In this document: piece by piece, positions 1 to 64,000 of the stretch
How positions within the stretch are numbered: the first letter of the stretch is position 1
How the letters are laid out: the number at the start of each line of letters is the position of its first letter
The notes under the pieces: generated by a model
What the model was told of the DNA's origin: nothing
The model's database searches: none
Seen by the model: the letters and a program-made list of their open reading frames with translations, nothing else
DNA from: Escherichia phage cardinal
Reading direction: 5' to 3' (one strand)
Sequence record: PQ567651.1
Length of the DNA stretch: 64,000 nucleotides
Position numbers and translations under genes: made by a program

Positions 1-1
1 G

Positions 2-274
2 GAAGTTCAGGACAGTGAAAAAACTCGTTGCCTCACGACTGTGCCTAAAGACGTACTATTAGCTTACATTCCACCTGGAAGATATCTAGATGCCTTTGAA
101 AAATTAAGTGAAGGCGTACATTATAGAAAGTTAACGGTTAAAGAGTGTTGCCGCTTGCAAGGTGTGCCAGATGACTACTTTAAAGTGAGTAGTAACACAC
201 AAGCATATAAGATGTTAGGTAACGGTTGGACTATACCTGTCATTGCACATATTCTTAAATGTATGGAGGAATAG
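2..274 (+). CDS. DNA (cytosine-5) methyltransferase, C-terminal fragment (gene begins upstream of window)
   Basis: C-terminal C5-MTase pattern RKLTVKECCRLQGVPDDY ... MLGNGWTIPVIAHI; frame open to window edge. Confidence 0.7.
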   Translation, partial: EVQDSEKTRCLTTVPKDVLLAYIPPGRYLDAFEKLSEGVHYRKLTVKECCRLQGVPDDYFKVSSNTQAYKMLGNGWTIPVIAHILKCMEE

Positions 275-397
275 TGGAAACATTGTGGAAAGGCTGGAAG
301 ACTGCTCTGATAGCTTTTATAATTCCATTAACTTTTCTTGGTTGGTGTTTTTGGGAATTTATCTTTTGGTTAATTTCCCATATACATTGGGGGTAAT

Positions 398-1006
398 ATG
401 ACTCAAAAAGTTGCATATCAAGTAGATCGTGAAGATGGTGAAGGTAGTGTTGTAGTTTTTGATACACATGGTCTTGCAGCAAGACGCAAAGGCGCTTGTC
501 TACTGGACATTGGTGGTGAAGATGAATACTGCACTGTACGTAGAGTAAAAGAATTTGATCAATATGCTGAAAAAGGTTTTGTACCCGTGAAAGCACTATT
601 AGAAGCTGGATGGTGGATACCTAGTGCACATGATTATGATATTTTGGAAGATACAGATGAATTCAACAGTGAAGATTTTGTTTTTTCTCTGGATGAAAAA
701 TGCGTTTGGAAAAACTGGGATGAAATGGAACGCCATGCTTATTTTATAAACGAAGCATTAGATCGTAAAACTTGGTTTGAAAATACAGTTAAAGCAGCGT
801 ATCCTCAATTTACTTTTATACAGTTTTGGGGTGGCCCACATCATATTACTCATACAGCATATTTCGAGTTCCCAGGTTCACGTTATAAAGGTACTGTTTA
901 TTGGGATTGGGACGAGGACAAAGAACCTTCTGCTCAAGACTTCCGTTGCTATGTTTGTCAAGGTGATCAAGAAGCCCTTGACAAGTACCTTAAAAGTCTG
1001 GTATAA
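398..1006 (+). CDS. hypothetical protein
   Basis: 202-aa ORF, purine-rich stretch before ATG, followed by hairpin terminator. Confidence 0.5.
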   Translation: MTQKVAYQVDREDGEGSVVVFDTHGLAARRKGACLLDIGGEDEYCTVRRVKEFDQYAEKGFVPVKALLEAGWWIPSAHDYDILEDTDEFNSEDFVFSLDEKCVWKNWDEMERHAYFINEALDRKTWFENTVKAAYPQFTFIQFWGGPHHITHTAYFEFPGSRYKGTVYWDWDEDKEPSAQDFRCYVCQGDQEALDKYLKSLV

Positions 1007-1023
1007 TCCGTAAAACTTAACCA

Positions 1024-1050
1024 AAGCCCCCCAAGCAGGGGCTTTATTTG
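1024..1050 (+). terminator. rho-independent terminator
   Basis: aagcccc-ccaagca-ggggctt hairpin followed by tatttg. Confidence 0.5.
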
Positions 1051-1062
1051 TCTGGAGGATAT

Positions 1063-1617
1063 ATGGGTTTTGATGATATGTTATTATATGAGGAGGCTTG
1101 TGTGAAAGAAGCTATGGCTTTACCAGTTTTATCTATTGATATTACAACAGTAGACACTTTTTCAGATTGTGAAACGTGTGGATCGTATTCAAGTATTGTA
1201 CATGTGGTCTGTGGGGATTTAGGCACTTACGAAGATGGAGATTATGCAAGTTGTTTAGGTGATAATCAAGATGGTGAAGTGGCAAATGTTGCAAACTGGA
1301 TTGCTTCTAAGTTAAAAGAAAGAAATCGTCCGTTCCCTAATCTTCTTACACCAGAAGCTATGCTTAAAGCTGAACAAGAGATGTATGATTATGGTTATAA
1401 AGTAGATTATGACTATAATGATCCTAATTATAAAAAATTGAGTGACAAGTATTGGGAACTAGCTAACGCTTATGATAAATACTACTCTACAGAAAACATT
1501 GTTAAATTGTTTTTAGATTTTGGAGTAGAAATTAATTGGGATTTCGAAGAGGAAGAGCGTTACGACGCATCTTCTTGGGATGATGATTACGAAGAGGATA
1601 TTGAATGCGAAGAGTAA
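1063..1617 (+). CDS. acidic hypothetical protein
   Basis: ORF with GGAGG RBS before ATG at 1063; D/E-rich C-terminus. Confidence 0.5.
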   Translation: MGFDDMLLYEEACVKEAMALPVLSIDITTVDTFSDCETCGSYSSIVHVVCGDLGTYEDGDYASCLGDNQDGEVANVANWIASKLKERNRPFPNLLTPEAMLKAEQEMYDYGYKVDYDYNDPNYKKLSDKYWELANAYDKYYSTENIVKLFLDFGVEINWDFEEEERYDASSWDDDYEEDIECEE

Positions 1618-2417
1618 TTTTTGTTAGTGGCGCAGGACTATCTGTGGATAGCGGTATCCCAGCTTTTAGAACAGATACTTCTTCAGGGGAGGCGTTATGG
1701 TCTTCTTATGATCTTTCTGAGGTTTGTGACATTTTCAACTTCCGTGACGGTTATCAGCAAGAACAAGGTGTTCTTGATGCTATGGGTGGTTTAGATGCGG
1801 AAGGATATAACCTCTACCGTAAAACTCACGACTTTTACAATAAACGTCGCGTGGAATTAGAGAAAGTTGACCCGAATCCAGCACATCTTCAGATTGGAGA
1901 ATGGTTCAAAAAATATGGCCCAGAACGAATTATTAACATTACTACTAACGTGGATGACCTCCTTGAACGAGCAGGAGTAGATAGGGAAGAAGTGCTACAT
2001 GTGCACGGTTTTCTTCCTGAAATTACTTTTCAAAGAAAAGCCGGACAACCTACAATTGTAAAAGATGTTGGTTATCAAGCCATAGATGTAGATGACTACC
2101 ATTATGTAAAACCTAATGTAATTTTCTTTGGGGAAGCTGCTCCACTTTACACGGATATGTATTATATTTTTGATACACTGACGGCTCAAGATTTGGTTGT
2201 AGTAGTAGGATGTTCAAACCAAGTTATCAATTTTAATTGGGAATTATTCCCTGCACTTAATATGGGTACAAAAATGATCGTTGTTAACCCAGGAATTAAT
2301 TACGAAGAAACTCTTCTTTACGAAGATAGAGGAGTCTTTGTTTATCGAGAAAAGGCCGCAGATGCTTTTAGCAATCCTGCTTTCATAAAAATGATAGAAG
2401 ATCATTTGACTAAATAA
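1605..2417 (+). CDS. Sir2-family (sirtuin-like) NAD-binding protein lacking the zinc-ribbon module
   Basis: Motifs FVSGAGLSVDSGIPAFRTD (GAGxS..GIPxFR), ITTNVDDLL, VLHVHG, PNVIFFGE; no CxxC pairs. Confidence 0.7.
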   Translation: MRRVIFVSGAGLSVDSGIPAFRTDTSSGEALWSSYDLSEVCDIFNFRDGYQQEQGVLDAMGGLDAEGYNLYRKTHDFYNKRRVELEKVDPNPAHLQIGEWFKKYGPERIINITTNVDDLLERAGVDREEVLHVHGFLPEITFQRKAGQPTIVKDVGYQAIDVDDYHYVKPNVIFFGEAAPLYTDMYYIFDTLTAQDLVVVVGCSNQVINFNWELFPALNMGTKMIVVNPGINYEETLLYEDRGVFVYREKAADAFSNPAFIKMIEDHLTK

Positions 2418-2424
2418 CTTAACC

Positions 2425-2447
2425 AAGGGGCGAAAGCCCCTTTTCTT
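2425..2447 (+). terminator. rho-independent terminator
   Basis: aaggggc-gaaa-gcccctt hairpin plus T-rich tail. Confidence 0.5.
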
Positions 2448-2460
2448 ATAGGAGAATATT

Positions 2461-2718
2461 ATGACCACAGAACAAATCGTTAAAGACCATTTTATGATGC
2501 ACTACGTTTATTACTTCAATAATAATCAACAGAAAGGTGAGGGATTTTGTTATCTATCCGCACAACAAGGTTTTGGTATCCGTCAAGCAGATATTAACGG
2601 AGCAGTGGCTGGAATTACAAAAGGCTTGGTTGCAAACCTTAAAGACAATGTTGTTGTTGTCCCAACGTGCATCTCTTACCTCTCAACCTGCCCTGAAGAA
2701 GATTTTATGCATTCCTAA
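2461..2718 (+). CDS. hypothetical protein
   Basis: 85-aa ORF with AGGAGA RBS. Confidence 0.45.
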   Translation: MTTEQIVKDHFMMHYVYYFNNNQQKGEGFCYLSAQQGFGIRQADINGAVAGITKGLVANLKDNVVVVPTCISYLSTCPEEDFMHS

Positions 2719-2785
2719 AACCTCCTGTAACGAATTCTAACGCACTTTTTATTTTAGTAATACGTTTCCCTATCCAATGCAAACA

Positions 2786-2820
2786 AAAGCCCCTAGAATC
2801 GCTTCTAGGGGCTTTATTTT
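2786..2820 (+). terminator. rho-independent terminator
   Basis: aaagcccctagaa-tcgc-ttctaggggcttt hairpin followed by atttt. Confidence 0.55.
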
Positions 2821-2893
2821 AGTCTTCTGTAAAATATCCTATGACAACAATGATAAAGATGATTAACACTACGATACTCTCTAGTAAAGTCAT

Positions 2894-3115
2894 CTATAAA
2901 TCTCGTTCATATAGTTCAATTATCAATTCATCCTCTGCTGTTATCGTACCAATTTGCCAAGTGTGAAGATAAACCTCTGTGTAAGAGTGTATCTTACTAT
3001 CTAACAAGCACAACCACGTATTGTTGCTTACCTTTTCTTGAATATGAACCTTAACCACGAAAGGGTGAGGGTTATCTACTAAGAAACCAATACTACCTTC
3101 TACAACTACAGACAT
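2894..3115 (-). CDS. hypothetical protein
   Basis: ORF with AGGAGG RBS on minus strand. Confidence 0.5.
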   Translation of the reverse strand: MSVVVEGSIGFLVDNPHPFVVKVHIQEKVSNNTWLCLLDSKIHSYTEVYLHTWQIGTITAEDELIIELYERDL

Positions 3116-3169
3116 AATACCTCCTATTATTTATGCTAAGAAAATACTTATAACAAATAAAGAACACAC

Positions 3170-3197
3170 ATACAAGAAAACCCGCCGAAGCGGGTTT
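3170..3197 (-). terminator. hairpin terminator (bidirectional-looking)
   Basis: aaacccgc-cgaa-gcgggttt hairpin with T-run on minus strand after gene 3203-3526. Confidence 0.45.
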
Positions 3198-3202
3198 ATG
3201 TG

Positions 3203-3526
3203 TTATACAATGTGTTTTGTTTTAACGTGCGAAGATTTAAAAATCTTATTATGTAATGAAATACGATTATCACGGAACACATAATAGTTAACAACATCTG
3301 GTTTATCAACACAGAGTGTAGCCACAACTTTCATAGGTATAGATACATTCTCACGAAGAGTAACACTACCTTTCAAACGTTCAGATGAAATGTGAATCAA
3401 ACCTTCTTTTTCATCAATGATAACTTCTTTAACATTTTTGAAATTATAACAAGAGTTGTCAACATAAGATACCCTTGCTTTTGTTTGCTTCTGTTTAGGA
3501 CGAGAACCAGTGTTTATTTTTTGCAT
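3203..3526 (-). CDS. hypothetical protein
   Basis: 107-aa ORF in co-directional block. Confidence 0.5.
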   Translation of the reverse strand: MQKINTGSRPKQKQTKARVSYVDNSCYNFKNVKEVIIDEKEGLIHISSERLKGSVTLRENVSIPMKVVATLCVDKPDVVNYYVFRDNRISLHNKIFKSSHVKTKHIV

Positions 3527-3534
3527 AGTTTTCC

Positions 3535-3822
3535 TTATTTGCTTTCACGAGCAAAATAATAATTTTCATATTCATTACGTGTAACGATTTCTGGATGATC
3601 AGGTTCACCGTAACTAAGTTTAATTTCAGGATACACTTTGGTGTTGAATAGACACGTAACACCTCTCATATAATATCCTGTAGGACTTAAAACAACATCA
3701 TCTTCACTTACACTTGAGAATTTTATTTCACCATTAGTATCTTTGACGACAATAAGAGCATGTTCAGGCCAATCAAGATTCTCTTCTTTCAGTTTTTCAT
3801 AAACTTCTTGCACTAGTTCCAT
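3535..3822 (-). CDS. hypothetical protein
   Basis: 95-aa ORF, GAGGAGG RBS immediately upstream. Confidence 0.55.
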   Translation of the reverse strand: MELVQEVYEKLKEENLDWPEHALIVVKDTNGEIKFSSVSEDDVVLSPTGYYMRGVTCLFNTKVYPEIKLSYGEPDHPEIVTRNEYENYYFARESK

Positions 3823-3831
3823 ATTGCCTCC

Positions 3832-4005
3832 TCAGATTACAAATTTTTCTTCTTCTGGTTTCTCGTAGTTGGGAGAATAAACGTGGGATGGATTAAAACC
3901 TTTAAAGCTACCCCGCCCTTTTCGTGGACAATTGAATGTTTTAGCTTTGTGATCACCAAAAGATTTACCACAATGTACACATTTATAATTGGTATCTTTG
4001 AACAT
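3832..4005 (-). CDS. small Cys-rich (zinc-ribbon-like) protein, 57 aa
   Basis: MFKDTNYKCVHCGKSFGDHKAKTFNCPRKG..., strong AGGAG RBS; below the 60-aa track cutoff; replaces GTG-start track ORF 3837-4034. Confidence 0.5.
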   Translation of the reverse strand: MFKDTNYKCVHCGKSFGDHKAKTFNCPRKGRGSFKGFNPSHVYSPNYEKPEEEKFVI

Positions 4006-4160
4006 TTTACTCTCCTTTGAAAGATAGGCTGCACAGCAGTACAGCCTTTTAAAAATTAGTGTTTAAATTTTTCGATTACTTCGTCAACTTTAGCGATGAT
4101 AACATCTTGGTACTTGTGACCAAAATAACCAACAACAACACCAACAATAAACGTCATCAT

Positions 4161-4760
4161 TTACTTCTCCTTTTTAACTATAATTGCTTCTTCATTCAGG
4201 GTAAACAGCAAGGAAGATGTATCACCAACACACCTTGCACCTGGAATGAGTTCTAAAATCTTAGAGGATATAGCAATAGTATCTTCATCCAGTACATATT
4301 CTCCAGGTAACAATCTTAATGTTATTGGAAAATCTACGGATGCCAAACCAGAGAACATCCCATCATTAAGAAGAACAACTTCTAAACCGTTGCCTTCTTG
4401 TTGTGCATTATGCACTTTTTCAGGTAAGAAGTCAATACATTGATTTAAAATTTCCACATTTAATTCTACGCCAGTCCGAGCTTTATAAACTCTAGCCAAA
4501 TCTATGATCCGAGGATCAATACTGGCGTAAGGAGATTCTAGGTGTTTTGGGTCAATAGGAGCAACGCGCAATTTACCATCGAGAGATATCCACGTTACAA
4601 TCCACATTTCACCAACCCCAGGTTGATCTCGCTCAGTAAGGAATTCTACTAATGCTCCAGGGTTAGGCATTATGTAATCTTGTGTGATCAACATGTTCTT
4701 TACTCGCAAAAGCATTCCTGGCTTTAGTAAGCCCCTCTCACCACTCCAATATTCTTTCAT
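4161..4760 (-). CDS. hypothetical protein
   Basis: ORF; start moved to internal ATG (MKEYWSGE) with AGGAG RBS to avoid overlap. Confidence 0.5.
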   Translation of the reverse strand: MKEYWSGERGLLKPGMLLRVKNMLITQDYIMPNPGALVEFLTERDQPGVGEMWIVTWISLDGKLRVAPIDPKHLESPYASIDPRIIDLARVYKARTGVELNVEILNQCIDFLPEKVHNAQQEGNGLEVVLLNDGMFSGLASVDFPITLRLLPGEYVLDEDTIAISSKILELIPGARCVGDTSSLLFTLNEEAIIVKKEK

Positions 4761-4773
4761 TTTTACTCCTGAT

Positions 4774-5046
4774 TTAATGTCGTAGTTCACTAAACTTACA
4801 AACAAAGTGAACGTTAAGAAAAGTTAGTTTTCGATCTGGTGTAAACTCTGTTACTGTTTTATACACCTGTGCAATACCGAACCTGTTGATAGCAGGTACT
4901 GACAATTGGCTTATACATTTCATAGCTGACAGTTTTGCCTCTTCTTCAGATGCAAAATAAGTAAAGATACCTTCTTCGTCAACTATAATTTCTTGTGTAA
5001 CACAATCTACAAAACAAAAGAAAACATTAGGTAATTTTTCCGACAT
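4774..5046 (-). CDS. hypothetical protein
   Basis: 90-aa ORF with RBS. Confidence 0.5.
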   Translation of the reverse strand: MSEKLPNVFFCFVDCVTQEIIVDEEGIFTYFASEEEAKLSAMKCISQLSVPAINRFGIAQVYKTVTEFTPDRKLTFLNVHFVCKFSELRH

Positions 5047-5047
5047 A

Positions 5048-5260
5048 TTAGTTGTTCCTGTACTTAGAGAACAAAGTATTGACTAACCAGTCAGCAAACA
5101 GTAATCCAAGTGTACCAATACCGTAACCGATAAGCATAATGTAAGGCACTGCCTTATTTTCATTACCTGTCATTACTTCAGGAAAAATCAAAAACACAAT
5201 ACCGTTACCAACGATAATCCAGAACATAAGAAACACAAACATACGAAGCAACATTGTCAT
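5048..5260 (-). CDS. small hydrophobic (membrane) protein
   Basis: 70 aa, two hydrophobic segments. Confidence 0.5.
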   Translation of the reverse strand: MTMLLRMFVFLMFWIIVGNGIVFLIFPEVMTGNENKAVPYIMLIGYGIGTLGLLFADWLVNTLFSKYRNN

Positions 5261-5261
5261 A

Positions 5262-5444
5262 TTATTCTTCCTCCTTCACTTCTTCAACTTTACGAAGCAT
5301 ACGTTTATCAAATGTAGCTTTCTGTAGTTGTTCATTAACATCAAACCACACCACTTCGCAAGTATCGTAGGTAGATACCATTACAGTCATTAACATTTCT
5401 TCACTGGCAAGACGTACAATATCACCTGTTTTAATATTTACCAT
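5262..5444 (-). CDS. hypothetical protein
   Basis: 60-aa ORF, packed between neighbours. Confidence 0.45.
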   Translation of the reverse strand: MVNIKTGDIVRLASEEMLMTVMVSTYDTCEVVWFDVNEQLQKATFDKRMLRKVEEVKEEE

Positions 5445-5848
5445 AACTCCTCCAGAAGTTTACCAAGTTTAGTTTTAAATTCATTATCCCACGCTATACG
5501 AACTATGTCAAGATCACCTTGTGCATTACGTTTTGTATCTAAGTAGTAACCACCATGCTCATAGCGGTGTTTTATATGCTCGATCAGACGTTCTTTACCA
5601 CTCTTAGATAAATAATCATCAAATTCCCCATTGAAAAGGTCTAAGATTGTTTGTCTATTATCTCCTAATTGAGTGATTCTAAAGCTAATCAAACATCCCT
5701 GTAAACCTATATCTGTTTGTTTAAGAGAAAACTCATGACCAAAGCCGCCTGTAACTATAACAAGCGGTTTTCCTGTGATAGAGCTTTTAATAACATCTTG
5801 CTTAGGTTCTGCCAAAGATGTTAGAAACTCTTTTAACCATTTGAACAT
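5438..5848 (-). CDS. hypothetical protein
   Basis: 136-aa ORF. Confidence 0.5.
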   Translation of the reverse strand: MFKWLKEFLTSLAEPKQDVIKSSITGKPLVIVTGGFGHEFSLKQTDIGLQGCLISFRITQLGDNRQTILDLFNGEFDDYLSKSGKERLIEHIKHRYEHGGYYLDTKRNAQGDLDIVRIAWDNEFKTKLGKLLEELW

Positions 5849-6008
5849 AAACTCTCCTGTGTGGCGTGGCTTTGCCTAAGCGCCGAAGGCGCGGATCAAA
5901 TATAAGCTGAATTTATTACGCCCAGGTAGCCAGGGCGCATAAATATCAGAAATTTACCATCGAATAACTATTCGAGTAAAATTTTCATCGTAATGAGATG
6001 TTTCTGTA

Positions 6009-6203
6009 TCAATAAAAGTTGAAAAAACCTTCAGCATCCAAGCTAACTTTTGCGAAAGTTGGATAAAGCGTGTATATAGCAACTTCTCTGTCTCCATCTT
6101 TAGCTGCTCTCTCAATATACGCGTAGATATTTTGTAAACTCTCCTTTGCTTTGTTAAGTTCTGCGTTTTCTGCCAGTTCTCTCATTTTATCTGCTACAGT
6201 CAT
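6009..6203 (-). CDS. hypothetical protein
   Basis: 64-aa ORF. Confidence 0.45.
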   Translation of the reverse strand: MTVADKMRELAENAELNKAKESLQNIYAYIERAAKDGDREVAIYTLYPTFAKVSLDAEGFFNFY

Positions 6204-6472
6204 TTGTCAGTATCCTTTTCAATAAATCCTGTGGTTTTACAAGGCACACATTCATACATCTGTCCAACATCTGCAACTACCCAACCCATTCCATTGCAAT
6301 AAGGACAGATTGTTTTGTTCTCTTTAGCATACACAGCCAGAAGTCTTTCTTCTAGCTTGTTGTAATCAGCAAGAAGAACATAGTCTCCTTCTGGATCTGG
6401 TACAATATCACATTGACCAGCAGCACCTTGGCTGTACACCTCTAAATCATATCGTGTAACCATTATTCCCAC
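6200..6472 (-). CDS. small zinc-ribbon-like protein
   Basis: CPYCNG...CVPCK cysteine pairs; overlapping start/stop with neighbours. Confidence 0.5.
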   Translation of the reverse strand: MGIMVTRYDLEVYSQGAAGQCDIVPDPEGDYVLLADYNKLEERLLAVYAKENKTICPYCNGMGWVVADVGQMYECVPCKTTGFIEKDTDK

Positions 6473-6681
6473 TCCGCAATCAGTTTTGGATTTTCTGCAC
6501 GAGAATAGAATGTTGTAATGTCACCGTAAGTGTACTCTTGTTCCGACAGTTTTACAAGAGAGATCATTTCACGATCTGGAGTACCAGGAATCCAATCAAA
6601 TACGGCAACGCCACGTGGTGTTACATAGAAACCAGATGTATTACCCGTAAACTTATCTTTTCCTTTATATAATTTGTACAC
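6463..6681 (-). CDS. hypothetical protein
   Basis: 72-aa ORF. Confidence 0.45.
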   Translation of the reverse strand: MYKLYKGKDKFTGNTSGFYVTPRGVAVFDWIPGTPDREMISLVKLSEQEYTYGDITTFYSRAENPKLIAEWE

Positions 6682-6734
6682 TTTCTACTCCTCATAGATA
6701 GAATCTATTAAAAACCTGCTATCAATCGGTATAA

Positions 6735-6805
6735 ACAGTTTTACTTTTCGTAAAAAACATGCTACCCTAATCTTATATACCGAGCGATAGCGAGGTAGAG
6801 AATAT
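6735..6805 (+). promoter_or_regulatory. conserved ~70-nt intergenic element, copy A
   Basis: ttttacttttcgtaaaaaacatgctaccctaa...cgagcgatagcgaggtag matches copy at 33616-33685. Confidence 0.4.
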
Positions 6806-6888
6806 TCCATGTTATACATGGAAAGAGTATATGTAATGTTACTAACTCTATAACTAACTATATACTCTTTATACCTTACTTACTACTC

Positions 6889-7131
6889 TTATTGAAGTTC
6901 AAAGATATCCCCATCTCCATCATATCCATACTCTAACTCTCCTGTATCATATAATACAATAAAGTCTGTATCATCTTCAATAAAAGATTTAGCATAATCT
7001 ACTAACTCTTCATTATCTTCATACCCTTCCAGGTACTCAATACGACCATTGATACATTTAGCTGCAACAACTCCTGGGCCATTGCTTGGAGTCCACTCAC
7101 TGTATACTCGCATACCTAATTCTTTAATCAT
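6889..7131 (-). CDS. hypothetical protein
   Basis: ORF; start set at ATG preceded by GAGGAG. Confidence 0.5.
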   Translation of the reverse strand: MIKELGMRVYSEWTPSNGPGVVAAKCINGRIEYLEGYEDNEELVDYAKSFIEDDTDFIVLYDTGELEYGYDGDGDIFELQ

Positions 7132-7348
7132 TGTTTGTCTCCTCATAATCAATGTAGTTGTAACACTTATTCTTTAAGAAATCTTCTGCTTGTTTCTTGT
7201 GTTTTAGAATGATGCACTTCTCTTTATTCTGTTCTACATCATTATGTAGATTGTATAAGTTAGATGCACCATACAGAATACCAATTAACAAAAGCAAAAA
7301 GATTGCTGTTGATAACAAAAATTGTTGCAACTTGTTTACAGACTTCAT
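7124..7348 (-). CDS. small membrane-anchored protein (paralog of 12134-12343)
   Basis: N-terminal hydrophobic helix; shared C-terminal motif C(I/V)(I/V)LKH..AE.FL...Y.(D/N)Y; AAGGAGG RBS. Confidence 0.55.
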   Translation of the reverse strand: MKSVNKLQQFLLSTAIFLLLLIGILYGASNLYNLHNDVEQNKEKCIILKHKKQAEDFLKNKCYNYIDYEETNND

Positions 7349-7401
7349 AAACCCTCCTTATCGTTAGTACACATTGATACTAACAAGAAGTTAAGATCGT
7401 G

Positions 7402-7575
7402 TCAACATCTTTGTGTTAATTTTATCCACTGTTCACATTCTTCTTTTGTGTCGTACTCTACAGGCTTTCCTGTATCATTTCCACAACCATCTCCGAACGT
7501 AGCCCACCAGGAGAATAGAAAACAAGTTTCTCTTACTCTCCACTTATTGGCATAAGGTACAACATAATAACTCAT
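7402..7575 (-). CDS. small Cys/Trp-rich protein, 57 aa
   Basis: ATG overlaps upstream stop (ATGA); below track cutoff. Confidence 0.4.
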   Translation of the reverse strand: MSYYVVPYANKWRVRETCFLFSWWATFGDGCGNDTGKPVEYDTKEECEQWIKLTQRC

Positions 7576-7823
7576 AAGATTGTGATCCTTAGTTCATTTT
7601 CTAAGGTATGTCTCACACATTCTTTGAAATTGTTATCAATATAAACAACACGTACTCCATGAGGTGTTTCTTTACATTCAAACACATTATATACAGTGTC
7701 AGATAAGACATGTTGTACGTTTACTTGTCCAATACCATCTTTAACCACAACCATCACTTTCAGTAAACTTGTATGGTTTTTAACTTCATCTTCTACGTAT
7801 GCTACAACATCTTTGATATTCAT
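7572..7823 (-). CDS. hypothetical protein
   Basis: 83-aa ORF, AGGAGA RBS. Confidence 0.5.
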   Translation of the reverse strand: MNIKDVVAYVEDEVKNHTSLLKVMVVVKDGIGQVNVQHVLSDTVYNVFECKETPHGVRVVYIDNNFKECVRHTLENELRITIL

Positions 7824-8119
7824 TGTTTCTCCTGTTTAAGTACGATATAAGATTGACGAGATTTCCATCGTCCTATCTTAACAAGGCAAATAATGCCTCT
7901 CTTTAACAGATATTTCATATCTTCGTCATAAGCTGTTTGCAATTGCCACTTACTGTTAACAGGAAGAGAACCATGTACCCTTAAATGAGCTAACAGATAC
8001 TTTCTTCGCTCCTTCCCATAAGGCAGATATTGCCATTCTTTCTTTGATACAGGTTCATGTACTTTACGATGCCAGTAAGTAAGGTGTCTTCTTTTATGTA
8101 AACCCCTATTCCTTACCAT
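7820..8119 (-). CDS. basic hypothetical protein
   Basis: 99 aa, K/R/H-rich; GGAGG RBS. Confidence 0.5.
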   Translation of the reverse strand: MVRNRGLHKRRHLTYWHRKVHEPVSKKEWQYLPYGKERRKYLLAHLRVHGSLPVNSKWQLQTAYDEDMKYLLKRGIICLVKIGRWKSRQSYIVLKQEKQ

Positions 8120-8358
8120 TATACCTCTACCTCCGTTACCCCAGGATCTCTAGTCCAGGTGTAGTAGAGCATACCATCTTCTTTCAGTGCAATGCGATCA
8201 CTTTCGTCTCGAAGATATAGGTCACATACTACGCGCAGTTGCGGATCTGATCCGAGTAGTTCTGAAACAATAAGGTCATCACCGCTCATACGAGCAACAA
8301 TCACTGCATATTGACCAGTATCTGCATCAAAAATTGGTTGTCCGATGTTTAATTGCAT
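8119..8358 (-). CDS. hypothetical protein
   Basis: 79-aa ORF, AAGGAGA RBS. Confidence 0.5.
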   Translation of the reverse strand: MQLNIGQPIFDADTGQYAVIVARMSGDDLIVSELLGSDPQLRVVCDLYLRDESDRIALKEDGMLYYTWTRDPGVTEVEV

Positions 8359-8543
8359 TGTGTTGTCTCCTTATTCAGTACGTTGTTTTGTGCTGCGCAC
8401 CAGCACTCATAAAAACCTTGGGTTAATGGCATAGTGTAGTTTCCAGAAGGATCTCTTTCGAGATCCCCATCTGCATAACAACCACTACCTAAGAACCATT
8501 TTTCAAAATCGGATAAATCATCCCAATCTACACTATTTTTCAT
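8349..8543 (-). CDS. hypothetical protein
   Basis: ORF; start trimmed to internal ATG abutting upstream stop. Confidence 0.4.
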   Translation of the reverse strand: MKNSVDWDDLSDFEKWFLGSGCYADGDLERDPSGNYTMPLTQGFYECWCAAQNNVLNKETTQCN

Positions 8544-8544
8544 A

Positions 8545-9003
8545 TTATACTGTCTTATATCCGACAATAGCAACCTGATTCGTAGGCTTCCAACGACCAA
8601 TAATCTCACCAGAAATCTCTGTGCTACCATTTATGTATTGGTAATGGGTATCATCATGATTAACCCATGCCATAACGTCAAGAGTAGGGGTTTTGACGTG
8701 TACCAGTAGTGTAGCCCATTCTGGGGCTTCTTTAATATCCACAGAATCTTGCCAATCTTCTTCGATGTGCCAAGTAGGTTCGCCATCAACATCTGTAACG
8801 AAGAAACGAGCTTTCATACGTTTAAAGAACATTGGTGTATACCCATGATCGCACTCTGGGATAAAATCATCCATCGTTTCGTCATAGGTGAAATATTGTC
8901 CATCTTTATAATGAAAAGATGCACAAAACAGTTCATTACGAGCAGGAACATGCCATACAGCTACAAAACTACGACCATGTGGATAATGTTTAACCTCTTT
9001 CAT
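8545..9003 (-). CDS. hypothetical protein
   Basis: 152-aa ORF, AAGGAGA RBS. Confidence 0.55.
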   Translation of the reverse strand: MKEVKHYPHGRSFVAVWHVPARNELFCASFHYKDGQYFTYDETMDDFIPECDHGYTPMFFKRMKARFFVTDVDGEPTWHIEEDWQDSVDIKEAPEWATLLVHVKTPTLDVMAWVNHDDTHYQYINGSTEISGEIIGRWKPTNQVAIVGYKTV

Positions 9004-9018
9004 AGTTTTCTCCTTATT

Positions 9019-9363
9019 TTATTCAAAAGAATCAATTCGATTTTGTTCTATGTCAATTGCAGCTTCTAAGATAAGTTTTAATGCTTCAAATTGCAAGTCT
9101 TCCTCTAAAGAGAAGACATATAAAACAACGGATTCCAAGTAAGACAGCACTCCAAGACTAAGCGTTGCAATCTCTACTCCTGCATCGGAGAAACCTGTTT
9201 GCAAAACTTCTTTGAAGAAACGTTGTTTATCAACAATAGCAGATAAGATAAGCGTTTTACGCTCGTCTGCTGATCGTACTGTGCAGTATATGTTGCTAAA
9301 AGAATCTAGCCACATTTTGATCATACCTTGTCGGTACATAAGGATTTCAATATCAGCCAACAT
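9019..9363 (-). CDS. hypothetical protein
   Basis: ORF; start set at internal ATG (MLADIEIL) adjacent to upstream stop. Confidence 0.45.
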   Translation of the reverse strand: MLADIEILMYRQGMIKMWLDSFSNIYCTVRSADERKTLILSAIVDKQRFFKEVLQTGFSDAGVEIATLSLGVLSYLESVVLYVFSLEEDLQFEALKLILEAAIDIEQNRIDSFE

Positions 9364-9364
9364 A

Positions 9365-9532
9365 TTATCTCTCCTCTGGAGAAAGATTTGCATTAATTTG
9401 ATAGTAAAAATCAAAATCCTTGTGTTGATCGCACCATTCTTGAGCTTCTTTAAATGACGCAAATTGCATAGTGAATGTTGCCATCCACGTGTTCATACTT
9501 TTATTGAACTTGTCGATAAAAAATGTTTGCAT
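9365..9532 (-). CDS. hypothetical protein
   Basis: GGGAGGA RBS then ATG overlapping upstream stop (TAATG). Confidence 0.45.
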   Translation of the reverse strand: MQTFFIDKFNKSMNTWMATFTMQFASFKEAQEWCDQHKDFDFYYQINANLSPEER

Positions 9533-9750
9533 TATTCCTCCCATTTTATCCAAAGGCAGTATTCTGGAACATAAACCTCCTTCCCTTTGTTATTTACAAA
9601 GGTGTACTCCACAAATTCTGCTTTATATGTTTTGTTATATTCCTGTGCTGCTGGCACAGGACATTTTGTAATGCGCGTTTCAGTCCAACGGCGGTGTATA
9701 ACCGCCTTGTTCTTTGGATCAAACGGATGTATAAAGTGTGTTTTACTCAT
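9532..9750 (-). CDS. hypothetical protein
   Basis: 72-aa ORF from first ATG. Confidence 0.45.
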   Translation of the reverse strand: MSKTHFIHPFDPKNKAVIHRRWTETRITKCPVPAAQEYNKTYKAEFVEYTFVNNKGKEVYVPEYCLWIKWEE

Positions 9751-10147
9751 GCGCCATTTCCACAAGATTTTTAATCATAGTTTCTCGACAGAGATTCCAC
9801 ATGTCCGAAGCAACCATAGCAGCATATTCATCGGGGTTGGATTCTGGTAAAATCTCTTTAACTGCTTCTGGTGTCGGGTTGCACATAGCAGGTAGTGCTT
9901 TAAGTGCATCTTCAATAGAGAGCTTTTTACCTTCACTGTAAATAACTTCGTAAGCATAGTCATTTACATCTTCTGGAATATCTTGATCCAGGTAACGCAC
10001 AGTAGAGTTATGCATTTTGTTCATAGCTTCACTAACACCAGCGCCACAAAGCTGTGCAACTTCTTTAGAGATACAGTCACAAATAACAACTTCGTAAGGC
10101 TTTCCACCATAATACTGCGCATTATATTTGATTTTAACAGACCACAT
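9743..10147 (-). CDS. hypothetical protein
   Basis: 134-aa ORF with AAGGAGAG RBS. Confidence 0.55.
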   Translation of the reverse strand: MWSVKIKYNAQYYGGKPYEVVICDCISKEVAQLCGAGVSEAMNKMHNSTVRYLDQDIPEDVNDYAYEVIYSEGKKLSIEDALKALPAMCNPTPEAVKEILPESNPDEYAAMVASDMWNLCRETMIKNLVEMAHE

Positions 10148-10157
10148 ATTACTCTCC

Positions 10158-10844
10158 TTATTTAACGTGTTTTAGCAATTCAATGTTGGCAGAATAGTTT
10201 TCACCACAATTAGTAACGCTCAACAGTGACCATTTACAAGAGAATACACCTTTTAGATGATCTGGAACACACATCAGCGGAACATAAACTGTTTCTGAAT
10301 CTTGTGTTTGCTCTGTTTTGTTAACATTGCAACAAAATGGCAATACATCATCATGAATCATTTTACATTCACTCAAATTATCTAACATATGTGAAACTTG
10401 TTCTGAAGTTTCAAACATTTGTGCTTCACAAGCCAGCGCACCAACCACTTGATAAGCCTCTCCACACAAATCTTCTAGTTCTAAAATACGTTCAGACATA
10501 GCTTCGATGATTGCTGATCGTGCTTTCACCTTAGTTTCTGCTTCTTTAATTTTCTTCTCAAGTTCTGTAATGTACTTCAGTAGTGCACTAACAACATCTG
10601 GAGTATTTTCTTGATCATCTTGGGAAATTTTTACCAAAGAAGAAGCTGCTTTGCAGCGCACTTTAGGCTCTACGTAGCCAAAAGTCATATTTTCCGAAGA
10701 AGATTGTTGTGAAAACCAGTGTTTGTTCGAAGAAAACACAGGTTCATCTTCAAACCAGAACACATCTCCAGTGATATCACGAGCCATGAAATTTGCATTG
10801 TCTGGAACTTCGTAACGATGCCCTTCAAACATAATCTCTTTCAT
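10158..10844 (-). CDS. hypothetical protein
   Basis: 228-aa ORF; start overlaps upstream stop. Confidence 0.55.
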   Translation of the reverse strand: MKEIMFEGHRYEVPDNANFMARDITGDVFWFEDEPVFSSNKHWFSQQSSSENMTFGYVEPKVRCKAASSLVKISQDDQENTPDVVSALLKYITELEKKIKEAETKVKARSAIIEAMSERILELEDLCGEAYQVVGALACEAQMFETSEQVSHMLDNLSECKMIHDDVLPFCCNVNKTEQTQDSETVYVPLMCVPDHLKGVFSCKWSLLSVTNCGENYSANIELLKHVK

Positions 10845-11254
10845 TACACATCCTCCATTTGGAACATCTTCTTGTGGTTAGAATAGATCTGTTTGAAAAT
10901 CTTGTCAAGGCGTTCATATGATTCTTTATGCTCTTGTTTCCATCCATGATTTCGGATTTTATCTGCCAGGTCATAAGCCTCGCATAAAACTTTGGCAAAG
11001 TTGGTATTATCTATAGCACAAGCCTCAAAACCTTGAACTAAACCCTCTACATCATACCACGTATAGTCAGAGTCACTAGGAGTCTTTCCTGCATCGGCTA
11101 AACGTTGCCTCACCCATTCGATACGTTTTTCATTTAAATGGCACTTACCTTCTCTACACTCTTGTTCTAATTCTTCTTTAGATTCGTTGAATGGGTGAAG
11201 GACAGGAAGTTCTGCTTTTTGCAATTGCTCCAGGTATTCACCTACAATGCGCAT
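10844..11254 (-). CDS. hypothetical protein
   Basis: 136-aa ORF. Confidence 0.55.
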   Translation of the reverse strand: MRIVGEYLEQLQKAELPVLHPFNESKEELEQECREGKCHLNEKRIEWVRQRLADAGKTPSDSDYTWYDVEGLVQGFEACAIDNTNFAKVLCEAYDLADKIRNHGWKQEHKESYERLDKIFKQIYSNHKKMFQMEDV

Positions 11255-11258
11255 AGCT

Positions 11259-11426
11259 TCACTGTGTACACTTTCTGCCTGTGTGCCAATAACGGAAGAT
11301 ACTTTCTGTTAAACAGATGTTTTTACTAAACATCGCATTGTCTTTAACATTCGATCTATTAACCCAGTCTAAGTAATATACATAAAACTGCAATAATTCA
11401 TAACTGCTTGGTATAACTTTACTCAT
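11259..11426 (-). CDS. hypothetical small protein, 55 aa
   Basis: strong AAGGAGAGG RBS; not in ORF track. Confidence 0.45.
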   Translation of the reverse strand: MSKVIPSSYELLQFYVYYLDWVNRSNVKDNAMFSKNICLTESIFRYWHTGRKCTQ

Positions 11427-11604
11427 AACCTCTCCTTAATTGTGCAAAATGTTATCGATCAGTATGACTAATAGTACGAGGATAGAAGGGAGTAGGAATA
11501 GAAATCTTAACATTATGTGATGCGTGTGAGAAGCGGCTTTAGCGCCAGCCGCCAATAAGCCTACTAATCCTACAATAAAGAGCAGTTGTTCAGGGACACC
11601 CATA

Positions 11605-11829
11605 TTATGGAACACTTGGATACTCCGTAAGTTCGGCTAATAGTTGGATATGTGGACACGTGAATTGTTGTCCTGGATAGCGTGAGCTAATATCATCCAG
11701 TAAAGCAATCACAGCATTGTGCAATGCTTCGTAATCTTCATAATACACCATCTCTCCATTAGGATCTTCAACAATATCACAGTGGCAAGCGTGAGCAGTA
11801 CACGCATCCCATTCCAGACGTTTTACCAT
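11605..11829 (-). CDS. small Cys/His-rich protein
   Basis: 74 aa; AGGAGGG RBS. Confidence 0.5.
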   Translation of the reverse strand: MVKRLEWDACTAHACHCDIVEDPNGEMVYYEDYEALHNAVIALLDDISSRYPGQQFTCPHIQLLAELTEYPSVP

Positions 11830-11875
11830 AAACCCTCCTATTTATATATCAAGAAACACAAAAGAATAACATCTA

Positions 11876-12124
11876 TCACCAAACCGTTACTACTCCGGTA
11901 CGTAGCGTCTCTTCATGTCCCCAAATATCCGCTTCAATTGTAATTACAACCCACTCCGTGCTCCACTGAATACCAGTGATCTCTGTGAGATGTGCAGCTT
12001 CACGTTGTAGTGAGGCTGTGTCTGTAAGAGACGCACGTAAAGCATCCAATTCTTGTTCAATTTTGGTACGTTCTTCTTCGGTAATCGGTGTACCAACACG
12101 ATCAAAGGTAAAAATATCTAACAT
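11876..12124 (-). CDS. hypothetical protein
   Basis: 82-aa ORF, AGGAGGG RBS. Confidence 0.5.
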   Translation of the reverse strand: MLDIFTFDRVGTPITEEERTKIEQELDALRASLTDTASLQREAAHLTEITGIQWSTEWVVITIEADIWGHEETLRTGVVTVW

Positions 12125-12133
12125 ACTTCCCTC

Positions 12134-12343
12134 CTAATTATAATTCACATAGCGCCCACAATCCTGTTCAAGAAATTTTTCAGCATCCCTTTGGTGCTTT
12201 AACACGATGCACTGTTCTTTTTTAGCTTCACTTTCACGAGCTTCTCTTGCCATATACTCACCTAAACGAATGATACTAGAGAATAACACGTATGCAAGAA
12301 TAAGACAAACAGTGATTGCACAGAAAGTTTTAAACTTAACCAT
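12134..12343 (-). CDS. small membrane-anchored protein (paralog of 7124-7348)
   Basis: hydrophobic N-terminus; C-terminal EQCIVLKHQRDAEKFL...YVNYN matches EKCIILKHKKQAEDFL...YIDYE; GGAGGA RBS. Confidence 0.5.
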   Translation of the reverse strand: MVKFKTFCAITVCLILAYVLFSSIIRLGEYMAREARESEAKKEQCIVLKHQRDAEKFLEQDCGRYVNYN

Positions 12344-12686
12344 TGTATTCCTCCATATCACGAATACGATCAATCACCCATTGTACACGTTCTTTATTAA
12401 GGTGTGCAATGCCTAGTTCTGTTTCCGTAAAGTAGTGCGAGAAATCCGTATTAAACGGATGTAAATGGTTCAAACCCGCTTTCTTAAATTGTTCCTTCAT
12501 TTCCTCTCGTACAGAGGATTGGAGCTTTGATACATTCTCAACATCTTTTATCCAAGCAATATTGTACAAGAAGTCTACAAGACACGTGCAAAGACCATAA
12601 TGCTTTTTGCTAAAGTTTGTATCTTCTTGTTCTAACCACCACTCATAAAATTGTAGCAAATAGGAGCTGCTTTTCATGTTACACAC
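12336..12686 (-). CDS. hypothetical protein
   Basis: 116-aa ORF, AGGAGA RBS (possible GTG start). Confidence 0.45.
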   Translation of the reverse strand: MCNMKSSSYLLQFYEWWLEQEDTNFSKKHYGLCTCLVDFLYNIAWIKDVENVSKLQSSVREEMKEQFKKAGLNHLHPFNTDFSHYFTETELGIAHLNKERVQWVIDRIRDMEEYNG

Positions 12687-12699
12687 TTTATTATTCTCC

Positions 12700-12999
12700 T
12701 TAATACCAGTCTACGATCACTGAATCTACAAAGCCCTCTTTGGTGTTTAAAGCATACACCTTACTAAGCCCATGCTCTCGTAGTGCTTCCATAGCAAGAT
12801 CAATCAAATCAACTTGTCGTTTCTTTGCTTGTTCATTTTTTGGATAGTCATCCAAACCGAAAACAGACGGTTTAAATGCTTTGGAGTATTTGCCAGTTTT
12901 AGCCTGATCATAACAGTCCTGAATAATTTCCTCAATAGGAAACCATAAACCTTCTCCACTTTGCTTTGCAATACAGCGCAGTTTTTCTGTAATAGTCAT
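12700..12999 (-). CDS. hypothetical protein
   Basis: 99-aa ORF, AGGAGAGG RBS. Confidence 0.5.
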   Translation of the reverse strand: MTITEKLRCIAKQSGEGLWFPIEEIIQDCYDQAKTGKYSKAFKPSVFGLDDYPKNEQAKKRQVDLIDLAMEALREHGLSKVYALNTKEGFVDSVIVDWY

Positions 13000-13208
13000 T
13001 CTTCCTCTCCTTTCAATTTACACTCAAAGATACCATTCTTAATGTTATCTGTCAAATAAAGGCTATCTTCTATCTCTTCTTTTGTATACACATAAGCCTC
13101 CTTTTCCACGTCTGTCAGACCTTGCATCGGAGCTAGTAGCCACCAGCCCCGCCAGTCAAACATAGGAGACTTATCAGATACACGAAGAATGTATCTGTCA
13201 TTACACAT
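12996..13208 (-). CDS. hypothetical protein
   Basis: 70-aa ORF. Confidence 0.45.
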   Translation of the reverse strand: MCNDRYILRVSDKSPMFDWRGWWLLAPMQGLTDVEKEAYVYTKEEIEDSLYLTDNIKNGIFECKLKGEEE

Positions 13209-13211
13209 ATA

Positions 13212-13664
13212 TTATACGATGTTCACACTAATATCTGCAACACCAACAAGAGAATAGACTTCAACTACACTTTGTGTACGATCCAGCTTGTAACGTTTCG
13301 CCTCTTTTTCAACTTCCTCACGGGAGATGGTTTCCATGATCGGAACTCCATCCACTACAAGCAGGTATTTCTCTTCGTGTTTACTTTTTGGTGCTTCCTC
13401 TAAGACTTCTACAAAATACTCAAACTCACTTTTTGCAAGCAACGTGTAACACTGAAGAAAGTCTCCTTCATTTTGAGCGATAATTTCTTGTTCTCCTGCT
13501 AAGGATTGCAAAGCAGTGACACCATACCAATCATCCACATCTAATACACGAAAATAAGAATCACCTAAAAAAGAAGCAATCCTGCTATTGCACTCAGACA
13601 CGTTAGCAAACTTACGGATATAAGATGGGTTTTTAAAACGATACACTTTACCAATTTCAAACAT
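13212..13664 (-). CDS. hypothetical protein
   Basis: 150-aa ORF. Confidence 0.5.
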   Translation of the reverse strand: MFEIGKVYRFKNPSYIRKFANVSECNSRIASFLGDSYFRVLDVDDWYGVTALQSLAGEQEIIAQNEGDFLQCYTLLAKSEFEYFVEVLEEAPKSKHEEKYLLVVDGVPIMETISREEVEKEAKRYKLDRTQSVVEVYSLVGVADISVNIV

Positions 13665-13675
13665 TACACAAATCC

Positions 13676-13852
13676 TTATTGTTCAAGAGTAAAAGGAATG
13701 ATTTCACCATAGCTGTATTGCATGGCATTCACTTCTGCTTCTGCACGTTGTGCTAGTTCTAATGTTGCACAGATTTTGTAAGGTACAGTGCTGCATTGGC
13801 TCCAGCCTGGGGTATTCTTTGTTACTAAGTACACAGTAGTCTCTTTATCCAT
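13676..13852 (-). CDS. hypothetical small protein, 58 aa
   Basis: AAGAGGAAAAG RBS; not in track. Confidence 0.45.
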   Translation of the reverse strand: MDKETTVYLVTKNTPGWSQCSTVPYKICATLELAQRAEAEVNAMQYSYGEIIPFTLEQ

Positions 13853-13866
13853 CTTCTTTTCCTCTT

Positions 13867-14082
13867 TTAAACAGTATATTCGTGTGGAAGGAAAACATAG
13901 TCTTCTCCTTCAACAACATCAACTACTTCCCACTTCCAGCCAGGTACTTGGCTCATTGTCTTGAATGACACATAAGCAACTCCGCTGTAAGCGATATCGG
14001 CATCTAACATAAGAGGGAAAGCAACGTGTGTCAATCCCAGATAACCACAATTATTTTCAATACACACCTGAATGCTTTTCAT
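13867..14082 (-). CDS. hypothetical protein
   Basis: ORF trimmed to ATG next to upstream stop. Confidence 0.45.
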   Translation of the reverse strand: MKSIQVCIENNCGYLGLTHVAFPLMLDADIAYSGVAYVSFKTMSQVPGWKWEVVDVVEGEDYVFLPHEYTV

Positions 14083-14083
14083 G

Positions 14084-14542
14084 TTATGCTCCATTAAAGA
14101 CGGGGCGTGTAGCATTACGTTCATCATTCACTGTAATAAGGTTTTTCATAACCATAACACCCTGAATATAGCCTAACCAACGATGGCGTTTGGTTTCAGA
14201 CATACCATTACACCCATCCTGAATTTCATTCAACATCCACAGTAAGTGGGAAGCACCTGTTTCACTGGTATCTGGATCTTCTACAGAACTAAGAATCGTT
14301 TCATAGCGTTCACAAATTTCTGGGTAGAATTCATAATCCTGTTGTACATCTCGCATTTCTCGAATGAAGTGACGAGCAATAGGCTTCCCACGAAAATATT
14401 CATTGATGAAATCAATAACACACATCTCACTGCCTGTCACCACGGAAGGCGTTCCTATGTTAAATTGAACACTCACACCGCATTCTTTTACAAGATTATG
14501 TACACGCTCAGTGTTAGCAAGATACAAAGATACAGTTTTCAT
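14084..14542 (-). CDS. hypothetical protein (first gene of leftward block)
   Basis: 152-aa ORF next to the large non-coding region. Confidence 0.5.
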   Translation of the reverse strand: MKTVSLYLANTERVHNLVKECGVSVQFNIGTPSVVTGSEMCVIDFINEYFRGKPIARHFIREMRDVQQDYEFYPEICERYETILSSVEDPDTSETGASHLLWMLNEIQDGCNGMSETKRHRWLGYIQGVMVMKNLITVNDERNATRPVFNGA

Positions 14543-15000
14543 TTACACCTCTCATTAGTAGTTTGTTATGCGCGATATTGCATATTTTATGGAACACAGT
14601 GTACAGACATTTCTATTCAATGCAAGCATTATTTGCATCTTATAAATTTACGTCTCATGCCACACATCATACAGCGTCTTTTCATCTATTACAAGAACAG
14701 CAACCTAGGAACATCATTAATGGAGGGATTAGTATAGGGATTAGTATAGGATTTCCCTATCAATTATTCTATATATACCTAATATTTTTAACACACCCCT
14801 TTGTACATAATATAGACAAATAAATATCTATGCCACAAAAATTTTCTGGTATACCCGATTTATTTCGACACACCCCCTTTTCATAAGCGTAAAGTCAATA
14901 ATATCAATAACTTGCCGCAAAATACTGCTCGCTTGCGAGAGGTGCTTAACGCGATTTTCAGCGCCCCCCCGATTTCTGCCGACCGTCCCCCTCAAATATC

Positions 15001-15036
15001 AATGAGAATAATTATCATTTGCATTATCATTCAATG
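15001..15036. promoter_or_regulatory. Fur-box-like palindromic site(s)
   Basis: aatgagaataattatcatttgcattatcattcaatg; overlapping (n)AT(a/t)AT hexamers. Confidence 0.4.
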
Positions 15037-15198
15037 ACTTATAAGACTTTTGATTATTTTCTGAGCAAGAAAGGTACTACTCACAACAAAACAGATAAAT
15101 TCTAAGTAAATCAATGGCTTGGCAAGTCTAAACATCTATATACACCTTGCCAAATGAAATGATCTGGCGTGAAATAGTGCCACCCGTGGAAGATAGCT

Positions 15199-15217
15199 GA
15201 TAATGATTATCATTTGC
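15199..15217. promoter_or_regulatory. Fur-box-like 19-mer
   Basis: GATAATGATTATCATTTGC vs E. coli Fur consensus GATAATGATAATCATTATC (16/19). Confidence 0.45.
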
Positions 15218-15450
15218 ATACTTTCTGTACTATAAAACCGACTAAAAATCAAGATAATTCTGATTTATTGCGCTTTTAAGAGAGTAGGCTCAACAAATAA
15301 CAACAAATGAGGTATGTTATAGGGGCAATAGTATGAAAAATCATCTATTCAGATGTAAATAATTTTGCGCAATAGTGGTAATATTTTTCTTGACAAGAAA
15401 GATTTCTTTGTGTGCACATAGCGCCCCTGGAGGGTGGCGCATTATGATCA

Positions 15451-15504
15451 TCAGTGTCATTATTCATTTCAGTGTCATTATTCATTTCAGTGTCATTATT
15501 CACC
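15451..15504. repeat. tandem direct repeat, 3 x 18 bp
   Basis: tcagtgtcattattcatt repeated three times head-to-tail. Confidence 0.9.
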
Positions 15505-15604
15505 ATGTTTATTATTGCATAGCTTATTATATGGAGCTTATATTATAGCCAATGTTCTAAACATTAGCTAATAATAACGCACCGCAACAATGTAAGGGAT
15601 ACAA

Positions 15605-15745
15605 TATACCATGTATATTGTTGCGCTTGCAATTGTTGCAAGCTACATAAGCACAAATAATAACTATCGGTGATGGTTATTATGTGGGGTGTGTAGTTGC
15701 GTTATTATTAGCCGCCTATGTGTCCGGCATAGGCTGCTAATGATA
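15605..15745. repeat. inverted-repeat cluster
   Basis: gcttgcaa-ttg-ttgcaagc palindrome and gccgcctatg...cataggctgc hairpin. Confidence 0.6.
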
Positions 15746-15779
15746 CGCTTGCGAATTATATTTCTTGTTATAGTTATTG

Positions 15780-16203
15780 TATGGAATGATTACTACATGA
15801 AATGGTTACTGTATGAAATGATTATCTAAGTAATAGATAGGAAGGTAAAGATTAGATCATAAATAGATAGGATGTGAATTATTTAGTAATGTTACTAACA
15901 ATTTAATAGTTACTTTGTGCAACAATTCGATAGATTATAATTGTAGTTTTAAGGGTTAGATAGATTATATTTAGCTTAGTAATGATTTATATTAGTTATT
16001 ATTGTTTAATACAATGTTATCAATGAGATAGTAACAGTAAGTTATAAATAAAGGTGAGATAATTAGTTTTAATTTAGTTAGATAACTTATTATTTTATAG
16101 GTTAGATGGTCTTAAGTTAAGAATGATTCTCATTATTGCATTATGCAATTTATTGCATAAATAATCAGCTATAAATAAGAATGATTATCATTTAAGAGGA
16201 AAG
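15780..16203. repeat. AT-rich iteron-like region with Fur-box-like sites near 3' end
   Basis: repeated tagatag(g) and atgaaatg(g/a)tta motifs; agaatgattctcattattgc and agaatgattatcattta near 16120-16203. Confidence 0.5.
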
Positions 16204-16402
16204 ACAAGAAAAAGGCTGTTTTTGCCAGGTAATTACATGAAGAAATTAAAAATAAGCGGTCTAAAACACGTTGTAAGCGCCTTATGATCTTCATGGTATG
16301 GTTGTTCATCTGCTCCTTGATTAGCTCGATACCGCGATCTATTCACTTTTTTCGGTGAACGTTTTTGATAGGTAAAAGCTATCATCTTTATTTAGGTAAA
16401 AA

Positions 16403-16430
16403 GAAAGGGCGCAATAAGCGCCCTTGTTTG
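16403..16430 (-). terminator. hairpin terminator after gene 16440-16811
   Basis: aagggcgc-aataa-gcgccctt plus T-run on minus strand. Confidence 0.5.
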
Positions 16431-16439
16431 AAATGTTAT

Positions 16440-16811
16440 TTACTGATAAGCTGGATCGTTTGTTATATCAATCCAATGAGATAAATTAATTTTATTTTTT
16501 GCTTTCATTTTCTCGATCAAACGTTCGGCTAATGTTTCTGAACGAATATAAACATGCTCGCTAAAATCTTGCCCCGTTTCTTCGTCGATCATTTCTCTAT
16601 ATTCAACCTTGCCGATAAACGCATAAGTTTTACCCGTGTACCAGTTATGTAAATGGATCTCGCATTTATAATCATCGCTATACCCTTCGGTTGTTCTAAC
16701 TTCAACCAAGTCACCTTTAAACACTGATAAGCACCACATAGGATCACGATCTACAGCGCCGTTAAAATCTTTACCGTTTACAGTAGCCGCCAGGTTGATG
16801 ATATTGCTCAT
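16440..16811 (-). CDS. hypothetical protein
   Basis: 123-aa ORF with GAGGAA RBS. Confidence 0.55.
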   Translation of the reverse strand: MSNIINLAATVNGKDFNGAVDRDPMWCLSVFKGDLVEVRTTEGYSDDYKCEIHLHNWYTGKTYAFIGKVEYREMIDEETGQDFSEHVYIRSETLAERLIEKMKAKNKINLSHWIDITNDPAYQ

Positions 16812-16886
16812 GGTGATTCCTCGTTTACCGTTTAAAATGATTTGCCCTACACGATAACTATAAGTTAACAGAGGCTATAAAGCAAG

Positions 16887-17117
16887 TTATTTTTCAAAAA
16901 ATTTTTCTACTGTGATATTCTTCCCAGTGGGATTAGCTACTTTCAAAATTTTATCATGTACTGGACGCCCAAAAGAATAAGATCCGTATACAGTAAACCA
17001 ATAATCACCGTCAGGCTGTACTATCACCGCTGCATAGGGTACGCCTTTTTCGTTATTGCTGACAGAATAGATCACATTGCCGTTAATAGCTTCAGCGCGT
17101 TTAATTTGTTCGATCAT
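16887..17117 (-). CDS. hypothetical protein
   Basis: 76-aa ORF preceded by promoter/stem-loop cassette. Confidence 0.55.
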   Translation of the reverse strand: MIEQIKRAEAINGNVIYSVSNNEKGVPYAAVIVQPDGDYWFTVYGSYSFGRPVHDKILKVANPTGKNITVEKFFEK

Positions 17118-17134
17118 GATATGATTCCTATATT

Positions 17135-17195
17135 GAGCGGGAAACCACTTCCCGCCTTACGTGATACATCTTAGTATAAGGGCGATCCGGTGTCA
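17135..17195 (-). promoter_or_regulatory. promoter + 5' stem-loop cassette
   Basis: minus strand: TTGACA-N17-TAAGAT then GGCGGGAAGTGGTTTCCCGC hairpin before RBS. Confidence 0.6.
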
Positions 17196-17317
17196 ATAGG
17201 TAGAATTGTAAAGATTTGATAGTTTATTTCTTTGATGTTTTGTTATTTGATAGGTGGAAGCTATCAATATATAATAAGATCGTCCGGTGATTATCTTCCC
17301 CTGCTCCCAGGTGCCGC

Positions 17318-17352
17318 CCGTTCAATAAGCATAACAAAAAACAGGACAAAAA
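17318..17352 (-). terminator. hairpin terminator after gene 17373-17576
   Basis: acagg...cctgt stem followed by T-run on minus strand. Confidence 0.4.
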
Positions 17353-17372
17353 CAAGCCCTGTTTTGTAAAGA

Positions 17373-17576
17373 TTAGATGATCTGCATATCCTCCACGATA
17401 ATTTCTAATTTCCAAACAAGATGATCTAAGCTCCCTGATAAAAATGATTCCGATACATAACCGCCATCTGACACCGTAGCAAGGATCTCGCCATTTGCTT
17501 GCTCTTTGATTTGAACATCCAGGCGGTTAGCCTTTGCTTTATTCAGGACGGCGATCAGGCGGTTAGCTGTAGTCAT
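17373..17576 (-). CDS. hypothetical protein
   Basis: 67-aa ORF with GGAAGGAAA RBS. Confidence 0.5.
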   Translation of the reverse strand: MTTANRLIAVLNKAKANRLDVQIKEQANGEILATVSDGGYVSESFLSGSLDHLVWKLEIIVEDMQII

Positions 17577-17590
17577 GGTGTTTTCCTTCC

Positions 17591-17654
17591 AGTTGTGAGC
17601 GGCACTATTGCCGCCCTACGAAATACATTCTACCCGATTTATAATTGTTGTCAA
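17591..17654 (-). promoter_or_regulatory. promoter + 5' stem-loop cassette
   Basis: TTGACA-N16-TAGAAT then GGGCGGCAATAGTGCCGCTC hairpin. Confidence 0.55.
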
Positions 17655-17655
17655 A

Positions 17656-17925
17656 CTATTTTTTCAAGCTCGACCAGTCAAAACACGGGGCGATCTCGTT
17701 AAAACTTGTACCATGTAAAGCACATAATTTTTTAGCAATAGCCGCCGTAACCTGGCGTTGTACGCGCGGATCTGCTACTGATTGGAGAAAATAGGCGGTT
17801 TTATATGTGATCATGCTTTCGCCTGTTTCCTTGTTAACGTGGTGCACGGTTTTAGCCTTATCATCTTTTACCAGGGTGTAACCGGATTCGATGGCCTTGA
17901 TTGCAACGTCCAAAGATATTTTCAT
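17656..17925 (-). CDS. hypothetical protein
   Basis: 89-aa ORF. Confidence 0.5.
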   Translation of the reverse strand: MKISLDVAIKAIESGYTLVKDDKAKTVHHVNKETGESMITYKTAYFLQSVADPRVQRQVTAAIAKKLCALHGTSFNEIAPCFDWSSLKK

Positions 17926-17972
17926 GATTTACCTCTTTATTGACGGCGGGGAATACTCCCCCGCCTTATTAA

Positions 17973-18143
17973 TTACTCTTCATCGTCGCCGTTATAGTAT
18001 TCAATGCCGTTTTCATCGGTTACAGTAATGTTAACGCCACCGATAGCAACACGATCACGGGCAAACGTCATGGCTTCATTTAAATCTTCAGACCAAAAAA
18101 TATTGTGACCTTTGCGCGATACATAAAACATAGTTGGGATCAT
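17973..18143 (-). CDS. hypothetical small protein, 56 aa
   Basis: ATG after cassette at 18166-18226; not in track. Confidence 0.45.
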   Translation of the reverse strand: MIPTMFYVSRKGHNIFWSEDLNEAMTFARDRVAIGGVNITVTDENGIEYYNGDDEE

Positions 18144-18165
18144 GATTTGTTTCTCTTCTGTTGTG

Positions 18166-18226
18166 AGCGGGAAACCATTTCCCGCCCTATGTGATAAACT
18201 TTACTACGTTGTTTGCCTAGTGTCAA
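18166..18226 (-). promoter_or_regulatory. promoter + 5' stem-loop cassette
   Basis: TTGACA-N17-TAAAGT then cacatag-GGCGGGAAATGGTTTCCCGC. Confidence 0.6.
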
Positions 18227-18227
18227 A

Positions 18228-18512
18228 TTATTTTTTAATGTTTTGCCCTACAAAATTGATCACTTCCTTAAGCTGTTTCTCAGTCATGATCGTGCCTGGT
18301 AATTCTTCTTTGATTTCTTCCGGTAGATAGATATTACCGCGCCAGGTTAATAAACAACCGTTTTGATCTTCGCAGATAGAATAAGAGAAGATCCACTCAT
18401 TATCATTCTCAAGCTCCCAAAAGCACAAAAAATCTTCTTTCCCTAAATTTTCAACGGTTAAACATAATCCGCGACGTGCTGCATAGTTGGAAAGTGCTTT
18501 TGTGATCTTCAT
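18228..18512 (-). CDS. hypothetical protein
   Basis: 94-aa ORF. Confidence 0.5.
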   Translation of the reverse strand: MKITKALSNYAARRGLCLTVENLGKEDFLCFWELENDNEWIFSYSICEDQNGCLLTWRGNIYLPEEIKEELPGTIMTEKQLKEVINFVGQNIKK

Positions 18513-18532
18513 AGCTTATCTCTTCTGTTAAG

Positions 18533-18594
18533 GCGGGGAAACCATTTCCCCGCTCTATGAGATACAATATACTATCTGTTAGGTGTGCTGTCAA
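18533..18594 (-). promoter_or_regulatory. promoter + 5' stem-loop cassette
   Basis: TTGACA-N17-TATATT then GCGGGGAAATGGTTTCCCCGCC. Confidence 0.6.
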
Positions 18595-18918
18595 TCAATA
18601 ATCTTTAAGATTTTCTACATTTACAAAAGTGCGTTTATTTTCTAAGTTTTCGCCGTACCATTGCCCCATGTTGATTTCTGCGGTGCGCAACCAGGACATG
18701 CCGCGCTCTATCTTTTTACTTGCAATCTCGATCCGGCTTTTGCATAGTGCTTTCGCTTGCAATGTAAAAACACTATTGCCCTGTAATGCTTCCAGGTCAT
18801 CATGTGCAAGGCGATACTCTTTAAAGCCTGATTCTATCATTTCAATAGCATCAAGTAAACGCGCGCGATGATAGAAAAAATCAGAGTTATCCAAATAAAC
18901 ACCGATCACAGATTTCAT
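18595..18918 (-). CDS. hypothetical protein
   Basis: ORF from ATG (MKSVIGVY) with AAAGGG RBS. Confidence 0.5.
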   Translation of the reverse strand: MKSVIGVYLDNSDFFYHRARLLDAIEMIESGFKEYRLAHDDLEALQGNSVFTLQAKALCKSRIEIASKKIERGMSWLRTAEINMGQWYGENLENKRTFVNVENLKDY

Positions 18919-19247
18919 AATTTTACCCTTTTGTTTGCGGCCTTTGCCGTTTTCAAGATATAGTTTAAAGCATAACAAAAAATTGTCAAGCCTTTAAAGC
19001 GTACAACTATAAAACCTATTAAAACACAATGTATAACAACATGGCTATAGTAGCAATACAACATAAAGCCATGCTTGTTTTCCTTCCTTCCTCGTATGCT
19101 GGATTTATTACGCTATATTGTACGGGAATAATTTTCATGCTGTTTCCTTAATGTCTTAAAACGTGGTTTACAATAGAAACAAGCATACAGAAGAAAAAAG
19201 ATCCTGTCAATAAGATACCGAAAAATAAATGTAAATAGGGCATGGTT

Positions 19248-19550
19248 TTACTCCTTAAAAAAATCATTGACAATTAAACTGATAACGCCCAGCACCAGAT
19301 CACCAGGTAGTGCCGCGCTTTCGTTGTTGCTTGTTTGCACTTCCTCACTAGTACCAGCACGATAGATTGCATGGTAAGCAATAGTATAATAACCTTTCGT
19401 TATTTCTTTAAGATTAATGATTAGCACGTTATTTGTTTCATCTTGAAACAATTTAGCGGTGATAGTATTGTTTTCTTTTACACTATCGACTTTTATTGAT
19501 GGATCATTTACACCAGAAAAAAGAAAAAACGTTTTAGCTATGCCGTTCAT
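19248..19550 (-). CDS. hypothetical protein
   Basis: 100-aa ORF with AAGGAGA RBS; TTGACA-N15-TATAAG upstream. Confidence 0.5.
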   Translation of the reverse strand: MNGIAKTFFLFSGVNDPSIKVDSVKENNTITAKLFQDETNNVLIINLKEITKGYYTIAYHAIYRAGTSEEVQTSNNESAALPGDLVLGVISLIVNDFFKE

Positions 19551-19597
19551 GTAGTTCTCCTTTGTTGTGTGTATCTTATAACGTGCTTTCTATGTTG

Positions 19598-19999
19598 TCA
19601 ATCTTTTATCTCGGTGCATTTTGCCAGGGTATACGTTGCAAGTGCTGACACTAGTTTTTCATTGCTACGATCTGCGGCTGTACTGTGTACTTTTTGAATA
19701 CTTTTTAACCACGGCGTAAAATTTTGAGTAGTCAGCACACTGGTAATAATTTCACATGGCACATCTTCATTTAAGCCGTTAACAATAGATTTATCTATTT
19801 TTGCCGTTAGTTGTGTAACAGCACCATAAGCGATCATGTGTGAATCCTCCATGATTTCATCGGGGATCGCATTATTAATAAGCATGACGTTTTCCATTGC
19901 ATCAACGGCGCTTAATTCTGCTACTGTGGAGGATATCGCCGCGCTAGATGTTCCAACCATGCCAAAAGAGATTAAACCAGCGATCAATAATTTTTTCAT
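19598..19999 (-). CDS. secreted/periplasmic hypothetical protein
   Basis: N-terminal signal peptide MKKLLIAGLISFGMVGTSSAA. Confidence 0.55.
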   Translation of the reverse strand: MKKLLIAGLISFGMVGTSSAAISSTVAELSAVDAMENVMLINNAIPDEIMEDSHMIAYGAVTQLTAKIDKSIVNGLNEDVPCEIITSVLTTQNFTPWLKSIQKVHSTAADRSNEKLVSALATYTLAKCTEIKD

Positions 20000-20007
20000 T
20001 TCTTGCC

Positions 20008-20190
20008 TCATATATGTTTTATTGAGATTATATTGTCACTATATACAACGTTTTTCAACGTGTCAATAAAAATCTTATTGCCTTCAATCCCCAGGATCAC
20101 GCCGCTAGTTATGAAGCCATATTGATCACGATATCGGGCGCATAACCTTTGCCCCTGGGCTAGTGCCTTGCTTATTTCGTCTAATTTCAT
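20008..20190 (-). CDS. hypothetical protein
   Basis: 60-aa ORF with AGGAG RBS. Confidence 0.45.
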   Translation of the reverse strand: MKLDEISKALAQGQRLCARYRDQYGFITSGVILGIEGNKIFIDTLKNVVYSDNIISIKHI

Positions 20191-20283
20191 TTTTAAAGCT
20201 CCTGTAAAGCCGTCTAACGTTGATTTATAGGCTTATCCTGGCGTTACCATTGCCTATGGGTAACAAGCCTCTATATAAGCTAA

Positions 20284-20308
20284 AAGGGCGCTTATTGCGC
20301 CCTTTTTT
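20284..20308 (-). terminator. bidirectional hairpin terminator
   Basis: gggcgc-ttatt-gcgccc flanked by T-runs on both strands. Confidence 0.5.
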
Positions 20309-20309
20309 G

Positions 20310-20447
20310 TTATTCGTTCCAGTATCTTTTTGTGCTGCGATCTCTTTTTGTTTTGTTCCGCTTGTCGCCTTTTTTGGTGATCTCTTCGTTCCAATTTTTA
20401 CGCGCCTTGCTGCGGTTGAATTTTTCGATCTGCTGTGATGCGTTCAT
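20310..20447 (-). CDS. very basic small protein, 45 aa
   Basis: MNASQQIEKFNRSKARKNWNEEITKKGDKRNKTKRDRSTKRYWNE; AAGAGGAAG RBS. Confidence 0.4.
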   Translation of the reverse strand: MNASQQIEKFNRSKARKNWNEEITKKGDKRNKTKRDRSTKRYWNE

Positions 20448-20462
20448 GTTTCTTCCTCTTAA

Positions 20463-20822
20463 TTACGCCACGTTATGCTGTTTTGCCAGGATTACGATCA
20501 TGCTTGCAATATATAACCAATAATTTTCCCGCTCACGGGTAACGGTTGTTTCTTTGCTTGTTTCTTTTATGTACTTCCATTCAATTAACAAGTGATCGAT
20601 CTCGTTATAATCAAAAGCAATATTGATTTCTGACGGTAAACCTTGTAACCAGGAGGCTATCGCCTTGATCATGTTGTGATTGTAACGTTTTTGATTATCG
20701 GGATACCAGTATTCAGATGTAAAACGGCGCATCAGTTCGGTGATCTTTTCTTTTTCTGTTGTAGTACCCTCAAAAGAAATAGCCGACACAATGTAAGTTT
20801 TAATTGCTTTTACTGATTTCAT
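20463..20822 (-). CDS. hypothetical protein
   Basis: 119-aa ORF. Confidence 0.5.
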   Translation of the reverse strand: MKSVKAIKTYIVSAISFEGTTTEKEKITELMRRFTSEYWYPDNQKRYNHNMIKAIASWLQGLPSEINIAFDYNEIDHLLIEWKYIKETSKETTVTRERENYWLYIASMIVILAKQHNVA

Positions 20823-20842
20823 AATCTTATCTCTTTATTGTT

Positions 20843-20901
20843 GGCGGGAAACCATTCCCCGCCGTTGTTGTTACTTTACTTATAAATGATGCTACTGTCA
20901 A
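20843..20901 (-). promoter_or_regulatory. promoter + 5' stem-loop cassette
   Basis: TTGACA-N17-TAAAGT then GGCGGGGAATGGTTTCCCGCC. Confidence 0.6.
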
Positions 20902-20908
20902 ACGGATA

Positions 20909-21079
20909 TTATTTGTTTTTTAACGTTAATGTTCCCAGCTTATCAGCGTGACGCAGACCAGGAAAGATCCATTTTCCTGATTCATCTTTTACCGGGGCTT
21001 TAAGCGTAGCGCCCAGGTTGGCGGCATTAACTTTACGTGCAACGTTGCGAGCGGCTTCACGGGTAGCGAAAGTGATCAT
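20909..21079 (-). CDS. hypothetical small protein, 56 aa
   Basis: AAGAGGAAAA RBS; not in track. Confidence 0.4.
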   Translation of the reverse strand: MITFATREAARNVARKVNAANLGATLKAPVKDESGKWIFPGLRHADKLGTLTLKNK

Positions 21080-21103
21080 GATGTTTTCCTCTTCTCTTTG
21101 TTA

Positions 21104-21165
21104 GGCGGTGGGCTATTCCACCGCCTTGATGAATACAGTTTACTTTATTTTTGCAGTATTGCAAG
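21104..21165 (-). promoter_or_regulatory. promoter-like + 5' stem-loop cassette (variant)
   Basis: GGCGGTGGAATAGCCCACCGCC hairpin with TTGCAA-N16-TAAACT upstream. Confidence 0.45.
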
Positions 21166-21170
21166 CGGTT

Positions 21171-21386
21171 TTATGAAATAAATGTCAAAGTAAAATCATA
21201 ATCTTTTGACAGTTTATATTGCACCTTGTTACCGTATATGTCACCTTTACGTAAAGATCCGCGAATACCTATTACATCCTTTACATCTTTAAGATTTTTC
21301 ACGCCTGTAATGTCTTTATTGAAATGATCGTGATCAGAAAATAAAACCTGCTTTGCATTTTTTAACAGTGTGCGGATATTAGCCAT
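21171..21386 (-). CDS. hypothetical protein
   Basis: 71-aa ORF. Confidence 0.5.
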   Translation of the reverse strand: MANIRTLLKNAKQVLFSDHDHFNKDITGVKNLKDVKDVIGIRGSLRKGDIYGNKVQYKLSKDYDFTLTFIS

Positions 21387-21405
21387 TTGATAATCTCTCT
21401 TACTA

Positions 21406-21464
21406 GGGGCGGCACTATTGCCGCCCTATGCATTACATTTTACTGATTTTAGTTATCTTGTCAA
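21406..21464 (-). promoter_or_regulatory. promoter + 5' stem-loop cassette
   Basis: TTGACA-N16-TAAAAT then GGGCGGCAATAGTGCCGCCCC. Confidence 0.6.
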
Positions 21465-21472
21465 TATTATTT

Positions 21473-21700
21473 TTAGTTTAATTGATCCAGGCACAACAAG
21501 CGATCAACATTCAGATCGGTTAGGCTAATCGTTGGCACCTGGTAGGATTCGATGTACTCAACGCTCGACCATTGCCCGAAGTTAGCGACCGCCCAGCTAT
21601 TCAAGGAAGAGTGAAGATCATCCCCTTTCTTCTCGGTGATAACTGCTACTACCTGGGAGCTTCCAACCGTACCGGATACGCGAACAATAACGATAGCCAT
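21473..21700 (-). CDS. hypothetical protein
   Basis: 75-aa ORF. Confidence 0.5.
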   Translation of the reverse strand: MAIVIVRVSGTVGSSQVVAVITEKKGDDLHSSLNSWAVANFGQWSSVEYIESYQVPTISLTDLNVDRLLCLDQLN

Positions 21701-21721
21701 AATGATAACCTTTCTTTGATT

Positions 21722-21781
21722 TGGCGGGAAACCATTTCCCGCCCTATGTGATATATCTTACACTAATTTAAAACGTTGTCA
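21722..21781 (-). promoter_or_regulatory. promoter + 5' stem-loop cassette
   Basis: TTGACA-N16-TAAGAT then atatcacatag-GGCGGGAAATGGTTTCCCGCC. Confidence 0.65.
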
Positions 21782-21877
21782 AATTATTTTCTATTTCTTC
21801 CGTAATAGCCCAATTTATGATCTAAGCTAAAACGTTTTGTGAGATAGGTCGAACGATGTTTCATTTTTATGTCTCCT

Positions 21878-22117
21878 TTACATTCCAACCATAGCGGCAC
21901 GGATCGCGGTTTTACTGAACTTGAATCCGTCTGGCGTTTTATCTTGATCCATACTTTCAAGAAATAACATCATATCCCGCGCTGCGTCATTCTTATTGGT
22001 GTTAGCTGCGATAAATTCACGCGCAAGATTATAAAAACCTTCATCGTTGTTGATCCAAAGGCTTACATTCCAATGAGTTTTGTTTTTGTGACCTAAGAAC
22101 ATTTTAGATTTAGCCAT
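21878..22117 (-). CDS. hypothetical protein
   Basis: 79-aa ORF. Confidence 0.5.
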   Translation of the reverse strand: MAKSKMFLGHKNKTHWNVSLWINNDEGFYNLAREFIAANTNKNDAARDMMLFLESMDQDKTPDGFKFSKTAIRAAMVGM

Positions 22118-22140
22118 GATGTTAATCTCTTTTTCAGTGA

Positions 22141-22199
22141 GGCGGGAACTATTCCCGCTCTCGATATAAGTATTATATGCTTTTTATTCGTGCTGTCAA
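22141..22199 (-). promoter_or_regulatory. promoter + 5' stem-loop cassette
   Basis: TTGACA-N16-TATAAT then GCGGGAATAGTTCCCGCC. Confidence 0.65.
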
Positions 22200-22205
22200 T
22201 GCTTT

Positions 22206-22571
22206 TTATAAATCTTTTTTACGTTTAACATCGCTTGCATGACTGTATACAGCGATCCCATTATCACGGCAAAAACGGGAAAGATACGCGCCGCGTGAAA
22301 ACTCTTTGCCCTCCAGGTTGATAACCTTGCTAAACTCTTCCAGGGCGACGGTATCAAAATGATCCCCATAACCATATTGAAACGGAACGTTAACGACTTC
22401 AATCAGTTTACCGCCGATCTCAACGTCAACCATCAAAGAGAAATAAGTATTACCATAAGACTTTTGAAACCAGCGACGGGCGCTAATATGTACCGCTTCA
22501 ATGCTGGATAGTTCAATTTTAGCAGTGTTAGCCAGGGTAGCATAAGCAGAAACATTGATATTTTTAGCCAT
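22206..22571 (-). CDS. hypothetical protein
   Basis: 121-aa ORF with AAAGAGA RBS. Confidence 0.5.
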   Translation of the reverse strand: MAKNINVSAYATLANTAKIELSSIEAVHISARRWFQKSYGNTYFSLMVDVEIGGKLIEVVNVPFQYGYGDHFDTVALEEFSKVINLEGKEFSRGAYLSRFCRDNGIAVYSHASDVKRKKDL

Positions 22572-22666
22572 AGTCTTTAATCTCTTTTGATTAGTTAGGA
22601 GTATTCCCGATAAAAGTTATTATGCTTGTACTATCGTTCGTTGTCAATAGCACAAGACTAAAACTT

Positions 22667-22846
22667 TTAACGATAATCATCATAGGCTTTATTGACCTGG
22701 CGAATATAGCATTCAAAAGCTAGATCAATAGATTTATATTCACGGATATAATCACCATAGGAAACCACATACATTTCTATAGCTTCCTCATATGCCAGGA
22801 TGATAGAATCTAAACCTACGATCTCAGTCTTTGCAATAATAGCCAT
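22667..22846 (-). CDS. hypothetical small protein, 59 aa
   Basis: ORF downstream of cassette 22934-22989; not in track. Confidence 0.4.
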   Translation of the reverse strand: MAIIAKTEIVGLDSIILAYEEAIEMYVVSYGDYIREYKSIDLAFECYIRQVNKAYDDYR

Positions 22847-22933
22847 GCTTTTATTCCTTAGTAATGTTTCAATCTATATAAGCATTATAGCTTACTGATT
22901 TCAGGTGTCAAGTGATTTTTTATTTCACCTTAT

Positions 22934-22989
22934 GGGGCGTTGCCCCGCTTTATGTGGTACATATTACGGGGCTTGTTCGCATATGTCAA
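22934..22989 (-). promoter_or_regulatory. promoter + 5' stem-loop cassette
   Basis: TTGACA-N17-TAATAT then GCGGGGCAACGCCCC. Confidence 0.55.
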
Positions 22990-22992
22990 GCC

Positions 22993-23547
22993 TTACACAA
23001 GACAATTTTCATAATTTTTTAGGGCTTGTCTTTTTTCCTCTTCCGTCGGCATGTATGGCTGGATCTCTTCCTCTTCCAGGGTAGGCATGATTTCTTCCTC
23101 TTCCTCCTGGTCGTCCTGGTCTTCCTCTTGCGCTACTGCAACAAGTTTATTGATCTTCTCCTGGGCTTTAATCAATTTTGCATCTAGCACCATTTTAGCG
23201 GTGTTGTATACCGTCCATGCCATGCGTTTTTCTTCGTATGCTTTATCTAGTGCGGCTAATTTAGCGGGATACTCTTCCAACACCTTAAAAGCCGGATCAA
23301 TGCTGTATAAGGGATTATTTTTAGCGTCATCGCTTGGATCTGCGGCGCTTGCAATGTCAGCGTTGCCATTCGCCAGCCATCCAGGGCGAACGGATCGCGC
23401 CTTTGTGTTGCCGTTGCTCTTTGCCGCTCGATTTCCTATCTGCTCCCCGCTATACCCTACCATGTGATCGATCATGTCATCTGGTATTATGCGCGGATCA
23501 TTAGCGTCATGCTTTACCCAGGACTGGATCACATATTCACGCCCCAT
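22993..23547 (-). CDS. hypothetical protein with acidic C-terminal tract
   Basis: 184 aa; QEEDQDDQEEEEE run. Confidence 0.5.
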   Translation of the reverse strand: MGREYVIQSWVKHDANDPRIIPDDMIDHMVGYSGEQIGNRAAKSNGNTKARSVRPGWLANGNADIASAADPSDDAKNNPLYSIDPAFKVLEEYPAKLAALDKAYEEKRMAWTVYNTAKMVLDAKLIKAQEKINKLVAVAQEEDQDDQEEEEEIMPTLEEEEIQPYMPTEEEKRQALKNYENCLV

Positions 23548-23809
23548 GTTCGTTCGCCTCTTCTGTTAGTAGTTTACATACCTTAAACATGCTTGCCGCG
23601 TCTTTTGACGGTAGCCAGCCTATGCGATACACTCCAGGATCTGGATTCGTTATATCTGTTAATTGAGCGTTACGATGATTAAAAATAGTGTAACCGCCGC
23701 CAGCACGGGGATAAACATTATCTTTAAACCTGATAGCGTATCTCGCCAGGTTGAACGTTGTAGCATGTTCAAAAGCGATCACATTATCAAAAACTTTTAG
23801 AAAAAACAA
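23537..23809 (-). CDS. hypothetical protein
   Basis: 90-aa ORF, GGGGAGGA RBS. Confidence 0.5.
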   Translation of the reverse strand: MFFLKVFDNVIAFEHATTFNLARYAIRFKDNVYPRAGGGYTIFNHRNAQLTDITNPDPGVYRIGWLPSKDAASMFKVCKLLTEEANEHGA

Positions 23810-23976
23810 GATTATCCTCCCCAGCGTTTAAAGCCCGTTGCACGGTTATTTTTTAACTCTCGTTTTAGTCTCTTGCAACGGTTTACAAGTGCAAACCGTG
23901 CCGGAGTGGTAACAGTAGCGCCGTTTTTGGTGTGAATACTCATTACATATTGTTTCATAAAGTTTTATCCTATGTA

Positions 23977-24030
23977 AGCGGGAACTATTCCCGCTTTAAG
24001 ATAGCTTATCAGGTTTTAGTGCAATGTCAA
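23977..24030 (-). promoter_or_regulatory. promoter + 5' stem-loop cassette
   Basis: TTGACA-N16-TAAGCT then GCGGGAATAGTTCCCGCT. Confidence 0.55.
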
Positions 24031-24036
24031 CCGTTT

Positions 24037-24399
24037 TTATTCGTAAATTTTACCGCTTTCTACCCATACCATAACGCGGCGCATATTATCCCATGCATCT
24101 TGTCGCAGATTTAAGGCATGCAATTCTTCGGTTGTGCTCATACCTGGTACGGGCTTGCTATATGTTACAAAGAGATCGCCAGCATATTCATAAGCCAGGG
24201 TAAGATCACATTGAATCATCTTTTTAAGCATAGCATTAAGCATCATATTAGCGGCATGTTGATCACGTTTTAGCGGTAGCGTTGCGATCTGTGAGCGATA
24301 GCTTTCGATCCGTGCATCCACTGCATCACGTGGAAGATTTTTCACGTCGTCGCGGAAAGATACCAGGTTTAACATGATAGTATTGATTTGCTTGCTCAT
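24037..24399 (-). CDS. hypothetical protein
   Basis: 120-aa ORF. Confidence 0.5.
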   Translation of the reverse strand: MSKQINTIMLNLVSFRDDVKNLPRDAVDARIESYRSQIATLPLKRDQHAANMMLNAMLKKMIQCDLTLAYEYAGDLFVTYSKPVPGMSTTEELHALNLRQDAWDNMRRVMVWVESGKIYE

Positions 24400-24424
24400 T
24401 GTGTTACCCTTTCTTTGATGGCCT

Positions 24425-24484
24425 GGCGGGAAACCATTTCCCGCCCTATGTGATACATCTTATCAGATTAAAAAACGTTGTCAA
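24425..24484 (-). promoter_or_regulatory. promoter + 5' stem-loop cassette
   Basis: TTGACA-N16-TAAGAT then gtatcacatag-GGCGGGAAATGGTTTCCCGCC. Confidence 0.65.
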
Positions 24485-24503
24485 GAATATTTTTTAGATA
24501 ATT

Positions 24504-24785
24504 TTAACTATATGATCCACATTGTTCGCAGTAGTGATCATCGTCGCCATCAGCTACCTGGCTGATAAAGTGATCTACTTTTGCTTTTAGGTTATTATAA
24601 TTGTTTTCTACTTCCTTTAATCGCTCCTGATAGTAGCCCAGGGCTTTAATATACGCCGCCTCTTCTGTTTTTTCACGCATGGCTAAATTCATGCCGCGCG
24701 TATCATCATACAGCCAAAAGCCATCGGTACATTCACTCATTGAAAGGGTAGGGCTTAACTCTTTATGATTAATTACCTTGCTCAT
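24504..24785 (-). CDS. hypothetical protein
   Basis: ORF; C-terminal CEQCG motif; start uncertain (24785 or 24818). Confidence 0.45.
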   Translation of the reverse strand: MSKVINHKELSPTLSMSECTDGFWLYDDTRGMNLAMREKTEEAAYIKALGYYQERLKEVENNYNNLKAKVDHFISQVADGDDDHYCEQCGSYS

Positions 24786-25169
24786 AGTGTGCGCCTTATA
24801 GAATGATTGAAACAACAATTGCTACAGTGATCCACACTGGAACGGCTAACAAAATAGCGTTAATCGTTCCAACCGTCAAGCTGTTTTCTTTCTTGATCAT
24901 CGTTATCAACCTTTTATAAGTAATGTTATTGTGACGGTGGATTGTGGAGATCCTCACCTTTGCCCGTCCTGCATTGCGCCCTCCTTTTGTTTATTGTCGT
25001 TGTGCCTCGCCCCCCTCGACAAGATGAATAATACGCTACCAGGTGAGGAACGTCAACCCCTTTTTTAATCTTTTTTTCATTTCTTTTTTTTGCTTGCTAT
25101 CTATAAAGGAAAGGGCTATTATCTTTCTACCACGCCAACCAGGGCGCACATCAAAGAAAGGGCGATACC

Positions 25170-25436
25170 ATGACAAATACTACTTTACACCTCATGCACT
25201 CATTAGGCTGGCAAGGCGGCACGGTGCACCAGGTAGCAAGCGCAACGGGCTTAAAGGTTGAAACCGTTCTCAACCTGGGCGATCATAAGGTGGAAGAAAT
25301 AGATCATTTTGATACGTTCGCAAATGGTTATCTATGGGCTTGCAGTGGCGGCGGGGAAAGCAAGATCCCACCAGGGGCGCGGGGTGATATATATTTTTGG
25401 TTAGGTGTCCTATCCTGGCAAGAAAACAAAAAATAA
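25170..25436 (+). CDS. hypothetical protein
   Basis: 88-aa ORF with AAAGAAAGGG RBS; TTGCTA-N17-TATTAT upstream. Confidence 0.45.
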   Translation: MTNTTLHLMHSLGWQGGTVHQVASATGLKVETVLNLGDHKVEEIDHFDTFANGYLWACSGGGESKIPPGARGDIYFWLGVLSWQENKK

Positions 25437-25437
25437 T

Positions 25438-25472
25438 ATTGACAAGCCCAGGGATCGGGCTTATACTGTTTT
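25438..25472 (+). promoter_or_regulatory. sigma70-like promoter with palindrome in spacer
   Basis: TTGACA-agcccagggatcgggct-TATACT; spacer is an inverted repeat. Confidence 0.55.
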
Positions 25473-25586
25473 ACATACAGAAGAGGAAGCGCCACCCCCA
25501 CGGCGTAAAGGCGGGGCTAACATACCAGGGCACTACTGGTTGGAAGGTTGATCGCTGGTACAACGTATTTACAAAGGAGGTTAGCA

Positions 25587-26180
25587 ATGAAAAAAGTTTT
25601 TGGAGTAGGCATTAACGATAGTGCAAAGCCGATCAAAGGTTGTCGATTCTATGCAACATGGCGCAACATGTTACAACGTTGTTATAGTGAATCATATCAG
25701 GACAAAAGGCCATCTTATAAAGGTTGTAGTGTTTGTGATGAATGGTTGACGTTTAGCACTTTTCGTGCTTGGATGGAACAGCAGGATCACCAGGGAAAAC
25801 AATTAGATAAAGATATAATAACACCGGGTAATAAACTCTATTGTCCTGATCGTTGCGTATTTGTAACGCAAGAAATGAATAGTTTGTTAACAGTTACAAA
25901 GAGTAACAAAGGGGATCATCCTTTGGGTGTTTCATTTTTGAATCATAAACCATTGCCGCGCCCTTATTTAGCAACAATACGTTATAATAACGTAGTGGAA
26001 AGATTAGGGTACTATGTAGATCCTTTATCCGCTCATTTGGCCTGGAATAGGCGCAAACGTGAAATAATCATAGAGATTATTAGTAATGAAACGGATTCAA
26101 GGATCGCCGCTGGCTTGGCTTTACGTGTTGACGCTCTCGATCTGGCTTATGAAAATAAAGCGGAAATAACTTGCTTATGA
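25587..26180 (+). CDS. putative homing-endonuclease-like protein with AP2-type DNA-binding domain
   Basis: N-terminal YATWRNMLQRCY...CDEWLTFSTFRAWM and AP2-like YLATIRYNNVVERLGYYVDPLSAHLAWN; AAAGGAGG RBS. Confidence 0.4.
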   Translation: MKKVFGVGINDSAKPIKGCRFYATWRNMLQRCYSESYQDKRPSYKGCSVCDEWLTFSTFRAWMEQQDHQGKQLDKDIITPGNKLYCPDRCVFVTQEMNSLLTVTKSNKGDHPLGVSFLNHKPLPRPYLATIRYNNVVERLGYYVDPLSAHLAWNRRKREIIIEIISNETDSRIAAGLALRVDALDLAYENKAEITCL

Positions 26181-26184
26181 CGCT

Positions 26185-26217
26185 TGACAAGCGCCCGACA
26201 AGGGCGCATAATCTCTT
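26185..26217 (+). promoter_or_regulatory. sigma70-like promoter with palindrome in spacer
   Basis: TTGACA-agcgcccgacaagggcg-CATAAT; gcgccc...gggcgc inverted repeat. Confidence 0.5.
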
Positions 26218-26435
26218 ACATAGACAGGAACGCCTACCAATGGCGCTAAACTTGGTGATGATAGCCGCAGGGCATCGACAGCTATAATCGCCGGTAGCTC
26301 GTCTAAAATAAATTTGTAAAGAAATGTAAAGATAAAAATAATCGCTTGCTTTTGTTGTTGGTTATGCTATTCTTATTGTATGGCGAGGGGACACGGGAGC
26401 GCGAGACAAACACCGCCCCTGCGCGTTATTTTCTA

Positions 26436-26550
26436 AATGAGAAAATTCTCATTTGCTAATGATTCTCATTCTCTTACTGAGAATGATTATCACTTACATA
26501 ATTAAATGATAATGATTCTCATTTACAAATGAGAATGATTATCATACGCA
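26436..26550. promoter_or_regulatory. cluster of Fur-box-like palindromes
   Basis: aaatgagaaaattctcattt, aatgattctcattctc, gagaatgattatcac, gataatgattctcattta, gagaatgattatcatacg. Confidence 0.45.
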
Positions 26551-26564
26551 TACCTATAAAAACA

Positions 26565-26775
26565 CGAAATTGAACTTTTCATTTTTGATTTTTCTACGGA
26601 AAAAGGCAAAAAAACTTTAAATAAACTGGGGAATTTTTAAAAAATTGAAGTTTTCATTTTCAAAATCTGGATAGAAATACGTACAAAAACTTTAAATAAT
26701 TTTGACCAAACTTGAACTTTTCATTTTCAAAATTTGTACCCAAAAATCTGTAAAAACTTTAAATAATTTTGTACT
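26565..26775. repeat. three ~65-bp imperfect direct repeats
   Basis: units start aaattgaa(c/g)ttttcatttt... and end ...aaaaactttaaataa at about 26568, 26642, 26711. Confidence 0.8.
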
Positions 26776-27082
26776 TTTTATAAAAATGATTTTACTGTTC
26801 TGTTATAAGTAGTAGTTAAGAGATAGTATGCCTTTTAAAGATCAGATACCATAGTCAAACAAACAAATTAAATACTTTATTAACAGAGTACAGAATAATA
26901 TTTACTCTGGATATATTATTCAGAGGGTGGATTTCCGTACATGAAACCCACACCCCTTTTTATAAAAATAAAAATTTTCAAAATATCAGTAAATATCAGA
27001 TTGTGCTTTTAGATAAACAGCAAGGTCTGTATGCCATTTTCCTAAAAGATTTTGTCCTTTCCAACAGTCCTTATTTTCCACA

Positions 27083-27538
27083 TCACGATCCCACATTCCC
27101 ATTTTTGATACCATAAATAGAATCATAAGGGCTTGCCTCTACGAACTCCTTATCTGCGTAAGCGATAAGTTTATTTTTGAGATCTTCATTTTGTGTGTAT
27201 TTAAGATACAAACCACGTTTGACAATCTTCTCCCGTAAAGAAGTCCAGGTATCTTCATCATAATCTTTAACTAATCTGCCTAGACGTTTATAATATGCTT
27301 GTTCTTTTTCTCCTGTATATCTTAGATCTCCGGTTAAAATAGAAGATGCAATATTGTAATCATAAAACAAACATGCTTTTCTCCACATCATATATTGTTC
27401 CACACAAGTAAATTCGACAGAACTTGTGATAGAATTATTATACTTGGGAGCTAAAGGTTCAATAAAAGATGATAGATACCAGTTGCTAAATTCATCTTTT
27501 GCCGAGAAAAAGAACACATACTTGTCAGTAATCCGCAT
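27083..27538 (-). CDS. NADAR (YbiA-like) domain protein
   Basis: YVFFFSAKDEFSNWYLS, FTCVEQYMMWRKACLF, EFVEASPYDSIYGIKNG align with E. coli YbiA motifs. Confidence 0.75.
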   Translation of the reverse strand: MRITDKYVFFFSAKDEFSNWYLSSFIEPLAPKYNNSITSSVEFTCVEQYMMWRKACLFYDYNIASSILTGDLRYTGEKEQAYYKRLGRLVKDYDEDTWTSLREKIVKRGLYLKYTQNEDLKNKLIAYADKEFVEASPYDSIYGIKNGNVGS

Positions 27539-28936
27539 TTACACCTCCTTATTGTATACTAATTTGCCACCATATTGTGTAACAATTTTTTGAAGATTTT
27601 CCAAATCAGAAACACTTACTGTTTCTGTATGACCATCTTTCAACTCTCTTGCCGTTAAAATACCAGTTTTTAATTTTTTCTTTATAGCTCTTTCAGCAGC
27701 CTTACATTGTTTCACTGTGCTAAAATCATATAAACAAATACGCTCCATAGGAAACATATTACAGCTATTTTGACGTTTTAATCGACTATCACTATTTTTA
27801 GCTATACCAAACTTAAGAGCAACTATAATATTATCATCCTTAACAATATTAATATATAACTGCTGCTGACTATGACCAGCACACATAGGACAACCTCGAC
27901 CGTGGCTTAATAAGGCATTAGCCCTCCCTGTCTGTTCCCCATGCACAAGACAAAGATATTTAAACTTACCGTGACTTCTAGACGGTTTACCGATCCAACC
28001 TACCCAGACATACCCTTTCCCTTCTACTTCCTTTTTTACCCTGTAGGTAATCTGATTTTCTGTATAGTGATAACTAGTTGCACAGCGGCAAGGGATACTT
28101 CCTTGTTTTAGGGGCCACCCTTTAGAGTAAAATTTACCATCGCAAACACCTGCTTGAACATATTCATCATGGGAGCAAACAGGACACTCAACCATCCATA
28201 CTGCATCACGCTTGTTACGTTTCCCTGTATTGGTGAAGATAGTGCCTTCCTTAAATTTCCCTGTAGAAAAGAAATCTGCAATATGTTGATCGTCGGACAT
28301 TGTTAGTGCCTTCCTTGTATTCTCATACCTACATAAAGGACAACCATAACCACGTTTAAAATTGTTAATACTTGTAGTATCCCATTTATAACCACAGTGA
28401 CACAACAAATCAAGTTTTGTTTTATGTCCTTTCCATTTTCCAACGTACCCTAACACCTGATACCCCTTCTTCTGTGCTATCTCTTCCAAGATCGGTAATT
28501 CTGTTTCCCATGCTAACGGTTTATTACTTGCACATGCCGGACAACCACGTCCATTCCTAAAATCAATAATGTTTGTGGTGTTCCACTCTCCATGTTTAGG
28601 GCAAATTATGCGAATTTTTGTTCGCACACCTCGCCACTCCTCGGCAAGACCTATAAAAGTAAACCCTCTTTCTTTAGCAATATCAACAAGGGAGATACAT
28701 TCCTTTTCTTCTGTTACTTTTCTATGACCATTGCAATCGGAGCAACATTTACCGCCTTTAGTTTTAAATACATTGATTATGGTACTTTCCCACTCTCCAT
28801 GATCAGAGCAAGATAGCTTAAGCCTAGTCCTGCTACCTTTCCATTCACCAACATAACCCAAGATTTGAATATTGTGATTTTTAGCAAGGGGTATTAATTC
28901 TTCTTTATATTGTTCCCATGATTTTAGTGCTACCAT
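27539..28936 (-). CDS. Cys/His-rich triple-repeat protein with C-terminal GIY-YIG-like (T5orf172-type) domain
   Basis: three modules of form GYVGxWKG..TKL.L.C..HGEW.T..I..F..G.GCP.C; C-terminal LYINIVKDDNIIVALKFGIAKNSDSRLKRQ. Confidence 0.45.
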   Translation of the reverse strand: MVALKSWEQYKEELIPLAKNHNIQILGYVGEWKGSRTRLKLSCSDHGEWESTIINVFKTKGGKCCSDCNGHRKVTEEKECISLVDIAKERGFTFIGLAEEWRGVRTKIRIICPKHGEWNTTNIIDFRNGRGCPACASNKPLAWETELPILEEIAQKKGYQVLGYVGKWKGHKTKLDLLCHCGYKWDTTSINNFKRGYGCPLCRYENTRKALTMSDDQHIADFFSTGKFKEGTIFTNTGKRNKRDAVWMVECPVCSHDEYVQAGVCDGKFYSKGWPLKQGSIPCRCATSYHYTENQITYRVKKEVEGKGYVWVGWIGKPSRSHGKFKYLCLVHGEQTGRANALLSHGRGCPMCAGHSQQQLYINIVKDDNIIVALKFGIAKNSDSRLKRQNSCNMFPMERICLYDFSTVKQCKAAERAIKKKLKTGILTARELKDGHTETVSVSDLENLQKIVTQYGGKLVYNKEV

Positions 28937-28973
28937 CTACTACTCCTTTTATTAAATCTGGCATCAATACAAG

Positions 28974-29003
28974 AAAACCCGCCGAAGCGGGTTTTTATTT
29001 GCT
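28974..29003 (-). terminator. bidirectional hairpin terminator
   Basis: aaaacccgc-cgaa-gcgggtttt with T-runs. Confidence 0.5.
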
Positions 29004-29010
29004 GGCTTAC

Positions 29011-30139
29011 TTAAAACACACTTGCCAAAGTTGCACCATTGGTGATAGTTGGTTCCAGAACAATACGGAAAGAATCTTCTGGATCATCACTAAACACAAC
29101 GATTTTACCGCCTGTAATAAGGTCTGCTTTCATTTTTGTCGCATTCAATGGAATTCGAGCATCTCCTTCATCATCAAAAACCACGTAAGAGCTATTAGCA
29201 AGGGCTTCTTTAGAGTCTGCATCACTTGGAGATGACAAGTACACGTCTAGTGTGCACGAACCACCTAAAAAGATTGCAGGTGTGAAGTTATGCCAACTAG
29301 ATACCCAGCTAACTTTCTGAAGTTTTCCATTAATAACAACGCTGCTGATATCCCATTTATTACCACCACCTAAAGAAACACCCATCATAGAGATGCATTC
29401 TTTAAAGGATAAATCAGGGTAGAAATTAAGTTCTTCTACTATACCTTGGATCACATCAAAGGACAACTCTAAACTTACATCCCAAAGTCTTTGGAAATTA
29501 TCAAAGTGTGCTTTGTTATCCAGGTTTTTATCTAAATAGTCAATCATAGTTTCTAGTGAGATTTTATCATAATTAAAATTATAAAACACACGACTAGGAC
29601 GATTTAAAAAGAATTCAGAGATAAAACCACTGTTTTTAGTCAGAATAAACAGTTTATTACCACTGCCAGTACCATCTAACAAAGTGAGAAGTGCTTCTTG
29701 ATCTTGTTTCTTCTCATACACTTTATCAAACTCGTCAAAAATAATCACTGCTTTGTCGGTGATCTTGCTAATAAGTTCAATGAAATTAGCATCGCTGTAG
29801 GCTTGAGTAACCATAATAGTTGGAATACCTTCTTCTACAAGGTCACGACTAATGAGTTTGGCTAACATAGTTTTACCACTGCCCTTAGTTCCTGTCAGGA
29901 GCAAACCTGTATTTTTACCTTGTGCACTCCGGCGATGGAATGTACGAATAACGTGATTTGCTCGTTTTTCTGTTTCACCATACAGAACATCCGGTACACC
30001 TGTTAGATTACCACGGCTTAAAAAAATAATTGCCAAGGGGATCACGACTAACAGTATAGAATCCAGGTGGAAGATAGTTAGATTCCACGCCCATATCTTT
30101 ATTTACACTTACAATATCACCATAAATCGTGTATTTCAT
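29011..30139 (-). CDS. P-loop ATPase, paralog of 45151-46311, interrupted by a frameshift at a T7 run (~30020-30026)
   Basis: Walker A TGTKGSGKT, Walker B VIIFDEFDK; N-terminal 40 codons (ATG 30139, AAAAGGGG RBS) are in another frame and restore paralog alignment if one T is removed. Confidence 0.5.
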
Positions 30140-30151
30140 TTTAAACCCCTT

Positions 30152-30589
30152 TTATTTTTGTTGAGATGAACGAATTAAATCAGCAGCAAATTCAATCAGA
30201 TACACTTTTGGTGCAATAATGATTTTTAGCCAATCAAAATTCGAAAAGAAAATAACAAATCCTAAAAAGAAAAAGAAAGCACAGACAACAAGACCAACAA
30301 TAGGTAAAGCAGATACTTCACCATAGCGATCTCGTGACCACAGGCATTCTTTATCTTTAATTGCTTTTACGAGGTTCCGTACAGCAATAAAAGTAATAAA
30401 CATAAAGCAAATACTAAAAAGTTGCCATAAACCTGCGGATACTGCTTTCCACAATAACAATTGATGGATTACTTCTGGAATTTGTTGTTTTCCAAACTCC
30501 ACAACATCACTCATTGTTTGAATAGTGACGTTAACCATGTTCAGAAGTACATCCGTTGCTTTATCTGCGATTGCGTTTGTTTTACTCAT
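30152..30589 (-). CDS. membrane protein
   Basis: 145 aa with several hydrophobic segments. Confidence 0.5.
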   Translation of the reverse strand: MSKTNAIADKATDVLLNMVNVTIQTMSDVVEFGKQQIPEVIHQLLLWKAVSAGLWQLFSICFMFITFIAVRNLVKAIKDKECLWSRDRYGEVSALPIVGLVVCAFFFFLGFVIFFSNFDWLKIIIAPKVYLIEFAADLIRSSQQK

Positions 30590-30603
30590 TCTTTATTCCT
30601 CAC

Positions 30604-30777
30604 TTACCTTTTAAGGAAACCAATCATAATGAAGAACCACATCCAGGCAGGAGAGATAATAAAGCCAAAGAAACCGCAAATAACCGCTTTCTTAATCTCT
30701 TCCAGACAACCCACCAGGAAAAGACCGAGTGAGACTACAATCCAGATAGCCATAAATACTGTAACAAAGAAACTCAT
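30604..30777 (-). CDS. small membrane protein, 57 aa
   Basis: hydrophobic; GGGAGAAAGG RBS; not in track. Confidence 0.45.
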   Translation of the reverse strand: MSFFVTVFMAIWIVVSLGLFLVGCLEEIKKAVICGFFGFIISPAWMWFFIMIGFLKR

Positions 30778-30797
30778 ACCTTTCTCCCGTCTGTATT

Positions 30798-31049
30798 TTA
30801 AAATTCAACCACCACTTTATCGAGGTGCTCTGCTTCAACTTGATCTAATGTTAACACCTCAACTAAACCCTTGTCAATACCTAATTTAATAACATCAACA
30901 TATTGTCCAAACAGATCCTGAATAGATATCTTGTGTTCGACAACAACCACTACTTCATTCCCTTTTGTGAATTCTCTCCATACACGTCCACATTTGAAAA
31001 TAAAGTCTGCTTCATCTGCTGTTATCATTTTAGGTTTGATACTTAACAT
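30798..31049 (-). CDS. hypothetical protein
   Basis: 83-aa ORF. Confidence 0.5.
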   Translation of the reverse strand: MLSIKPKMITADEADFIFKCGRVWREFTKGNEVVVVVEHKISIQDLFGQYVDVIKLGIDKGLVEVLTLDQVEAEHLDKVVVEF

Positions 31050-31600
31050 TATAAAACTCCGTATTCCGGCTCAAAATCATATTTTTCACAAATCATGTCC
31101 CAGCGTTCGTTGCCGAAGCTGCGACCACAAATTGCATCGTAAGCATAATGCTCTGCTAACCATTTTACAACAGTGTCTACATCGTTATCAAGTGGTAATC
31201 TGAATTCTTTGCCATATCGCATACGAAGAACAAATTCATCCCCTTCTTCAAACAAGTGCATATGGCTTTTTGCATAAGAAGCCAAGTTGAAAAAAGATAC
31301 CTCTTCCCAGCATTCTTTTTCCACTGCAATCCCGTGATCAACAACTAAAGCACCGATAACGCGATACATAATAGGGCTAAACAGTGCGCTTGAGCTAGGC
31401 TGCTCTTCAACTACAGACCAACCTGTTCCCTGCCAAATTTCATTTTTGAACCATTGTTGCATGTCATTCCCTTTTTCATCTACAAGGGATCGGTTACGCA
31501 TTTCAAACCATTCTCCTTCGCAAAAGTATTTATGTTTAACACGTTTGCCTTTTAACATTGCTTCTTTGGCTTCTATCCAAGTCAGATCGGTGTTTTGCAT
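31049..31600 (-). CDS. hypothetical protein, N-terminus DUF2829/Tad2-like (tentative)
   Basis: start MQNTDLTWIEAKEAMLKGKRVKHKYF with GAGAGGAGA RBS; resembles recalled DUF2829 opening pattern. Confidence 0.4.
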   Translation of the reverse strand: MQNTDLTWIEAKEAMLKGKRVKHKYFCEGEWFEMRNRSLVDEKGNDMQQWFKNEIWQGTGWSVVEEQPSSSALFSPIMYRVIGALVVDHGIAVEKECWEEVSFFNLASYAKSHMHLFEEGDEFVLRMRYGKEFRLPLDNDVDTVVKWLAEHYAYDAICGRSFGNERWDMICEKYDFEPEYGVL

Positions 31601-31719
31601 TCGTTTATCTCCTCTCATTTGTGTATGCATTAAGATTAGCACAATAAAACAGTATGTCAATACTTGATCTGAAATTAATTTCTGGTATTCTGTGTGTATC
31701 GTAACAAAAGAGGTTAGAT

Positions 31720-32010
31720 ATGAACATCACACTAGCAACTAAGAATATTACAGAAACTTTTGATGGTTTTGGCATTATTATTGCTGTTCATGGGCATAAC
31801 GAAAAATGGTTAGCCTCTTTTGAAGAGGACAAAGAACGCAATGTACGTTTGAATGCACCAATCAAAGTTTTACACCAGGTAGGTGAGAATAAGAAACAAT
31901 GGAGATCATACAAAGAGTGGAACATTACGAACGAGTTAATACACAAACTTGACAAAGTGATAAACATGTTCGACAATGCACCAAGCAGTGCAAAACGTGT
32001 TTTACTATAA
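31720..32010 (+). CDS. hypothetical protein
   Basis: 96-aa ORF, AAAGAGG RBS. Confidence 0.5.
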   Translation: MNITLATKNITETFDGFGIIIAVHGHNEKWLASFEEDKERNVRLNAPIKVLHQVGENKKQWRSYKEWNITNELIHKLDKVINMFDNAPSSAKRVLL

Positions 32011-32021
32011 AGGAGAGTGAT

Positions 32022-32375
32022 ATGAAAATTGTACACGATGAAATTCAATTTGAAGAGAGTGATCTTCTTGATCTAGATGTAGCACTAAGTAAACTGATCT
32101 ACAATGCACTTTCTGCTTATCGTGCAAAAGTGATAGCCACAAACAATGTTAAAATTCCTAGTGGGTTACTTCGTCGGATGTACCCACACGCTAAAGGTGA
32201 CTATCTACCTTATATGGAAGAACGAGCAGCAGAGCACTGGTTGGAAATTCTTGAAAAAATGGAGTCTTCTTTTAAGGACTCAACTCCACCAGAAGAAGTT
32301 AATGAAAAACAGCGGCAAGATCGTTTAGAAGGTCGTATTTTGTTTGCTAAGTATTTTCATAATCTGTGGATGTAA
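32022..32375 (+). CDS. hypothetical protein
   Basis: 117-aa ORF, AAGGAGAG RBS. Confidence 0.5.
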   Translation: MKIVHDEIQFEESDLLDLDVALSKLIYNALSAYRAKVIATNNVKIPSGLLRRMYPHAKGDYLPYMEERAAEHWLEILEKMESSFKDSTPPEEVNEKQRQDRLEGRILFAKYFHNLWM

Positions 32376-32387
32376 CAAGGAGTAAAC

Positions 32388-32543
32388 ATGGTTATCTACA
32401 AAAATAAGTTCACTGGCTGTCTGCGTAAATTTATTGACAAAAAAGGGTATGTTTCTGTTGACAATGGTGTTACGTGGGTGCAAAATGGCACTTCAGAACA
32501 ACTGATCAAGGCTTTACCTTACTATGAGGAGTTTACAAAATGA
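32388..32543 (+). CDS. hypothetical small protein, 51 aa
   Basis: CAAGGAG RBS; stop overlaps next ATG. Confidence 0.4.
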   Translation: MVIYKNKFTGCLRKFIDKKGYVSVDNGVTWVQNGTSEQLIKALPYYEEFTK

Positions 32544-32740
32544 CAGGATGGGCAAAAGTAGAAGATCCATACGATATCCCACTAGGTGAGTATGTGGTGG
32601 TAATGGAAGATGGTGGAAAAGGGTATTGTGAAGTGCATAAAAGTATGTCTGGTAAGATTATTGTGGTGAACCATCATTTTCACTTTGATTACCCTCCCAT
32701 TGTGGCATATATGCCTTTACCTAAATATGAAGGGGATTAA
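32540..32740 (+). CDS. hypothetical protein
   Basis: 66-aa ORF. Confidence 0.45.
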   Translation: MTGWAKVEDPYDIPLGEYVVVMEDGGKGYCEVHKSMSGKIIVVNHHFHFDYPPIVAYMPLPKYEGD

Positions 32741-32883
32741 ATGTTATTCTTTAGACTTAATATTGCTTTTTGTTTGTTTGCAAACATTGCATTCTGGGTA
32801 TTGGGTAGTGTAAAATTAGGCTACTTCTTTATTGTACTACAAGCTATTTGTTTAGCTGGTCAAATAATCACTAAGGGGCGAGT

Positions 32884-33312
32884 ATGACACAACAAATCCA
32901 AGACAAGTTTAATGAACTCTATCCAGCAAGCGAAAGCGGCACTCATAACGTGCGTAAATCGCTCTATAACGTCTTTAAAGCAGGATGGGAGGCTTGCCTT
33001 CAGGCTCAAGAAGAACCAGCTTCAGGGACGCGTAACGGCTTTTATATCCCGATTGTTGAAAGTGAGGAAGGATGGGGTAGCAAACATGATGGTTATATGG
33101 TAGGATTCACCATAGAAGATCTTGAAGAACGCCGTAAAGTCTTTGAGGCAGCTAATACAGAAAAGTATGGCTACTATTATGAACGACCTGTTCGTTACAT
33201 TCCTGTTGTGCTTAGTCCTAAAGCTGTTGAAACAATGTCTGCAACAGAAAAAGAAAGGACTCGCCATTGTGTATGGTTTGACGATATTGACGATTTTCGA
33301 TTTGGAGAATAA
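32884..33312 (+). CDS. hypothetical protein
   Basis: 142-aa ORF. Confidence 0.5.
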   Translation: MTQQIQDKFNELYPASESGTHNVRKSLYNVFKAGWEACLQAQEEPASGTRNGFYIPIVESEEGWGSKHDGYMVGFTIEDLEERRKVFEAANTEKYGYYYERPVRYIPVVLSPKAVETMSATEKERTRHCVWFDDIDDFRFGE

Positions 33313-33315
33313 ATT

Positions 33316-33588
33316 ATGAAAAATAAACACCCTTACTACAAATTATTGCATGTACTGCGCCGATTGCGCAATAAACAGATTGAAGATTTCCGTCACTTCA
33401 AGCGTGATCGTGTGAATCGTCAATGGATGGATCATCGTTTCTTCTCTTTAACTGTACGTAAGTTCCGTGAAGAGATTAAGAAGACAGACCAGGTAATTGC
33501 AGGTGCTAAACGTGCAATCTCTATGTCAAAAATCACAGGTGTAAATCATATGTACGACTTCAAAACAGACTCTGTTGTACCTATGTAA
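33316..33588 (+). CDS. basic hypothetical protein
   Basis: 90 aa, K/R-rich. Confidence 0.5.
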   Translation: MKNKHPYYKLLHVLRRLRNKQIEDFRHFKRDRVNRQWMDHRFFSLTVRKFREEIKKTDQVIAGAKRAISMSKITGVNHMYDFKTDSVVPM

Positions 33589-33615
33589 AAGTATTTTGTA
33601 AAGTTTTGTGGAGAG

Positions 33616-33685
33616 TATTGACTTTTTCAGAAAAACATGCTACCCTAAACCTGAAAGGTGACGAGCGAAGCGAGTTAGTATTCTC
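33616..33685 (+). promoter_or_regulatory. conserved ~70-nt intergenic element, copy B
   Basis: ttgactttttcagaaaaacatgctaccctaa...gacgagcgaagcgagttag matches 6735-6805. Confidence 0.4.
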
Positions 33686-33752
33686 TATAGATATTGTTCC
33701 TGTCACTCATGGAGGGGCAGGAACAGAGTATATTACTGTATAGGAGAATGCT

Positions 33753-33959
33753 ATGGATATTACTACACTAAAGTTTATACTTCTCTTCTTACTTATAGTT
33801 ATAGGCTTAATTGTTATACCCTATCTATATGTCTACATGTTATCTCGTAAGTATGGTTATGAGCGTATACCATTTTACTATTTAATACCTGTCTTAGTTA
33901 TCTATCTATTTCTCTTTTGTAGATATTGTCCTGAACTAGTCCTGAACATTGGAAGTTAG
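33753..33959 (+). CDS. small membrane protein
   Basis: 68 aa, two hydrophobic helices. Confidence 0.5.
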   Translation: MDITTLKFILLFLLIVIGLIVIPYLYVYMLSRKYGYERIPFYYLIPVLVIYLFLFCRYCPELVLNIGS

Positions 33960-34078
33960 AACCTGTTGAAGTTTACCATCGTGTATGGAAGACAAAATAC
34001 AGATCTAACAGTAATTAGTTATTGACTCTATCTACTAAATAATCTAGACTCTATGTAAAGTTTACTAAGGAGATTACT

Positions 34079-34243
34079 ATGCAAAACATTTCTATCACTA
34101 AAACAAAAAGATCTGTACCTAAACTTACTCACTCTACCTACCCTGTTATCATCCGAAAAGGAAAAGAATGGATTAAAGATGATCATGGTGGTTATGTAGA
34201 AGTGTCAAAGCTGAAAGAAGCAGAAGTTAACTTTGTACGCTAA
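34079..34243 (+). CDS. hypothetical small protein, 54 aa
   Basis: TAAGGAGA RBS; not in track. Confidence 0.45.
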   Translation: MQNISITKTKRSVPKLTHSTYPVIIRKGKEWIKDDHGGYVEVSKLKEAEVNFVR

Positions 34244-34253
34244 GGAGTAGATT

Positions 34254-34535
34254 ATGACTGAAGAGTTTAAGCAATGGTTTGATAAAAACTTTCTACCACA
34301 TCTGTGGCCTAATGAAGAAGAACGTCAAGAGATGATGATCTACACTTGGCTTGCCTGGCGGGATGGCATCCGTAGCAAAGAAGCACAGGAAGAGGAACCT
34401 ATTGCTTACATCTTTAAACATCCAGCAGGTAAGTTGTTTTGGGCTTTAACAGATGAAAGTAATAAAGATCACGACGATGTTATTCCTGTGTATACCAAGA
34501 GCAATGTAAAGGATCAATCAGATGACAATGTATAG
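34254..34535 (+). CDS. hypothetical protein
   Basis: 93-aa ORF. Confidence 0.5.
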   Translation: MTEEFKQWFDKNFLPHLWPNEEERQEMMIYTWLAWRDGIRSKEAQEEEPIAYIFKHPAGKLFWALTDESNKDHDDVIPVYTKSNVKDQSDDNV

Positions 34536-35004
34536 CATATGGGGTAGAATGGGCGAAGACCATGATTACTATTGCTTGAAAAGTAATGTTGAACAGGCAG
34601 ATGTTGATAAAATTATAAAGCACTACCTAAAAACATGGCGTGAAGTGGAGTTTAGAGAGTTCGCTATCCTCCATAGTCAAGAAGGAGAAAAGGAGATAGA
34701 CATGAGTACACTAACTAAAGCAGTACAAACGCATAAAGAATATGAGGAAGCAGTTAAAGATGAAATAAACCCTACTTCACTGACCTTCGAAAACCTTACC
34801 CCTTTGTTTTGGTCATACGATGGTAATGAAATTCTTACACATCATACACCAGAAGCCGTTAAAAATTGGGAAGGCTGTTGTAATTCCTATGAGGTATTAT
34901 ATGTCGTAGAAGAAGATGATACGTACATTATGTTCCGCATAGATAACGGTTGTGGTGATCAATGGGATATTGTTCTTTCTAAACATTTGCAATTGGGTGG
35001 TTAA
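34522..35004 (+). CDS. hypothetical protein
   Basis: 160-aa ORF. Confidence 0.5.
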   Translation: MTMYSIWGRMGEDHDYYCLKSNVEQADVDKIIKHYLKTWREVEFREFAILHSQEGEKEIDMSTLTKAVQTHKEYEEAVKDEINPTSLTFENLTPLFWSYDGNEILTHHTPEAVKNWEGCCNSYEVLYVVEEDDTYIMFRIDNGCGDQWDIVLSKHLQLGG

Positions 35005-35005
35005 A

Positions 35006-35368
35006 ATGCTAAAGTACCTGATGATCACTTGGTTATGTTTACTTTCATTTGCTGGACATGCAACAGAAGGTTTTAAACTTGGTGCTGACGGTACTAAATT
35101 CTTTACATATTGGGGTGGGAAAGCCTTATACCAAGAAGAAAAGAATAGCATAGAGTGTACGGTTAGTAAGAAGATTAAATCAGTAGATCAATATGGGGAT
35201 GCCTATACTGGTGTAGGTTTTAACTGTGGAAAAGATTTATTTCTATTTGTTAAGAAGTATTTAGATGTTAACCTTGTATTGCTTATTGTTGTAGATCCTG
35301 CTAAGTTTGAAGAGCGTAAAGCATATCGTGCAGATATGTTCTTAGAATATGATGATAAGGAGAAATAA
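35006..35368 (+). CDS. secreted hypothetical protein
   Basis: signal peptide MLKYLMITWLCLLSFAGHA. Confidence 0.5.
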   Translation: MLKYLMITWLCLLSFAGHATEGFKLGADGTKFFTYWGGKALYQEEKNSIECTVSKKIKSVDQYGDAYTGVGFNCGKDLFLFVKKYLDVNLVLLIVVDPAKFEERKAYRADMFLEYDDKEK

Positions 35369-35719
35369 ATGCTTGATGTAACTATTAATGGTGTTAAATA
35401 TATTCCTTATGTAGAGAAAAGCAATCCTGATGCCTTGGATGTTATGTTTGAGGATTCAGATCTTGGTACTGTCACTGTACGGGAATATTTCCGACAACTA
35501 CTCTCTACGTTATGGAGAGAAGAAGAGTGTTTTAATGGTAAACGTCCATTTGGTAACTCATGCTGGCAATTTGATATGATCCGCGCCTTAATTGAGGCAG
35601 GGTATATTGAAGGTACAGTTGTGTACGATGAAGATGGATATCCAGAAGAGACTGACTACGACAGTAAAGAAGCTAATAAATTTATACAGGGCTTGATTGC
35701 ACAGATGTGTTTGGGTTAA
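35369..35719 (+). CDS. hypothetical protein
   Basis: 116-aa ORF. Confidence 0.5.
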   Translation: MLDVTINGVKYIPYVEKSNPDALDVMFEDSDLGTVTVREYFRQLLSTLWREEECFNGKRPFGNSCWQFDMIRALIEAGYIEGTVVYDEDGYPEETDYDSKEANKFIQGLIAQMCLG

Positions 35720-35720
35720 T

Positions 35721-36107
35721 ATGAAAGTATTAAATTTTTACCACTTAGGTAAAGTAATACCTGAAGGTGCAGTGTACATTGGCAGAGCTATGCCTCATAT
35801 GGGACTAAAAGCCTCAAAGTTTGCAAATCCTTTTAAGCTAAAGGATGATGAACCACGAGGATCAACTATACAAAGATATAAAGAGTGGTTGTGGGAACAA
35901 ATTCGTTGTGGTAAAATCACTCTTGAGGATTTGTTAGAATTAGAAGGGAAAGACTTAGTTTGCTTCTGCGCACCTCAACCTTGTCATGGTGATGTGTTGG
36001 TAGCAGCGGTTGCTTGGGCTAGAACAGAGTGGGATAAAAGGCATCCTACTTACACAGATGATTATTGGATTTGGGAGGATATTTATGAAGACTACACAAG
36101 AAATTAA
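35721..36107 (+). CDS. DUF4326-like protein (tentative)
   Basis: YIGRAMPHMGLKASKFANPF and LVCFCAPQPCHGDVL resemble recalled DUF4326 pattern. Confidence 0.4.
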   Translation: MKVLNFYHLGKVIPEGAVYIGRAMPHMGLKASKFANPFKLKDDEPRGSTIQRYKEWLWEQIRCGKITLEDLLELEGKDLVCFCAPQPCHGDVLVAAVAWARTEWDKRHPTYTDDYWIWEDIYEDYTRN

Positions 36108-36450
36108 CGTATTTGATCTGTCAGGTTTAGATATGGAAAAAGCAACCCTGTATCATCACGATAAAGATAACATTACATACATCTACATCGGAGCAGATAA
36201 ATATAACATTCCTGAAAACTCCCTGGCAGTAATGAAGGAAGGGGATATGCCTTTGCAAGAGAAGATGATTGGTTTTTCCTTTCGTCAAGATGTTAAGATG
36301 GATGGTGTTATTGCTATCTTCCAGGTGGACGAGTTTTATATGGTTACTTTTGTCACACCAAATTTCACCAATATCAATGGGGAAGAGGCAGCAAACGATG
36401 TTATTGTTCTAACGTTGGGTAATGCCTTAAAAGATTTAGAAAACGTTTAA
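36085..36450 (+). CDS. hypothetical protein
   Basis: ORF from ATG with GGGAGGA RBS. Confidence 0.45.
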   Translation: MKTTQEINVFDLSGLDMEKATLYHHDKDNITYIYIGADKYNIPENSLAVMKEGDMPLQEKMIGFSFRQDVKMDGVIAIFQVDEFYMVTFVTPNFTNINGEEAANDVIVLTLGNALKDLENV

Positions 36451-36471
36451 CAAACCAATAAGGAAAATATA

Positions 36472-36987
36472 ATGTTTTTTGATGCTCAATCTCCACTTGT
36501 TGACTCTGTAAGCAGGGCGGTAATATATCCAGACTTTGATGAAAGAGAAATATGGCTTAAGGAACACCACTATGATCCAGAAAATGTCAACTGGTGCAAT
36601 CTGGATGTTGGTAAGTATCCGCGAGATAAGGGCATCTTGAAATATTATGCTTGCTATACGGTGGATAACATCTATGAATACTACGTGTTTCGTAGTTTGA
36701 TTATCCATCTAAATAAATTGGGTGCTCTAACAGGGGATTCTCAATTTACTCTAGGCCACTATAAACCATTTAAGAAAGGTGGAGAGCACTTTCCAAGCAA
36801 TTGGATTATACAAACATTAAAAGATAATTCTCGTGCTAGTGATGTTATCCCAGACAAAAAAGAAAAGTGGACATGGCATGAGCAAATGGAGTATATTATA
36901 CAACATATGCCACAACGTGTATTGTATGAGGAAAAGTTGGTCAACCGTTGTGCCGAGTTAATACAGATTGTTAAAGGGTTTTACTAG
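36472..36987 (+). CDS. hypothetical protein
   Basis: 171-aa ORF. Confidence 0.5.
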   Translation: MFFDAQSPLVDSVSRAVIYPDFDEREIWLKEHHYDPENVNWCNLDVGKYPRDKGILKYYACYTVDNIYEYYVFRSLIIHLNKLGALTGDSQFTLGHYKPFKKGGEHFPSNWIIQTLKDNSRASDVIPDKKEKWTWHEQMEYIIQHMPQRVLYEEKLVNRCAELIQIVKGFY

Positions 36988-36995
36988 GGGGAAAT

Positions 36996-37472
36996 ATGTC
37001 TAAACGTTTTGGTCGTAATCAAAAAAGAAAGTTAAGTGCTCAACTAGCAGCTTTGCAAAAAGAGGTTAACACTTTACAAAAAAGTGTTTGTGAACTTAAG
37101 GAACAAAACCAACTTGAAAAAGAGTGTATCCAGCTTACACAGGAAGTTATTGGTGAGTATTTTCCTTCACTAGTTCCTAAGAAGGTGGCTCTTAGGGAAA
37201 ATCTACCTTTTACCTTGTCCTTAATGCAAGCAAATGATAGATTCCAAACTGAAACTGATGATTTGATGTTTGCAATGCATCAATTACATGGTTTAGAATA
37301 TACAGCACAAGTGGATAAACTTCGTAACATGTTATATGTGCGGGTAGAAACACCTAAAGGTGAGACAGTAGCTTTTAATTATAATTTCCAACAGCTACCT
37401 GATCATATTATTGAACAAATTTTAAAACGAGATTTTGTTCCTATGCTTGTTAAACAAATTAAGAGAGGTTGA
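36996..37472 (+). CDS. hypothetical protein (coiled-coil N-terminus)
   Basis: 158-aa ORF. Confidence 0.5.
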   Translation: MSKRFGRNQKRKLSAQLAALQKEVNTLQKSVCELKEQNQLEKECIQLTQEVIGEYFPSLVPKKVALRENLPFTLSLMQANDRFQTETDDLMFAMHQLHGLEYTAQVDKLRNMLYVRVETPKGETVAFNYNFQQLPDHIIEQILKRDFVPMLVKQIKRG

Positions 37473-37473
37473 A

Positions 37474-40248
37474 ATGGCTAAGAAAGAGTTGAGCTTCACT
37501 CCGACAGAAGAGCAAACAGCTATTAAGGAGGCTTTTCCAGATCATCGCTTTTTAACTATCCAAGCTAAATCTGGATCAGGTAAAACGTCAACACTTTATT
37601 TGCTGGCTAACAGTACAGAAGATCGCATTCTTTACTTAGCTTTCAATAAAAGCATGGCAGAAGAAGCACGACGTAAGATGCCACCAAATGTAGAATGCCG
37701 TACATTGCATTCTATTTGCTATCAATTCCTGGATCATCGTTTACGTGCAAAACTGTCACGACCAGAAGGACAGTATGTTAACGTTGCAGGTACAGGTAGC
37801 GAGATAGCAAAGAAATTTAAGATTAATAATCTTATTGATAAACGAGGGAAAACACTTTTAACTCGTGCTATGATTGGTTTAATGATCAAGCAAACCGTAG
37901 GTAAGTTTGAATTTTCGGATGATCCTTTTATCAGCCGTAAACATTTTCCTAGTGTACATCTTGCAGATATTAAAAGAAAAGGTATTAACGAACACAAACT
38001 AATTACAGAAGTAGTTAAGTATGCAAAACAATTGTGGCGAGAGCGCATCGATCCTAACACAGATACTTTGATGACGCATGACACCTATGTAAAATTGTTT
38101 GAATTGTCTGGTGCTGATCTTGGTTATGACATTATTTTTGGGGATGAATTCCAGGATGTTAACCCTGCATTCTTGTCTATTCTGCGAAATGCTAAATCTG
38201 CAAAACAAATTGTGGTAGTTGGCGATGAATTCCAATGTGTGTCGGAAAACACGGTACTTAACACCGAGAATGGTCAGGTTACAATGAAAGACCTGCAAAT
38301 CGGTGATAAGGTAGAGTCTTATTCTAATGGTAAAGTTACATTTAGAAAAGTAACAAATAAGACTTTATCTACACGTACAAAAGGTAGGAATATTATTACT
38401 GCTACAGGTAAAACTTTAGATATGACACATAACCATCGTATTTGGGCTTCATCCTATGTTCTGAAAGATGACCAGATGGTGGTATACCTAATGTGGAGGA
38501 AAGATTTAGGTTTCCGAGTAGGGATCACTAACAAATTCGATGATAAAGAAGGTTTTTCTAAACTGGGGCAACGTACACGTTCTGAAAAAGCACAGAAATT
38601 ATGGGTGTTGGACATTGTTGAAAATCGCGAAGCTGCTATGGAAAAAGAAATGGCATACAGTTTACAATATGGCATTCCTACTTGTGTATTTGAAGCAAGT
38701 TCACGCGGCATTAATCAAGAAAGGATCAATAACATCTTTGAACAATTCGGACAAAATGGTTTTAAACTTTTAGAGGATAAAGATTATCATTTTGCTTATC
38801 CACACTGGCACAGCATCAATTGTGCAGTAGATGAAAGAAAAATGCTAACAGTGACTTTGCGAGCACAAAGTTGTAAAGGAACACAAGTTAGTTTTGAGTG
38901 GACAGAAAGTGAAATGCCGATCTATTCTTCACTGATTAAAGCAGGTGTAAGCGTAAGTGCTGCTAAATTGGAAGGTCGTTACCGTGTACGTAAATATTTC
39001 AATTCTTATCGTGAAGCATTGAGTTTTGCACAAAAGATCCTTGAAATAGTTCCGTTTGCATCTTTAAAAGAATGCATGTCCTCTGTGAACAGTGCCAAAT
39101 ATAACTTAATTCCGGCAGCGGGTTTGTTTAAAGGCATGTCTGTGTTGGTAAAAGATGGTGATACTGTAACGGCAGAAGAGATTGTGGATATTGTAGATAG
39201 TGAGGGTATCTATTATGATATTGAAGTAGAGGATACTGCTAACTTCTTTGGCAATGAAATTCTTAGCCACAACTGCATTTATCAATTTAGAGGTAGCTCT
39301 AATATGATGATTGAAACAGCTAAGTATGGGGCAGAACTTCCATTAACTGCTTGCTTCCGTTTTGGCCCCAAAGTGGCAAACATTGCCAATATGATTTTAA
39401 GCGATAAAGAACCTTTGCGTCATCCTTTGGTTGGTAAAGGCTTTGATACTGTAGTAGGTAGCTACAAATCAGATGTTGTAGACTATACAAAACCTTACAC
39501 TATCATCTTTCGCAAGAATTTAACCTTGCTTATGGAGGCAATGGATCGTATTGCAGATGGGGAAGAAATTATTATTAACGTAGATACCAGGGATTTTATC
39601 TCTATGGTAGATAGTGTTAATGCTCTTCGGAGAGGAGATATTGAGAAAGTAAAACATGAAACTGTATTACCTTACGCAGACTGGGATGAATTTGTTGAGT
39701 GTGCAGAGGCTGATCCAGATGCTAAACGCTTGTTAAACATCGTAGTTTCTGGTAAGGCGAACACCATAGCACATACACTTAGAACGCACAGAAATTCTCC
39801 TACAGCAAAAGTCACACTTACTACAGCACACAAGTCTAAAGGTTTGGAGTGGGATCAGGTTATTGTTGCTAATGATTTTCCTTCCAACTATGATAAAAAG
39901 ACTGGTGAATGGGTAGGACTAGAAGAGGCAGAGCGAAACCTACTGTATGTAGCGCATACCCGTTGTGTTAAATGCTTACAATGGAACACAACCGTACAGG
40001 AGATTATAGATATCAATCGTGTTGCAACAGAGAAAGTACCAACAAGCACCACTTTACCGATCAATGGTATTAAACTTGGTGTATTTGGCGCTGGCACATC
40101 TCGAAAAACTGTAGAAAAATTTGTTGCAGATTCTTTTGATGGTAACTATAATCATGCACAAGCATATGAGAGTTGGTTAGAGGAAGGTGAAGGTGATTTT
40201 TTAGGTGAAATAAATCTTTTACCAGACATAAATAAACTGGTAAACTAA
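37474..40248 (+). CDS. SF1 (UvrD/PcrA-like) DNA helicase containing an intein
   Basis: Walker A AKSGSGKTSTL, motif II FGDEFQD, motif III VVVGDEFQ|CIYQFRG split by 346-aa insert; AAGAGAGG RBS. Confidence 0.8.
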   Translation: MAKKELSFTPTEEQTAIKEAFPDHRFLTIQAKSGSGKTSTLYLLANSTEDRILYLAFNKSMAEEARRKMPPNVECRTLHSICYQFLDHRLRAKLSRPEGQYVNVAGTGSEIAKKFKINNLIDKRGKTLLTRAMIGLMIKQTVGKFEFSDDPFISRKHFPSVHLADIKRKGINEHKLITEVVKYAKQLWRERIDPNTDTLMTHDTYVKLFELSGADLGYDIIFGDEFQDVNPAFLSILRNAKSAKQIVVVGDEFQCVSENTVLNTENGQVTMKDLQIGDKVESYSNGKVTFRKVTNKTLSTRTKGRNIITATGKTLDMTHNHRIWASSYVLKDDQMVVYLMWRKDLGFRVGITNKFDDKEGFSKLGQRTRSEKAQKLWVLDIVENREAAMEKEMAYSLQYGIPTCVFEASSRGINQERINNIFEQFGQNGFKLLEDKDYHFAYPHWHSINCAVDERKMLTVTLRAQSCKGTQVSFEWTESEMPIYSSLIKAGVSVSAAKLEGRYRVRKYFNSYREALSFAQKILEIVPFASLKECMSSVNSAKYNLIPAAGLFKGMSVLVKDGDTVTAEEIVDIVDSEGIYYDIEVEDTANFFGNEILSHNCIYQFRGSSNMMIETAKYGAELPLTACFRFGPKVANIANMILSDKEPLRHPLVGKGFDTVVGSYKSDVVDYTKPYTIIFRKNLTLLMEAMDRIADGEEIIINVDTRDFISMVDSVNALRRGDIEKVKHETVLPYADWDEFVECAEADPDAKRLLNIVVSGKANTIAHTLRTHRNSPTAKVTLTTAHKSKGLEWDQVIVANDFPSNYDKKTGEWVGLEEAERNLLYVAHTRCVKCLQWNTTVQEIIDINRVATEKVPTSTTLPINGIKLGVFGAGTSRKTVEKFVADSFDGNYNHAQAYESWLEEGEGDFLGEINLLPDINKLVN
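38236..39273 (+). mobile_element. intein (346 aa) in helicase motif III
   Basis: N-terminal CVSENTVLNT (block A), TLDMTHNHRIW (block B), C-terminal YYDIEVEDTANFFGNEILSHN then +1 Cys. Confidence 0.75.
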
Positions 40249-40258
40249 GGGGGTTAAA

Positions 40259-40510
40259 GTGGCAGGGTATCATTTGAAGGAGATTAGCAAAGAGGAATAT
40301 GGTTCTATTGCTAAGATTCAAGAAGAGCTTTATGAACTTCAAGATGCTATTGATCAAGATTGCAAGCTGATGCAACTTATTGAGTTATCAGATATTGTAG
40401 GCGCTGTTGAAGGTGTTCTTGAACAACATTTTCCTGATATGACGCTTCAAGATTTGATCACTATGTCAAACATTACTAAACGTGCATTCCGCAATGGAGG
40501 TCGATCATGA
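40259..40510 (+). CDS. hypothetical protein
   Basis: 83-aa ORF, GTG start with AAGGGGG RBS. Confidence 0.45.
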   Translation: MAGYHLKEISKEEYGSIAKIQEELYELQDAIDQDCKLMQLIELSDIVGAVEGVLEQHFPDMTLQDLITMSNITKRAFRNGGRS

Positions 40511-41079
40511 ATGTTGCAGTAATAGCTCAAGCTGTTGATTACTATGGTCGGTTTGCACAAATGTTGGAAGTTCCATATCTCGTGGATGCTGATATACTGG
40601 CGTACACACTACCAGAAAATAAAGAGGATCGCCCATTAGGGCATCCTAACGGTAAATACTATGTAGCTAGTGCAGAACAATCTTTCCTGCAAATGGAGAA
40701 GGATGGTTTTGAATTTGCAGCAGGAAATCCTTACATGGCACTAACACCATGTTACCGTACAGAAGAAAATTTAGATGATACTCATTTTAATATTTTCTTG
40801 AAATTGGAGTTGATTGAGTTCTACCCTGATGCTACAATTGAAGAGTATGCTAACTCTATGCGCTGTTTCTTCTCTACTTATTATGGAGTTAAAACATATT
40901 TAGTACCCACTAATATTGGGGTTGACGTAGAGGATGAATATGGTTTAGAATTAGGTTCATTCGGTATAAGGGAGTCTCCAAAAGGTCATCCTTATATCTA
41001 TGCAACAGGTATTGCGGAGCCTAGGGCTTCACTGGCAATAAACCGTGTTGTAAATAAGATTCAAAGCATTAGCAAATAA
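40507..41079 (+). CDS. hypothetical protein
   Basis: 190-aa ORF. Confidence 0.5.
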   Translation: MNVAVIAQAVDYYGRFAQMLEVPYLVDADILAYTLPENKEDRPLGHPNGKYYVASAEQSFLQMEKDGFEFAAGNPYMALTPCYRTEENLDDTHFNIFLKLELIEFYPDATIEEYANSMRCFFSTYYGVKTYLVPTNIGVDVEDEYGLELGSFGIRESPKGHPYIYATGIAEPRASLAINRVVNKIQSISK

Positions 41080-41091
41080 GAGGAGAATAGA

Positions 41092-41526
41092 ATGTCTATT
41101 GTGACACAAATGAAAGCAGATCGTATCTTAGCACGTACAACCGATAAGGGTGCTTTTGCTTTGTTAACTAATATTATTGGTGAGTTTGACCTTGCTCGTA
41201 CTCAAAAGGCAAATCTGAATAAATCAGAAGATGATATTATGATTAACATTGTTAAGATTGGTATTGCACACGCTAAAGAGGAACTAGACTCGCTTAAGAA
41301 AGTTAATGCCTCCATTAGCAAATGTGAGCGAGCTATGCGTGATATCACCACTCTGGAGAAATATTTACCAGAAATGCTATCTGAAGATGATCTTCGAGCT
41401 ATTGCCGAAGAATTTGCCTTGACAGGCAAGAAAATGCCAGATATGATGAAACACCTTAAAGCAGAGTATCCGAATCAATATGATGGAAAACTTGCTTCTA
41501 CCATTGCAAAAGAAATTTTAAACTAA
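41092..41526 (+). CDS. GatB/YqeY-domain protein
   Basis: LSEDDLRAIAEEFALTGKKMPDMMKHLKAEY resembles YqeY C-terminal pattern. Confidence 0.5.
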   Translation: MSIVTQMKADRILARTTDKGAFALLTNIIGEFDLARTQKANLNKSEDDIMINIVKIGIAHAKEELDSLKKVNASISKCERAMRDITTLEKYLPEMLSEDDLRAIAEEFALTGKKMPDMMKHLKAEYPNQYDGKLASTIAKEILN

Positions 41527-41543
41527 TTTAGAAGGAGAACATA

Positions 41544-42494
41544 ATGATTGCATTTTACGCTAATAAACTGGAAGTTAAAAAAGCAGCAGAAGAGATGGGT
41601 ATCCTGCATATTCTTAATGAAGCAATTCACAAAAGTTTTGGTTACACATCTGAAGCAGAAATCAATGATCTGATTCATAGTGTTAATGACTTGTTCTTCT
41701 ATCCTAACTTCCTACAGCAATTAGATGGTTGTGGATTTGAATATATGGAACTTCACCCTGAATACACATTTATGGAAGTAACACCTGAAGGTTTTCTGGA
41801 GATTATTCGTACTGAATATCTTGCCAACGAGGATAAAGAAATGGATATGGTTGCAAAAGTACAACTGACTGTGCATAATACGTGTTTCCTGGATACTAGT
41901 GCAACGGAAGAAGATATTAGTTATCTGCTTTCCGTTTGTAATCCGCATTGTCCACAACCACATTGGAAAGATGCAGACCATTATCTAACATATTCAACTG
42001 AAGAAAACATTACTTTCTTCGATGAAAACAGTGGTATTAATGGTGCACATAAGAATTCTCCATATAGGAAAGATCGGTTTGTAGTTGATGTAAAAACATT
42101 TACTAAACTGTTTGAGGAGTATTATTCAAAAAATGAAAGTAAGACTGAATCTTCACCAAAACCACGTTTTCGTCGTCCACGTAAACCTGTGCCTACTCGT
42201 TCTGTAAGTTATGTTCGTATCATTTACACTACGCAGCAGGTATATACTCTTAAGAACGTAAGCACTCTTACTGTACAAGAAGATGTAATTAATATTGTGC
42301 GTAATAATGTTATTACAGAGGGTATTGAGGAAAAGATTATGTCTGTTATCGATCCTAAACTTGTTATGGCAATCATTATTAATGAACCAAAAGGTGTAAC
42401 AACATTGTTCCGAAATATTCATGGCACTTGGGAAACTCAAGTTGACGGTTTGACTTCTGACGGTTGTACACGTATTACCAAAAACCTTGACTAA
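41544..42494 (+). CDS. hypothetical protein
   Basis: 316-aa ORF, AGAAGGAGA RBS. Confidence 0.5.
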   Translation: MIAFYANKLEVKKAAEEMGILHILNEAIHKSFGYTSEAEINDLIHSVNDLFFYPNFLQQLDGCGFEYMELHPEYTFMEVTPEGFLEIIRTEYLANEDKEMDMVAKVQLTVHNTCFLDTSATEEDISYLLSVCNPHCPQPHWKDADHYLTYSTEENITFFDENSGINGAHKNSPYRKDRFVVDVKTFTKLFEEYYSKNESKTESSPKPRFRRPRKPVPTRSVSYVRIIYTTQQVYTLKNVSTLTVQEDVINIVRNNVITEGIEEKIMSVIDPKLVMAIIINEPKGVTTLFRNIHGTWETQVDGLTSDGCTRITKNLD

Positions 42495-42541
42495 GATCAA
42501 GGACAATCTTACGAAAAAGATTTAAAATAAAGATCCACCCT

Positions 42542-42572
42542 AAAGCCAGCATTAAGCTGGCTTTTATTTTCC
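42542..42572 (+). terminator. rho-independent terminator
   Basis: aaagccagc-atta-agctggcttt then tatttt. Confidence 0.6.
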
Positions 42573-42583
42573 ACGGAGGATTA

Positions 42584-43441
42584 ATGACCCAAAAACTATA
42601 TGAGGATGTAATCGGATTCCTCGAACAAACATCCGAAGAATTTACTCGTGAAAATGCAAACAAACCTGCAATGATTGTTAATACTCACCGAGATTTACTA
42701 GCAGGTATCCTAAGCAAGCACATGGCAATGACCCATATTTTACCTGAAGATTTAGCAGAATGGCATAAAAGTGGGTATGGTCACATCCACGATTTAGATT
42801 ATTTACTCTCACCTTTAACTAATTGTTGCCTGGTAAATTACCAAGATATGCTTGAGAACGGTTTCCGTATTGGTAATGCACATATTGAAAAACCAAAATC
42901 TATCGGTGTAGCGACTACTGTCCTAACTCAAATTATTCAAGCAGTAGCTTCTAGCCAATATGGTGGACAAACTTGTGCACATGTTGATACTGGGCTTAGT
43001 CAATACGTTAAAGCAAGTTTTAATAAAATATATGCCGATGTTGGCGATTATGATATTGCTATGCGTATGGTAGATAAACAGGTCTATGATGCAATGCAAA
43101 CTTTAATCTACCAGGTGAACACTCTAATGAGTGTAAATGGTCAGTCACCTTTTATAACAATTAGTTTAGGTTTGGATACCTCTGCTTTTGGTAGAATGAT
43201 CACTAAAAACTACCTAATGGTGCACAAACAAGGATTGGGAAAAGATAGGGTAACTCCTGTGTTTCCTAAAGTTATCTTCTTCTTGGAAGATGGTGTTAAC
43301 ATGAAAGCTGGCGATCCAAACTATGATTTGAAGCAACTGGCAATGGAGTGTTGTGCTGAACGCATTTATCCTGATTTTATCTCTGTACCTTTAAACAAAG
43401 AAGTTACAGGATCTTCAGATGGTCGCGTCACAAGCATGGGT
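42584..43441 (+). CDS. nrdD: anaerobic ribonucleoside-triphosphate reductase NrdD, exon 1 (3' boundary approximate)
   Basis: N-terminal NrdD-like sequence ...GYGHIHDLDY...; frame hits stop inside intron. Confidence 0.75.
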
Positions 43442-43688
43442 AAACTATAACTGCTCATGTAAAATCTGCCTAAACGGGGGAACTCTCAACGAGACAATCC
43501 CGTGCTAAACGTAACAGAACTCCCAACACAGAAGAAGGGGGGTACTATTACGAAATGCCTAACGACTAGCTGTGATGAATGTAGCAGCGTAGGGTGTAAG
43601 CCTATGACACCCCAAATGGTAGACATGCTTTAAGCATGAAGATATAGTCTGATCTGCATGGTGACATGCAGCAGCACGTAATGGTGCG
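43442..43688 (+). ncRNA. group I self-splicing intron (ORF-less) in nrdD; boundaries approximate
   Basis: aaatctgcctaaacggggg...gagacaatcccgtgctaaa...aatgcctaacgacta...aagatatagtctga.ctgcatggtgacatgcag resembles the T4 nrdD (sunY) intron core as recalled from memory. Confidence 0.7.
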
Positions 43689-44663
43689 GGAGTGGCCTTG
43701 CGAGCCACTTTGAACATAATGTGTAGAAGTTTCTTGTCATACTATGCAACAGAGCAAGGTGAAAAATATGATGGTCGTTTCAACTTAGGCGTAGTTTCTT
43801 TAAACTTACCTATCATTGCAGCAGAGTCCCGTGAAAAGGGCATCTTATTTACTGAACTGTTGGAACAACATATGGAGATGGCGTATAAGGCACATATGCT
43901 ACGTGTTAACCGTATTAGACATACCAAAGCATCTCAAAACCCTACATTGTTTATGGAAGGGGCTTTAGCTCGACTAGAAGCTAATGAAGAGATTGGTAAA
44001 CTATTTGAAGGTGGTTATGCCTCTATTAGTATCGGTTATGTAGGTTTAGCAGAAGCTATGGAGATTTTATACCCAAATAACACCAATCCAAAAGCAATGG
44101 GTAAAAACATCCTTCAATATATGAAGGATATCTGTTGCACATTTAAAGAACGTTCTGGTTTAGCTTTTAGTTTGTATGGAACACCAGCAGAATCCTTGTG
44201 CTATAAATTTGCCAAAGCGTTAAATGATCGCTATCCTGGCTCTATTGATCGTGACTATTTGACAAACTCTTTCCATCAACCTGTATGGATGCACACTACC
44301 CCGTTCCAAAAGTGGGATTATGAGGAAGGTTTTGCACAAATTAGTAATGGTGGGAACATAGGTTATGTAGAAACACCAAACCTTAAAAATAACTTGCAAG
44401 CACTGGAAACTCTTGTAGATTATGCCTACAATAAAATTCCTTATTTTGGCGTGAACCAACCTGTAGATCAGTGTTTCAAATGTGGTTTTCATGGTGAATT
44501 TAAGGCAACAGCTAAAGGCTTCGAGTGTCCAAGTTGTGGAAATCATGAAGAAGAATCCATATCTGTGATCAGAAGAGTGTCAGGATACCTTTCTGCTCCT
44601 AACTCTCGCCCTTATAATAAAGGTAAGATGCAAGAGGTACTAGAAAGGGAGAAACACTTTTGA
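43689..44663 (+). CDS. nrdD: anaerobic ribonucleoside-triphosphate reductase NrdD, exon 2 (5' boundary approximate)
   Basis: NIMCRSF near exon start; C-terminal glycyl-radical motif RVSGYL and Zn site CFKCGFHG...CPSCG. Confidence 0.8.
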   Translation, partial: GVALRATLNIMCRSFLSYYATEQGEKYDGRFNLGVVSLNLPIIAAESREKGILFTELLEQHMEMAYKAHMLRVNRIRHTKASQNPTLFMEGALARLEANEEIGKLFEGGYASISIGYVGLAEAMEILYPNNTNPKAMGKNILQYMKDICCTFKERSGLAFSLYGTPAESLCYKFAKALNDRYPGSIDRDYLTNSFHQPVWMHTTPFQKWDYEEGFAQISNGGNIGYVETPNLKNNLQALETLVDYAYNKIPYFGVNQPVDQCFKCGFHGEFKATAKGFECPSCGNHEEESISVIRRVSGYLSAPNSRPYNKGKMQEVLEREKHF

Positions 44664-45130
44664 ATTACGCCGGATATGAACCTGTTGACATGCTCAACGG
44701 TGACGGTGTAAGATGCTCTTTGTGGGTGAGCGGTTGTAGCCACGGTTGCCGTGGCTGCTTTAACCAGAAAGCCTGGTCGTATAACTACGGACAAGAGTTC
44801 ACTGCTGAAACATTAGATCTTATCTTGGAAGATTTATCTCGACCTTTCATTAAAGGATTAACAGTTTTAGGTGGTGAACCTCTTGACAAAGAGAACATTG
44901 ACACTGTAGAGTATGTTCTTGAGAAGGTAAGAGATTGTTTTGGAAACAAAAAAGATATTGTCTTATATACAGGATATCTTTTTGAAGAAATTCCAGAGAA
45001 AATTAAAAAACTGGTTGACATAGTGATAGATGGTAAGTATGATATGAATCAACCAACAACGAAACGTTATAGAGGTTCAGATAATCAACGAATGTGGGTT
45101 AAGAAAGACAACATTTGGGAATCTGACTAA
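44660..45130 (+). CDS. nrdG: anaerobic RNR activating protein (radical SAM) NrdG
   Basis: CSHGCRGC radical-SAM cluster motif; directly downstream of nrdD; TTG start overlapping nrdD stop. Confidence 0.7.
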   Translation: MNYAGYEPVDMLNGDGVRCSLWVSGCSHGCRGCFNQKAWSYNYGQEFTAETLDLILEDLSRPFIKGLTVLGGEPLDKENIDTVEYVLEKVRDCFGNKKDIVLYTGYLFEEIPEKIKKLVDIVIDGKYDMNQPTTKRYRGSDNQRMWVKKDNIWESD

Positions 45131-45150
45131 ATTAAATAGAGGAGAAAACT

Positions 45151-46311
45151 ATGTTTACAGTATTCGGCAATCAAATCTTTCTGCGTCAGAAATCTGGTAC
45201 AGATATTGAAGAAATTCCAGCAGGAACTTTTGGTGTAGGTGTTACTCAAAGTGGTGAGTTCTTCCTGTATCCTAAAAACGATATGGAAGTCCCTTCAGTA
45301 ACATACGGTGATACTGATGATAAATCAGAACGTATTATCAAAACGTTCCTTAGCCGCAAAGGTAAAAACACAGGTGTTCTCCTTGAAGGTACGAAAGGTA
45401 GCGGTAAAACTTTGCAAGCTAAAATGCTGTCTTCTGCTCTTCGTGAAATGGGTATTCCTACTATTTCTATCGGTAGTGCTTTTAATGGTGAAGGCTTTAT
45501 CAATTTTATGTCTAAAATCACACAACCTGTGATGATTATGATCGATGAATTTGATAAACTGTATGCTGAAAAAGATGCACAAGATGGTTTGCTTACCCTG
45601 CTGGATGGTGTTGGTGGCTACGACAAACTGTTTGTATTGACTAAAAATGATGGTTATGTATCAGAATTTTTGCGTAATCGTCCTAGCCGTATTTTCTACA
45701 GTTTTAGCTATAAGAAACTACCTAAAGCTACTATGGATGATTATCTGGCTAAAAATCTGGAGAACAAAGCCTTCTTACCAGACTTTGAAACGCTTTATAA
45801 TCTCTCCGTGGATTTGAACTTTGATATTGTTCAGTCATTAGTAGAAGAACTTAACCGTTACCCTAATGACAAATTTTCTGATGCACTTGCACTAATGGGT
45901 ATCAGTATTACTGAACACCGCTATGCTGCAAAAGAGGTTAAACTTCTGAAAGTTAACGGTGTAGATCGTACAGGAGATGTTTCGGCAGATACCGATATTG
46001 ACGGTATGACAGCACAAGGTTTGTTTAGTGGTAATCGTTATGTTGTAGCTGTAGACCATAAACTAGGTGAAGAGCATCTTCCTGAAATGGAAGGGATCGT
46101 TACCGTAGAAGATAAAGATGAAGAAGGTGACTACTACTGGGGTGTAGACCGTATCTTGCTAACGTATGATGAAAAACACATCCGTACAATGGGTGGTGAC
46201 GGTTATCACTTTATGTTCACCGATGATAAAGGTAACAACATTGAAGTTGTTATTAAAAACAAAGAACGTAAAAACTACACAGAGTATGTGTTTGGTGGTC
46301 GTTCTTACTAA
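45151..46311 (+). CDS. P-loop ATPase (paralog of 29011-30139)
   Basis: Walker A EGTKGSGKT, Walker B VMIMIDEFDK; collinear similarity to the minus-strand paralog. Confidence 0.6.
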   Translation: MFTVFGNQIFLRQKSGTDIEEIPAGTFGVGVTQSGEFFLYPKNDMEVPSVTYGDTDDKSERIIKTFLSRKGKNTGVLLEGTKGSGKTLQAKMLSSALREMGIPTISIGSAFNGEGFINFMSKITQPVMIMIDEFDKLYAEKDAQDGLLTLLDGVGGYDKLFVLTKNDGYVSEFLRNRPSRIFYSFSYKKLPKATMDDYLAKNLENKAFLPDFETLYNLSVDLNFDIVQSLVEELNRYPNDKFSDALALMGISITEHRYAAKEVKLLKVNGVDRTGDVSADTDIDGMTAQGLFSGNRYVVAVDHKLGEEHLPEMEGIVTVEDKDEEGDYYWGVDRILLTYDEKHIRTMGGDGYHFMFTDDKGNNIEVVIKNKERKNYTEYVFGGRSY

Positions 46312-46316
46312 GTGAT

Positions 46317-46345
46317 AAAAGGAGGCGAAAGCCTCCTTTATTTAT
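46317..46345 (+). terminator. rho-independent terminator
   Basis: aaaggaggc-gaaa-gcctccttt then atttat. Confidence 0.5.
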
Positions 46346-46357
46346 ATGGAGGGTATT

Positions 46358-46549
46358 ATGGATCATTATTTTGTTTTTAAAGATAAAGTTGATACAGCAG
46401 GTGGTCACGTTGCTAAAAATGATCGTGACATTAAAGAAGTATTAGGAGATCTGATTAACATTTTAGAACAAAAAGAGTTGCTTTTAGATAAGGATATTGC
46501 TAGACTTCTTGGTGTGGGGATAAGTGATATACAAAGATTACCATTCTAA
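46358..46549 (+). CDS. hypothetical protein
   Basis: ORF with TGGAGGG RBS. Confidence 0.45.
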   Translation: MDHYFVFKDKVDTAGGHVAKNDRDIKEVLGDLINILEQKELLLDKDIARLLGVGISDIQRLPF

Positions 46550-46560
46550 AGGGGAAGAAA

Positions 46561-46716
46561 ATGCTTACAGATGATGAATATAAAGCTATCCAAGAAAAAC
46601 TAACGGAGCTTGAAATTCTTGCTGTCAATATTAAAGATCAATCACATGCTGGAAAGTTACTACATCAAGAGATCAATAAAATTAAGCAGATGATATTCTT
46701 TTGGACGGAGGATTAA
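46561..46716 (+). CDS. hypothetical small protein, 51 aa
   Basis: AGGGGAAGAAA RBS; not in track. Confidence 0.4.
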   Translation: MLTDDEYKAIQEKLTELEILAVNIKDQSHAGKLLHQEINKIKQMIFFWTED

Positions 46717-46718
46717 AA

Positions 46719-47375
46719 ATGACTGTTAAGCATATTTCTTTTGATGTATGGAACACTCTTATTACTGCTAATCCTTTGTATGCAGAAGAGCGCAACAAGG
46801 TAATTGCCGAGTATGCCTCTTGTTCTGAGGCAGAAGCAGCAACTGTATATAAAGAAGTAAAAACTCTCCTGGATTTAAGAGCAGAAAAAGGCATTTGTGG
46901 AACATCTAGAAATGCTTGGGAAACACTTTCTGCTCATTTGAACATTGATCTTGATAAAGTAGATGGGTTAAAAAGAGACTGTTTAGCAATGTTTATAAAA
47001 CATCCTCCAATATTAAACCCTGAACTTTGCAAGAAGTTGGAAGAGCTAAGTTCAACCTATTCTTTGAGTATTAAAAGCAATACCAATTTTGTACCTGGTA
47101 GTTTCTTAGCTGTATATTCTGGCTTGACAAAATTACCATTTGACTTTATGCATTTTTCTGATGAGTTTTGCTTGTGTAAACCAGATCCCAGGTTTTTTAA
47201 ACTCTCTTTTGATGAAATGGTAACGTTTGATCTCGCACCAGAGGAGATCTTACACGTTGGAGATAGTTTGATCTATGATGGAAAAGCTGTTGACATAGGG
47301 ATGAAGTTCTGTCATATTATTAATCCAGAAGACTTGTTGGCTAAACTTAAAAAAGAGGAACTTATTAATGCGTAA
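46719..47375 (+). CDS. HAD-superfamily hydrolase-like protein (variant motif I)
   Basis: ISFDVWNTLI (motif I-like, second Asp replaced) and HVGDSLIYDGKA (motif IV GDxxxD). Confidence 0.5.
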   Translation: MTVKHISFDVWNTLITANPLYAEERNKVIAEYASCSEAEAATVYKEVKTLLDLRAEKGICGTSRNAWETLSAHLNIDLDKVDGLKRDCLAMFIKHPPILNPELCKKLEELSSTYSLSIKSNTNFVPGSFLAVYSGLTKLPFDFMHFSDEFCLCKPDPRFFKLSFDEMVTFDLAPEEILHVGDSLIYDGKAVDIGMKFCHIINPEDLLAKLKKEELINA

Positions 47376-48225
47376 TCAAATTCAACATTTTGCTAATATT
47401 TTTACTAACCTGAAGGAAGCAAAATTTAACATTGCAGATTATTCCAAGCTAAAGTTTGGTAGTAACCAGGCAGCAAAAAGAATGGGGCGCATTCTGGCTG
47501 AAAGTTTCTTTTCCAAGTATGAAGAACGACTGGTAAATGAAAGTTTTGTTGTTATTCCATCTCCATATAACTATGTGAAAAATGCAGCTACAGTGTTATC
47601 TGAACATTTTGTAGATCACCTCAACTACCTAATCTCTATCAAAGGAGGTAAAGCAGTGGAGTGGGATATCGTTCATCGTAAAGTGAGCTATATCAATGAT
47701 TATGGATTTCTTAGCAAAGAAGATCGTAAGGCTTTGATCGATGGTGACACTTTCTCTATCAATCGTGATTTCTGGGGTAATAAAACTCTGATTTTCATTG
47801 ATGATGTTAATATTACAGGAACGCACGAAGAAAAACTTATTGAAATTTTAGACAAAGAAGGTGTTGAAAACGATACGTTTTTCCTGTACTTTGCAAAGTA
47901 TGAAGGTACAGAAGCCAACACCGAAGCTGCACTTAACTTCAACTATATCAATAACCTGGCAGCTTTTATTAAAATGATTAAGCAAGAAACTGATGCTAAA
48001 TGTTTGGTTCGTCCTATTAAGTATCTAATGAGTCAAAGCGAAGTTGATTTTAAAATTGCACTTTCACAGCTTCCTTTGTATTATGTAGAACAACTGTTCT
48101 TTGGTTGCCTTGCAGAAGGCTACAATAACATTGAAAAATATAAAGAGAACTTTGATTTCCTGCGTCAATTTTTTGAAAGCAACATTATCAACAAATCTAA
48201 TGTTAAAGGGGATTATTATGTCTAA
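47368..48225 (+). CDS. type I phosphoribosyltransferase (PRTase)-like protein
   Basis: PRPP-binding signature TLIFIDDVNITGTHEE. Confidence 0.6.
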   Translation: MRNQIQHFANIFTNLKEAKFNIADYSKLKFGSNQAAKRMGRILAESFFSKYEERLVNESFVVIPSPYNYVKNAATVLSEHFVDHLNYLISIKGGKAVEWDIVHRKVSYINDYGFLSKEDRKALIDGDTFSINRDFWGNKTLIFIDDVNITGTHEEKLIEILDKEGVENDTFFLYFAKYEGTEANTEAALNFNYINNLAAFIKMIKQETDAKCLVRPIKYLMSQSEVDFKIALSQLPLYYVEQLFFGCLAEGYNNIEKYKENFDFLRQFFESNIINKSNVKGDYYV

Positions 48226-48934
48226 TAAAGTAATGACTTTCGGAGATCCTATCACCAATATTACAGAAAAAGATTTTGGGCGTGTAGCAACAGATAAAGA
48301 TGGTGTCTTAAGAATTCGTGTACAAGGTATTACAGCACAGGATGAATATGCTGTGTATGTTTCAGGTCTTAACTATATTGATGATCGCATTACACAAAAC
48401 TTTGCACTGATCGGTGGTGTAGAGAAAATGTATTGGGAAGATGAAATTGTAACAAGTTATCCGGCAGGTATCATTGAGGTATACGGTGATCTTTTAGCAG
48501 CAGCCGAGAGAGGCGATATAGACGCTATAGCACACTGCTGTAACTGTTTTTGCACTATGGGTAGTGGTATTGCACCAAAAATTAAAAGCAAGTGGCCTGG
48601 TGCGTTTAAAGCAGATTGTGCCACTAAACGTGGTGATTATAAAAAATTAGGTACGTTTACCAAATATACAGAAAACAATTTGACAATTTATAATTTATAT
48701 GGACAATATGGTTATAGTCGTCGTGAGGAAGGTAAGCGTGACCTGAATTATGAAGCTATCTACAATGCGTTAGATAGTATGGGAGACGATGTTGTATCTT
48801 CAGGCGGTAAAGTTGTAGGTTTACCGATGCTGGGTTGTGGTTTGGCTGGAGGGTCTTGGAATATTGTAAAACTTATGATCGAAGAAACTCTAGTAAACAA
48901 AGGTTTAAATGTAATTGTTTACAAACTGAAATAA
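48218..48934 (+). CDS. macro-domain-like protein (tentative)
   Basis: IAHCCNCFCTMGSGIAPKI and GLPMLGCGLAGGSW resemble macro-domain glycine-rich motifs; AAAGGGG RBS. Confidence 0.4.
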   Translation: MSNKVMTFGDPITNITEKDFGRVATDKDGVLRIRVQGITAQDEYAVYVSGLNYIDDRITQNFALIGGVEKMYWEDEIVTSYPAGIIEVYGDLLAAAERGDIDAIAHCCNCFCTMGSGIAPKIKSKWPGAFKADCATKRGDYKKLGTFTKYTENNLTIYNLYGQYGYSRREEGKRDLNYEAIYNALDSMGDDVVSSGGKVVGLPMLGCGLAGGSWNIVKLMIEETLVNKGLNVIVYKLK

Positions 48935-48943
48935 GGAGAAAGT

Positions 48944-49150
48944 ATGGCAGGTGTTTTAGCAGTATTAGGTTGTTTTATTGTTGTGTTTTTGATTGTGTTA
49001 ATCCCTAGTTGGCTGCTGCTTTTAGCATACAACTATATGATTGACATTATCGGTTTAGACTGGCATCATGTTCCTGTAACGTTTTGGAGTGTAGTCTGTG
49101 TGACGTTCATTCTTGCGGTACTTCGTGGTATCTTTCAATCTAACAAATAA
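48944..49150 (+). CDS. small membrane protein
   Basis: 68 aa hydrophobic; AAGGAGA RBS. Confidence 0.5.
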   Translation: MAGVLAVLGCFIVVFLIVLIPSWLLLLAYNYMIDIIGLDWHHVPVTFWSVVCVTFILAVLRGIFQSNK

Positions 49151-49177
49151 GAGAGGATTTTTATATGCGTAAAGTAA

Positions 49178-49414
49178 ATGTTGAAGTGCTTGAAAAAATT
49201 TAGAAACACTCGTGATTGTACTATCGGCAAGGTTTACGAGGCTATTCTCCTTGAAGATGGAGATCAAGTTCCTGCCCCGTATCACGCCTTTAATGGTCAG
49301 ATTAGCAAAGTGGAAGGTGGTATTGCTATTTGCTTTATTGATGACGTAGGTGATGCTGTAGCTTTCCCTATCATTAACAAAGAAGATAAACTTAAAATTA
49401 CAGAACTGAACTAG
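49178..49414 (+). CDS. hypothetical protein (start uncertain; possible frameshift from 49165)
   Basis: RBS GAGAGG serves ATG 49165, which terminates after 12 codons at an A6 run; long frame starts at ATG 49178. Confidence 0.4.
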   Translation: MLKCLKKFRNTRDCTIGKVYEAILLEDGDQVPAPYHAFNGQISKVEGGIAICFIDDVGDAVAFPIINKEDKLKITELN

Positions 49415-49491
49415 TTGACTTTCTTTAAAAACAGTTTATAGTATAAGACATAGAGCGGAGGATTGTCCTCCGCATTAAAGAGGAGAAAAGA

Positions 49492-50469
49492 ATGCAACTG
49501 GGTTTCCCAATTATTGATGTGGTTGTTTTAGTGGGTATTTTAGTCTTGTCGATTTGTATTGACTTCTTTGGACACAGAGAAAACAAAGAAATTTCATTTA
49601 AATCGGCAGTTGGTTGGTCAATTTTCTGGATTGGAGTATCATTAGCCTACTATGGTTTTGTATACTTCCAACACGGTGCTGATTTTGCGAGCTTGTTCTT
49701 GAGTGGGTATGTGTTGGAGAAATCTCTTTCTGTAGATAACTTAGTAGTATTTGTGGCAGTATTCGCAAGTTTTGGTATTAAAAGCACACACTTGCAACAC
49801 AAGATTCTACTTTGGGGTATTGCAGGTGCGATTGTCTTCCGAGGTGTGTTTGTAGCAGTAGGCACTTACTTGTTGAGTTTGGGCTGGTATGTTAATATCT
49901 TCTTCGGTGCTGTCATCCTTTTCTGTGCGGCTAAAATGGTATTCGCTGGAGATAATGATGCAGAAGTTGATTACTCTAAACACTGGGCTACTCGCATTGT
50001 TCGTAAGCTGTTCCCTGTATCTGATCAGATGGATGGTGAGAAGTTCTTCACAATCAAAAATGGTGTTCGTGTAGCAACTCCGGCTCTGGTTTGTGTGTTT
50101 GTAATGGAAATGGTTGACGTAATCTTTGCAGTAGACTCTGTTCCAGCAGTAATTGCAGTGACACAAGAACCTCTGCTTGTATTTTCTTCGATGCTCTGTG
50201 CAATCTTAGGTTTACGTGCTCTGTTCTTTGTTCTTAGTGTTGCACTGAAGTATTTGGTTCATCTGGAGAAAGCAGTTATCGTAGTCCTGGTATTTGTGGG
50301 TGCAAAACTGATGTATCATCCGTTTGCAGAAACTCTGCACGCAAAAATGAGTTTCCTGCCAGCACACATTGATCCGACGATCAGTATGTATATTGTGTTA
50401 GGTACTCTTGGGTTGGGTGTTGTTGCAAGTTTAATCTTCCCTGAAAAAGAAGATCAGACTGTTGCTTAA
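49492..50469 (+). CDS. terC: TerC-family integral membrane protein
   Basis: multiple TM helices and TerC signature LEKSLSVDNLVVF. Confidence 0.8.
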   Translation: MQLGFPIIDVVVLVGILVLSICIDFFGHRENKEISFKSAVGWSIFWIGVSLAYYGFVYFQHGADFASLFLSGYVLEKSLSVDNLVVFVAVFASFGIKSTHLQHKILLWGIAGAIVFRGVFVAVGTYLLSLGWYVNIFFGAVILFCAAKMVFAGDNDAEVDYSKHWATRIVRKLFPVSDQMDGEKFFTIKNGVRVATPALVCVFVMEMVDVIFAVDSVPAVIAVTQEPLLVFSSMLCAILGLRALFFVLSVALKYLVHLEKAVIVVLVFVGAKLMYHPFAETLHAKMSFLPAHIDPTISMYIVLGTLGLGVVASLIFPEKEDQTVA

Positions 50470-50475
50470 TTCATT

Positions 50476-50498
50476 AAGCCCCTTCGGGGGCTTTGTTG
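50476..50498 (+). terminator. rho-independent terminator
   Basis: aagcccc-ttcg-ggggctt then tgttg. Confidence 0.55.
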
Positions 50499-50508
50499 AG
50501 GTGATCTG

Positions 50509-50715
50509 ATGGTGGTTTTACGTGTTCTTTGGATTCTGTTTGAAAATATTTGTTTTGCTCTAGGGTTGTTTTGTTTGATTTTTATCTTGACAACATATAT
50601 TGATAACCATACAATTACTATCAACAGGAACGGAGAACAGATGTATTGTTTCTCTAGGGATTTTAAAAATTGTGTTGAGACTTTAAATGAGAGGGTTACA
50701 AATGAAAAACATTAA
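50509..50715 (+). CDS. small membrane protein
   Basis: 68 aa with hydrophobic N-terminus. Confidence 0.45.
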   Translation: MVVLRVLWILFENICFALGLFCLIFILTTYIDNHTITINRNGEQMYCFSRDFKNCVETLNERVTNEKH

Positions 50716-51292
50716 ATCTTTTATTGTTGCAGTTGTTTTAGGTAGTGCATTGCTGGTAGGTTGTGATGATTCTGAAAATGTACAAAATCAACGTTACCAA
50801 CAAACACCAAATCAGATGGTAGATGAACAATATGTAAATCAGCCTGCACCTCAAGTTGTTCAAGCAGCACCTGCACAACCTTCAACAGTTGTTGTGCAAG
50901 GAGGCGGCAGTGGTTCTTCTGGCGTAGGTGAGTTTGCTACAGGTATGCTTCTTGGTCATATGTTGAGTGGTAATAGTGGCGGTGGTGGTTATAGAGATGG
51001 CGGTAGCAATACAACAATTATTAATAACAACGCTGCTCCTACAACTAACAGTAAAGCATATACAACACAAAAACATAGTTTTTATGATAAACAAGGGAAT
51101 ACATATACAACAACTAAACAAAACACAATTAAGCAGCAAAGTGTACAAACGTATTCACGCCCATCAACAACAAAAGTGAATAGTGATTACTCTGCTCGTA
51201 AGTCTTACTCAAGCCCTATTAGCTCTTATAGTAAGTCTTCGAAAAGTTATTCTTCGTCGAAACGTAGTTTTAGTAGCTCACGTCGTCGTTAA
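50702..51292 (+). CDS. putative lipoprotein with Gly- and Ser/Thr/Tyr-rich low-complexity regions
   Basis: signal peptide with lipobox MKNIKSFIVAVVLGSALLVGC; C-terminal SYSSPISSYSKSSKSYSSSKRSFSSSRRR. Confidence 0.6.
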   Translation: MKNIKSFIVAVVLGSALLVGCDDSENVQNQRYQQTPNQMVDEQYVNQPAPQVVQAAPAQPSTVVVQGGGSGSSGVGEFATGMLLGHMLSGNSGGGGYRDGGSNTTIINNNAAPTTNSKAYTTQKHSFYDKQGNTYTTTKQNTIKQQSVQTYSRPSTTKVNSDYSARKSYSSPISSYSKSSKSYSSSKRSFSSSRRR

Positions 51293-51327
51293 TAATTTAA
51301 TACAGATTAAATAAGAAGGAGAAACAG

Positions 51328-52179
51328 ATGAAACTAGAAGTTGGTAAAGTGTATCGCCTGGAAGGTTGGATCTTTAATCAAGAAATTCTTGAGAAGAATA
51401 AAGATGGTTTTGAGTTTGTTGGTACTACCAAAGAAAGTATGCACGATGACGAATACTGTAAATTCGTTGGTAAAAATACAGGTCAAGAACAATTTTGCTT
51501 TAAAAGCGCAATCGGTGATTATGCTTCTGTAATGCCAACACCAGAAAAGACTTCGAAGCAATATACTGTCTTTGGTGTAAAACTTGAAGAACTTGTAGAA
51601 CACCCACGTTTTGAAGAGTTCAAGGTTGCTGCAATGCGCAAGCATTCTGAAATTAAAATACATAATTTGTTTGATTTAGAAGATCGGTTTGATATCTTTA
51701 TGTATGATCGCAGGGAAAAGCATTTTGATGCAACGACTTCAAAATTTGCTGCAACAGAGGATATTAAAATCCTTGATGTTGATACCTTTCTTGAGAGTGT
51801 ATCGTTTGTATTCATCCATAAATACAAGAAACGTAGTGATCATAAACGTGTGAAAGGAACTCCTCGTAAGAAACGTACTGTAAACAAAGCAACTTTGCAC
51901 TTCACTTCTGGTGATAAATATACTCTCAAAGGGTTTGAAAGTGTTTTGTATGATGCTGGAACGGGTAATATCAAGTTTATTATTAAGGCAACCTACAAAG
52001 GTACGGTATTGCACGAAGAGGCTGTTACACTACCTGTATTCGATATCTCTCGTGTTGAGGTACGGGGTGTTAAAGAGTCCTTCGATCTGGATTTCTTAAC
52101 TGCTAATACCACGGGTTATGTTAATCTGGAAGCAGATGGAGCATTTATTACTACAAATTATTTAGATATGTTTGTTTAA
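51328..52179 (+). CDS. hypothetical protein
   Basis: 283-aa ORF, AAGAAGGAGA RBS. Confidence 0.5.
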   Translation: MKLEVGKVYRLEGWIFNQEILEKNKDGFEFVGTTKESMHDDEYCKFVGKNTGQEQFCFKSAIGDYASVMPTPEKTSKQYTVFGVKLEELVEHPRFEEFKVAAMRKHSEIKIHNLFDLEDRFDIFMYDRREKHFDATTSKFAATEDIKILDVDTFLESVSFVFIHKYKKRSDHKRVKGTPRKKRTVNKATLHFTSGDKYTLKGFESVLYDAGTGNIKFIIKATYKGTVLHEEAVTLPVFDISRVEVRGVKESFDLDFLTANTTGYVNLEADGAFITTNYLDMFV

Positions 52180-52247
52180 TACTTAACTTGTGTTATGATG
52201 GTGGTACAGAGGTATCACCATTTACTAAAGAATATGGAGGAAATTGA

Positions 52248-53351
52248 ATGTCCAGTCCTTTTATCAGTGCCGTAAAAAGCAAACCGTCTGAAATGAGTGT
52301 ATTCACGGCAACAACAGAAAAAAGTAAGTCTTTGTTTGCTCCAAGTGCTATGGATGCAAGCCCTGTATATGCCCCTGCTGTTGCACGCCCTGTACAAATG
52401 CTGCCTCCAATGTCTCGTGAAGAGATTGAACAGGTTGGTGCTGATGCAGGACTTACTCTTCGTAACCTTAATGCTGAAGTGCTTAAACACCAGCGTTCAT
52501 CTCAGGGAGATGAAATGAGTGAACGTTTAACTGCGCTTATTAAGCAAGCAAAGCAACTTGATCCTAACTCTATTAAACAATCTAAAGGTTTAGGTAAACT
52601 AGTTAAGAAAGTTTTAGGTATGAAAGAAGATTTGTTTGGAGAATTTGACACCATCAATAACCGTATTGAAGGTTTGGTAAAGACACTCCAAACAGACTTG
52701 AAAAAAGAAGAAGATTCTTTACGATATCTGCAACGTTTAGAGGAAGCTATTGCAAAATATGCTCTTAGCTTAAACAGGGATATAGAGCTTCTAACAGCTA
52801 CTTATGAAAAAGAAGAAGTTCGCCTTAATACACTACCTGAAAATGAGGTAGAAGAGCGTCAACGTACTCGTGATACTATGGATCTGCTTGAAATTCGTAT
52901 TGCAGACCTGAAAGCCTTACGCTTACTATGTGTTCAGATGGGGCCACGTGTACAAAGTATGCAGAAAGTATCTGCAAGTTTGATGCGATCAGCCCGTAAT
53001 ATTGTGAATAATGTTATTCCTGCTTACTCTGCAAACTTTTCTATGTATATTGAAAGTCTACGCCAGAAGAAAGCAGCCGATACACAGAACAATGTACTGA
53101 ATGAATTTAATGCTGCTATTGCAATGGGTAGTGATCTGGCTGCACAAAACCAGATTGAAGCTACACAACTTGCTAATCGTCAAGTATTGGATATTGAAAC
53201 ATTGCGTCGTGATCAAGAAAACTTAGTTAAAATGTTGGAAGAAACTAACCGAATCAACACTGAAGCCCGTGCTGCTCGTATTGATTACATTCAAGAAGTG
53301 CAGTCTCTTGAAGATGGTATGATTCAAACTGTTAAACGTGGTCTACTTTAA
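52248..53351 (+). CDS. TelA-like (toxic anion resistance family) protein, tentative
   Basis: 367-aa mostly helical/coiled-coil protein; call rests mainly on size, composition and Ter-gene context. Confidence 0.4.
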   Translation: MSSPFISAVKSKPSEMSVFTATTEKSKSLFAPSAMDASPVYAPAVARPVQMLPPMSREEIEQVGADAGLTLRNLNAEVLKHQRSSQGDEMSERLTALIKQAKQLDPNSIKQSKGLGKLVKKVLGMKEDLFGEFDTINNRIEGLVKTLQTDLKKEEDSLRYLQRLEEAIAKYALSLNRDIELLTATYEKEEVRLNTLPENEVEERQRTRDTMDLLEIRIADLKALRLLCVQMGPRVQSMQKVSASLMRSARNIVNNVIPAYSANFSMYIESLRQKKAADTQNNVLNEFNAAIAMGSDLAAQNQIEATQLANRQVLDIETLRRDQENLVKMLEETNRINTEARAARIDYIQEVQSLEDGMIQTVKRGLL

Positions 53352-53364
53352 GGAGAAATATATT

Positions 53365-53571
53365 ATGAATATTAAAATTTACAAACTGTCTGGTTCTATG
53401 ATTGCTGTTCAGTATGACAATGAAGATCGTTATGTTCTCCTCCAGGATGCTTGGTTAGATGATCCTAATGTATTCACTGTCCTGCGAGAACTACGTGCTG
53501 TCTATACCTATTCTTCTAAAGATGGTTTTGACAATTCAACAATGGAATTGGTAAAAGAGGAGAATGTGTAA
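53365..53571 (+). CDS. hypothetical protein
   Basis: ORF with AAGGAGA RBS. Confidence 0.45.
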   Translation: MNIKIYKLSGSMIAVQYDNEDRYVLLQDAWLDDPNVFTVLRELRAVYTYSSKDGFDNSTMELVKEENV

Positions 53572-53771
53572 TGAGTAAAGATATTCACTTAACTCGTGAA
53601 GAATTGCAAACCATTATGGAAGATGCTTTCATTGATGGTTGGAAACAAGGTCAAGAATCAGATTGGTATGATGCCGAAGATTTTTTGTATTATCATATGA
53701 CTGCACCTGTAGACGAGCAAACACACTCTGAAACAACTTTGGCTTTAATTGATCTTAAGGCTGGTGTATAA
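53571..53771 (+). CDS. hypothetical protein
   Basis: 66-aa ORF, overlapping start/stop. Confidence 0.45.
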   Translation: MSKDIHLTREELQTIMEDAFIDGWKQGQESDWYDAEDFLYYHMTAPVDEQTHSETTLALIDLKAGV

Positions 53772-54334
53772 TGGGGTGTTTTAGTTTCTTGTGCAAAGAG
53801 TCTGGTAATGCTGCTCTTTCTACCTCTTTCGATGGCTCTCCTTGCTACCTATTTCTTTTGAAAGGTGGTAAGGTTGTCGAAGAGATGTATGGGAATTATG
53901 ATAGCTATGGTAGTGTTTTCTCTAACGAAGAAGATAAACATGGCAATCGTAAAAGATTCAAGTGGTCTATGCCTTGGGAAGAAGTTTGTAATTTGATGTT
54001 CTCTTCCGATCTTGGAGATGGGATTGCTCTGGTATTAGAAGAGCACTTTACAGGCGAGATCCCAACAGAAAGATCTGAAGAAGATCCTAACCAGGGTTGG
54101 GGTGATGGGGAAGAAGATCCAGATTGCTTCTTCAGCACTGAAAATAATAAATTTAAACGTGTTGACAATCCTTACCACAAAGTGCATAATACTTGCATTG
54201 AGACAGAAGAAGACTCAAAGCTAGAAATTGAAGATGATTTAGTTGTAACTATCTCTTTAAACGAGTTGCAAAAGATCACCAGAGAGGCTTTCTATTTAGG
54301 CTTGAGAGCAGGTAAAGGAGAAGACAGTGCTTAA
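53771..54334 (+). CDS. hypothetical acidic protein
   Basis: 187-aa ORF. Confidence 0.5.
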   Translation: MGCFSFLCKESGNAALSTSFDGSPCYLFLLKGGKVVEEMYGNYDSYGSVFSNEEDKHGNRKRFKWSMPWEEVCNLMFSSDLGDGIALVLEEHFTGEIPTERSEEDPNQGWGDGEEDPDCFFSTENNKFKRVDNPYHKVHNTCIETEEDSKLEIEDDLVVTISLNELQKITREAFYLGLRAGKGEDSA

Positions 54335-54596
54335 ATTTAATATCAAAGACGACAAATCAGATGAACCTAAATGTTTTGGAGAACTTGACGTAGGTGATAC
54401 ATTTGTATATTATGTTGCCTATCAAGATTCTGGTTTAGATACGTTCAGAAACTTAGTGTTTATTAAAGTTAATACAAACCAAGCAATGTGTCTGAACGGT
54501 TCGCAAAGAGGTCAAATTAGCTGTATTTCGTATGATACAGAAATGGTAGAAGTGGATTTAGAAGTTACTAACATTACACTCAGAAAGGAGAAATAA
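54327..54596 (+). CDS. hypothetical protein
   Basis: 89-aa ORF, GTG start with AAAGGAGA RBS. Confidence 0.4.
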   Translation: MLKFNIKDDKSDEPKCFGELDVGDTFVYYVAYQDSGLDTFRNLVFIKVNTNQAMCLNGSQRGQISCISYDTEMVEVDLEVTNITLRKEK

Positions 54597-54597
54597 T

Positions 54598-55391
54598 ATG
54601 TCCAATAAAATCAGTCTTAAAAAACGTCAAGAAACTCTTACCGTATCTCTGCGTAAGAAAAAGATTAACGATGTTGTTCTTCGTGTCGGTAGCGCCTTAG
54701 ATATTTCGGGTAGTATGTGTGAGCTGTATCGTGATGGCACTGTTAGTGATTTTGTAGGTAAGCTGCTGCCGTTTGGTATGAAGTTTGATGATAATGCACA
54801 GATTGACATGTGGGCTTTCAATAGTTCTTCTTTTGAACTGCCTCCTGCAACGGCTGATGTATATGATGATTATGTCGGCTCTTGTATGTCTAACGTTTGC
54901 ATCAATGGTGGTACAGCTTATGCTCCAGTAATGCAAGAGATCTATGATACATACTTCGGTAGTGTACCTATGAAAAATATTACACGCGAAGTCGTTGAGT
55001 ATGAAGAAGTTCCGGCTAAGGGTTTCCTTGCTAAACTAACTGGTAAAAAGAACTTGTAGAAGTAACACGTACTGTTGTAGAACAGGTTGTAGATACTGAT
55101 GCACAAGTTGATCGTACTCCTGCAATGATTTTCTTCCAAACTGACGGGGAGAACATGGATACTTCAGCAGTACGTAGCTTACTGAACAAACACCGCAATA
55201 CGCCTGTTTACTGGTTTATGGTTGGTGTAGGTAATGCAAACTTTAAATTCCTGAAAGACTTGGCAAAGGAATACGATAATGTTGACTTTATCGGTATTGC
55301 AGATTTGTCCTTGTCTGATGAAGAACTTTACGATAAACTGTTATCCGAAGAGTTTGGTGAGTGGGTTAAAAAATTTGGAGCAAAAGCGTAA
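54598..55391 (+). CDS. von Willebrand factor A (vWA) domain protein (TerY-like), interrupted by a frameshift at an A5 run (~55045-55049)
   Basis: MIDAS motif ALDISGSM, NGGTAYAP; after TAG at 55057-55059 the domain continues in another frame (...MIFFQTDGENMD...). Confidence 0.6.
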
Positions 55392-55463
55392 AAAACGCTT
55401 GACTTTGTAGAAAAGATTAGTAAAATAGACAACGTAAATTAACAACAAAGGAGATAATAAATT

Positions 55464-56060
55464 ATGACTCAGAAAATTTCCCTGAAAAAAGGTTCTAGCG
55501 AAAAAGTTTCTCTGAAAAAGATCGCACCAGCACTGAAACGCATTCGTCTGGAATTCTCTTGGAAATCTAACGAAAAACTGGATCTGGATGTTAGTGCTCT
55601 GATTTGCCGACACAATGCATCTGGTCTGCCGGAACTGTTGTCTCCTCGTCACCTGGTGTGCTACGCGCAGAAATTTGATCCTGAACGTTCTACTTTTGCA
55701 GGTGAAGATGTTCGTGATGGTGTAGGACAGATGGAGCAGATCGATGTTACTCTGGATAATATCTCTGCTGAAGCACAGGAAATTGCATTCGTAATTACTA
55801 TTGATGACGAAACGGGTAAGAAACGCCTTGGTCACGCTACCGAAGGTTTCCTTAAAATCTTCGATGATGAACGTAACGTTGAACTGCTGGATTTTGACTT
55901 CTTGGCTCCAGAACTTGCAGGTAATACCATTTGCCACGTTGCCTCCCTGGTGCGGGAAGATAATGAATGGAAACTGAAAGCATATGGTGTAGGTAAAGCT
56001 GGACTTGACATTTATGATGTAGTTAAAGCGTTTGGCGCTGGTGACGATTGGTTCGAGTAA
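55464..56060 (+). CDS. terD: TerD-family protein
   Basis: collinear with E. coli TerD: SLKKGSSEKVSLKK, DLDVSALIC, IAFVITIDDE, NEWKLKAYGVGKAG. Confidence 0.8.
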   Translation: MTQKISLKKGSSEKVSLKKIAPALKRIRLEFSWKSNEKLDLDVSALICRHNASGLPELLSPRHLVCYAQKFDPERSTFAGEDVRDGVGQMEQIDVTLDNISAEAQEIAFVITIDDETGKKRLGHATEGFLKIFDDERNVELLDFDFLAPELAGNTICHVASLVREDNEWKLKAYGVGKAGLDIYDVVKAFGAGDDWFE

Positions 56061-56068
56061 TAAATCAT

Positions 56069-56093
56069 AGCGCCCTTCGGGGCGCATATTTTA
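56069..56093 (+). terminator. rho-independent terminator
   Basis: gcgccc-ttcg-gggcgc then atatttt. Confidence 0.55.
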
Positions 56094-56112
56094 AATAGAA
56101 GAGGAGAAAACA

Positions 56113-56715
56113 ATGGGTATTACTTTAGAAGGTCAAAAACTTATTCGTAGCGGTAATTTTCTTGTAGATATTGACAACAATGAAGATTATGCTTTAGAAG
56201 TTAGTGATGTACTGTTTGATGCTTTGCAGTCTGGTTTCAATTTTGAAGTTTATGAAGTAATCCGTGGAACTAAACTCAGAGAAACCCTTGGATCAACTAG
56301 TGATGTTTATTCTGCGATCTGGCAATATTTCGGGTTAATGGATGGTAAGACATACCTTACTGATAGTTATTCTGAAGATGTTGTTTATCTTGATATGGAA
56401 GAGTTTCGTCGTCTGTTCAAGAATGAAGAAAATGAAGAAGAGGGCGAACTTTTTGAAGGAATTACTCTCGAAGGTAATGTTGAAATTGTGTATAAAGCAG
56501 GAAAAACATTCCACTTGCGCGAAAACGGTAAAGCAAAAGTTGATTTTGTAAACAAGACAGTGACAACCGAACATAATTATCTTAAAGATGGTCAACCAGC
56601 TTTTGAACGTGTAAAAATTAAATTTAAAGTGTTGTCTGCACTAGTTACGGATCAAGAACGTATTGATTTTGTAGAAGATGGTGTAGTAACTCATACAAAG
56701 GTTTACAATATCTAA
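56113..56715 (+). CDS. hypothetical protein
   Basis: 200-aa ORF, AGAGGAGAAAA RBS. Confidence 0.5.
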   Translation: MGITLEGQKLIRSGNFLVDIDNNEDYALEVSDVLFDALQSGFNFEVYEVIRGTKLRETLGSTSDVYSAIWQYFGLMDGKTYLTDSYSEDVVYLDMEEFRRLFKNEENEEEGELFEGITLEGNVEIVYKAGKTFHLRENGKAKVDFVNKTVTTEHNYLKDGQPAFERVKIKFKVLSALVTDQERIDFVEDGVVTHTKVYNI

Positions 56716-56807
56716 CAGAGTGTAAGAGGGGGATAGTCCCCCTCCACTTGCAAAATAGCCTCTTCTGTGTTACAATAAAAGTTCGTTTAACAAAATAGGA
56801 GGCAAGT

Positions 56808-57317
56808 TTGTCAATAAAAACCTTTGTCGCAATTGCGTTACTATCCTTAACTGCTTTTACATTTACACCTGTTGTGGCGCAAGCCGAAGCTGCAAACGTA
56901 AAAACTGCTAAAGTAGTTCACAAGTGTACAAAGCGTGATAGTAAAGAAAATCTATTAGCTTGTGCAATCTATGCAGAAAGTCGTAATCAAGGAAAGCGCG
57001 GTATGTCTGCTGTTGGTAATGTAGTATTGAATAGGGCTAGAGATTCATATTTCCCTGATACTATAAAAGAAGTTTTGTTTCAAAAAGGACAATTCTCTTA
57101 CACAAAGACATTCAACGTTATGGAACGTGATAAGTGGAAAGACGCTAAAGCTATAGCAGAACGTCTACTTTATCTCGATAACCATTTTCCAGAATTACGA
57201 ATTGCATTAGATATTACAAAAGGAGCATTATACTTTAAAAAATCTACAATAAGAGCACACTGGGAAAAAGATATGGTTCTAGTGTACCGCTACAAAGAAC
57301 ATCAATTCTATCGCTAA
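56808..57317 (+). CDS. secreted SleB/CwlJ-family cell-wall hydrolase
   Basis: signal peptide then LLACAIYAESRNQGKRGMSAVGNVVLNRARDSYFPDTIKEVLFQKGQFS; TTG start with AGGAGG RBS. Confidence 0.7.
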   Translation: MSIKTFVAIALLSLTAFTFTPVVAQAEAANVKTAKVVHKCTKRDSKENLLACAIYAESRNQGKRGMSAVGNVVLNRARDSYFPDTIKEVLFQKGQFSYTKTFNVMERDKWKDAKAIAERLLYLDNHFPELRIALDITKGALYFKKSTIRAHWEKDMVLVYRYKEHQFYR

Positions 57318-57327
57318 GGAGATATAG

Positions 57328-57606
57328 ATGAAAGATGGCGTTATCGTTGCAAGTTATCTTGTTATTGGTCTTACAGAAGAGGATGTACATTACATTAGGA
57401 AACATTTAGAACAGTTTGCAATGATGTTCATCGAAGACGAAGACAATGTGGATGTTTATTCAATTGAAATGATCAATGATAACGTCTATCCTTGTGTAGC
57501 TTTACGAGTCGATGAAGATGTTTGGGAACGTTTTTCACGTAGTCACGATAATGTTGAATGTTCTATGGTTATGTCACAAAGCAACATACTGGGAGTGTTA
57601 CACTGA
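57328..57606 (+). CDS. hypothetical protein
   Basis: 92-aa ORF, TAAGGAGA RBS. Confidence 0.5.
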   Translation: MKDGVIVASYLVIGLTEEDVHYIRKHLEQFAMMFIEDEDNVDVYSIEMINDNVYPCVALRVDEDVWERFSRSHDNVECSMVMSQSNILGVLH

Positions 57607-57836
57607 TGGCTGATGTTATTGAAGTTAACTTTAAAACAAAAAAGAAAGTTGATAAGTATACAATCTTAAAAAATATTTGCGTTGTGTGCTTCAATTCTGT
57701 AATATATGACTCACGTAAGGGCGAAAATGAAAATGAACCTTACATCCAGATTTCTAAAGGTAAAGGGCAGTGTATCTGCAAAAACTGTGCTGTAGCAATT
57801 AAGGAGGTTGTAGATGAAAACCATTGGGATCAATGA
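57606..57836 (+). CDS. small zinc-ribbon-like protein
   Basis: CVVCF...CICKNC; ATG overlaps upstream stop. Confidence 0.45.
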   Translation: MADVIEVNFKTKKKVDKYTILKNICVVCFNSVIYDSRKGENENEPYIQISKGKGQCICKNCAVAIKEVVDENHWDQ

Positions 57837-58008
57837 TACTGGTGAAGTTGTAAAGTCTTGGGATGATCTTAGTGGTATCCCTACAGATAAACTGATTAAA
57901 CTGCGTGATGTTTGTCGTGATCATCTTAATGAAACATATAAAGAGTATATGGAAGCACGAGATCACAGTTTAGCTATCCAGATGGAACTCGCAAAACGTA
58001 ATCAATAG
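57814..58008 (+). CDS. hypothetical protein
   Basis: 64-aa ORF. Confidence 0.45.
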   Translation: MKTIGINDTGEVVKSWDDLSGIPTDKLIKLRDVCRDHLNETYKEYMEARDHSLAIQMELAKRNQ

Positions 58009-58065
58009 GTAAAACCATTTGGACTTTTTAGTCTAAAAATGCTAAAGTAATAATACGGAGGGAGT

Positions 58066-58629
58066 ATGATATTTCACATAACTCCCTATCTTTCTGGAGA
58101 TATTGGAAAAGGTATCAATGACACAATAAGTGTCTTACCAGAAGATAGTTGGATTTGCCTAAGAGACATTGATACAATGTTTCTTCTTCCAGAACAACCT
58201 GCTTGGTTGGAATCAATAGTCCGTTCAAATCCTGATTTTGATGTTCTTGGTGCATCTTGTAATAGATTGGGATCAACATATCAATTATTTAATAATGAAA
58301 GAAGTGAAGATCCAAATATATTACACCACATTGAGATTGCAAAAAGAGCACATCTAGAATGGGGAAACTCAATAGAGGAAGTACCTACAGATGCTATCTT
58401 AGCAGGATTCTTTCTTCTCTTTCGTAAGAGTCTGTGGAATGAAATCCCTTTTGAGGAAAGATCAATACAGTTTGATATAATTTTCTCTAAAGCATTACAC
58501 GCTAACAATAAAAGGCTAGGTTTATTACGTGGGCTATATTTATTTCACACATACCGTTTAGGTAGTGATGATCCTAGGAAAGCTGTTTCACACCTTTTAC
58601 ATTGTCAAGACATGAATAAAATTATTTAA
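58066..58629 (+). CDS. hypothetical protein (possible glycosyltransferase-like)
   Basis: 187-aa ORF with DID motif (CLRDIDTMFL); assignment weak. Confidence 0.35.
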   Translation: MIFHITPYLSGDIGKGINDTISVLPEDSWICLRDIDTMFLLPEQPAWLESIVRSNPDFDVLGASCNRLGSTYQLFNNERSEDPNILHHIEIAKRAHLEWGNSIEEVPTDAILAGFFLLFRKSLWNEIPFEERSIQFDIIFSKALHANNKRLGLLRGLYLFHTYRLGSDDPRKAVSHLLHCQDMNKII

Positions 58630-58638
58630 GGAGTTATT

Positions 58639-59325
58639 TTGGAAAATACAAAAATTGGTGTTGGTGTTATTACTGTAGGTAAGCGTCCTCTTAAAGATTA
58701 TCTTGTGACTGATCCTAATGCTACTTTTGTTGTACAGTATGATCGGGAACGAAAAGGTGTTGCATATGCCCGTAATGAACTGATGAAAAAGTTTTATGAT
58801 GAAGGGTATGATTACTGGTTTATTTTTGATGATGATTGTTATCCGGTTGTGCCAGGTTGGGAAACATATTTTGTAAAACAGGCTAAGGAAAATGGTTGGG
58901 ATTTCTTTGGTATGCCTGAATACTTTAAAGATAAAGTAAAAGGTATTGAAGGTGAAGTGGTTATTTGGGAACTAGGTATGTGCCAGTTTGGTATGTATTC
59001 CCGTGCAGTTATTGAGAAAGCTGGCTATTTCCGTTCATACACCCACGGTTATGGATATGAAGATGCAGAGTGGATTCAGCGCGTTCCACTGGCAGGTTTG
59101 AACCGAGGTATTCTCGGCGTACCATGTCCTATTCGAATTATGGCGTTTATCCATCCTGACGATGTGTTTGGAGATAATCCTTTACCTTTTGCGAATCTGT
59201 CAAAAGAAGAGAAAGAACAGGGGATTGGTGTAAACTGGGAACAATATAAACAATCACTGGAGGATCTTCGCAATGGTAAAACTTTTATCTCTTATGAGGA
59301 GGCTCAAAAATATGGTAAGTCCTAA
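58639..59325 (+). CDS. putative GT-A-type glycosyltransferase
   Basis: DYWFIFDDDCYP (DxD-like) after N-terminal nucleotide-binding-like segment. Confidence 0.4.
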   Translation: MENTKIGVGVITVGKRPLKDYLVTDPNATFVVQYDRERKGVAYARNELMKKFYDEGYDYWFIFDDDCYPVVPGWETYFVKQAKENGWDFFGMPEYFKDKVKGIEGEVVIWELGMCQFGMYSRAVIEKAGYFRSYTHGYGYEDAEWIQRVPLAGLNRGILGVPCPIRIMAFIHPDDVFGDNPLPFANLSKEEKEQGIGVNWEQYKQSLEDLRNGKTFISYEEAQKYGKS

Positions 59326-60286
59326 TACTCCTGTACTTAAGTGTGATAATAAGTTAGGCAGTGGTTGTGATTACCATCGTATTGTAATGCCGTTTGCGGG
59401 AAATACATTTAAACCTAAGAAAGACGTTTTGGTTTTTAATAGAGTGTATTCTCGTGGATCAGACGAGGTTAAACGCCTGAAGGCACAAGGTGTTAAGATT
59501 ATTGTTGACTTAGATGACTTTTATTCACTTAACCCTGAACATTATATGGCTGGCGTATTTACTAATCACTCAAAGACTATTGTAGAGATGATTAAGTTAG
59601 CAGATGTTGTTACTGTAACAACAGAATATCTAGCTTACAAAATTCGTCATTTAAACCGTAATGTTGTCGTTATTAGAAACGCACTGCCTTACGACGAAGG
59701 TCAATTTACTTTGACAAAAGACCGTTATTCTGACACGCCTATTATTTGGGCTGGAGGAGCAAGCCATGAGCCTGACTTATCTCTTGTAGCTAATACATTT
59801 GATGATACACTATTGACAATTGCAGGGTATGAAGTGTATCCTTCTGCACCTGTTGGAAATAATAGTCAGTATCTAACTACTGCGGAGTGGGTTAAAGTAA
59901 AACGTAAAATTCCAAATGCACAGTATAAACCAGCTATTAAAAATTTAGGTGAGTATATGTCTGTGTATGACGGTCACAGTATTGCAATTGCTCCTCTGGT
60001 AGATAACGACTTCAACAACTGTAAAAGTAATTTGAAGATTTTGGAAGCAGGTGCAAAGGGTCTTCCTATTATCTGTTCTCCTGTGCTGCCGTACTTCAAT
60101 CCGGTAGATGCAAAGGCTGTTATCTATGCAGACTCTAAAGCATCTTGGCATTATGAAGTTGTCAAGCTAATGAGAAACCCTAGATACACAGAAGATCGTG
60201 GTATGATGCTTGCAGAACACGTTCGTCTTAATTATAATCTTGCAGATGCCAATGAACTGCGTCGTCAAGTTATTGAAAGTCTTTAA
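59312..60286 (+). CDS. putative GT-B glycosyltransferase (paralog A)
   Basis: C-terminal KSNLKILEAGAKGLPIICSP (GT1/GT4-like E..G.P motif); GAGGAGG RBS. Confidence 0.5.
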   Translation: MVSPNTPVLKCDNKLGSGCDYHRIVMPFAGNTFKPKKDVLVFNRVYSRGSDEVKRLKAQGVKIIVDLDDFYSLNPEHYMAGVFTNHSKTIVEMIKLADVVTVTTEYLAYKIRHLNRNVVVIRNALPYDEGQFTLTKDRYSDTPIIWAGGASHEPDLSLVANTFDDTLLTIAGYEVYPSAPVGNNSQYLTTAEWVKVKRKIPNAQYKPAIKNLGEYMSVYDGHSIAIAPLVDNDFNNCKSNLKILEAGAKGLPIICSPVLPYFNPVDAKAVIYADSKASWHYEVVKLMRNPRYTEDRGMMLAEHVRLNYNLADANELRRQVIESL

Positions 60287-60297
60287 TAAGGAGCGAT

Positions 60298-61242
60298 ATG
60301 CCTAATATTATTCTTGACACACGTGGGCATGAGAGGTATAGTGTATGTGATTTTCATAGAATCATTTTGCCATATAAACGCAAACTGACCATTAATCCTA
60401 AGCATAATATTTTTGTGTTTAATGGAGTACCAACCCGTGGAAAGCCAGGTTTCCTGGCTCTTAAACAACTTGGGTTTAAATTGGTAATGGATCTGGATGA
60501 TTCTTTAATTATTCCTGAAGGGCATATGCTGGAAGGATTATTTGAAAATCAAATCCGAGATGACCTAAAATGGTTCCTTGAAAGAAGCGATCTTGTAACT
60601 ACAACAACTCCGGCATTAAAGGTTGAACTAAGCCAATACAATGATAATGTACATATTGTGCCTAACGGACTACCTTTTGATGAAGGACAGTTTGTTCTTA
60701 CTAAAGATCGTTATTCTAAAAGTCCACTGGTTTGGGCGGGAAGTGAAACACATAAACATGATTTAGCAATTCTTCCTGATTTTGGTAAAGATTTAACTTT
60801 ATGTGGATTTCGTAGAGATCACGAAGAGTTAAGTAGTGCTCAATGGTTGCAAATTAAAGAAAATATTCAACCAGATTGTGTTTATGAAGGTATTCGTCCT
60901 TATGAGTGTTATATGGAAGCATACGATGGTCATCAAATCTCCATAGCTCCATTAGTAAATAATCATTTTAATAATGCCAAAAGTAATTTAAAAATTCTTG
61001 AAGCTGGTGCTAAAGGTTTGCCACTCGTTTGTTCGCCACGAGAGAACTATTATACTGAAGAATTTAAAGATCTAATCTTCTTTGCTGATTCAGTTAAAGA
61101 GTGGAAAGATATTGTAGAATACTTAATCGAATCCCCTGATGTTTGTATTGAGAAAGGATTGGCTCTTGCTAAGTATGTAAGAGATAACTACAATATTGAT
61201 GATTTAAATGAAACCCGCAGACTGCTTATCGAGGATTTATAA
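60298..61242 (+). CDS. putative GT-B glycosyltransferase (paralog B)
   Basis: shares FVLTKDRYS..P..WAG and KSNLKILEAGAKGLP with paralog A. Confidence 0.5.
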   Translation: MPNIILDTRGHERYSVCDFHRIILPYKRKLTINPKHNIFVFNGVPTRGKPGFLALKQLGFKLVMDLDDSLIIPEGHMLEGLFENQIRDDLKWFLERSDLVTTTTPALKVELSQYNDNVHIVPNGLPFDEGQFVLTKDRYSKSPLVWAGSETHKHDLAILPDFGKDLTLCGFRRDHEELSSAQWLQIKENIQPDCVYEGIRPYECYMEAYDGHQISIAPLVNNHFNNAKSNLKILEAGAKGLPLVCSPRENYYTEEFKDLIFFADSVKEWKDIVEYLIESPDVCIEKGLALAKYVRDNYNIDDLNETRRLLIEDL

Positions 61243-61511
61243 TGCACACTTTTGATTTTGAGTATAAACAAGATAATAAAGAACCTATTATTGTTGAAGT
61301 AGATTACTATTATGAAGAACCTAACCCTTTCTCACGAGAAAGTGATTGGGATTATTATGGTGGTCTTATTGTTGATGGTATTAGGTTTTATTCTGGTACA
61401 AAAGACCTTTTTGATATAGATATTTCCCCATCGGAAATTGTTTACCAATTTAAGAAACATATGGAAGATTTGGAAATGCAATATATTATGGAGACAAACG
61501 AATCATTTTAG
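61242..61511 (+). CDS. hypothetical protein
   Basis: 89-aa ORF. Confidence 0.45.
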   Translation: MHTFDFEYKQDNKEPIIVEVDYYYEEPNPFSRESDWDYYGGLIVDGIRFYSGTKDLFDIDISPSEIVYQFKKHMEDLEMQYIMETNESF

Positions 61512-61523
61512 TAGGAGAATCCT

Positions 61524-63296
61524 GTGTCTTATGTTGTAAATAAATATGGGTATAACATTGATCTAAGTCAAGAAGGACATACTGGGTGTCCTCGTTGTAT
61601 GAAAGGAGGGCGTGATCGATCACAAAACAATTTGATGGTATATGGCTTAGATGCCGATGAAGACCATCGAGGCGCACATTGTTTTTCTTGTGGCTTTACT
61701 ATCCCTGATCAAAAATGGTTAAATGCACACGGCGAAGAAATTGAAGAGGAGGATATCTTGGGTAGTGAGTTTAATCCAGAAGTACATGATAAACTAAAAG
61801 CCAGCACTGGAACTAATCCAAAAGGTTATCGCGGTATTCGTGAAGATATCTCTAAGCCTTTCGGTGTACGTTATATGTACGATGAAGCTACTGGCGAAGT
61901 AATTTCAACACTATACCCTACAACTAAAGATTACAATATTGCTGGGTATAAACAACGTATCGATCCAAAAGATTTCTCACATCCTATAGGTGAAACAGGA
62001 AAGGATTGTGATCTTTTTGGGGAGTTTAAATATCGTAACCACAGCGGTACTATTCTAATCGTTGGTGGTGAACACGATATGCTGGCTGCAACACAGATGC
62101 TAAAAGATTATAACAAGGGTGGTAAATATCCTGTTCCTGCTGTAGTATCTGGTACTTGTGGCGAAACATCTCTGCATAAGCAGCTTCAACATCGTTATAA
62201 ATTCTTAGATCAATTTAAAAAGATTGTTCTATGTATGGATAATGATGAAGCTGGACGTGCAGCAGTTGAGAAATGTGTTAAAATCTTACCACGTAATAAA
62301 GTTTACGTGATGGAACTAACGGATGTTAAAGATCCTAACCAGGCACTAGTAGAAGGAAAAATTGATCATTTTATTGATCGCTTTTTCAAAGCTAAACTGT
62401 ACACACCTGCTGGTGTTTACGCTTCTAACGTACTATATGAAGCAGCCTTGGAATGCCTGGAAGCTAAAATGATCACCCTTCCTCCATTCATGCGTGTTGC
62501 TTCTAACATGTTAGGTGGAGGCTTGGTAGAAGAAGAAATTACTGTTATACTTGCAAAAACAAGTATCGGTAAAACACTGTTGGTTAACGAGATTACGAAG
62601 CACATTATTCTTGCACACCCAGAACATACTCTTGGTATTTTATCTTTGGAGGCAACGTATAAGAAGTATTCTCGTAACTTACTGTCTTCATTCTTGCACA
62701 TCCCTCTTCACCGTAAAACAAAAGAAGAGAAGGAAAAGATTTTAAAAGATAATGAAGAAAAGATTCGTGATTTTTACGAACGAGAAGATGGAACACCACG
62801 TTTCTATGTTTGTGATGATCGTGGAGCTAACGTAGATGTGATTAAAGAGAAGGTTCTGGAAATGATTATTTATTTCGGAGTAACCATTCTTGTTATCGAC
62901 CCTTATTCTGACTTGCTTTCTGGTATGGACGTGTCACAACAAGAGGAACTTGCGACGTGGCTCAAACGCATTATGAAAGAGTACGCAATTACCATTGTTG
63001 TAATTTCACACGTTAAAAAGTCTTCTAACAATAGTAATGAACATATTGTAGAAGATGATGCAATGGGTAGTAGCTTCCTTGCTAAAGGTGCTGGTATCAC
63101 AATTGCGCTGGAGCGTGATAAACAAGCTGAAGATCCTATGGAACGTAACCGCACATATTGCTACATTCTAAAGAACCGTGAGTTCTCAGAGACTGGTGCA
63201 GCAGGTAGTTTCTTCTATGAGATTAAAACAGCGACACTTCACGATTACGATCAATACACAAGTAACCCAGAGAATATTCCTGATGGTTCTTATTAA
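61524..63296 (+). CDS. bifunctional DNA primase-helicase (T7 gp4-like)
   Basis: N-terminal zinc ribbon CPRC...CFSCG, TOPRIM-like VGGEHD...CMDNDEAG, DnaB-type Walker A AKTSIGKT; GTG start with AGGAGA RBS. Confidence 0.8.
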   Translation: MSYVVNKYGYNIDLSQEGHTGCPRCMKGGRDRSQNNLMVYGLDADEDHRGAHCFSCGFTIPDQKWLNAHGEEIEEEDILGSEFNPEVHDKLKASTGTNPKGYRGIREDISKPFGVRYMYDEATGEVISTLYPTTKDYNIAGYKQRIDPKDFSHPIGETGKDCDLFGEFKYRNHSGTILIVGGEHDMLAATQMLKDYNKGGKYPVPAVVSGTCGETSLHKQLQHRYKFLDQFKKIVLCMDNDEAGRAAVEKCVKILPRNKVYVMELTDVKDPNQALVEGKIDHFIDRFFKAKLYTPAGVYASNVLYEAALECLEAKMITLPPFMRVASNMLGGGLVEEEITVILAKTSIGKTLLVNEITKHIILAHPEHTLGILSLEATYKKYSRNLLSSFLHIPLHRKTKEEKEKILKDNEEKIRDFYEREDGTPRFYVCDDRGANVDVIKEKVLEMIIYFGVTILVIDPYSDLLSGMDVSQQEELATWLKRIMKEYAITIVVISHVKKSSNNSNEHIVEDDAMGSSFLAKGAGITIALERDKQAEDPMERNRTYCYILKNREFSETGAAGSFFYEIKTATLHDYDQYTSNPENIPDGSY

Positions 63297-63306
63297 GGAG
63301 AGAAAT

Positions 63307-63702
63307 ATGAAAGACAACGAAAATATCCTCTATGGAGTATCCCCTTCTGCGTTAGGGTATGATTATACGAAAACTATTGCTAAGTTTAAATTTCAAGATG
63401 GATCGGAGTTAGAACCATACGGTTATGCTTATGGTGAACATTTGTGGTTTGAGGATGGTTGCCTATACCTTCTCATTCAAACTACCAGTGGTTTTGTGGG
63501 AGAGCTTGTAGATCGTATGCTGAAAAATGTTAGTGATAAAGTTGTTCTTGATATCGCTAGTAAGGATGAAAACATTAATAACATTGTTTCCACTTTTAAT
63601 GGTTTGACAGGCACTGTTAAAATTGAACGTGTAGGCTTGAGAAATACCAATGGTGTCCCTAATTGCCTTATTAAAGTACAACTAAGTGCTGACAATAAAT
63701 AA
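63307..63702 (+). CDS. hypothetical protein
   Basis: ORF from ATG with AAGGAGAG RBS. Confidence 0.5.
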   Translation: MKDNENILYGVSPSALGYDYTKTIAKFKFQDGSELEPYGYAYGEHLWFEDGCLYLLIQTTSGFVGELVDRMLKNVSDKVVLDIASKDENINNIVSTFNGLTGTVKIERVGLRNTNGVPNCLIKVQLSADNK

Positions 63703-63706
63703 CAAG

Positions 63707-63730
63707 AAGGGGCGAAAGCCCCTTTACAAA
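63707..63730 (+). terminator. hairpin, weak terminator
   Basis: aaggggc-gaaa-gcccctt, T tract weak. Confidence 0.35.
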
Positions 63731-63792
63731 ACAATTAATTTGTGGTACAGTATTAACAAATTAAGACTTTAGAAATATTTTAAGGAGGGAGA

Positions 63793-64000
63793 ATGGGAGC
63801 TTTTACTTTCGACATTGAAAGTAACAACTTGCTTAATGACGAAAGTGTAGATTACTTGGCAAGTCCATATCGTTTAAAAGATAGTTTTGCAATGCACTGT
63901 ATTGTGTGCGAAAGTCATGAGACTGGAGAGATTATTGCTTTCCATGATGGTGATAAATATCTTTTCGATGGTCGTCCGTATATTGAGACTGACGGAAAGT
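63793..64000 (+). CDS. family A DNA polymerase (T7 gp5-like), N-terminal fragment
   Basis: FTFDIESNNLL (Exo I DxE) and FHDGDKYLFDG resemble T7 DNA polymerase N-terminus; AAGGAGGGAGA RBS. Confidence 0.6.
   Translation, partial: MGAFTFDIESNNLLNDESVDYLASPYRLKDSFAMHCIVCESHETGEIIAFHDGDKYLFDGRPYIETDGK

Follow-up and report, generated by a model that had tools for sequence, protein, structure and literature searches.

The gene-free stretch of about 1.9 kb at positions 14543-16439 is probably the control region of a genome terminus, in which a direct terminal repeat (DTR), its cut sites, an early promoter, operators and a structured RNA element transcribed inward lie together. It belongs to a window of 64,000 nucleotides (the whole stretch of DNA analysed, 37% GC) from a Justusliebigvirus (phi92-like) myophage of the Stephanstirmvirinae. 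By homology, positions 14947-15290 are a short direct terminal repeat: the 344 bp are 98% identical to the left and right repeats of phi92. The terminal-repeat and packaging identity of this region is already known for phi92, and the public records of phi92-type genomes annotate the repeat alone. For the boundary motif, the C-rich array, the internal promoter and IHF site and the structured element reported below, we met with no earlier account in the literature on phi92-type repeats.

A terminal repeat in a gene-free stretch

The stretch is bordered on the left by the first early gene, a homologue of phi92 gp001 (14084-14542, minus strand), and on the right by the phi92 gp248 or T4 30.8-like gene (16440-16811, minus strand), the last gene of the upstream minus-strand unit. 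Both flanking genes match PHROG families; the six ORFs between them, 46-86 aa long, match none, and the longest ORF is only 86 aa, in agreement with the first-pass annotation, which had described a large non-coding region. A 50-aa ORF was rejected as a gene because close relatives carry a stop or a frameshift in it. A second one, of 46 aa (16169-16309, minus strand, with AAGGAG upstream), is intact within the genus and was rejected less firmly, on the stops found in some Phapecoctavirus. A scan for tRNA and tmRNA genes returned none. Curated records of relatives mostly have no annotation across the stretch, and non-coding DNA is kept at this position in every lineage examined. A search with the gp248 protein showed it to be T4 30.8-like and present in over 1000 phage records, a result of no help in locating termini.

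The phi92 record (GenBank FR775895) has identical 343-bp repeats annotated at both ends (PHI92_DTR-L and PHI92_DTR-R), and the window agrees with it in the boundaries and in the flanking genes, gp248 and gp001, its own copy of the repeat being single and collapsed. In a second genus, Phapecoctavirus, the record of Mt1B1_P17 carries an exact terminal repeat of 328 bp whose ends are homologous to the boundaries of 14947-15290. A DTR of 342 bp was obtained for BME3 by PhageTerm, and one paper states DTRs for all Stephanstirmvirinae. In at least seven public records the sequence ends exactly at position 15290 of the window or begins at 14947/8. The homology and these record ends together place the packaging cuts of the phage group inside the flagged region; the ends of this particular phage we infer from relatives that are 95-98% identical. 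Within the genus, identity is 95-99% in the DTR and 87-94% in its flank. As to the databases, some public records may merely have been re-oriented to match phi92.

A lambda-type cos site was considered and rejected, since the relatives have a duplicated end of 328-343 bp and not cohesive ends. Among the interpretations offered at first (origin, packaging site or terminal-repeat boundary), the packaging region and terminal-repeat boundary are borne out by the homology to the annotated phi92 DTR and the Mt1B1_P17 repeat, but the 18-mers, palindromes and AT-rich iterons cited for them all lie outside the DTR. Every feature that had been listed was found where it had been placed or a few bases away. 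In replicating concatemers, as in the collapsed assembly, a single DTR copy would join gp248, the last gene, and gp001, the first; the terminase would cut at both DTR edges, and every virion would receive a DTR copy at each end.

Proposed cut sites, promoters and operators

The motif GCT/YAAC, with the slash at the cut, occurs at both DTR boundaries. On the left it reads GCTTAAC (14944-14950, plus strand; cut GCT/TAAC by homology) and coincides with the right physical end of the phi92 genome; on the right it reads GCTCAAC (15288-15294, plus strand; cut GCT/CAAC) and coincides with the left physical end. The sequences GCTTAACGCGA (GCTTAAC) and GCTCAACA (GCTCAAC) delimit a block of 329-412 bp in 10 of 12 lineages, and three lineages show one-base variants of the cut site (phiWec188, GCTGAAC; L018, GCTCGAC; L024, GCTCAGC). 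Elsewhere the boundary motif is not enriched (8 found, 14.9 expected). Four C-rich repeats of the GATTT-N-CCCCC type, in the same orientation, span the left boundary (family D4; 14777-14801, 14854-14878, 14951-14968 and 14968-14992, plus strand). They account for the ACACACCCC(C)TT motif noticed in the first-pass annotation, which is present at 14777, 14854 and 14968; the GGGATTAGTATA-type repeat that it also mentioned is a 12-mer in 2.2 copies at 14724-14750. With both strands of the 64 kb searched, the pattern [GA]ATT[TA]-N4-11-[CA]CCCC has three matches, which all fall at 14857-14991, and the C-rich blocks are kept in other lineages. We infer that these repeats are candidate recognition sites of the terminase (small subunit). 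GCT/YAAC at both edges would then specify the terminase cuts and the array at the left edge would position the enzyme, perhaps helped by a bend that IHF makes in the DNA at 15109-15121.

That last site is an IHF consensus, AATCAATGGCTTG (WATCAANNNNTTR; plus strand), whose consensus positions are kept across lineages while its N positions vary. It overlaps the predicted start of a putative sigma-70 promoter inside the DTR (15125-15153, minus strand; -35 TTGGCA at 15153-15148, 17-nt spacer, -10 TAGACT at 15130-15125), which points across the left boundary toward gp001. This promoter has the top score of the region in the window, in phi92 (where the -35 is TTGACA) and in lineages L024, L029, L033 and L034. 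In the repeat copy at the left end it would drive transcription inward through the early operon of gp001. A unique leader (14543-14946, minus strand) separates the DTR from the first early gene and has a sigma-70-like promoter (TTGTAA-17-TATGAT, 14694-14666, minus strand) that recurs at the homologous place in five lineages and would back up the DTR promoter for the same operon. A 40-bp block of the leader (14602-14641) has 97.5% identity in Phapecoctavirus, and in Inny, PATM and BME3 a cassette of two genes has been inserted precisely at 14640/14641. A plus-strand promoter inside the DTR (TTATCA-18-TATAAA, 15207-15236) was seen by eye and dropped for its inconsistent conservation. We found no transcriptome or transcription start site data for the phage subfamily in the literature. 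At the opposite edge of the stretch, a conserved non-coding block (16329-16404, 75-81% identity in all lineages) adjoins the gp248 terminator, an intrinsic terminator of the upstream minus-strand unit (16405-16425, minus strand) that is annotated in PATM and conserved in all lineages.

Palindromes of one family, s1 to s4, lie both inside and outside the DTR. The operator-like and Fur-box-like s1 (AATGAGAAT-A-ATTATCATT, 15001-15019) lies in the most conserved block within the DTR; it has one mismatch to the palindrome consensus and is conserved across all lineages compared. The next, s2 (15196-15217), contains TGATAAT-G-ATTATCA, has two mismatches to the Fur consensus on the minus strand, and is kept at its position in other lineages as AATGAGAAT-N-ATTCTCATT. 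The remaining two, s3 and s4, are at 16116-16134 and 16174-16192. Six sites in the window match the palindrome consensus, where 0.15 would be expected, and there is another cluster at 26476-26546, in a second non-coding hub at 26.44-26.55 kb. The four palindromes would be operators bound by a dimeric regulator, which may be encoded by the phage or be the Fur of the host. It is rather unlikely that s1-s4 and the cluster at 26.4-26.5 kb specifically bind host Fur, so that early transcription is iron-responsive or the phage titrates Fur. For such binding speak the AT-rich 9-1-9 palindrome family itself, the match of 15199-15217 (in s2) to the 19-bp E. coli Fur-box consensus, which we take to be GATAATGATAATCATTATC, at 17 of 19 positions with a perfect TGATAAT-N-ATTATCA included, and the five matches to this consensus in the window at up to three mismatches (0.07 expected). 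However, the family consensus and the cross-lineage form AATGAGAAT-N-ATTCTCATT have GAGAAT/ATTCTC in place of GATAAT/ATTATC, and the Fur-specific positions are not conserved in the homologous sites of other lineages; the positions at which the palindrome family and the Fur consensus differ set specificity within the Fur family. A literature search turned up nothing on Fur boxes in phages of this type, and an early regulator encoded by the phage would explain the sites just as simply, phi92 gp005 being annotated as a predicted transcription regulator.

A further palindrome, TTTCTTGaCAAGAAA (family D11, within 15385-15440, plus strand), has at its centre the TTGACA (15390-15395) that had been called promoter-like together with a hairpin. 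Both the TTGACA and, after it, the GC-rich hairpin (15421-15440, plus strand) are there, but no acceptable -10 follows, and the hexamer was rejected as a promoter and assigned to the palindrome.

A structured element with five helices

An element of about 175 nt (15567-15742, plus strand), which folds well on the plus strand only, lies some 280 bp inward of the right DTR edge, the left genome end of phi92. It has five helices: P1 (15567-15581 with 15698-15712), P2 (about 15583-15591 with 15617-15625), P3 (15625-15632 with 15636-15643), P4, in two parts (P4a, 15644-15648 with 15691-15695; P4b, 15660-15668 with 15672-15680), and P5 (15714-15721 with 15727-15734). The palindrome GCTTGCAA-TTG-TTGCAAGC of the first-pass annotation is present at 15625-15643 but is one helix, P3, of this larger conserved structure. 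The minimum free energy (MFE) is -82.2 kcal/mol on the plus strand (z = -8.6) and -63.5 kcal/mol on the minus strand. In an alignment of 21 sequences, 14 of the 47 base pairs show compensatory change and 99.3% of the alignment cells are paired, compared with 26-50% in slid controls, and 0 of 500 shuffles reached the observed values. The pairs in these sequences comprise 54 G·U and one A·C, and a covariance model of the element scores 168.7 bits on the plus strand against 51.1 bits on the minus strand. Within 15291-16300 the element is the only part conserved in other genera (conserved block 15621-15744). About 130 INPHARED records contain it.

Searches placed the element in no described family. 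Rfam 15, whose families include phi29 pRNA, tRNA-like RNAs, ribozymes and Y RNA, gave nothing relevant at E ≤ 1 over 14000-17000 (a chance snoRNA match at E 0.86), and at the Rfam gathering score the whole window gave no match in this region and a group I intron elsewhere. The model had no match in rV5, searched over 88-138 kb; a pattern scan across 185,579 genomes of bacteria and archaea produced three chance hits, none matching the model; and scans of IMG/VR brought up just 3-4 relatives. A candidate promoter (TTGCAT-18-TATATT, 15515-15544, plus strand) precedes it, with the -10 ending 22 nt before P1. Across 12 lineages, the best plus-strand promoter score just upstream of P1 averages 7.75, compared with 5.11 in control windows (Mann-Whitney p = 6e-5, for lineages that are not independent). 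These candidate promoters are moderate, at 4.6-10 bits, and poor in L024 and L033. No intrinsic (U-tract) terminator was found after P5. G·T pairs form in single-stranded DNA too, and strand specificity alone is no proof of RNA.

We consider the element to be probably a new, previously undescribed non-coding RNA, transcribed inward from its own candidate promoter. It is unlikely that the element instead acts as DNA, either as a folded single strand or cruciform in concatemer processing (for instance the hairpin-primed DTR duplication that has been proposed for T7) or as a pac structure recognised in packaging. A DNA role would agree with the constant side and orientation of the element and its distance of about 190-330 bp to the DTR edge in most lineages, with the missing terminator, with a z of -9.0 when the element is folded as DNA, and with P3, an invariant, perfect palindrome without covariation, as expected for a protein-binding DNA site. 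Yet the 54 G·U-type pairs against one A·C mean that one strand alone folds well, which argues against cruciform extrusion, and the 15-bp closing helix P1 spans 116 nt and could not extrude from duplex DNA. Resection from 5' to 3' at the nearby genome end would remove the folding plus strand and not expose it, and the promoter-like sites are enriched exactly at the 5' edge of the element. As our best guess, the transcript of the RNA element might run into the AT-rich tract downstream and help to initiate replication; that the RNA acts in regulation or against defence systems is about as possible.

The origin question and comparison with known genome ends

The tract in question (15745-16160) has 18-28% GC and iterated ATAGATWR and AATGATT motifs, and it contains a 16-nt tandem array (15781-15824; 1-4 copies in relatives). 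The AT-rich stretch and the iterated TAGATAG reported in the first-pass annotation were recovered: 15800-16099 has 18-25% GC against 37% in the window, and TAGATAG occurs three times where 0.5 would be expected from the length. The 18-mer tandem repeat is equally real (15451-15502, plus strand, 2.9 copies, 100% matches). It had been put forward as part of an origin or packaging architecture, but eight close relatives have between zero and three copies, and we regard it as a variable repeat; on the same ground, namely 0-3 copies in near-identical phages, the array was rejected as iterons. Every lineage has a low-GC tract after the element, though with a sequence that is not conserved between genera.

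An AT-rich tract after a structured, apparently transcribed element is compatible with a transcription-primed origin. That 15291-16439 is the replication origin, with a transcript from at or before the element forming a primer or R-loop in the AT-rich tract and an initiator binding the motifs and s3/s4, is possible but doubtful. In its favour, the tract of 18-28% GC lies directly downstream of the element in all lineages, the AATGATT and ATAGATWR motifs are enriched 5-7 fold, a promoter-like site precedes the element, and these phages have a T7-like replisome (Pol A and a gp4-like primase-helicase in rV5). T7, ColE1 RNA II and T4 oriF offer precedents: T7 origins, including secondary ones adjoining the terminal repeats, consist of a promoter and AT-rich DNA, and ColE1 RNA II and T4 oriF use structured or R-loop primers. 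On the other hand, DnaA boxes (TTWTNCACA) have no match in the region, the tandem arrays vary from zero to four copies among near-identical phages, the AT-rich sequence differs between genera, and the other non-coding hub, at 26.2-27.1 kb, which shares the palindromes and has 67-nt repeats, is as good a candidate. The GC-skew inflection suggested earlier as a check did not appear at this place in the cumulative curve, which has its minimum at 31-32 kb and just a local blip at 15-16 kb; because skew follows the direction of transcription, it is uninformative here. It is highly improbable that the DNA outside the DTR is functionless spacer made of decayed genes, slippage repeats and recombination scars. 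The varying copy numbers of the repeats, the cassette indel at 14640/41 and the low conservation that most of 15291-16300 shows beyond the genus would fit such a spacer, but the structured element has evolved by compensatory change, the blocks 14602-14641, 15621-15744 and 16329-16404 are conserved across genera, and no examined lineage has lost the non-coding DNA.

T7 ends have a 160-bp terminal repeat, the SRL/SRR short-repeat arrays and the phiOL/phiOR promoters, and in T7 concatemers a hairpin end forms at an inverted repeat that lies to the left of the terminal repeat at the right end. The region described here resembles them in its short exact DTR, in short-repeat arrays on both inner sides, in promoters by the ends, in an inverted-repeat structure inside the right end and in the related Pol A and primase-helicase replisome. 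It differs in having no sequence relationship to T7, in a repeat twice as long, in promoters for the host RNA polymerase where T7 has phage ones, and in a strand-specific five-helix element with covariation where T7 has a simple inverted repeat. Lambda cos combines a nick site (cosN), the terminase-binding R sites of cosB and the IHF site I1, and is thus similar in setting a short cut-site motif beside a same-orientation repeat array with an IHF consensus nearby. In lambda, however, a single site gives 12-nt cohesive ends, whereas here two cuts 344 bp apart would give a terminal repeat, and the terminase and IHF sites are candidates predicted from sequence.

ColE1 RNA II, the T4 oriF/oriG transcripts and phi29 pRNA are, like the element, multi-helix RNAs (150-550 nt); RNA II and the T4 R-loop transcripts are encoded beside an AT-rich origin and pRNA (about 174 nt) near a genome end. 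The element has no Rfam match to any of them, and phi29-type phages have protein-primed replication and no terminal repeat of the phi92 kind. Finally, the 'non-coding' box of rV5 (Vequintavirinae; NC_011041, 104014-106617) is also a large ORF-free stretch in a related myophage with similar motif types (GAGAATAGTTATCATT and three copies of CAAATATCA), but it lies between convergent units, and no GCTTAACGCG boundary was found in it.

Phages of the phi92-like and phAPEC8-like groups are isolated widely; therapeutic cocktails and the BASEL collection make use of them, and most of their public records are opened at arbitrary positions. Ends at GCT/YAAC sites 344 bp apart provide a simple rule to orient and annotate such genomes; the known position of the DTR aids the reading of coverage peaks, and a DTR with an early promoter in it guides engineering by indicating where not to insert. 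The more interesting product is the structured element, a covariation-supported, strand-specific RNA candidate that is absent from Rfam and lies within some hundreds of bases of a genome end, beside the AT-rich tract. Because the element is small and well-defined, replication start and terminase recognition of the concatemer junction can be tested with a few compensatory mutants. We think it improbable that the element represents a hitherto undescribed class of phage RNAs encoded close to the terminus, on which a DNA transaction at the end of the genome depends, be it priming or help to the terminase. If true, this class would be conserved across the Stephanstirmvirinae and related uncultured phages, and the element would either prime replication into the AT-rich tract, as a functional analogue of the ColE1 RNA II and T4 R-loop origins, or assist the terminase at the nearby repeat, as an analogue of phi29 pRNA in a terminase-dependent myophage.

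Probable genome ends of phage cardinal

A sequence search with the 2.2 kb around 14543-16439 matched 101 phage records, and all the best matches (94-97% identity) belonged to Justusliebigvirus, the phi92-like myophages of the Stephanstirmvirinae with genomes of about 147 kb. Four records labelled 'Campylobacter phage' (A150, A145, C3 and A110a; MG065639, MG065645, MG065656 and MG065689; ~146.4 kb) are 93% identical to the coliphage cardinal region over its full length, and their host labels are probably contamination or mislabelling. The neighbours of 14543-16439, both on the minus strand, are homologues of phi92 gp001 (14084-14542, left) and of phi92 gp248, a T4 30.8-like protein (16440-16811, right). 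The linear phi92 genome opens with gp001 and closes with gp248, a first hint that the interval spans the genome ends. The first-pass annotation had called it non-coding, and we agree: no PHROG family matches its six ORFs of 46-86 aa, whereas both flanking genes have one; a 50-aa ORF is broken in close relatives, and most of the relatives' curated records carry no annotation at the homologous stretch. A 46-aa ORF (16169-16309, minus strand) is preceded by a Shine-Dalgarno sequence, AAGGAG, 3 nt from the ATG. Its conservation within the genus is 95-100%, and some Phapecoctavirus homologues contain stops; it would be either a genus-specific micro-gene or no gene. Elsewhere in the window lies a group I catalytic intron (Rfam RF00028, 43396-43671, plus strand; 72.3 bits against a gathering score of 50, E = 2e-16).

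The phi92 record carries annotated, identical left and right direct terminal repeats (DTRs) of 343 bp. Their alignment to 14947-15290 runs over the full length and shows 5 mismatches and 1 indel, bearing out the terminal-repeat boundary that the first-pass annotation had proposed beside an origin or a packaging site. A DTR of 342 bp was reported by PhageTerm for the relative BME3, and according to another paper DTRs terminate the genomes of Stephanstirmvirinae. The base homologous to 15290 is the exact record end in phi92, UAB_1, VEcB, W22, PHB05 and PD06, and the BME3 record starts at 14949. Mt1B1_P17, from another genus (Phapecoctavirus), has an exact 328-bp repeat at both its start and its end, whose first bases (AACGCGAATTTTC) are homologous to 14948 and last bases (AGAAGATGCT) to 15290. 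The window holds a single copy, which indicates an assembly with the repeat collapsed and the sequence opened elsewhere. Identity of the DTR within the genus (95-99%) is above that of the flank to its right (87-94%). From these alignments we are highly confident that 14947-15290 is the terminal repeat of phage cardinal; it belongs to the phi92-type DTR family and, being already annotated for phi92, is not new. The right end of the BME3 record (PP239276, 146557-147371; our L007, also L004) looks mis-assembled: it contains Ns, a copy homologous to 15291-15729 is abruptly joined, halfway through helix P5 of the element described below, to sequence homologous to 14875 onward, and the annotated 'DTR-L' (146957-147298) lies some 70 bp off the true terminal 342 bp.

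Putative cut-site motif, candidate promoters and palindromes

The left DTR edge reads GTGCT/TAACGCGA and the right edge GGCT/CAACA (slashes mark the edges), with GCT/YAAC common to both. Twelve lineages were aligned (two genera, several metagenomic phages and a Klebsiella phage); in 10 of the 12 a block of 329-412 bp is flanked by GCTTAAC and GCTCAAC, the exceptions being one-base differences. The boundary heptamer is not enriched in the window (8 found, 14.9 expected), so its presence at both edges is unlikely to be due to chance. We infer that GCT/YAAC would be the terminase cleavage motif. The left edge falls within an array of four GATTT-N-CCCCC repeats in the same orientation; a regular expression for them found no match outside the array on either strand of the 64 kb, and the C-rich blocks are kept in the other lineages of the alignment. 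By analogy with lambda cosB, the C-rich repeats are suggested as candidate sites for the terminase small subunit. An IHF consensus site inside the DTR (15109-15121) keeps its specified positions across lineages and varies at its N positions. The putative cut site, repeat array and IHF consensus are arranged as in lambda cos and the terminus is laid out like T7 ends, with no family relationship implied by either likeness.

The region's best sigma-70 match, TTGGCA-17-TAGACT (15153-15125, minus strand), lies in the DTR and, in the left-end copy, is directed into gp001; it is also top-ranked in phi92 (with TTGACA) and in the related sequences L024, L029, L033 and L034. Downstream of it is a second conserved promoter, TTGTAA-17-TATGAT (14694-14666, minus strand), both, like every promoter call here, being consensus matches in AT-rich DNA, and further downstream a 40-bp leader block with 97.5% identity in Phapecoctavirus. 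Just upstream of this block, exactly at 14640/14641, inny, PATM and BME3 carry a cassette of ~0.7 kb (L001 1596-2331, L002 1715-2450, L007 997-1362) with two hypothetical genes in inny and PATM and one annotated in BME3; the window and arall are without it.

Two palindromes in the DTR, s1 (15001-15019) and s2 (15196-15217), belong to a family, AATGAGAAT-N-ATTCTCATT, that recurs at 16116 (s3), at 16174 (s4) and in a cluster at 26437-26546 (6 matches against 0.15 expected). One member agrees with the Fur-box consensus at 17 of 19 positions. Because the cross-lineage consensus departs from that of Fur at one position per half-site, we regard the palindromes as putative operators for some dimeric regulator; Fur is a candidate, and its binding is a lead, not a result.

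A structured element in the right flank

Repeats and motifs listed by the first-pass annotation were found again: an 18-mer (x2.9, 15451-15502), a 12-mer (x2.2, 14724-14750), C-rich ACACCCC repeats, TTGACA at 15390 followed by a GC hairpin, and an AT-rich stretch (18-25% GC, 15800-16099) with TAGATAG three times against 0.5 expected. The 18-mer array has 0-3 copies in 8 close relatives, and a 16-mer array (15781-15824), entered as a repeat_region in the inny, arall and muut records, has 1-4; both behave as slippage-prone repeats, not fixed iterons.

The palindrome GCTTGCAA-TTG-TTGCAAGC at 15625-15643, also present as described, is helix P3 of a larger structure, 15567-15742, the RNA fold of which has -82.2 kcal/mol on the plus strand (z = -8.6) and -63.5 on the minus strand. 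This is the sole part of 15291-16300 kept in other genera, at about 80% identity in about 70 records; further, diverged copies were recovered from IMG/VR and metagenomes by pattern scans. The consensus of 21 distinct sequences, perhaps 6-7 independent lineages, has five helices (P1-P5). Paired cells amount to 99.3%, against 26-50% with partners slid by 1-3 columns, and compensatory double changes occur at 14 of the 47 pairs (slid controls, 1-4); none of 500 shuffles, as counts and not probabilities, reached the observed values. The changes are distributed across lineages: in P1, A-U becomes U-A (arall) or C-G (KP13-26), G-C becomes A-U (L018) and CG/GC swaps occur (Phapecoctavirus), while P4b is nearly wholly rewritten in L018, L024 and L029 with pairing retained. 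P2 is a variable-length hairpin in most lineages and the P3 palindrome is invariant. Non-Watson-Crick pairs comprise 54 G·U and one A·C, and the covariance model scores 168.7 bits on the plus strand and 51.1 on the minus, which together place the structure on one strand only.

No Rfam family, tRNA or tmRNA matched the element. Its covariance model found only this one copy in the window and matched neither rV5 88-138 kb nor three chance pattern hits from bacterial MAGs. Most lineages have a sigma-70-like site immediately 5' of the element, its -10 ending 0-25 nt ahead of P1; the best scores there average 7.75, compared with 5.11 for control windows (p = 6e-5, from lineages that are not independent); an intrinsic terminator sought 3' of P5 was not found. 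The hexamer GCTAAT (often TGCTAATGAT) stands where P1 begins, directly 3' of P5 and at several flanking positions in every lineage (15563-15742; L012-L034), and could offer alternative pairings with the P1 3' strand or be a protein-binding iteron.

That the flank is junk spacer is contradicted by the covariation and by blocks conserved across genera, and a selected, strand-specific structure is very likely. Whether it works as RNA is less certain, and we lean moderately towards an RNA. A role as DNA, in a T7-like hairpin intermediate or a pac structure, would suit its constant position and the invariance of P3, but fits poorly with folding on one strand, a 15-bp helix that closes 116 nt, and the upstream promoter signal. 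Any particular function of this candidate RNA is doubtful; our first guess, prompted by the AT-rich tract and by the fact that these phages have a T7-like replisome, would be a primer or R-loop role at an origin.

Origin candidates and a model of the terminus

The low-GC tract downstream of the element is present in every lineage, its sequence not conserved, and is followed by s3 and s4, a conserved block (16329-16404) and the gp248 terminator (16405-16425). The block is 75-81% identical in all lineages examined, including diverged metagenomic ones, and contains short inverted repeats (TGATAG..CTATCA, TCAC..GTGA); neither covariation nor a clear promoter was seen in it. A replication origin occupying the whole right flank is compatible with this anatomy, but DnaA boxes, stable iterons and the GC-skew inflection by which the first-pass annotation would have recognised an origin are missing, and there is a competitor. 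A second ORF-free hub of ~900 bp (26181-27082), between convergent genes, contains the palindrome cluster (4-5 sites) and 2-3 copies of a 67-nt unit (26641-26771, plus a related one around 26570); its case as an origin or regulatory centre is equal to that of 14543-16439. Judged by its position between convergent genes, this hub may be the counterpart of the 2.6-kb 'non-coding' box of rV5 (NC_011041, 104014-106617; L040 16015-18618). That box has motifs of the same kinds as 14543-16439 (GAGAATAGTTATCATT, GAATGAGAATACC and CAAATATCA x3) but lacks the structured element, and the terminus of rV5 may lie in it.

Homology shows that a single DTR copy joins genome units in concatemers and that two cuts at its edges give each virion a copy at both ends. 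GCT/YAAC would mark the cuts, and the C-rich array, possibly aided by IHF, would place terminase. Once the DNA has been injected, its left-end DTR would provide the first promoter for the gp001 early operon, which a regulator at the palindromes might shut or tune jointly with the second hub (26.4-26.5 kb). From a point about 280 bp in from the opposite genome end, an RNA of ~175 nt would be transcribed inward, running on into the AT-rich tract. Neither Rfam nor the searchable literature yielded a description of the boundary motif, the putative operator family or the structured element. The terminus of phage cardinal combines a DTR of a known kind with a candidate phage structured RNA.

Follow-up and report, generated by a model that had tools for sequence, protein, structure and literature searches.

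Predicted Fur-box arrays in the gene-free regions at the genome ends of Escherichia phage cardinal and related virulent phages

Introduction

The multi-box Fur operators of E. coli (fepB-entC, fepA-fes, cirA, ryhB) share with the phage sites described here the same 19-bp consensus, the hexamer/7-1-7 organization and a 6-bp phase, and the aerobactin operator iucA is of the multi-box type as well. The phage arrays score equal to or above these chromosomal operators, but the two differ in density and placement. Chromosomal operators overlap the -35/-10 elements of the regulated gene and hold 0-2 matches of at least 14 bits per promoter in the set used here, whereas the phage arrays comprise 7 such matches within approximately 115 bp and are located in gene-free regions and in the direct terminal repeat (DTR), with no strong promoter. 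Fur boxes are also found on temperate phages, where they place a phage locus under the iron regulon of the host, as the phage arrays described here may do. The stx1 promoter carries a phage-borne Fur box. Another is present upstream of sitABCD on lambdoid prophages (PMC6969025). In these prophages single operators precede a cargo gene, while phage cardinal is virulent and carries arrays that have no gene behind them and lie in part within the DTR.

Two further types of system invite comparison. Titration loci or decoys, such as the plasmids of the Fur titration assay or datA for DnaA, resemble the phage arrays in combining many high-affinity sites (predicted ones in the present case) with the lack of an adjacent regulated gene on a high-copy replicon, although a pure decoy, unlike the phage arrays, has no need of strict positional conservation beside the genome ends. 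In phage lambda, IHF sites in cos place a host protein beside the cutting region of terminase; the placement is similar to that of the phage Fur-type boxes, but the protein is a different one, and a dependence of packaging on the phage boxes would be conjecture. In phage T5, the injection-stop region is Repeat Region 3 of the left terminal repeat, with copies 1-4 of 'direct repeat C' and palindromes E-I. These repeats are not called Fur boxes in the accessible papers, and the Davison preprint does not use the word 'iron'. A literature search yielded no prior description that connects Fur boxes with virulent phages or with the stop signal of T5. Fur boxes are well known at bacterial iron genes and at a few prophage cargo genes.

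Results

The window, a stretch of 64,000 nucleotides from sequence record PQ567651.1, derives from a phi92-like myophage (Justusliebigvirus) that is virulent and has E. coli as its host. A gene-free region of 1.9 kb, reported in a first-pass annotation together with several Fur-box-like palindromes, was borne out and is termed NCR1 (Table 1). It holds the homologue of the phi92 DTR, recognized by alignment with both DTR-L and DTR-R, as annotated in the phi92 record. Both boundaries of this repeat are conserved in Phapecoctavirus, and for phage BME3 a DTR of 342 bp was reported, with the BME3 record beginning at approximately position 14948 of the window. Note that we infer the position of the DTR in cardinal from homology and not from sequencing reads. 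The terminator hairpin at the far side of NCR1 has U-rich tails on both strands in Phapecoctavirus.

Table 1. Features of the two gene-free regions and their surroundings (window coordinates; Fur sites are predicted, scores in bits).
Feature	Position	Strand	Remarks
phi92 gp001 homologue	14084-14542	-	flanks NCR1
NCR1, gene-free region 1	14543-16439		1897 bp, 68% A+T, without credible genes
Homologue of the phi92 343-bp DTR	14947-15290		physical genome ends
Fur array A, predicted	14998-15028		in DTR; three 19-mers in 6-bp phase: 15.2, 20.3, 14.3
Fur site B, predicted	15193-15217		in DTR; GCAAATGATAATCATTATC on - strand, 23.1
Fur site C, predicted	16119-16137		15.3
Fur site D, predicted	16171-16195		15.9 and 14.2, in 6-bp phase
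Conserved non-coding stretch	16196-16404	+	from site D to terminator
G+C-rich terminator hairpin	16405-16425	-	3' of gp248 homologue
phi92 gp248 homologue	16440-16811	-	flanks NCR1 on the other side
HNH homing-endonuclease gene	25548-26180	+	
NCR2, gene-free region 2	26181-27082		beside gp223 homologue
Block adjoining cluster 2	26312-26437	+	nearly invariant across genera
Fur array cluster 2, predicted	26436-26549		degenerate palindrome 26436-26457, then boxes
Cluster 2 box	26455-26473		18.9
Cluster 2 boxes	26473-26497		15.4, 19.3
Cluster 2 boxes	26502-26526		16.7, 22.4
Cluster 2 boxes	26525-26549		21.0, 15.9
Three direct repeats	26567-26787		TTGAACTTTTCATTTT...AAAAACTTTAAATAA, start-to-start 67-75 nt
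gp223 homologue	27083-27538	-	adjoins NCR2

The individual palindromes of NCR1 were readily located. The sequence GATAATGATTATCATTTGC is present at 15199-15217 and matches the consensus at 16/19 positions on the plus strand and at 17/19 on the minus strand, while agaatgattctcattattgc and agaatgattatcattta are found at 16120-16139 and 16178-16194, respectively. The palindrome GAGAATAATTATCATTTGC is likewise present, but starts at 15004 rather than at 15003 as first reported. The two strongest boxes of NCR1 fall within the DTR. Array A reads as approximately six hexamers on the minus strand (GATAAT GCAAAT GATAAT T ATTCTC ATTGAT), and site B, with an additional match of 10.9 bits in 6-bp phase, has the highest score of the entire window. 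The two lie 51 and 73 bp inward of the respective DTR boundaries, and because the DTR is repeated at the termini, both should lie within approximately 50-345 bp of both virion ends.

Scores were obtained with a Fur matrix for which the textbook consensus served as seed and the best site of each of 14 real Fur promoters of E. coli K-12 as training set. With the most AT-rich background the phage sites reached 14.2-23.1 bits; leave-one-out scores of the real K-12 sites were 5.2-18.0 bits, with a median of 13.0. A comparison with shuffled sequence, the check proposed in the first-pass annotation, gave 7 matches of at least 14 bits in each of the two gene-free regions, against an expectation of 0.030 for NCR1 and 0.013 for NCR2, and none of 2000 shuffles that kept the dinucleotide composition of the same AT-rich region reached the count of 7. 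With a uniform background, 16 matches of at least 16 bits were counted in the window versus none in 50.9 kb of E. coli non-promoter DNA. Direct counts pointed the same way, with five 19-mers within 3 mismatches of the consensus (0.07 expected) and 32 copies of the core AATGATTATCATT with at most 2 mismatches (6.5 expected), a number that was not reached in any of 100 shuffles. The motif was also recovered by a repeat finder that had no Fur reference, and TGAGAATGATTATCA was found three times.

The arrays are built as runs of GATAAT-type hexamers around the 7-1-7 unit TGAGAATnATTCTCA, with matches in 6-bp phase at 14998/15004/15010, 26473/26479, 26502/26508 and 26525/26531. From 28 phage sites the consensus GCAAATGAGAATCATTCTCATTT was derived. 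It forms a 10-1-10 palindrome with the 7-1-7 unit at its centre, and the base at +1 after the 19-mer is a conserved A, which is a prediction of the 7-1-7 model for a position outside the matrix. Note that the agreement between the motifs (mean r 0.92) is partly circular, as the textbook consensus was the seed of the matrix and the matrix in turn served to choose the phage sites, and that copies inside one array are repeats and not fully independent events. With the match to consensus and matrix, the hexamer/7-1-7 architecture and the excess over composition, the phage palindromes are Fur boxes in every respect that a sequence can reveal. The arrays are confined to the two conserved gene-free control regions. 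An isolated box at 38776-38794 (13.8 bits), inside a helicase ORF, is probably due to chance, because the corresponding part of the genome of the relative 'alia' has no match of at least 12.5 bits.

The second cluster, first placed at 26436-26550, is indeed present in NCR2. It lies 11,489-11,603 bp (approximately 11.5 kb) from the outer end of the DTR, at the inner edge of some two dozen small genes of unknown function beside the terminus, and its counterpart in phi92 (136988-137105) is found at 7.7-7.8% of the genome from the right end. The adjoining invariant block contains a promoter-like site (TTGTAA-17-AATAAT), a G+C-rich hairpin and a T-rich tail; a structured small RNA at this place was not supported, as the hairpin is without covariation and its pairs are broken in phiWec179. 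The direct repeats on the other side of the cluster are present in Phapecoctavirus too. The HNH gene belongs to a stretch of approximately 740 bp that is unmatched in all 144 phage records matching the query region 25000-27600, and this stretch, whose boundaries are approximate, reads as an insertion specific to cardinal.

In the complete 148-kb genome of 'alia', the same two regions contain every match of at least 14 bits, with one exception at 126238. Both clusters occupy the same map positions in the Phapecoctavirus phage DIJ07P2 and in phiWec179, where the flanks barely align; array A is kept in both phages. Note that phiWec179 was presented as a distinct new genus in the paper describing it, while its record is still filed under Phapecoctavirus. 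Taken together, the positions of the clusters are conserved in three genera of Stephanstirmvirinae and in one rV5-like phage despite diverged flanks. The latter, LL12, carries two boxes within its DTR, a repeat of 459 bp as defined by PhageTerm, and its array, reaching 22.9 bits, begins 11.7 kb past the inner edge of the DTR, at 8.9-9.0% of the genome. The same motif forms arrays in 380 phage records, among them those of Vequintavirinae (CR3, KB57) and T5-like Demerecviridae; an invariant 22-mer was seen in only 2 contigs of IMG/VR. Recent capture of a host promoter was rejected, since none of 5,426 E. coli genomes matched the array, and so was a Fur protein encoded by the phage, as tblastn detected no homologue in the window or in the whole 'alia' genome (E above 5). 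A host protein common to all the hosts explains the spread of the motif across these phages more simply than a shared phage protein would. The location of two sites in the DTR, the distance of cluster 2 from the terminus and the wide distribution among large virulent phages of enterobacteria had all been missed in the first-pass annotation.

The promoter scan of both regions revealed no strong sigma-70 promoter overlapping the boxes. Promoter-like sites were not enriched over shuffled sequence (18 versus 14.2 +/- 3.9 and 7 versus 5.8 +/- 2.9), and those that overlap boxes are weak, matching at most 9/12 positions. At site D, which is conserved across genera, TTGCAT precedes a -10-like hexamer within the box by 17-18 nt, and this arrangement (TTGCAT-17/18-AAGAAT) is conserved as well, but a hand count gave only 7-8/12 positions; here TTGCAT may be another Fur hexamer. 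As a -35 element, TTGCAT following the boxes was rejected as strong evidence, since it agrees with TTGACA at only 3/6 positions, lacks a conserved spacing at sites A and B, and is better read as one more Fur hexamer (ATTTGC/GCAAAT). By eye, the likely promoter of gp001 is TTGCAT-16-TACACT on the minus strand (approximately 14588-14615), box-free and some 330 bp beyond the DTR. The arrays are found downstream of terminators or gene ends and not upstream of genes. A role as classical operators is therefore hypothetical.

Within the conserved stretch that separates site D from the terminator, the 29-mer TTGATTAGCTCGATACCGCGATCTATTCA (16317-16345) is invariant. RNAalifold gave -33.8 kcal/mol for the plus strand of the stretch, with 6 double-change pairs from approximately 2-3 independent lineages, and -26.3 kcal/mol for the opposite strand. 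The stretch could be a plus-strand transcript or a Fur-repressed small RNA, for which this folding is a weak pointer. A group I intron was the sole Rfam match in a scan of the window.

In T5 (AY587007), Fur-type boxes of 14-22 bits at 9470-9645, corresponding to 7.8-7.9% of the genome, fall on the copies of 'direct repeat C' that are annotated in the injection-stop region. Common to T5 and phi92 are a repeat-rich gene-free region tied to the terminal repeat and a Fur-type array, located at 7.8-7.9% in the former and at 7.7-7.8% in the latter. In the window, NCR1 with its DTR is such a large, conserved, gene-free repeat region linked to the terminal repeat, NCR2 is a second repeat-rich gene-free region, and in phi92, as in T5, an array of the DRC/DRE type is found at about 8% of genome length. 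The boxes are nevertheless the sole sequence similarity between T5 and the phi92-like phages. The T5 array adjoins a DnaA-box inverted repeat and the nick at 7.9%, and it spans the shear point of first-step transfer at 9618; T5 further has repeats of 10 kb, paired DnaA boxes, nicks, DRD repeats and a two-step transfer dependent on A1 and A2, features for which no counterpart was detected or is known here. T5-like paired DnaA boxes (IRD'-spacer-IRC') were rejected for NCR1 and NCR2, with no occurrence of TTWTNCACA in NCR1 and a single one at the far edge of NCR2 (27074). Among the 20 ORFs between NCR1 and NCR2 or beside NCR2, no annotated family matched A1, A2 or dmp, and the only hits were to PHROG families of unknown function or to endonuclease families. 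Both lineages have an HNH endonuclease inserted within or next to their repeat regions.

Discussion

The proposal that the palindromes are Fur boxes is supported by their scores, their architecture, their enrichment over AT-matched sequence and their conservation across genera. We consider them to be selected high-affinity arrays for the host Fur-Fe2+ dimer that would act in cis on non-coding control regions, a reading to which we assign a probability of roughly one half. Binding of Fur, its dependence on iron in the infected cell and the effect that it may have are predictions from the DNA. In an iron-replete cell, Fur-Fe2+ would polymerize on the arrays to form an occluding complex or roadblock in cis, keeping RNA polymerase and possibly other DNA-tracking machines off the non-coding ends. 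This effect is conjecture; a candidate target would be the weak plus-strand promoter with its -10 element inside site D. Upon iron starvation Fur would be released, and as the genome replicates it would be soaked up, which is likely a side effect. Of the three functions originally suggested, none is singled out. A coupling of phage gene expression to host iron through control of promoters finds little backing, given the lack of strong promoter overlap and of enrichment.

The arrays might alternatively be structural sites for a host factor in a process at the genome ends that is not transcription. Fur would then be co-opted as an architectural protein, be it for a pause during DNA entry as in T5, for organizing the concatemer junction for terminase in the way of IHF at lambda cos, or for the counteraction of H-NS on AT-rich ends. 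We regard this as unlikely, but it accounts for the position of arrays A and B just inside the DTR boundaries, for the HNH endonucleases of both lineages and for the correspondence of cluster 2 with the T5 array around the shear point. The match in percentage may however be a coincidence, with LL12 deviating from it, the paired DnaA boxes of T5 are absent, and its A1, A2 and dmp families have no annotated match among the 20 ORFs. We know of no two-step injection in phi92- or rV5-like phages.

A Fur sponge is less likely again. It would consist of approximately 9-10 consensus-grade boxes per genome that, in hundreds of copies, titrate Fur off the chromosome, so that iron uptake, RyhB and NrdHIEF are derepressed and iron-dependent phage enzymes such as NrdD are fed. 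The phage sites do outscore the best chromosomal ones, they are numerous and away from promoters, and the anaerobic ribonucleotide reductase NrdD is encoded at 42584-44663. One Fur box on a multicopy plasmid reportedly derepresses a reporter in the Fur titration assay, and E. coli is said to contain some 5,000-10,000 Fur molecules; about 20 dimers per genome on 100-200 genomes would be of the same order as this pool. The titration of Fur suggested earlier is thus plausible in numbers, but decoys would not have to keep strictly to the same map positions, in the DTR and some 11.5 kb inward. T5, moreover, has the same arrays and yet reportedly degrades host DNA within minutes, which would make derepression pointless.

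A more far-reaching reading, which we hold to be improbable, would treat the arrays as a shared and hitherto unrecognized host-factor element that marks the terminal, first-entering segment of the genome in large virulent phages of enterobacteria. The long-sought T5 stop signal would then consist, at least in part, of a Fur-Fe2+ polymer on the DRC repeats at 7.8-7.9%, the phi92- and rV5-like phages would have a checkpoint approximately 11.5 kb (7.8%) from one end and further boxes in the DTR, and entry or the switch from pre-early to early expression would depend on iron.

Operators or iterons for a DNA-binding protein of the phage itself, such as a replication initiator, the small terminase subunit or an early repressor, are quite improbable. 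Gene-free repeat regions of this kind do resemble origin or packaging regions, and many of the neighbouring small ORFs are of unknown function. The motif, however, equals the host Fur consensus, with scores as high as 23 bits, and obeys the 7-1-7 and hexamer rules, it is common to phi92/rV5-like myoviruses and to T5-like siphoviruses of a separate family (Demerecviridae), and neither a Fur-like protein nor any DNA-binding family was found, the latter among the 20 ORFs beside the arrays. This idea, the third in the first-pass annotation, is accordingly disfavoured. That neutral AT-rich repeats resemble Fur boxes by chance, with no protein partner, can practically be dismissed in spite of the A+T content of 68% and the many repeats, as none of the AT-matched shuffles reached the observed count and the boxes outlast the divergence of their flanks and recur in the separate T5-like family.

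If arrays for host Fur-Fe2+ are what the palindromes represent, virulent phages would read or exploit the iron sensor of their host on their own chromosome ends. Therapy cocktails make wide use of the groups concerned (Stephanstirmvirinae, Vequintavirinae and T5-like Demerecviridae), and since bacteria in gut, urine and blood are starved for iron, an iron-dependent behaviour of these phages would matter in practice. It would also touch on the decades-old question of what halts T5 DNA at 7.9%.

Fur-type boxes in the gene-free regions

The Fur-box-like palindromes that the first-pass annotation had quoted are present in the window, at 15199-15217, 16120-16139 and 16178-16194, as is its second cluster at 26436-26550; a further site, placed at 15003, was also found, but one base away, at 15004-15022. 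Allowing up to three mismatches, the textbook 19-mer consensus GATAATGATAATCATTATC has 5 matches in the window versus 0.07 expected, and the 13-bp Fur core has 32 matches with at most two mismatches versus 6.5 expected, clustering at 15001-15019, 15202, 16122, 16180 and 26458-26546. A repeat finder that did not use Fur as input picked out the box motif as repeat family D3 and recovered TGAGAATGATTATCA three times.

For scoring, a 19-column matrix was derived from 14 E. coli K-12 promoter regions well known to be under Fur control (fepA-fes, fepD-entS, fepB-entC, fhuA, fecA, fecI, cirA, tonB, exbB, fur, ryhB, fiu, fhuE and sufA), with one site per promoter and the best sites located iteratively in a search seeded with the textbook consensus. 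Box scores are stated in bits against the most AT-rich background, the gene-free region's own composition. As evidenced by leave-one-out scoring, the real K-12 sites reach 5.2-18.0 bits with a median of 13.0. In 2000 dinucleotide-preserving shuffles per gene-free region, 0.030 and 0.013 matches of at least 14 bits were expected versus 7 observed in each region, a number that no shuffle reached in either, although box copies inside one array are not independent events. With a uniform background, non-promoter E. coli DNA (50.9 kb) held no match of at least 16 bits versus 16 in the window. The first-pass annotation had named scores no better than shuffled sequence as a refutation of its claim; matrix scores and shuffle counts clearly place the boxes far above the shuffles.

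Table. Fur-type sites of the window, arrays in three phages, and further features of the window
Feature	Position	Score or property
Fur-type site	15199	23.1 bits
Fur-type site	26508	22.4 bits
Fur-type site	26525	21.0 bits
Fur-type site	15004	20.3 bits
Fur-type site	26479	19.3 bits
Fur-type site	26455	18.9 bits
8 more Fur-type sites	14998, 15010, 16119, 16171, 16177, 26473, 26502, 26531	14.2-16.7 bits
T5 array	9470-9645 from left end	7.8-7.9% of genome
phi92 array	11,507-11,624 bp from right end	7.7-7.8% of genome
LL12 array	12.2-12.3 kb from repeat's outer end	8.9-9.0% of genome
cagtgtcattattcattt tandem repeats	15440-15502	three, 18 nt
GATAGATTATA-type repeats	15817-15972	30-nt spacing
Direct repeats	26567-26787	three, 67-75-nt spacing
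AAAGGGG(G)TGTG, - strand	14792-14802, 14869-14879, 26949-26959	3 in window vs 0.77 expected
HNH homing-endonuclease gene	25548-26180 (+)	
UvrD-like helicase ORF	37435-40248 (+)	937 aa
Group I intron	43396-43671 (+)	Rfam RF00028, 72 bits

Taken from six phages, 28 non-overlapping sites give the consensus GCAAATGAGAATCATTCTCATTT, a 10-1-10 palindrome with the 7-1-7 unit TGAGAATnATTCTCA at its centre. Just past the 19-mer, an A is conserved though it lies outside the matrix columns, reportedly as Baichoo and Helmann predicted in their 7-1-7 model; the 6-bp phase between many matches fits the hexamer model proposed by Escolar and de Lorenzo. In all sequence-level membership tests, on matrix score, array architecture and frequency, the phage sites come out as Fur boxes. 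Judged by sequence, they cannot be told apart from real Fur operators and mostly outscore them.

Terminal repeat and flanking elements

The window belongs to a phi92-like myophage (Stephanstirmvirinae, Justusliebigvirus), its best match being EmilieFrey at 95.6% identity. Homologues of phi92 gp248 and gp001 flank the first gene-free region, 14543-16439, and the phi92 record starts and ends between these same genes, with annotated direct terminal repeats of 343 bp. Aligning both phi92 ends places the homologous repeat at 14947-15290; the record of the relative BME3, for which a 342-bp terminal repeat was reported independently (PMC12210895), begins at the same point. The repeat so placed encloses array A (14998-15028) as well as site B (15193-15217), which lie 51 and 73 bp inside its two limits and would therefore occur at both virion DNA ends. 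Sites C and D (16119-16195) are found 210-290 bp past the terminator downstream of gp248. The second gene-free region, adjoining the gp223 homologue, contains cluster 2 (26436-26549). The boxes are restricted to a pair of non-coding regions associated with the ends of the genome.

Between site D and the gp248 terminator (within 16196-16404), the 29-nt non-coding TTGATTAGCTCGATACCGCGATCTATTCA at 16317-16345 is identical in all Justusliebigvirus and Phapecoctavirus sequences of the alignment except for one base in DIJ07P2, and a conserved 8-codon mini-ORF (MVVHLLLD / MVIRLLVD) terminates within it. The tandem, GATAGATTATA-type and direct repeats could be origin or packaging elements, given their iteron-like look. 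All copies of AAAGGGG(G)TGTG fall inside the two gene-free regions. Set against window ~14560-14990, the relatives inny and PATM (compared at L001 3096-3831 and L002 3115-3850) carry two additional small genes (~660 bp) between the terminal repeat and gp001, missing from the window phage and phi92.

In the second region, the nearly invariant block 26312-26437 (TTGTAA-17-AATAAT followed by a G+C-rich hairpin and by a T-rich tail) stops exactly at the start of the Fur-box array and looks like a small RNA gene, without covariation; tests for conserved RNA structure on the box neighbourhoods were weak or negative. Beside this array stands the HNH gene, in a ~740-bp stretch covered by none of 144 matching phage records, and the second gene-free region of the window phage has, on this comparison, acquired it.

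Elsewhere in the window, the group I intron splits nrdD (anaerobic ribonucleotide reductase), between ORFs 42584-43450 and 43692-44663, of which one matches the N-terminal and the other the C-terminal half of Pfam NRDD. Residues ~267-613 of the helicase ORF are probably an intein, with Intein_splicing and Hint matches just under the Pfam cut-offs. A lone Fur-like site within this ORF (38776-38794, 13.8 bits) is probably due to chance, since the corresponding part of the relative alia holds no match of at least 12.5 bits.

Conservation in related phages

In the complete 148-kb genome of alia, matches of 14 bits or more fall, with a single exception, in the same two places. DIJ07P2 (Phapecoctavirus) and phiWec179, described by its authors as a separate genus, are ~70-85% identical in coding sequence while their non-coding flanks hardly align; both clusters are kept at the same map positions and the box sequences differ. 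In the rV5-like LL12 (Vequintavirinae), the PhageTerm-defined 459-bp terminal repeat (PMC6658697) contains a pair of boxes scoring 13.2 and 14.5 bits, and an array with boxes of up to 22.9 bits begins in a second gene-free region of LL12, 11.7 kb past the repeat's inner edge. Arrays occupy gene-free gaps in CR3 and Klebsiella phage KB57 as well. The phage boxes are under selection.

BLAST with the 131-bp array matched 380 phage records, overwhelmingly of Enterobacterales phages by organism and host name, with a few filed under Campylobacter, Pseudomonas, Acinetobacter or Listeria; about 100 are T5-like phages, matched ~9-10 kb from an end. The window itself also matches several GenBank records named 'Campylobacter phage' (A150, A145, C3 and A110a), whose identity to the E. 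coli phage group of the window is ~92%, and single records labelled Pseudomonas, Acinetobacter and Serratia phage (matches H22-H25 and H33-H34). Mislabelled hosts, or contaminated records, are the probable explanation.

In T5 (AY587007), the array listed in the table is filled with Fur-type boxes of 14-22 bits and coincides exactly with the annotated stretch of direct repeat C (copies 1-4) and palindromes E-I. Directly to its left is the DnaA-box inverted repeat IRD'-spacer-IRC', directly to its right the 7.9% nick, and shear point 9618 of first-step transfer falls inside it. Such boxes also occur in comparison record L022 (2411-2575 and 2907-2931). The window shares with the T5 stop region an architecture of a gene-free repeat region with the same boxes at about equal fractional position. 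However, paired DnaA boxes were not found in the gene-free regions, nor A1/A2 among the ORFs between or beside them, and we therefore do not assign the window arrays to the T5 stop system. An HNH gene is present in both: in T5 one splits repeat regions of the terminal repeat, and in the window one stands beside the array.

Possible function

On evidence that is computational throughout, we favour, with a probability of about 50%, a reading in which Fur-Fe2+ would bind the phage arrays and a cis-acting, iron-dependent occlusion or roadblock complex would form on the non-coding regions. It is favoured because array positions are strictly conserved and because the arrays follow terminators and do not precede genes. 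Promoter-like sites are not enriched in the gene-free regions, and no good-quality one overlaps any box. A possible but doubtful alternative is that the boxes act architecturally, in DNA entry, in packaging or in antagonising H-NS. Titration of Fur by the arrays seems rather unlikely: T5, which destroys host DNA, has the same arrays, so a pure decoy would be pointless there, which again favours cis occlusion. Use of the sites by a phage protein of Fur-like specificity is improbable; tblastn searches of the window and the whole alia genome revealed no phage-encoded Fur homologue. Chance, set against the shuffle counts, is scarcely credible. No match to the array turned up in 5,426 E. coli genomes, so the array was not taken recently from host DNA.

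Our literature search returned nothing tying Fur boxes to virulent phages or T5, and neither iron nor Fur is mentioned anywhere in a comparative study of the T5 injection-stop region (Davison, preprint). In the literature searched, no description exists of Fur-box arrays in virulent phages at terminal repeats and non-coding end regions, and these arrays open a way to test what stops T5 DNA, a long-standing question.

Follow-up and report, generated by a model that had tools for sequence, protein, structure and literature searches.

The GC-richer segment at positions 16440-26200 of the window (the whole 64,000-nt stretch of DNA analysed, which belongs to a Justusliebigvirus, a phi92-like E. coli myovirus) is probably the early-gene hyperplastic region of this virulent phage, organized as about 20 mostly monocistronic cassettes. 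The block corresponds to phi92 gp224-gp248, and its single horizontal acquisition is largely refuted. The array runs from 25056 to 16405 on the minus strand and contains about 22 small ORFan genes, all or nearly all of which have a sigma-70 promoter of their own. Of the block, 28% is non-coding. The block is syntenic genus-wide: all close relatives have the whole array, as does phi92, and what moves are single-gene cassettes.

Organization of the cassette array

In the 8.7-kb array, 16 exact sigma-70 promoters were found on the coding strand, compared with 0.16 ± 0.39 in simulations, and the remaining 55 kb of the window holds 15 on both strands together. With consensus host sigma-70 promoters packed this densely, the block is very probably early, as the sequence-only reading had suggested. 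The features of the array and of the adjoining rightward unit are as follows.

16405..25056, minus strand: early-gene cassette array (hyperplastic region), 39.8% GC, GC3 39.6%
25028..25122, no strand assigned: divergent promoter region, two promoters in opposite directions
25094-25122, plus strand: P(+), start of the rightward unit, TTGCTA-17-TATTAT
25170..25467, plus strand: rightward gene 25170-25436 (phi92 gp224 family, GC3 47%) and composite terminator/promoter 25439-25467
25056-25028, minus strand: P(-), start of the leftward array, TTGACG-17-TATTAT
24425..24484, minus strand: cassette of gene 24399-24037, promoter 24484-24457 (TTGACA-16-TAAGAT), then GTATCACATAG
24445-24425, minus strand: hairpin of the cassette of gene 24399-24037, GGCGGGAAATGGTTTCCCGCC
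23976..24030, minus strand: cassette with promoter 24030-24003 and hairpin 23996-23976 (AAGCGGGAATAGTTCCCGCTT); genes under this promoter 23958-23812, 23809-23537 and 23547-22993, minus strand
22884..22989, minus strand: double cassette of gene 22846-22667, promoter 22989-22961 followed by hairpin GCGGGGCAACGCCCC, then promoter 22911-22884
22142..22199, minus strand: cassette of gene 22117-21878 (DUF7249), promoter 22199-22172 (TTGACA-16-TATAAT), hairpin 22158-22142
21723..21782, minus strand: cassette of gene 21700-21473 (highest GC3, 0.57; homologues in Phapecoctavirus and jumbo phages), promoter 21782-21755, hairpin 21743-21723
21407..21464, minus strand: cassette of gene 21386-21171, promoter 21464-21437, hairpin 21426-21407 (GGGCGGCAATAGTGCCGCCC)
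21103..21165, minus strand: cassette of gene 21079-20909, TTGCAA-17-TAAACT, hairpin 21126-21103 (AGGCGGTGGAATAGCCCACCGCCT)
20838..20901, minus strand: cassette of genes 20822-20463 and 20447-20310, promoter 20901-20873, hairpin GGCGGGGAATGGTTTCCCGCC
20282..20306, no strand assigned: bidirectional intrinsic terminator splitting the array, AAAAGGGCGC-TTATT-GCGCCCTTTT
18962..20066, minus strand: promoter-only or weak-hairpin cassettes, promoters 20066-20038, 19601-19573, 19210-19182 and 18989-18962; genes 20011-19598, 19550-19248 and 18918-18595, minus strand
18533..18594, minus strand: cassette of gene 18512-18228, promoter 18594-18566, hairpin 18553-18533 (GCGGGGAAATGGTTTCCCCGC)
18167..18226, minus strand: cassette of gene 18143-17973, promoter 18226-18198, hairpin 18185-18167
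17945..17965, minus strand: hairpin-only leader of gene 17925-17656, GGCGGGGGAGTATTCCCCGCC
17338..17654, minus strand: recently exchanged cassette, promoter 17654-17627, hairpin 17614-17599, gene 17576-17373, terminator 17365-17338
17137..17196, minus strand: cassette of gene 17117-16887, promoter 17196-17168, hairpin 17155-17137
16405..16811, minus strand: last array gene 16811-16440 (Pfam Phage_30_8 match, T4 gp30.8 family) and terminator 16425-16405

The sequence shows that a cassette consists in order of an AT-rich UP region (74% AT), a sigma-70 promoter close to consensus (TTGACA-N16/17-TAnnnT), an initial transcribed sequence that is conserved (consensus GTATCACATAG; past the -10 the consensus reads GTATCACATAGGGC), a stem-loop, an A-rich unstructured Shine-Dalgarno (SD) leader and a small ORFan gene. 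The stem-loop has a GC stem of 8-9 bp (GCGG-N...N-CCGC) and in most cassettes starts 10-12 nt beyond the -10, which puts it about 4-6 nt from where the mRNA is predicted to begin. The enrichment of GC-rich hairpins noticed earlier by eye is confirmed by counts: there are 12 perfect GC hairpins in the 8.7-kb array, compared with 0.36 ± 0.64 in shuffled sequences and 0.33 per kb elsewhere, and 10 of the 12 strong ones sit at a fixed distance after a promoter. They differ from terminators, which have A-run/T-run flanks. The fifth stem pair varies among them (G:C, C:G, T:A, A:T), and a count made to gauge sense-strand G.U tolerance gave 13 G.U versus 14 A.C, which does not favour action at the RNA level over action at the DNA level. 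Predicted folding of the leaders gives -15 to -19 kcal/mol (z -2.2 to -5.0), with the SD/ATG mostly unpaired. In the genome of phage AV123, 15 such cassettes were found, 10 of them within the homologous block; those outside it have the same design and unrelated stems.

Pfam matches were obtained for only 3 of the 23 block proteins, all to families without known function, and an NCBIfam search of the 23 proteins gave no match. Upon infection, host RNA polymerase would fire the cassette promoters immediately, and the 5' hairpin would stabilise and insulate each mRNA and may also attenuate read-through from the upstream cassette. In E. coli, 5'-terminal stem-loops such as that of the ompA 5' UTR are mRNA stabilisers, as described in the RNase E and RppH literature. 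The cassette leaders likewise place a stable hairpin a few nt from the 5' end and leave the ribosome-binding region after it unstructured, but here the transcription start is a predicted one and the stabilising role a putative one.

Base composition, codon usage and flanks

The block was proposed to be GC-richer and compositionally distinct, which is supported by the sliding-window analysis. Its GC content is 40.1%, compared with 37.4% over the whole window, 37.3% at 2900-14500 and 37.2% at 31700-64000, placing it among the top 8 of 1085 sliding 9.76-kb windows (maximum at 16551). The rise is in coding DNA and lies nearly all in third codon positions: the 23 block genes have a GC3 of 39.6%, whereas the remaining three gene blocks have 29.9%, 29.7% and 28.4% (Mann-Whitney p = 3.6e-5, 0.019 and 1.6e-7, respectively), and neither GC1 nor GC2 differs between the GC-rich block (block B) and the others. 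Per gene, GC3 varies from 0.28 to 0.57 within the block. Gene length is not the cause of the rise, because the genes of block A are small too (median 83 aa).

The use of GC-richer codons was likewise borne out, synonymous codon usage differing strongly between the block and the remaining window (chi2 = 355, df 41, p ~1e-51). The other blocks correlate with one another at 0.90-0.96 in RSCU, and block B with block D at 0.58; against average E. coli genes, block B reaches 0.65 and the other blocks 0.15-0.28. The shift is larger for C-ending than for G-ending codons, with C3 at 21.7% in block B versus 14%. The codons gained are those of average genes (CGC, GGC, AGC and CCG), and block B is lower in TTC and TAC and in GGT, CGT, TCT and ACT, the codons of highly expressed genes.

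The AT-rich surroundings described earlier are found in the immediate non-coding flanks (32.5% GC at 14500-16440 and 30.9% at 26200-27080, mostly without ORFs), but the coding blocks on either side have a GC content average for the genome. The repeat-rich character of these flanks, with Fur-box-like repeats, was recovered on both sides: five matches to GATAATGATAATCATTATC within 3 mismatches were found versus 0.07 expected, four of the five in the two flanks. As insertion-type direct repeats bounding a mobile element, the Fur-box-like repeats were rejected; relatives have them too.

14543..16404, no strand assigned: left flank, AT-rich (32.5% GC), mostly without ORFs
15004, 15199, 16118 and 16176: Fur-box-like repeats of the left flank
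15440-15502: tandem repeat of 3x18 nt in the left flank
26287..27082, no strand assigned: right flank, AT-rich (~31% GC), non-coding
26453-26555: four overlapping Fur-box-like repeats in the right flank
26567-26787: three ~70-nt units in the right flank

Exchange of single genes between phages

Compared with six relatives, breakpoints fall at 17351|17574/17648, 21144|21421, 21790|21878, 22163/22177, 22571|22840, 24038|25049 and 24470|24830, every one of them at a cassette landmark. Their location alone is not decisive, because purifying selection against gene-disrupting indels also leaves intergenic breakpoints; the cassette-specific evidence is the chimeric junctions, which occur in three places: the -10, SD/ATGGCTA and the -35. 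In four relatives the breakpoint is at 24470, within promoter 24484-24457. In phage muut, a deletion junction lies at the -35 (GGTTGAC) of promoter 24030-24003, an additional gene is inserted at the cassette 22142..22199, and gene 21386-21171 is missing, a chimeric cassette with its crossover at the -10 being found there. Gene 22846-22667 is missing from arall and muut, with the junction at SD/ATGGCTA.

The gene at 17373-17576, encoding 67 aa, was swapped with phages of another subfamily by crossover between the -10 and the hairpin. Its promoter is resident and its terminator is a T-tract. From hairpin to terminator, the DNA is ~99% identical to that of Vequintavirus slur16 and Phapecoctavirus phiWec190, the identity stopping between the -10 and the hairpin, and the protein is 100% identical to Vequintavirus and Phapecoctavirus phage genes; the six close relatives carry ~1.7 kb of other genes in its place. 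Single-gene exchange occurs both among close relatives and across subfamilies. Repeated ahead of nearly every gene, the promoter-hairpin-SD segment (~60-90 nt) acts as a portable homology linker, recombination inside which deletes, inserts or replaces single genes and leaves expression unbroken. The genes of the block are horizontally mobile, as had been suspected, but they move as single-gene cassettes and not as one block.

An AP2-domain, homing-endonuclease-like gene had also been counted as part of the block. No AP2 domain was found in this ORF (25587-26180, 197 aa, GC3 31%), which lies on the plus strand, opposite to the array, at the right edge of the block. Its sole match is PHROG 953 ('HNH endonuclease', profile positions 192-400 of 420); there was no Pfam match even at E<=10, no NCBIfam match and no PDB match. 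The ORF belongs to a separate insertion missing from all six close relatives, and therefore does not belong to the array or act as its vehicle. At the DNA level, the insertion has a single close relative, in Raoultella phage Ro1 (Vequintavirinae; 87% identity).

25561..26286, plus strand: 726-bp insertion with the HNH-endonuclease-family ORF, flanked by ACCAGCGAT and ACCGGCGAT
26184-26212, plus strand: promoter with an internal stem-loop in the 726-bp insertion

Origin and maintenance of the composition

Homologous arrays with the same promoter-hairpin adaptor motifs are present in rV5 and in the jumbo phage 121Q. The RSCU of block B correlates at 0.75 with the rV5 array and at 0.71 with the 121Q array; against the host, the rV5 array reaches 0.65 (rest of the rV5 genome, 0.30-0.41) and the 121Q array 0.48 (its own genome, -0.14). 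The cassette arrays of these three unrelated phage lineages are closer to each other than to their own genomes. In rV5, GC3 is 46.2% in the array, 40.6% in plus-strand small genes and 46.3% in the DNA-polymerase region; with array and DNA-polymerase region equal, the GC3 contrast is not clean in every lineage.

No amelioration of block B was seen in a polarised-substitution test on five genomes, in which singletons may be recombination imports and not new mutations: 82 GC>AT and 98 AT>GC substitutions were counted, whereas the substitution regime of the remaining genome would predict ~102 GC>AT changes in the block. For block B these counts imply an equilibrium GC3 of 0.44 (now 0.39), against 0.32-0.35 elsewhere. 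The composition of the block is maintained rather than decaying, and its higher GC3 and E. coli-average-like codon usage are the signature of a circulating pool of cassette genes. Continual exchange, distinct selection on early genes and recombination-associated GC bias are candidate causes of this maintenance.

It is very improbable that the block arrived as one ~10-kb foreign, GC-richer segment bounded by repeats and perhaps mobilised by the homing-endonuclease-like gene. Distinct composition, an HNH-family ORF at one edge and abundant repeats in both flanks would fit such an event, but synteny extends to all close relatives and phi92, the sole GC3-rich coding region of AV123 is at the homologous position, and equivalent arrays exist in rV5 and 121Q. 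Moreover, GC>AT substitutions are not in excess, GC3 is heterogeneous from gene to gene, relatives without the 726-bp insertion keep the block, and a nucleotide search against 5,426 complete E. coli genomes gave no match to it. An artefact, with the GC excess arising from hairpins or from miscalled or spurious ORFs, is already refuted. Hairpins are dense in the block and its non-coding fraction exceeds the ~12% found elsewhere, but its non-coding DNA (38.5% GC) lies below its coding DNA (40.2%), so hairpins are not the source, and the effect is a third-position one. Counterparts of the ORFs exist among PHROG families and among annotated CDSs of relatives, and 63% of AT<->GC singletons in the block are at third positions, indicating purifying selection on real genes.

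Two explanations of the maintained composition were also considered. Selection for codons matching the host tRNA pool, on the grounds that translation of early genes takes place while the phage's own 15 tRNAs have yet to accumulate, is possible but unlikely: the host-like shift of block B, its recurrence in rV5 and 121Q, its maintenance and the mostly A-ending codons read by the tRNAs of relatives are in line with it, but A-ending codons cognate to phage tRNAs are used equally (0.41 in block B, 0.41-0.45 in other blocks), the shift is toward codons of average rather than highly expressed genes, and the correlation with ribosomal-protein genes gains little (0.49 versus 0.41 in block D). Somewhat less likely again is that frequent recombination with GC-biased repair or gene conversion raises equilibrium GC3. 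Recombination in the array is directly evidenced, third-position divergence is 1.5-2.2 times higher in block B, the equilibrium GC3 is raised as noted, and the per-site AT>GC/GC>AT rate ratio is 0.77 versus 0.53 (z ~2.1), although the statistics are modest (p ~0.03), imported alleles could mimic the signal, the larger shift of C-ending codons is not obviously predicted, and GC-biased conversion is not known from phages.

Relation to known systems

For rV5, a small-ORF region and its 2.6-kb 'non-coding' gap were reported (Kropinski et al. 2013, PMC3606486). The layout agrees with the one found here, such a gap adjoining spaced small genes with sigma-70 promoters in both phages. Promoters and terminators are given in that paper, and its relevant passages contain no promoter-hairpin cassette, shuffling role or codon-usage shift (PMC3606486); the same cassettes were found in this region of rV5 in our analysis. 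Lambdoid morons are also single accessory genes with their own promoter, atypical base composition and presence/absence variation. Each moron also has its own terminator; morons occur here and there in the late operons of temperate phages and are believed to enter by illegitimate recombination without conserved flanks (PMC2839356). The present array, by contrast, belongs to a virulent phage: its genes follow one another in a single orientation, it has just three T-tract terminators in all, and crossovers take place in the conserved flanks themselves.

The closest resemblance is to the promoter-early stem-loops (PeSLs) of the T4-type phages RB49/phi1, PST and nt-1 (Arbiol et al. 2010, PMC2839356; Comeau et al. 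2014, PMC4122927). Both combine near-consensus sigma-70 early promoters, AT-rich upstream DNA, an adjacent stable stem-loop and an SD with ATG; in both, cassettes recur between ORFan genes of a hyperplastic region, and indels or replacements in relatives cross over inside the cassette (-10 to ATG, hairpin, near the -35). Unlike in RB49/phi1, with five positional classes, the stem-loop here is almost uniformly placed just after the -10, where the mRNA is predicted to begin, and its stems are GCGG..CCGC preceded by the conserved GTATCACATAG, not Gn-loop-Cn. Because the cassette hairpins have no U-tract, it is doubtful that they act as terminators, as PeSLs are claimed to do, and the maintained host-average-like codon signature is absent from the PeSL description. 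The lineages concerned (Stephanstirmvirinae, together with Vequintavirinae and Asteriusvirus) are unrelated to T4. With its composition maintained and no match in E. coli genomes, the block therefore fits PeSL-type modular shuffling, which has so far been described in T4-like phages and of which this array is a new example in a phi92-like phage.

Composition and codon usage of the small-gene block

The window belongs to Stephanstirmvirinae, and its GC-richer small-gene region (16440-26200; block B) matched 291 phage records by megablast. The top matches are Justusliebigvirus E. coli myoviruses (PaulScherrer, ESCO9, AV123, Paula, arall, muut and VEcB), with identities of 94-98% and query coverages of only 74-84%, in 2-7 pieces. 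In the annotated relative Paula, the counterpart of the block is phi92 gp224-gp248, each labelled 'hypothetical'. The fragmented matches and this counterpart indicate that the block is a conserved part of the lineage that varies among close relatives by indels. Nineteen records named 'Campylobacter phage' (host C. jejuni; e.g., MG065645.1 and MG065689.1) are also 94-95% identical to the block, and are probably mislabelled or contaminant genomes.

At 40.1%, the GC content of the block exceeds that of 2900-14500 (37.3%), of 31700-64000 (37.2%) and of the window as a whole (37.4%), which ranks it among the eight highest of 1085 equally sized sliding windows. Its flanks have GC contents of 32.5% and 30.9%. 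The excess sits at third codon positions: GC1 and GC2 are the same in the block as elsewhere, while GC3, obtained from a simple gene call on the coding strands, is 39.6% versus 29.9%, 29.7% and 28.4% in the other gene blocks (p = 3.6e-5, 0.019 and 1.6e-7). Synonymous codon counts also differ between the block and the rest of the window (chi2 = 355, df 41, p about 1e-51), bearing out the GC and codon-usage differences that the sequence-only reading had proposed. In the complete genome of AV123, the region homologous to the block is the sole protein-coding stretch with raised GC3 (33-39% in 5-kb bins, versus 23-30% elsewhere).

Several local explanations for this composition were considered. Non-coding DNA makes up 28% of the block, versus 11-13% elsewhere, and has a GC content of 38.5%, below that of the coding DNA of the block; GC-rich hairpins are therefore ruled out as the origin of the excess. 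An effect of small gene size is ruled out because the genes of block A are equally small with a GC3 of 29.9%. Relative synonymous codon usage (RSCU) correlates at 0.90-0.96 among blocks A, C and D, and at 0.58 between blocks B and D. Against average E. coli genes, the correlation is 0.65 for block B (bootstrap 0.53-0.70) versus 0.15-0.28 for the other blocks, and size-matched subsets of block D reach 0.43 at most. Block B favours CGC, GGC, AGC, CCG, ATC and ACC, and is reduced in GGT, CGT, TCT, CCT and ACT, codons that host ribosomal-protein genes have in common with the remainder of the phage. Translational optimisation is made less likely by this pattern, since the codons gained are those of average rather than highly expressed genes. 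This shift, with TTC and TAC not raised, points to a compositional signature instead. The relatives encode 15 tRNAs, which mostly read A-ending codons; compensation by phage tRNAs is ruled out, as tRNA-cognate codon use is 0.41 in block B and 0.41-0.45 in the other blocks.

Promoter-hairpin cassettes in the array

The small genes of the block are arranged as an array of minus-strand cassettes, in which a sigma-70 promoter, a GC stem-loop and a Shine-Dalgarno (SD) leader typically precede a small gene. The features referred to here are as follows.

25056 to 16405, minus strand: cassette array
25028-25122: divergent promoter region at the right end of the array
1023, 2786, 16405, 20282, 28974 and 46318: examples of class T hairpins

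Sixteen exact TTGACA-N16-18-TAnnnT promoters are present on the coding (minus) strand of the 8.7-kb array, between 25056 and 17168, versus 0.16±0.39 in simulations, and the remaining 55 kb of the window contains 15 exact sigma-70 promoters with both strands combined. The intergenic layout, repeated along the coding strand, runs from the upstream stop codon through an AT-rich UP region and the -35/-10 elements to a conserved GTATCACATAG, followed by the GC stem-loop, an A-rich SD leader and the ATG. AT content reaches 74% in the 25 nt preceding the -35, versus 60% for the block, with A-tracts present.

The GC-rich hairpins noted in the sequence-only reading are well above expectation, with 12 perfect ones in the block versus 0.36±0.64 in shuffles, and they separate into two classes. 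Class T hairpins have A-runs and T-runs on their sides and tetraloops, and are positioned between operons; they are bidirectional terminators of the usual kind. The whole array contains just three T-tract terminators (16405, 17338 and 20282). Class P hairpins have the form GCGG-N...N-CCGC, carry no T-run or U-tract, and lie downstream of a promoter, beginning 10-13 nt past a -10. Ten such promoter-proximal hairpins occur at a fixed promoter distance, with covarying stems and energies of -15 to -19 kcal/mol. Their fifth stem pair varies among G:C, C:G, T:A and A:T (GCGGGAA, GCGGCA, GCGGTGG and GCGGAGGA), showing that the structure is conserved via compensatory change. Folding of the predicted leaders gave energies of -15 to -19 kcal/mol (z -2.2 to -5.0), with the hairpin beginning 4-6 nt from the likely 5' end and the SD and ATG mostly unpaired. 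With regard to a function as RNA or as DNA, sense-strand wobbles in the stems numbered 13 G.U and 14 A.C; the stems were counted directly because a MAFFT alignment of the leaders placed several of them out of register. No credible Rfam match to the hairpin leaders emerged from an E-value scan of 14-28 kb.

A cassette of the same design was also observed beyond the array, at 49415-49491 (+), where TTGACT-18-TAGTAT and AAGACATAGAGCGGAGGATTGTCCTCCGC are followed by an A-rich SD. It precedes a gene for a TerC-like membrane protein (49492-50469), shares the leader motif with the array and has a fully compensated stem.

The cargo of the cassettes consists of ORFans. Phage_30_8, DUF7249 and DUF1033 are the only Pfam families recognised, NCBIfam gave no match for the cargo proteins, and the PHROGs matches are to families without known function. 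We infer from the sequence that the cassette genes are early. One cassette protein (22993-23547, minus strand; 184 aa; GC3 0.49) has an extremely acidic C-terminal third (EEDQDDQEEEEEIMPTLEEEEIQPYMPTEEE), making it by composition alone a candidate DNA mimic or anti-restriction protein.

Recombination junctions and transfer between subfamilies

Local blastn comparison with six close relatives placed breakpoints at 17351|17574 or 17648, 21144|21421, 21790|21878, 22163/22177, 22571|22840, 24038|25049 and 24470|24830. The junctions are chimeric cassettes, joined at the -10, at the -35, at the SD/ATG, or between the -10 and the hairpin. For example, gene 21171-21386 is missing in muut, with the crossover between two cassettes at the -10 (AGTAAA); gene 22667-22846 is missing in arall and muut, with the crossover at SD/CATGGCTA; and 24039-25048 is missing in muut, with the crossover at the -35 (GGTTGAC). 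Judged by these chimeras, the cassettes act as recombination linkers.

At one position, the window contains a single 67-aa gene (17373-17576), where 6 of 6 relatives have about 1.7 kb with three or four genes. The encoded protein is 100% identical in Vequintavirus (slur16 and BP9) and Phapecoctavirus (phiWec190 and ZCKP1); its counterparts in Pectobacterium phages share 62-64% identity with it, and those in 350-kb jumbo phages 46-48%. DNA identity to slur16 and phiWec190 spans the hairpin, the gene and the terminator and ends between the -10 and the hairpin, the promoter half being that of the resident genome. This represents a cassette-bounded transfer between subfamilies.

Origin and maintenance of the composition

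The sequence-only reading had suggested a horizontally acquired early-gene cassette. Its early and mobile parts stand at the level of individual cassettes, earliness by inference and mobility by the junctions; a single acquired block does not. A single-event genomic island would be absent from otherwise collinear relatives, whereas the array is present in the six relatives and phi92, with single cassettes varying. The composition of an island would decay by amelioration, while that of the array is atypical without decay. In a five-genome test, third-position singletons in block B comprised 82 GC>AT and 98 AT>GC changes; had the block changed as the remaining genome does, about 102 of these 180 would be expected to be GC>AT. 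The counts imply an equilibrium GC3 of 0.44, versus 0.32-0.35 in the other blocks. Amelioration of foreign DNA is thus ruled out, as GC>AT changes do not outnumber AT>GC changes, and the atypical composition is maintained rather than decaying. Capture from the host is ruled out by a sensitive 'distant'-mode blastn search, which recovered nothing for 16440-24400 among 5,426 complete E. coli genomes; no donor is identifiable there, and homologues are confined to other virulent phages. The array is therefore long-standing, and its genes move as individual cassettes. Continual exchange in a shared phage gene pool fits the composition best, with a distinct selective regime on early genes and GC-biased recombination both possible as causes. 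The maintained codon signature appears to be new.

A separate insertion and repeat-rich flanks

At the right edge of the array, ORF 25587-26180 (+) had been read as an AP2-domain homing-endonuclease-like gene. Pfam searches recovered no match at E<=10, neither to AP2 nor to HNH, and NCBIfam and PDB (sequence search) gave none either; the ORF matches PHROG 953 ('HNH endonuclease') only at profile positions 192-400 of 420, its C-terminal half. The AP2 assignment is thus not sustained. A GVSF...YLATIRY...LGYY...A..AW stretch looks AP2-like by eye, which is a resemblance only. The 726-bp segment carrying the ORF (25561-26286) is missing from the six relatives with a clean junction, so that close relatives are polymorphic for its presence at a fixed site. 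At the DNA level, its one close match is in Raoultella phage Ro1, which belongs to a different subfamily. This segment is a separate mobile insertion at the array edge and not the vehicle of the array.

The Fur-box-like repeats proposed earlier are real and present in both AT-rich non-coding flanks (15004-15219, 16118-16192 and 26453-26555), with 5 matches within 3 mismatches versus 0.07 expected by chance. The 21-mer GAGAATGATTATCATTTGCAT is present four times, and one Fur-box-like example, GATAATGATTATCATTTGC, matches 16/19 positions of the Fur consensus and 17/19 on the other strand. In addition, the right flank contains three imperfect repeat units of about 70-79 nt at 26567-26787 (AAATTGAACTTTTCATTTT...AAAAACTTTAAATAA), and the left flank a 3x18-nt tandem repeat at 15440-15502 (CATTATTCATTTCAGTGT).

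Elsewhere in the window, nrdD (anaerobic ribonucleotide reductase) is split by a group I intron (43396-43671, +; Rfam RF00028, 72.3 bits versus a gathering score of 50, E=2e-16), which leaves ORFs 42584-43450 and 43692-44663; nrdD is uninterrupted (1800 nt) in ESCO9 and muut. A UvrD/Rep-type helicase ORF (37435-40248, +) encodes 937 aa in the window. Its length is 1737 nt in ESCO9 and AV123 and 2775 nt in muut and PaulScherrer, and an intein is annotated within it in the PaulScherrer record. The gene at 27539-28936 (-) encodes a 465-aa protein with five CapR-homology repeats and a T5orf172 domain, varies from 990 to 1404 nt among relatives, and is adjoined by a NADAR/YbiA-like gene (27083-27538).

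Comparison with promoter-early stem-loops and morons

In T4-type phages, hyperplastic regions contain promoter-early stem-loops (PeSLs), elements placed between ORFans that pair a stem-loop with a sigma-70 promoter whose upstream region is AT-rich. Crossovers occur in the loop or in the stretch from the -10 to the ATG, and of five subclasses defined by position, one lies downstream of the -10 (PMC2839356; PMC4122927). All of the defining features visible at the sequence level (promoter, AT-rich upstream region, stem-loop, ORFan cargo and chimeric crossovers) are found in the array. Terminator or attenuator activity is claimed for the PeSL stem-loop; in the array such a role is doubtful, as the hairpins have no U-tract and follow the promoter. 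Excision as encapsidated mini-circles is a further PeSL feature, which the array might share. PeSLs were originally described in T4-type myoviruses and the window belongs to another group, a taxonomic limit of the description rather than a mechanistic one. On sequence grounds, the array is a case of PeSL-type modular shuffling outside T4-like phages. It also differs from morons, which have their own promoter and their own terminator, in that its genes have their own promoters with few T-tract terminators among them.

In the literature searched, the term PeSL was found for T4-like phages only, no account of such cassettes was found for the phi92, phAPEC8 or rV5 groups, although the original phi92 genome paper may mention them, and no transcriptome was found for Stephanstirmvirinae or Vequintavirinae.

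The same design in other large phages

The description of rV5 (Vequintavirinae) counts 88 small ORFs and 33 sigma-70 promoters and notes a non-coding gap of 2.6 kb (PMC3606486). This phage shares the layout and cassettes with the window, e.g., TAAACT...AAAAGGCGGGAATGTTTCCCGCC...AAAGGAAAAAGATCATG, and the annotation of several of its small genes records similarity to RB49 proteins. In 121Q (a jumbo phage, Asteriusvirus), tight operons are followed by a gap of about 2 kb and a spaced array of 19 kb, with 31 promoters and leaders like TATAAT-GTTTTACATAGAGCGGGGGAATAGTTCTCCCGC and GTATCTCGTAGGGCGGCAATAGTG; this array is 40.4% GC in a locus of 35.7% GC. In RSCU, block B is closer to the arrays of rV5 (r = 0.75) and 121Q (0.71) than to its own genome. 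Likeness to host RSCU is likewise higher in the arrays than in their own genomes (0.65 versus 0.30-0.41 in rV5; 0.48 versus -0.14 in 121Q). As a GC3 contrast, rV5 is only a partial replicate because its DNA-polymerase region has the same GC3 as its array. The adaptor, i.e., the promoter-hairpin-leader module, is absent from a T1-like siphovirus homologue. A non-coding gap of about 2-2.6 kb was observed to adjoin the array in both the 121Q (125001-170000) and rV5 (85001-130000) loci, and the window likewise pairs a gap (14.5-16.4 kb) with its array, rV5 and 121Q being unrelated phages.

In AV123, 10 of 15 promoter-plus-hairpin cassettes fall in the block, and those outside it have the same design with unrelated stems, suggesting that the hairpin serves expression and is not a recombination site alone.

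An adaptor common to several phage lineages appears to be new. A bolder proposal, which we hold only tentatively and consider rather doubtful, is that this promoter-hairpin 'universal adaptor' underlies a gene-exchange network among lineages of large virulent enterobacterial phages. Its members would be the phi92-like, phAPEC8-like and rV5-like phages together with 121Q-like jumbo phages; the T4-like RB49 group may belong as well. Early accessory genes would circulate as ready-to-express cassettes, possibly as mini-circles or aided by a factor recognising the GTATCACATAG-GCGG hairpin. The cassette pool would keep its GC content of about 40-44% and a codon signature like that of average E. coli genes whatever its resident genome, upheld by continual flux or GC-biased recombination.

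Apart from this proposal, the composition anomaly marks a mechanism rather than a mere patch of odd DNA: a short regulatory module doubles as a recombination linker, allowing virulent phages to swap early genes with expression unbroken. Raised GC3, dense sigma-70 promoters and 5' hairpins together provide a simple computational signature for early accessory-gene arrays, usable in therapeutic phages of the phi92, phAPEC8 and rV5 groups, in which nearly all genes are still annotated as hypothetical. The swapped early genes are those likeliest to encode host-takeover and anti-defence functions, and a PeSL-type design in three other lineages, partly with the same sequence, would make this a widespread means by which large coliphages exchange genes.
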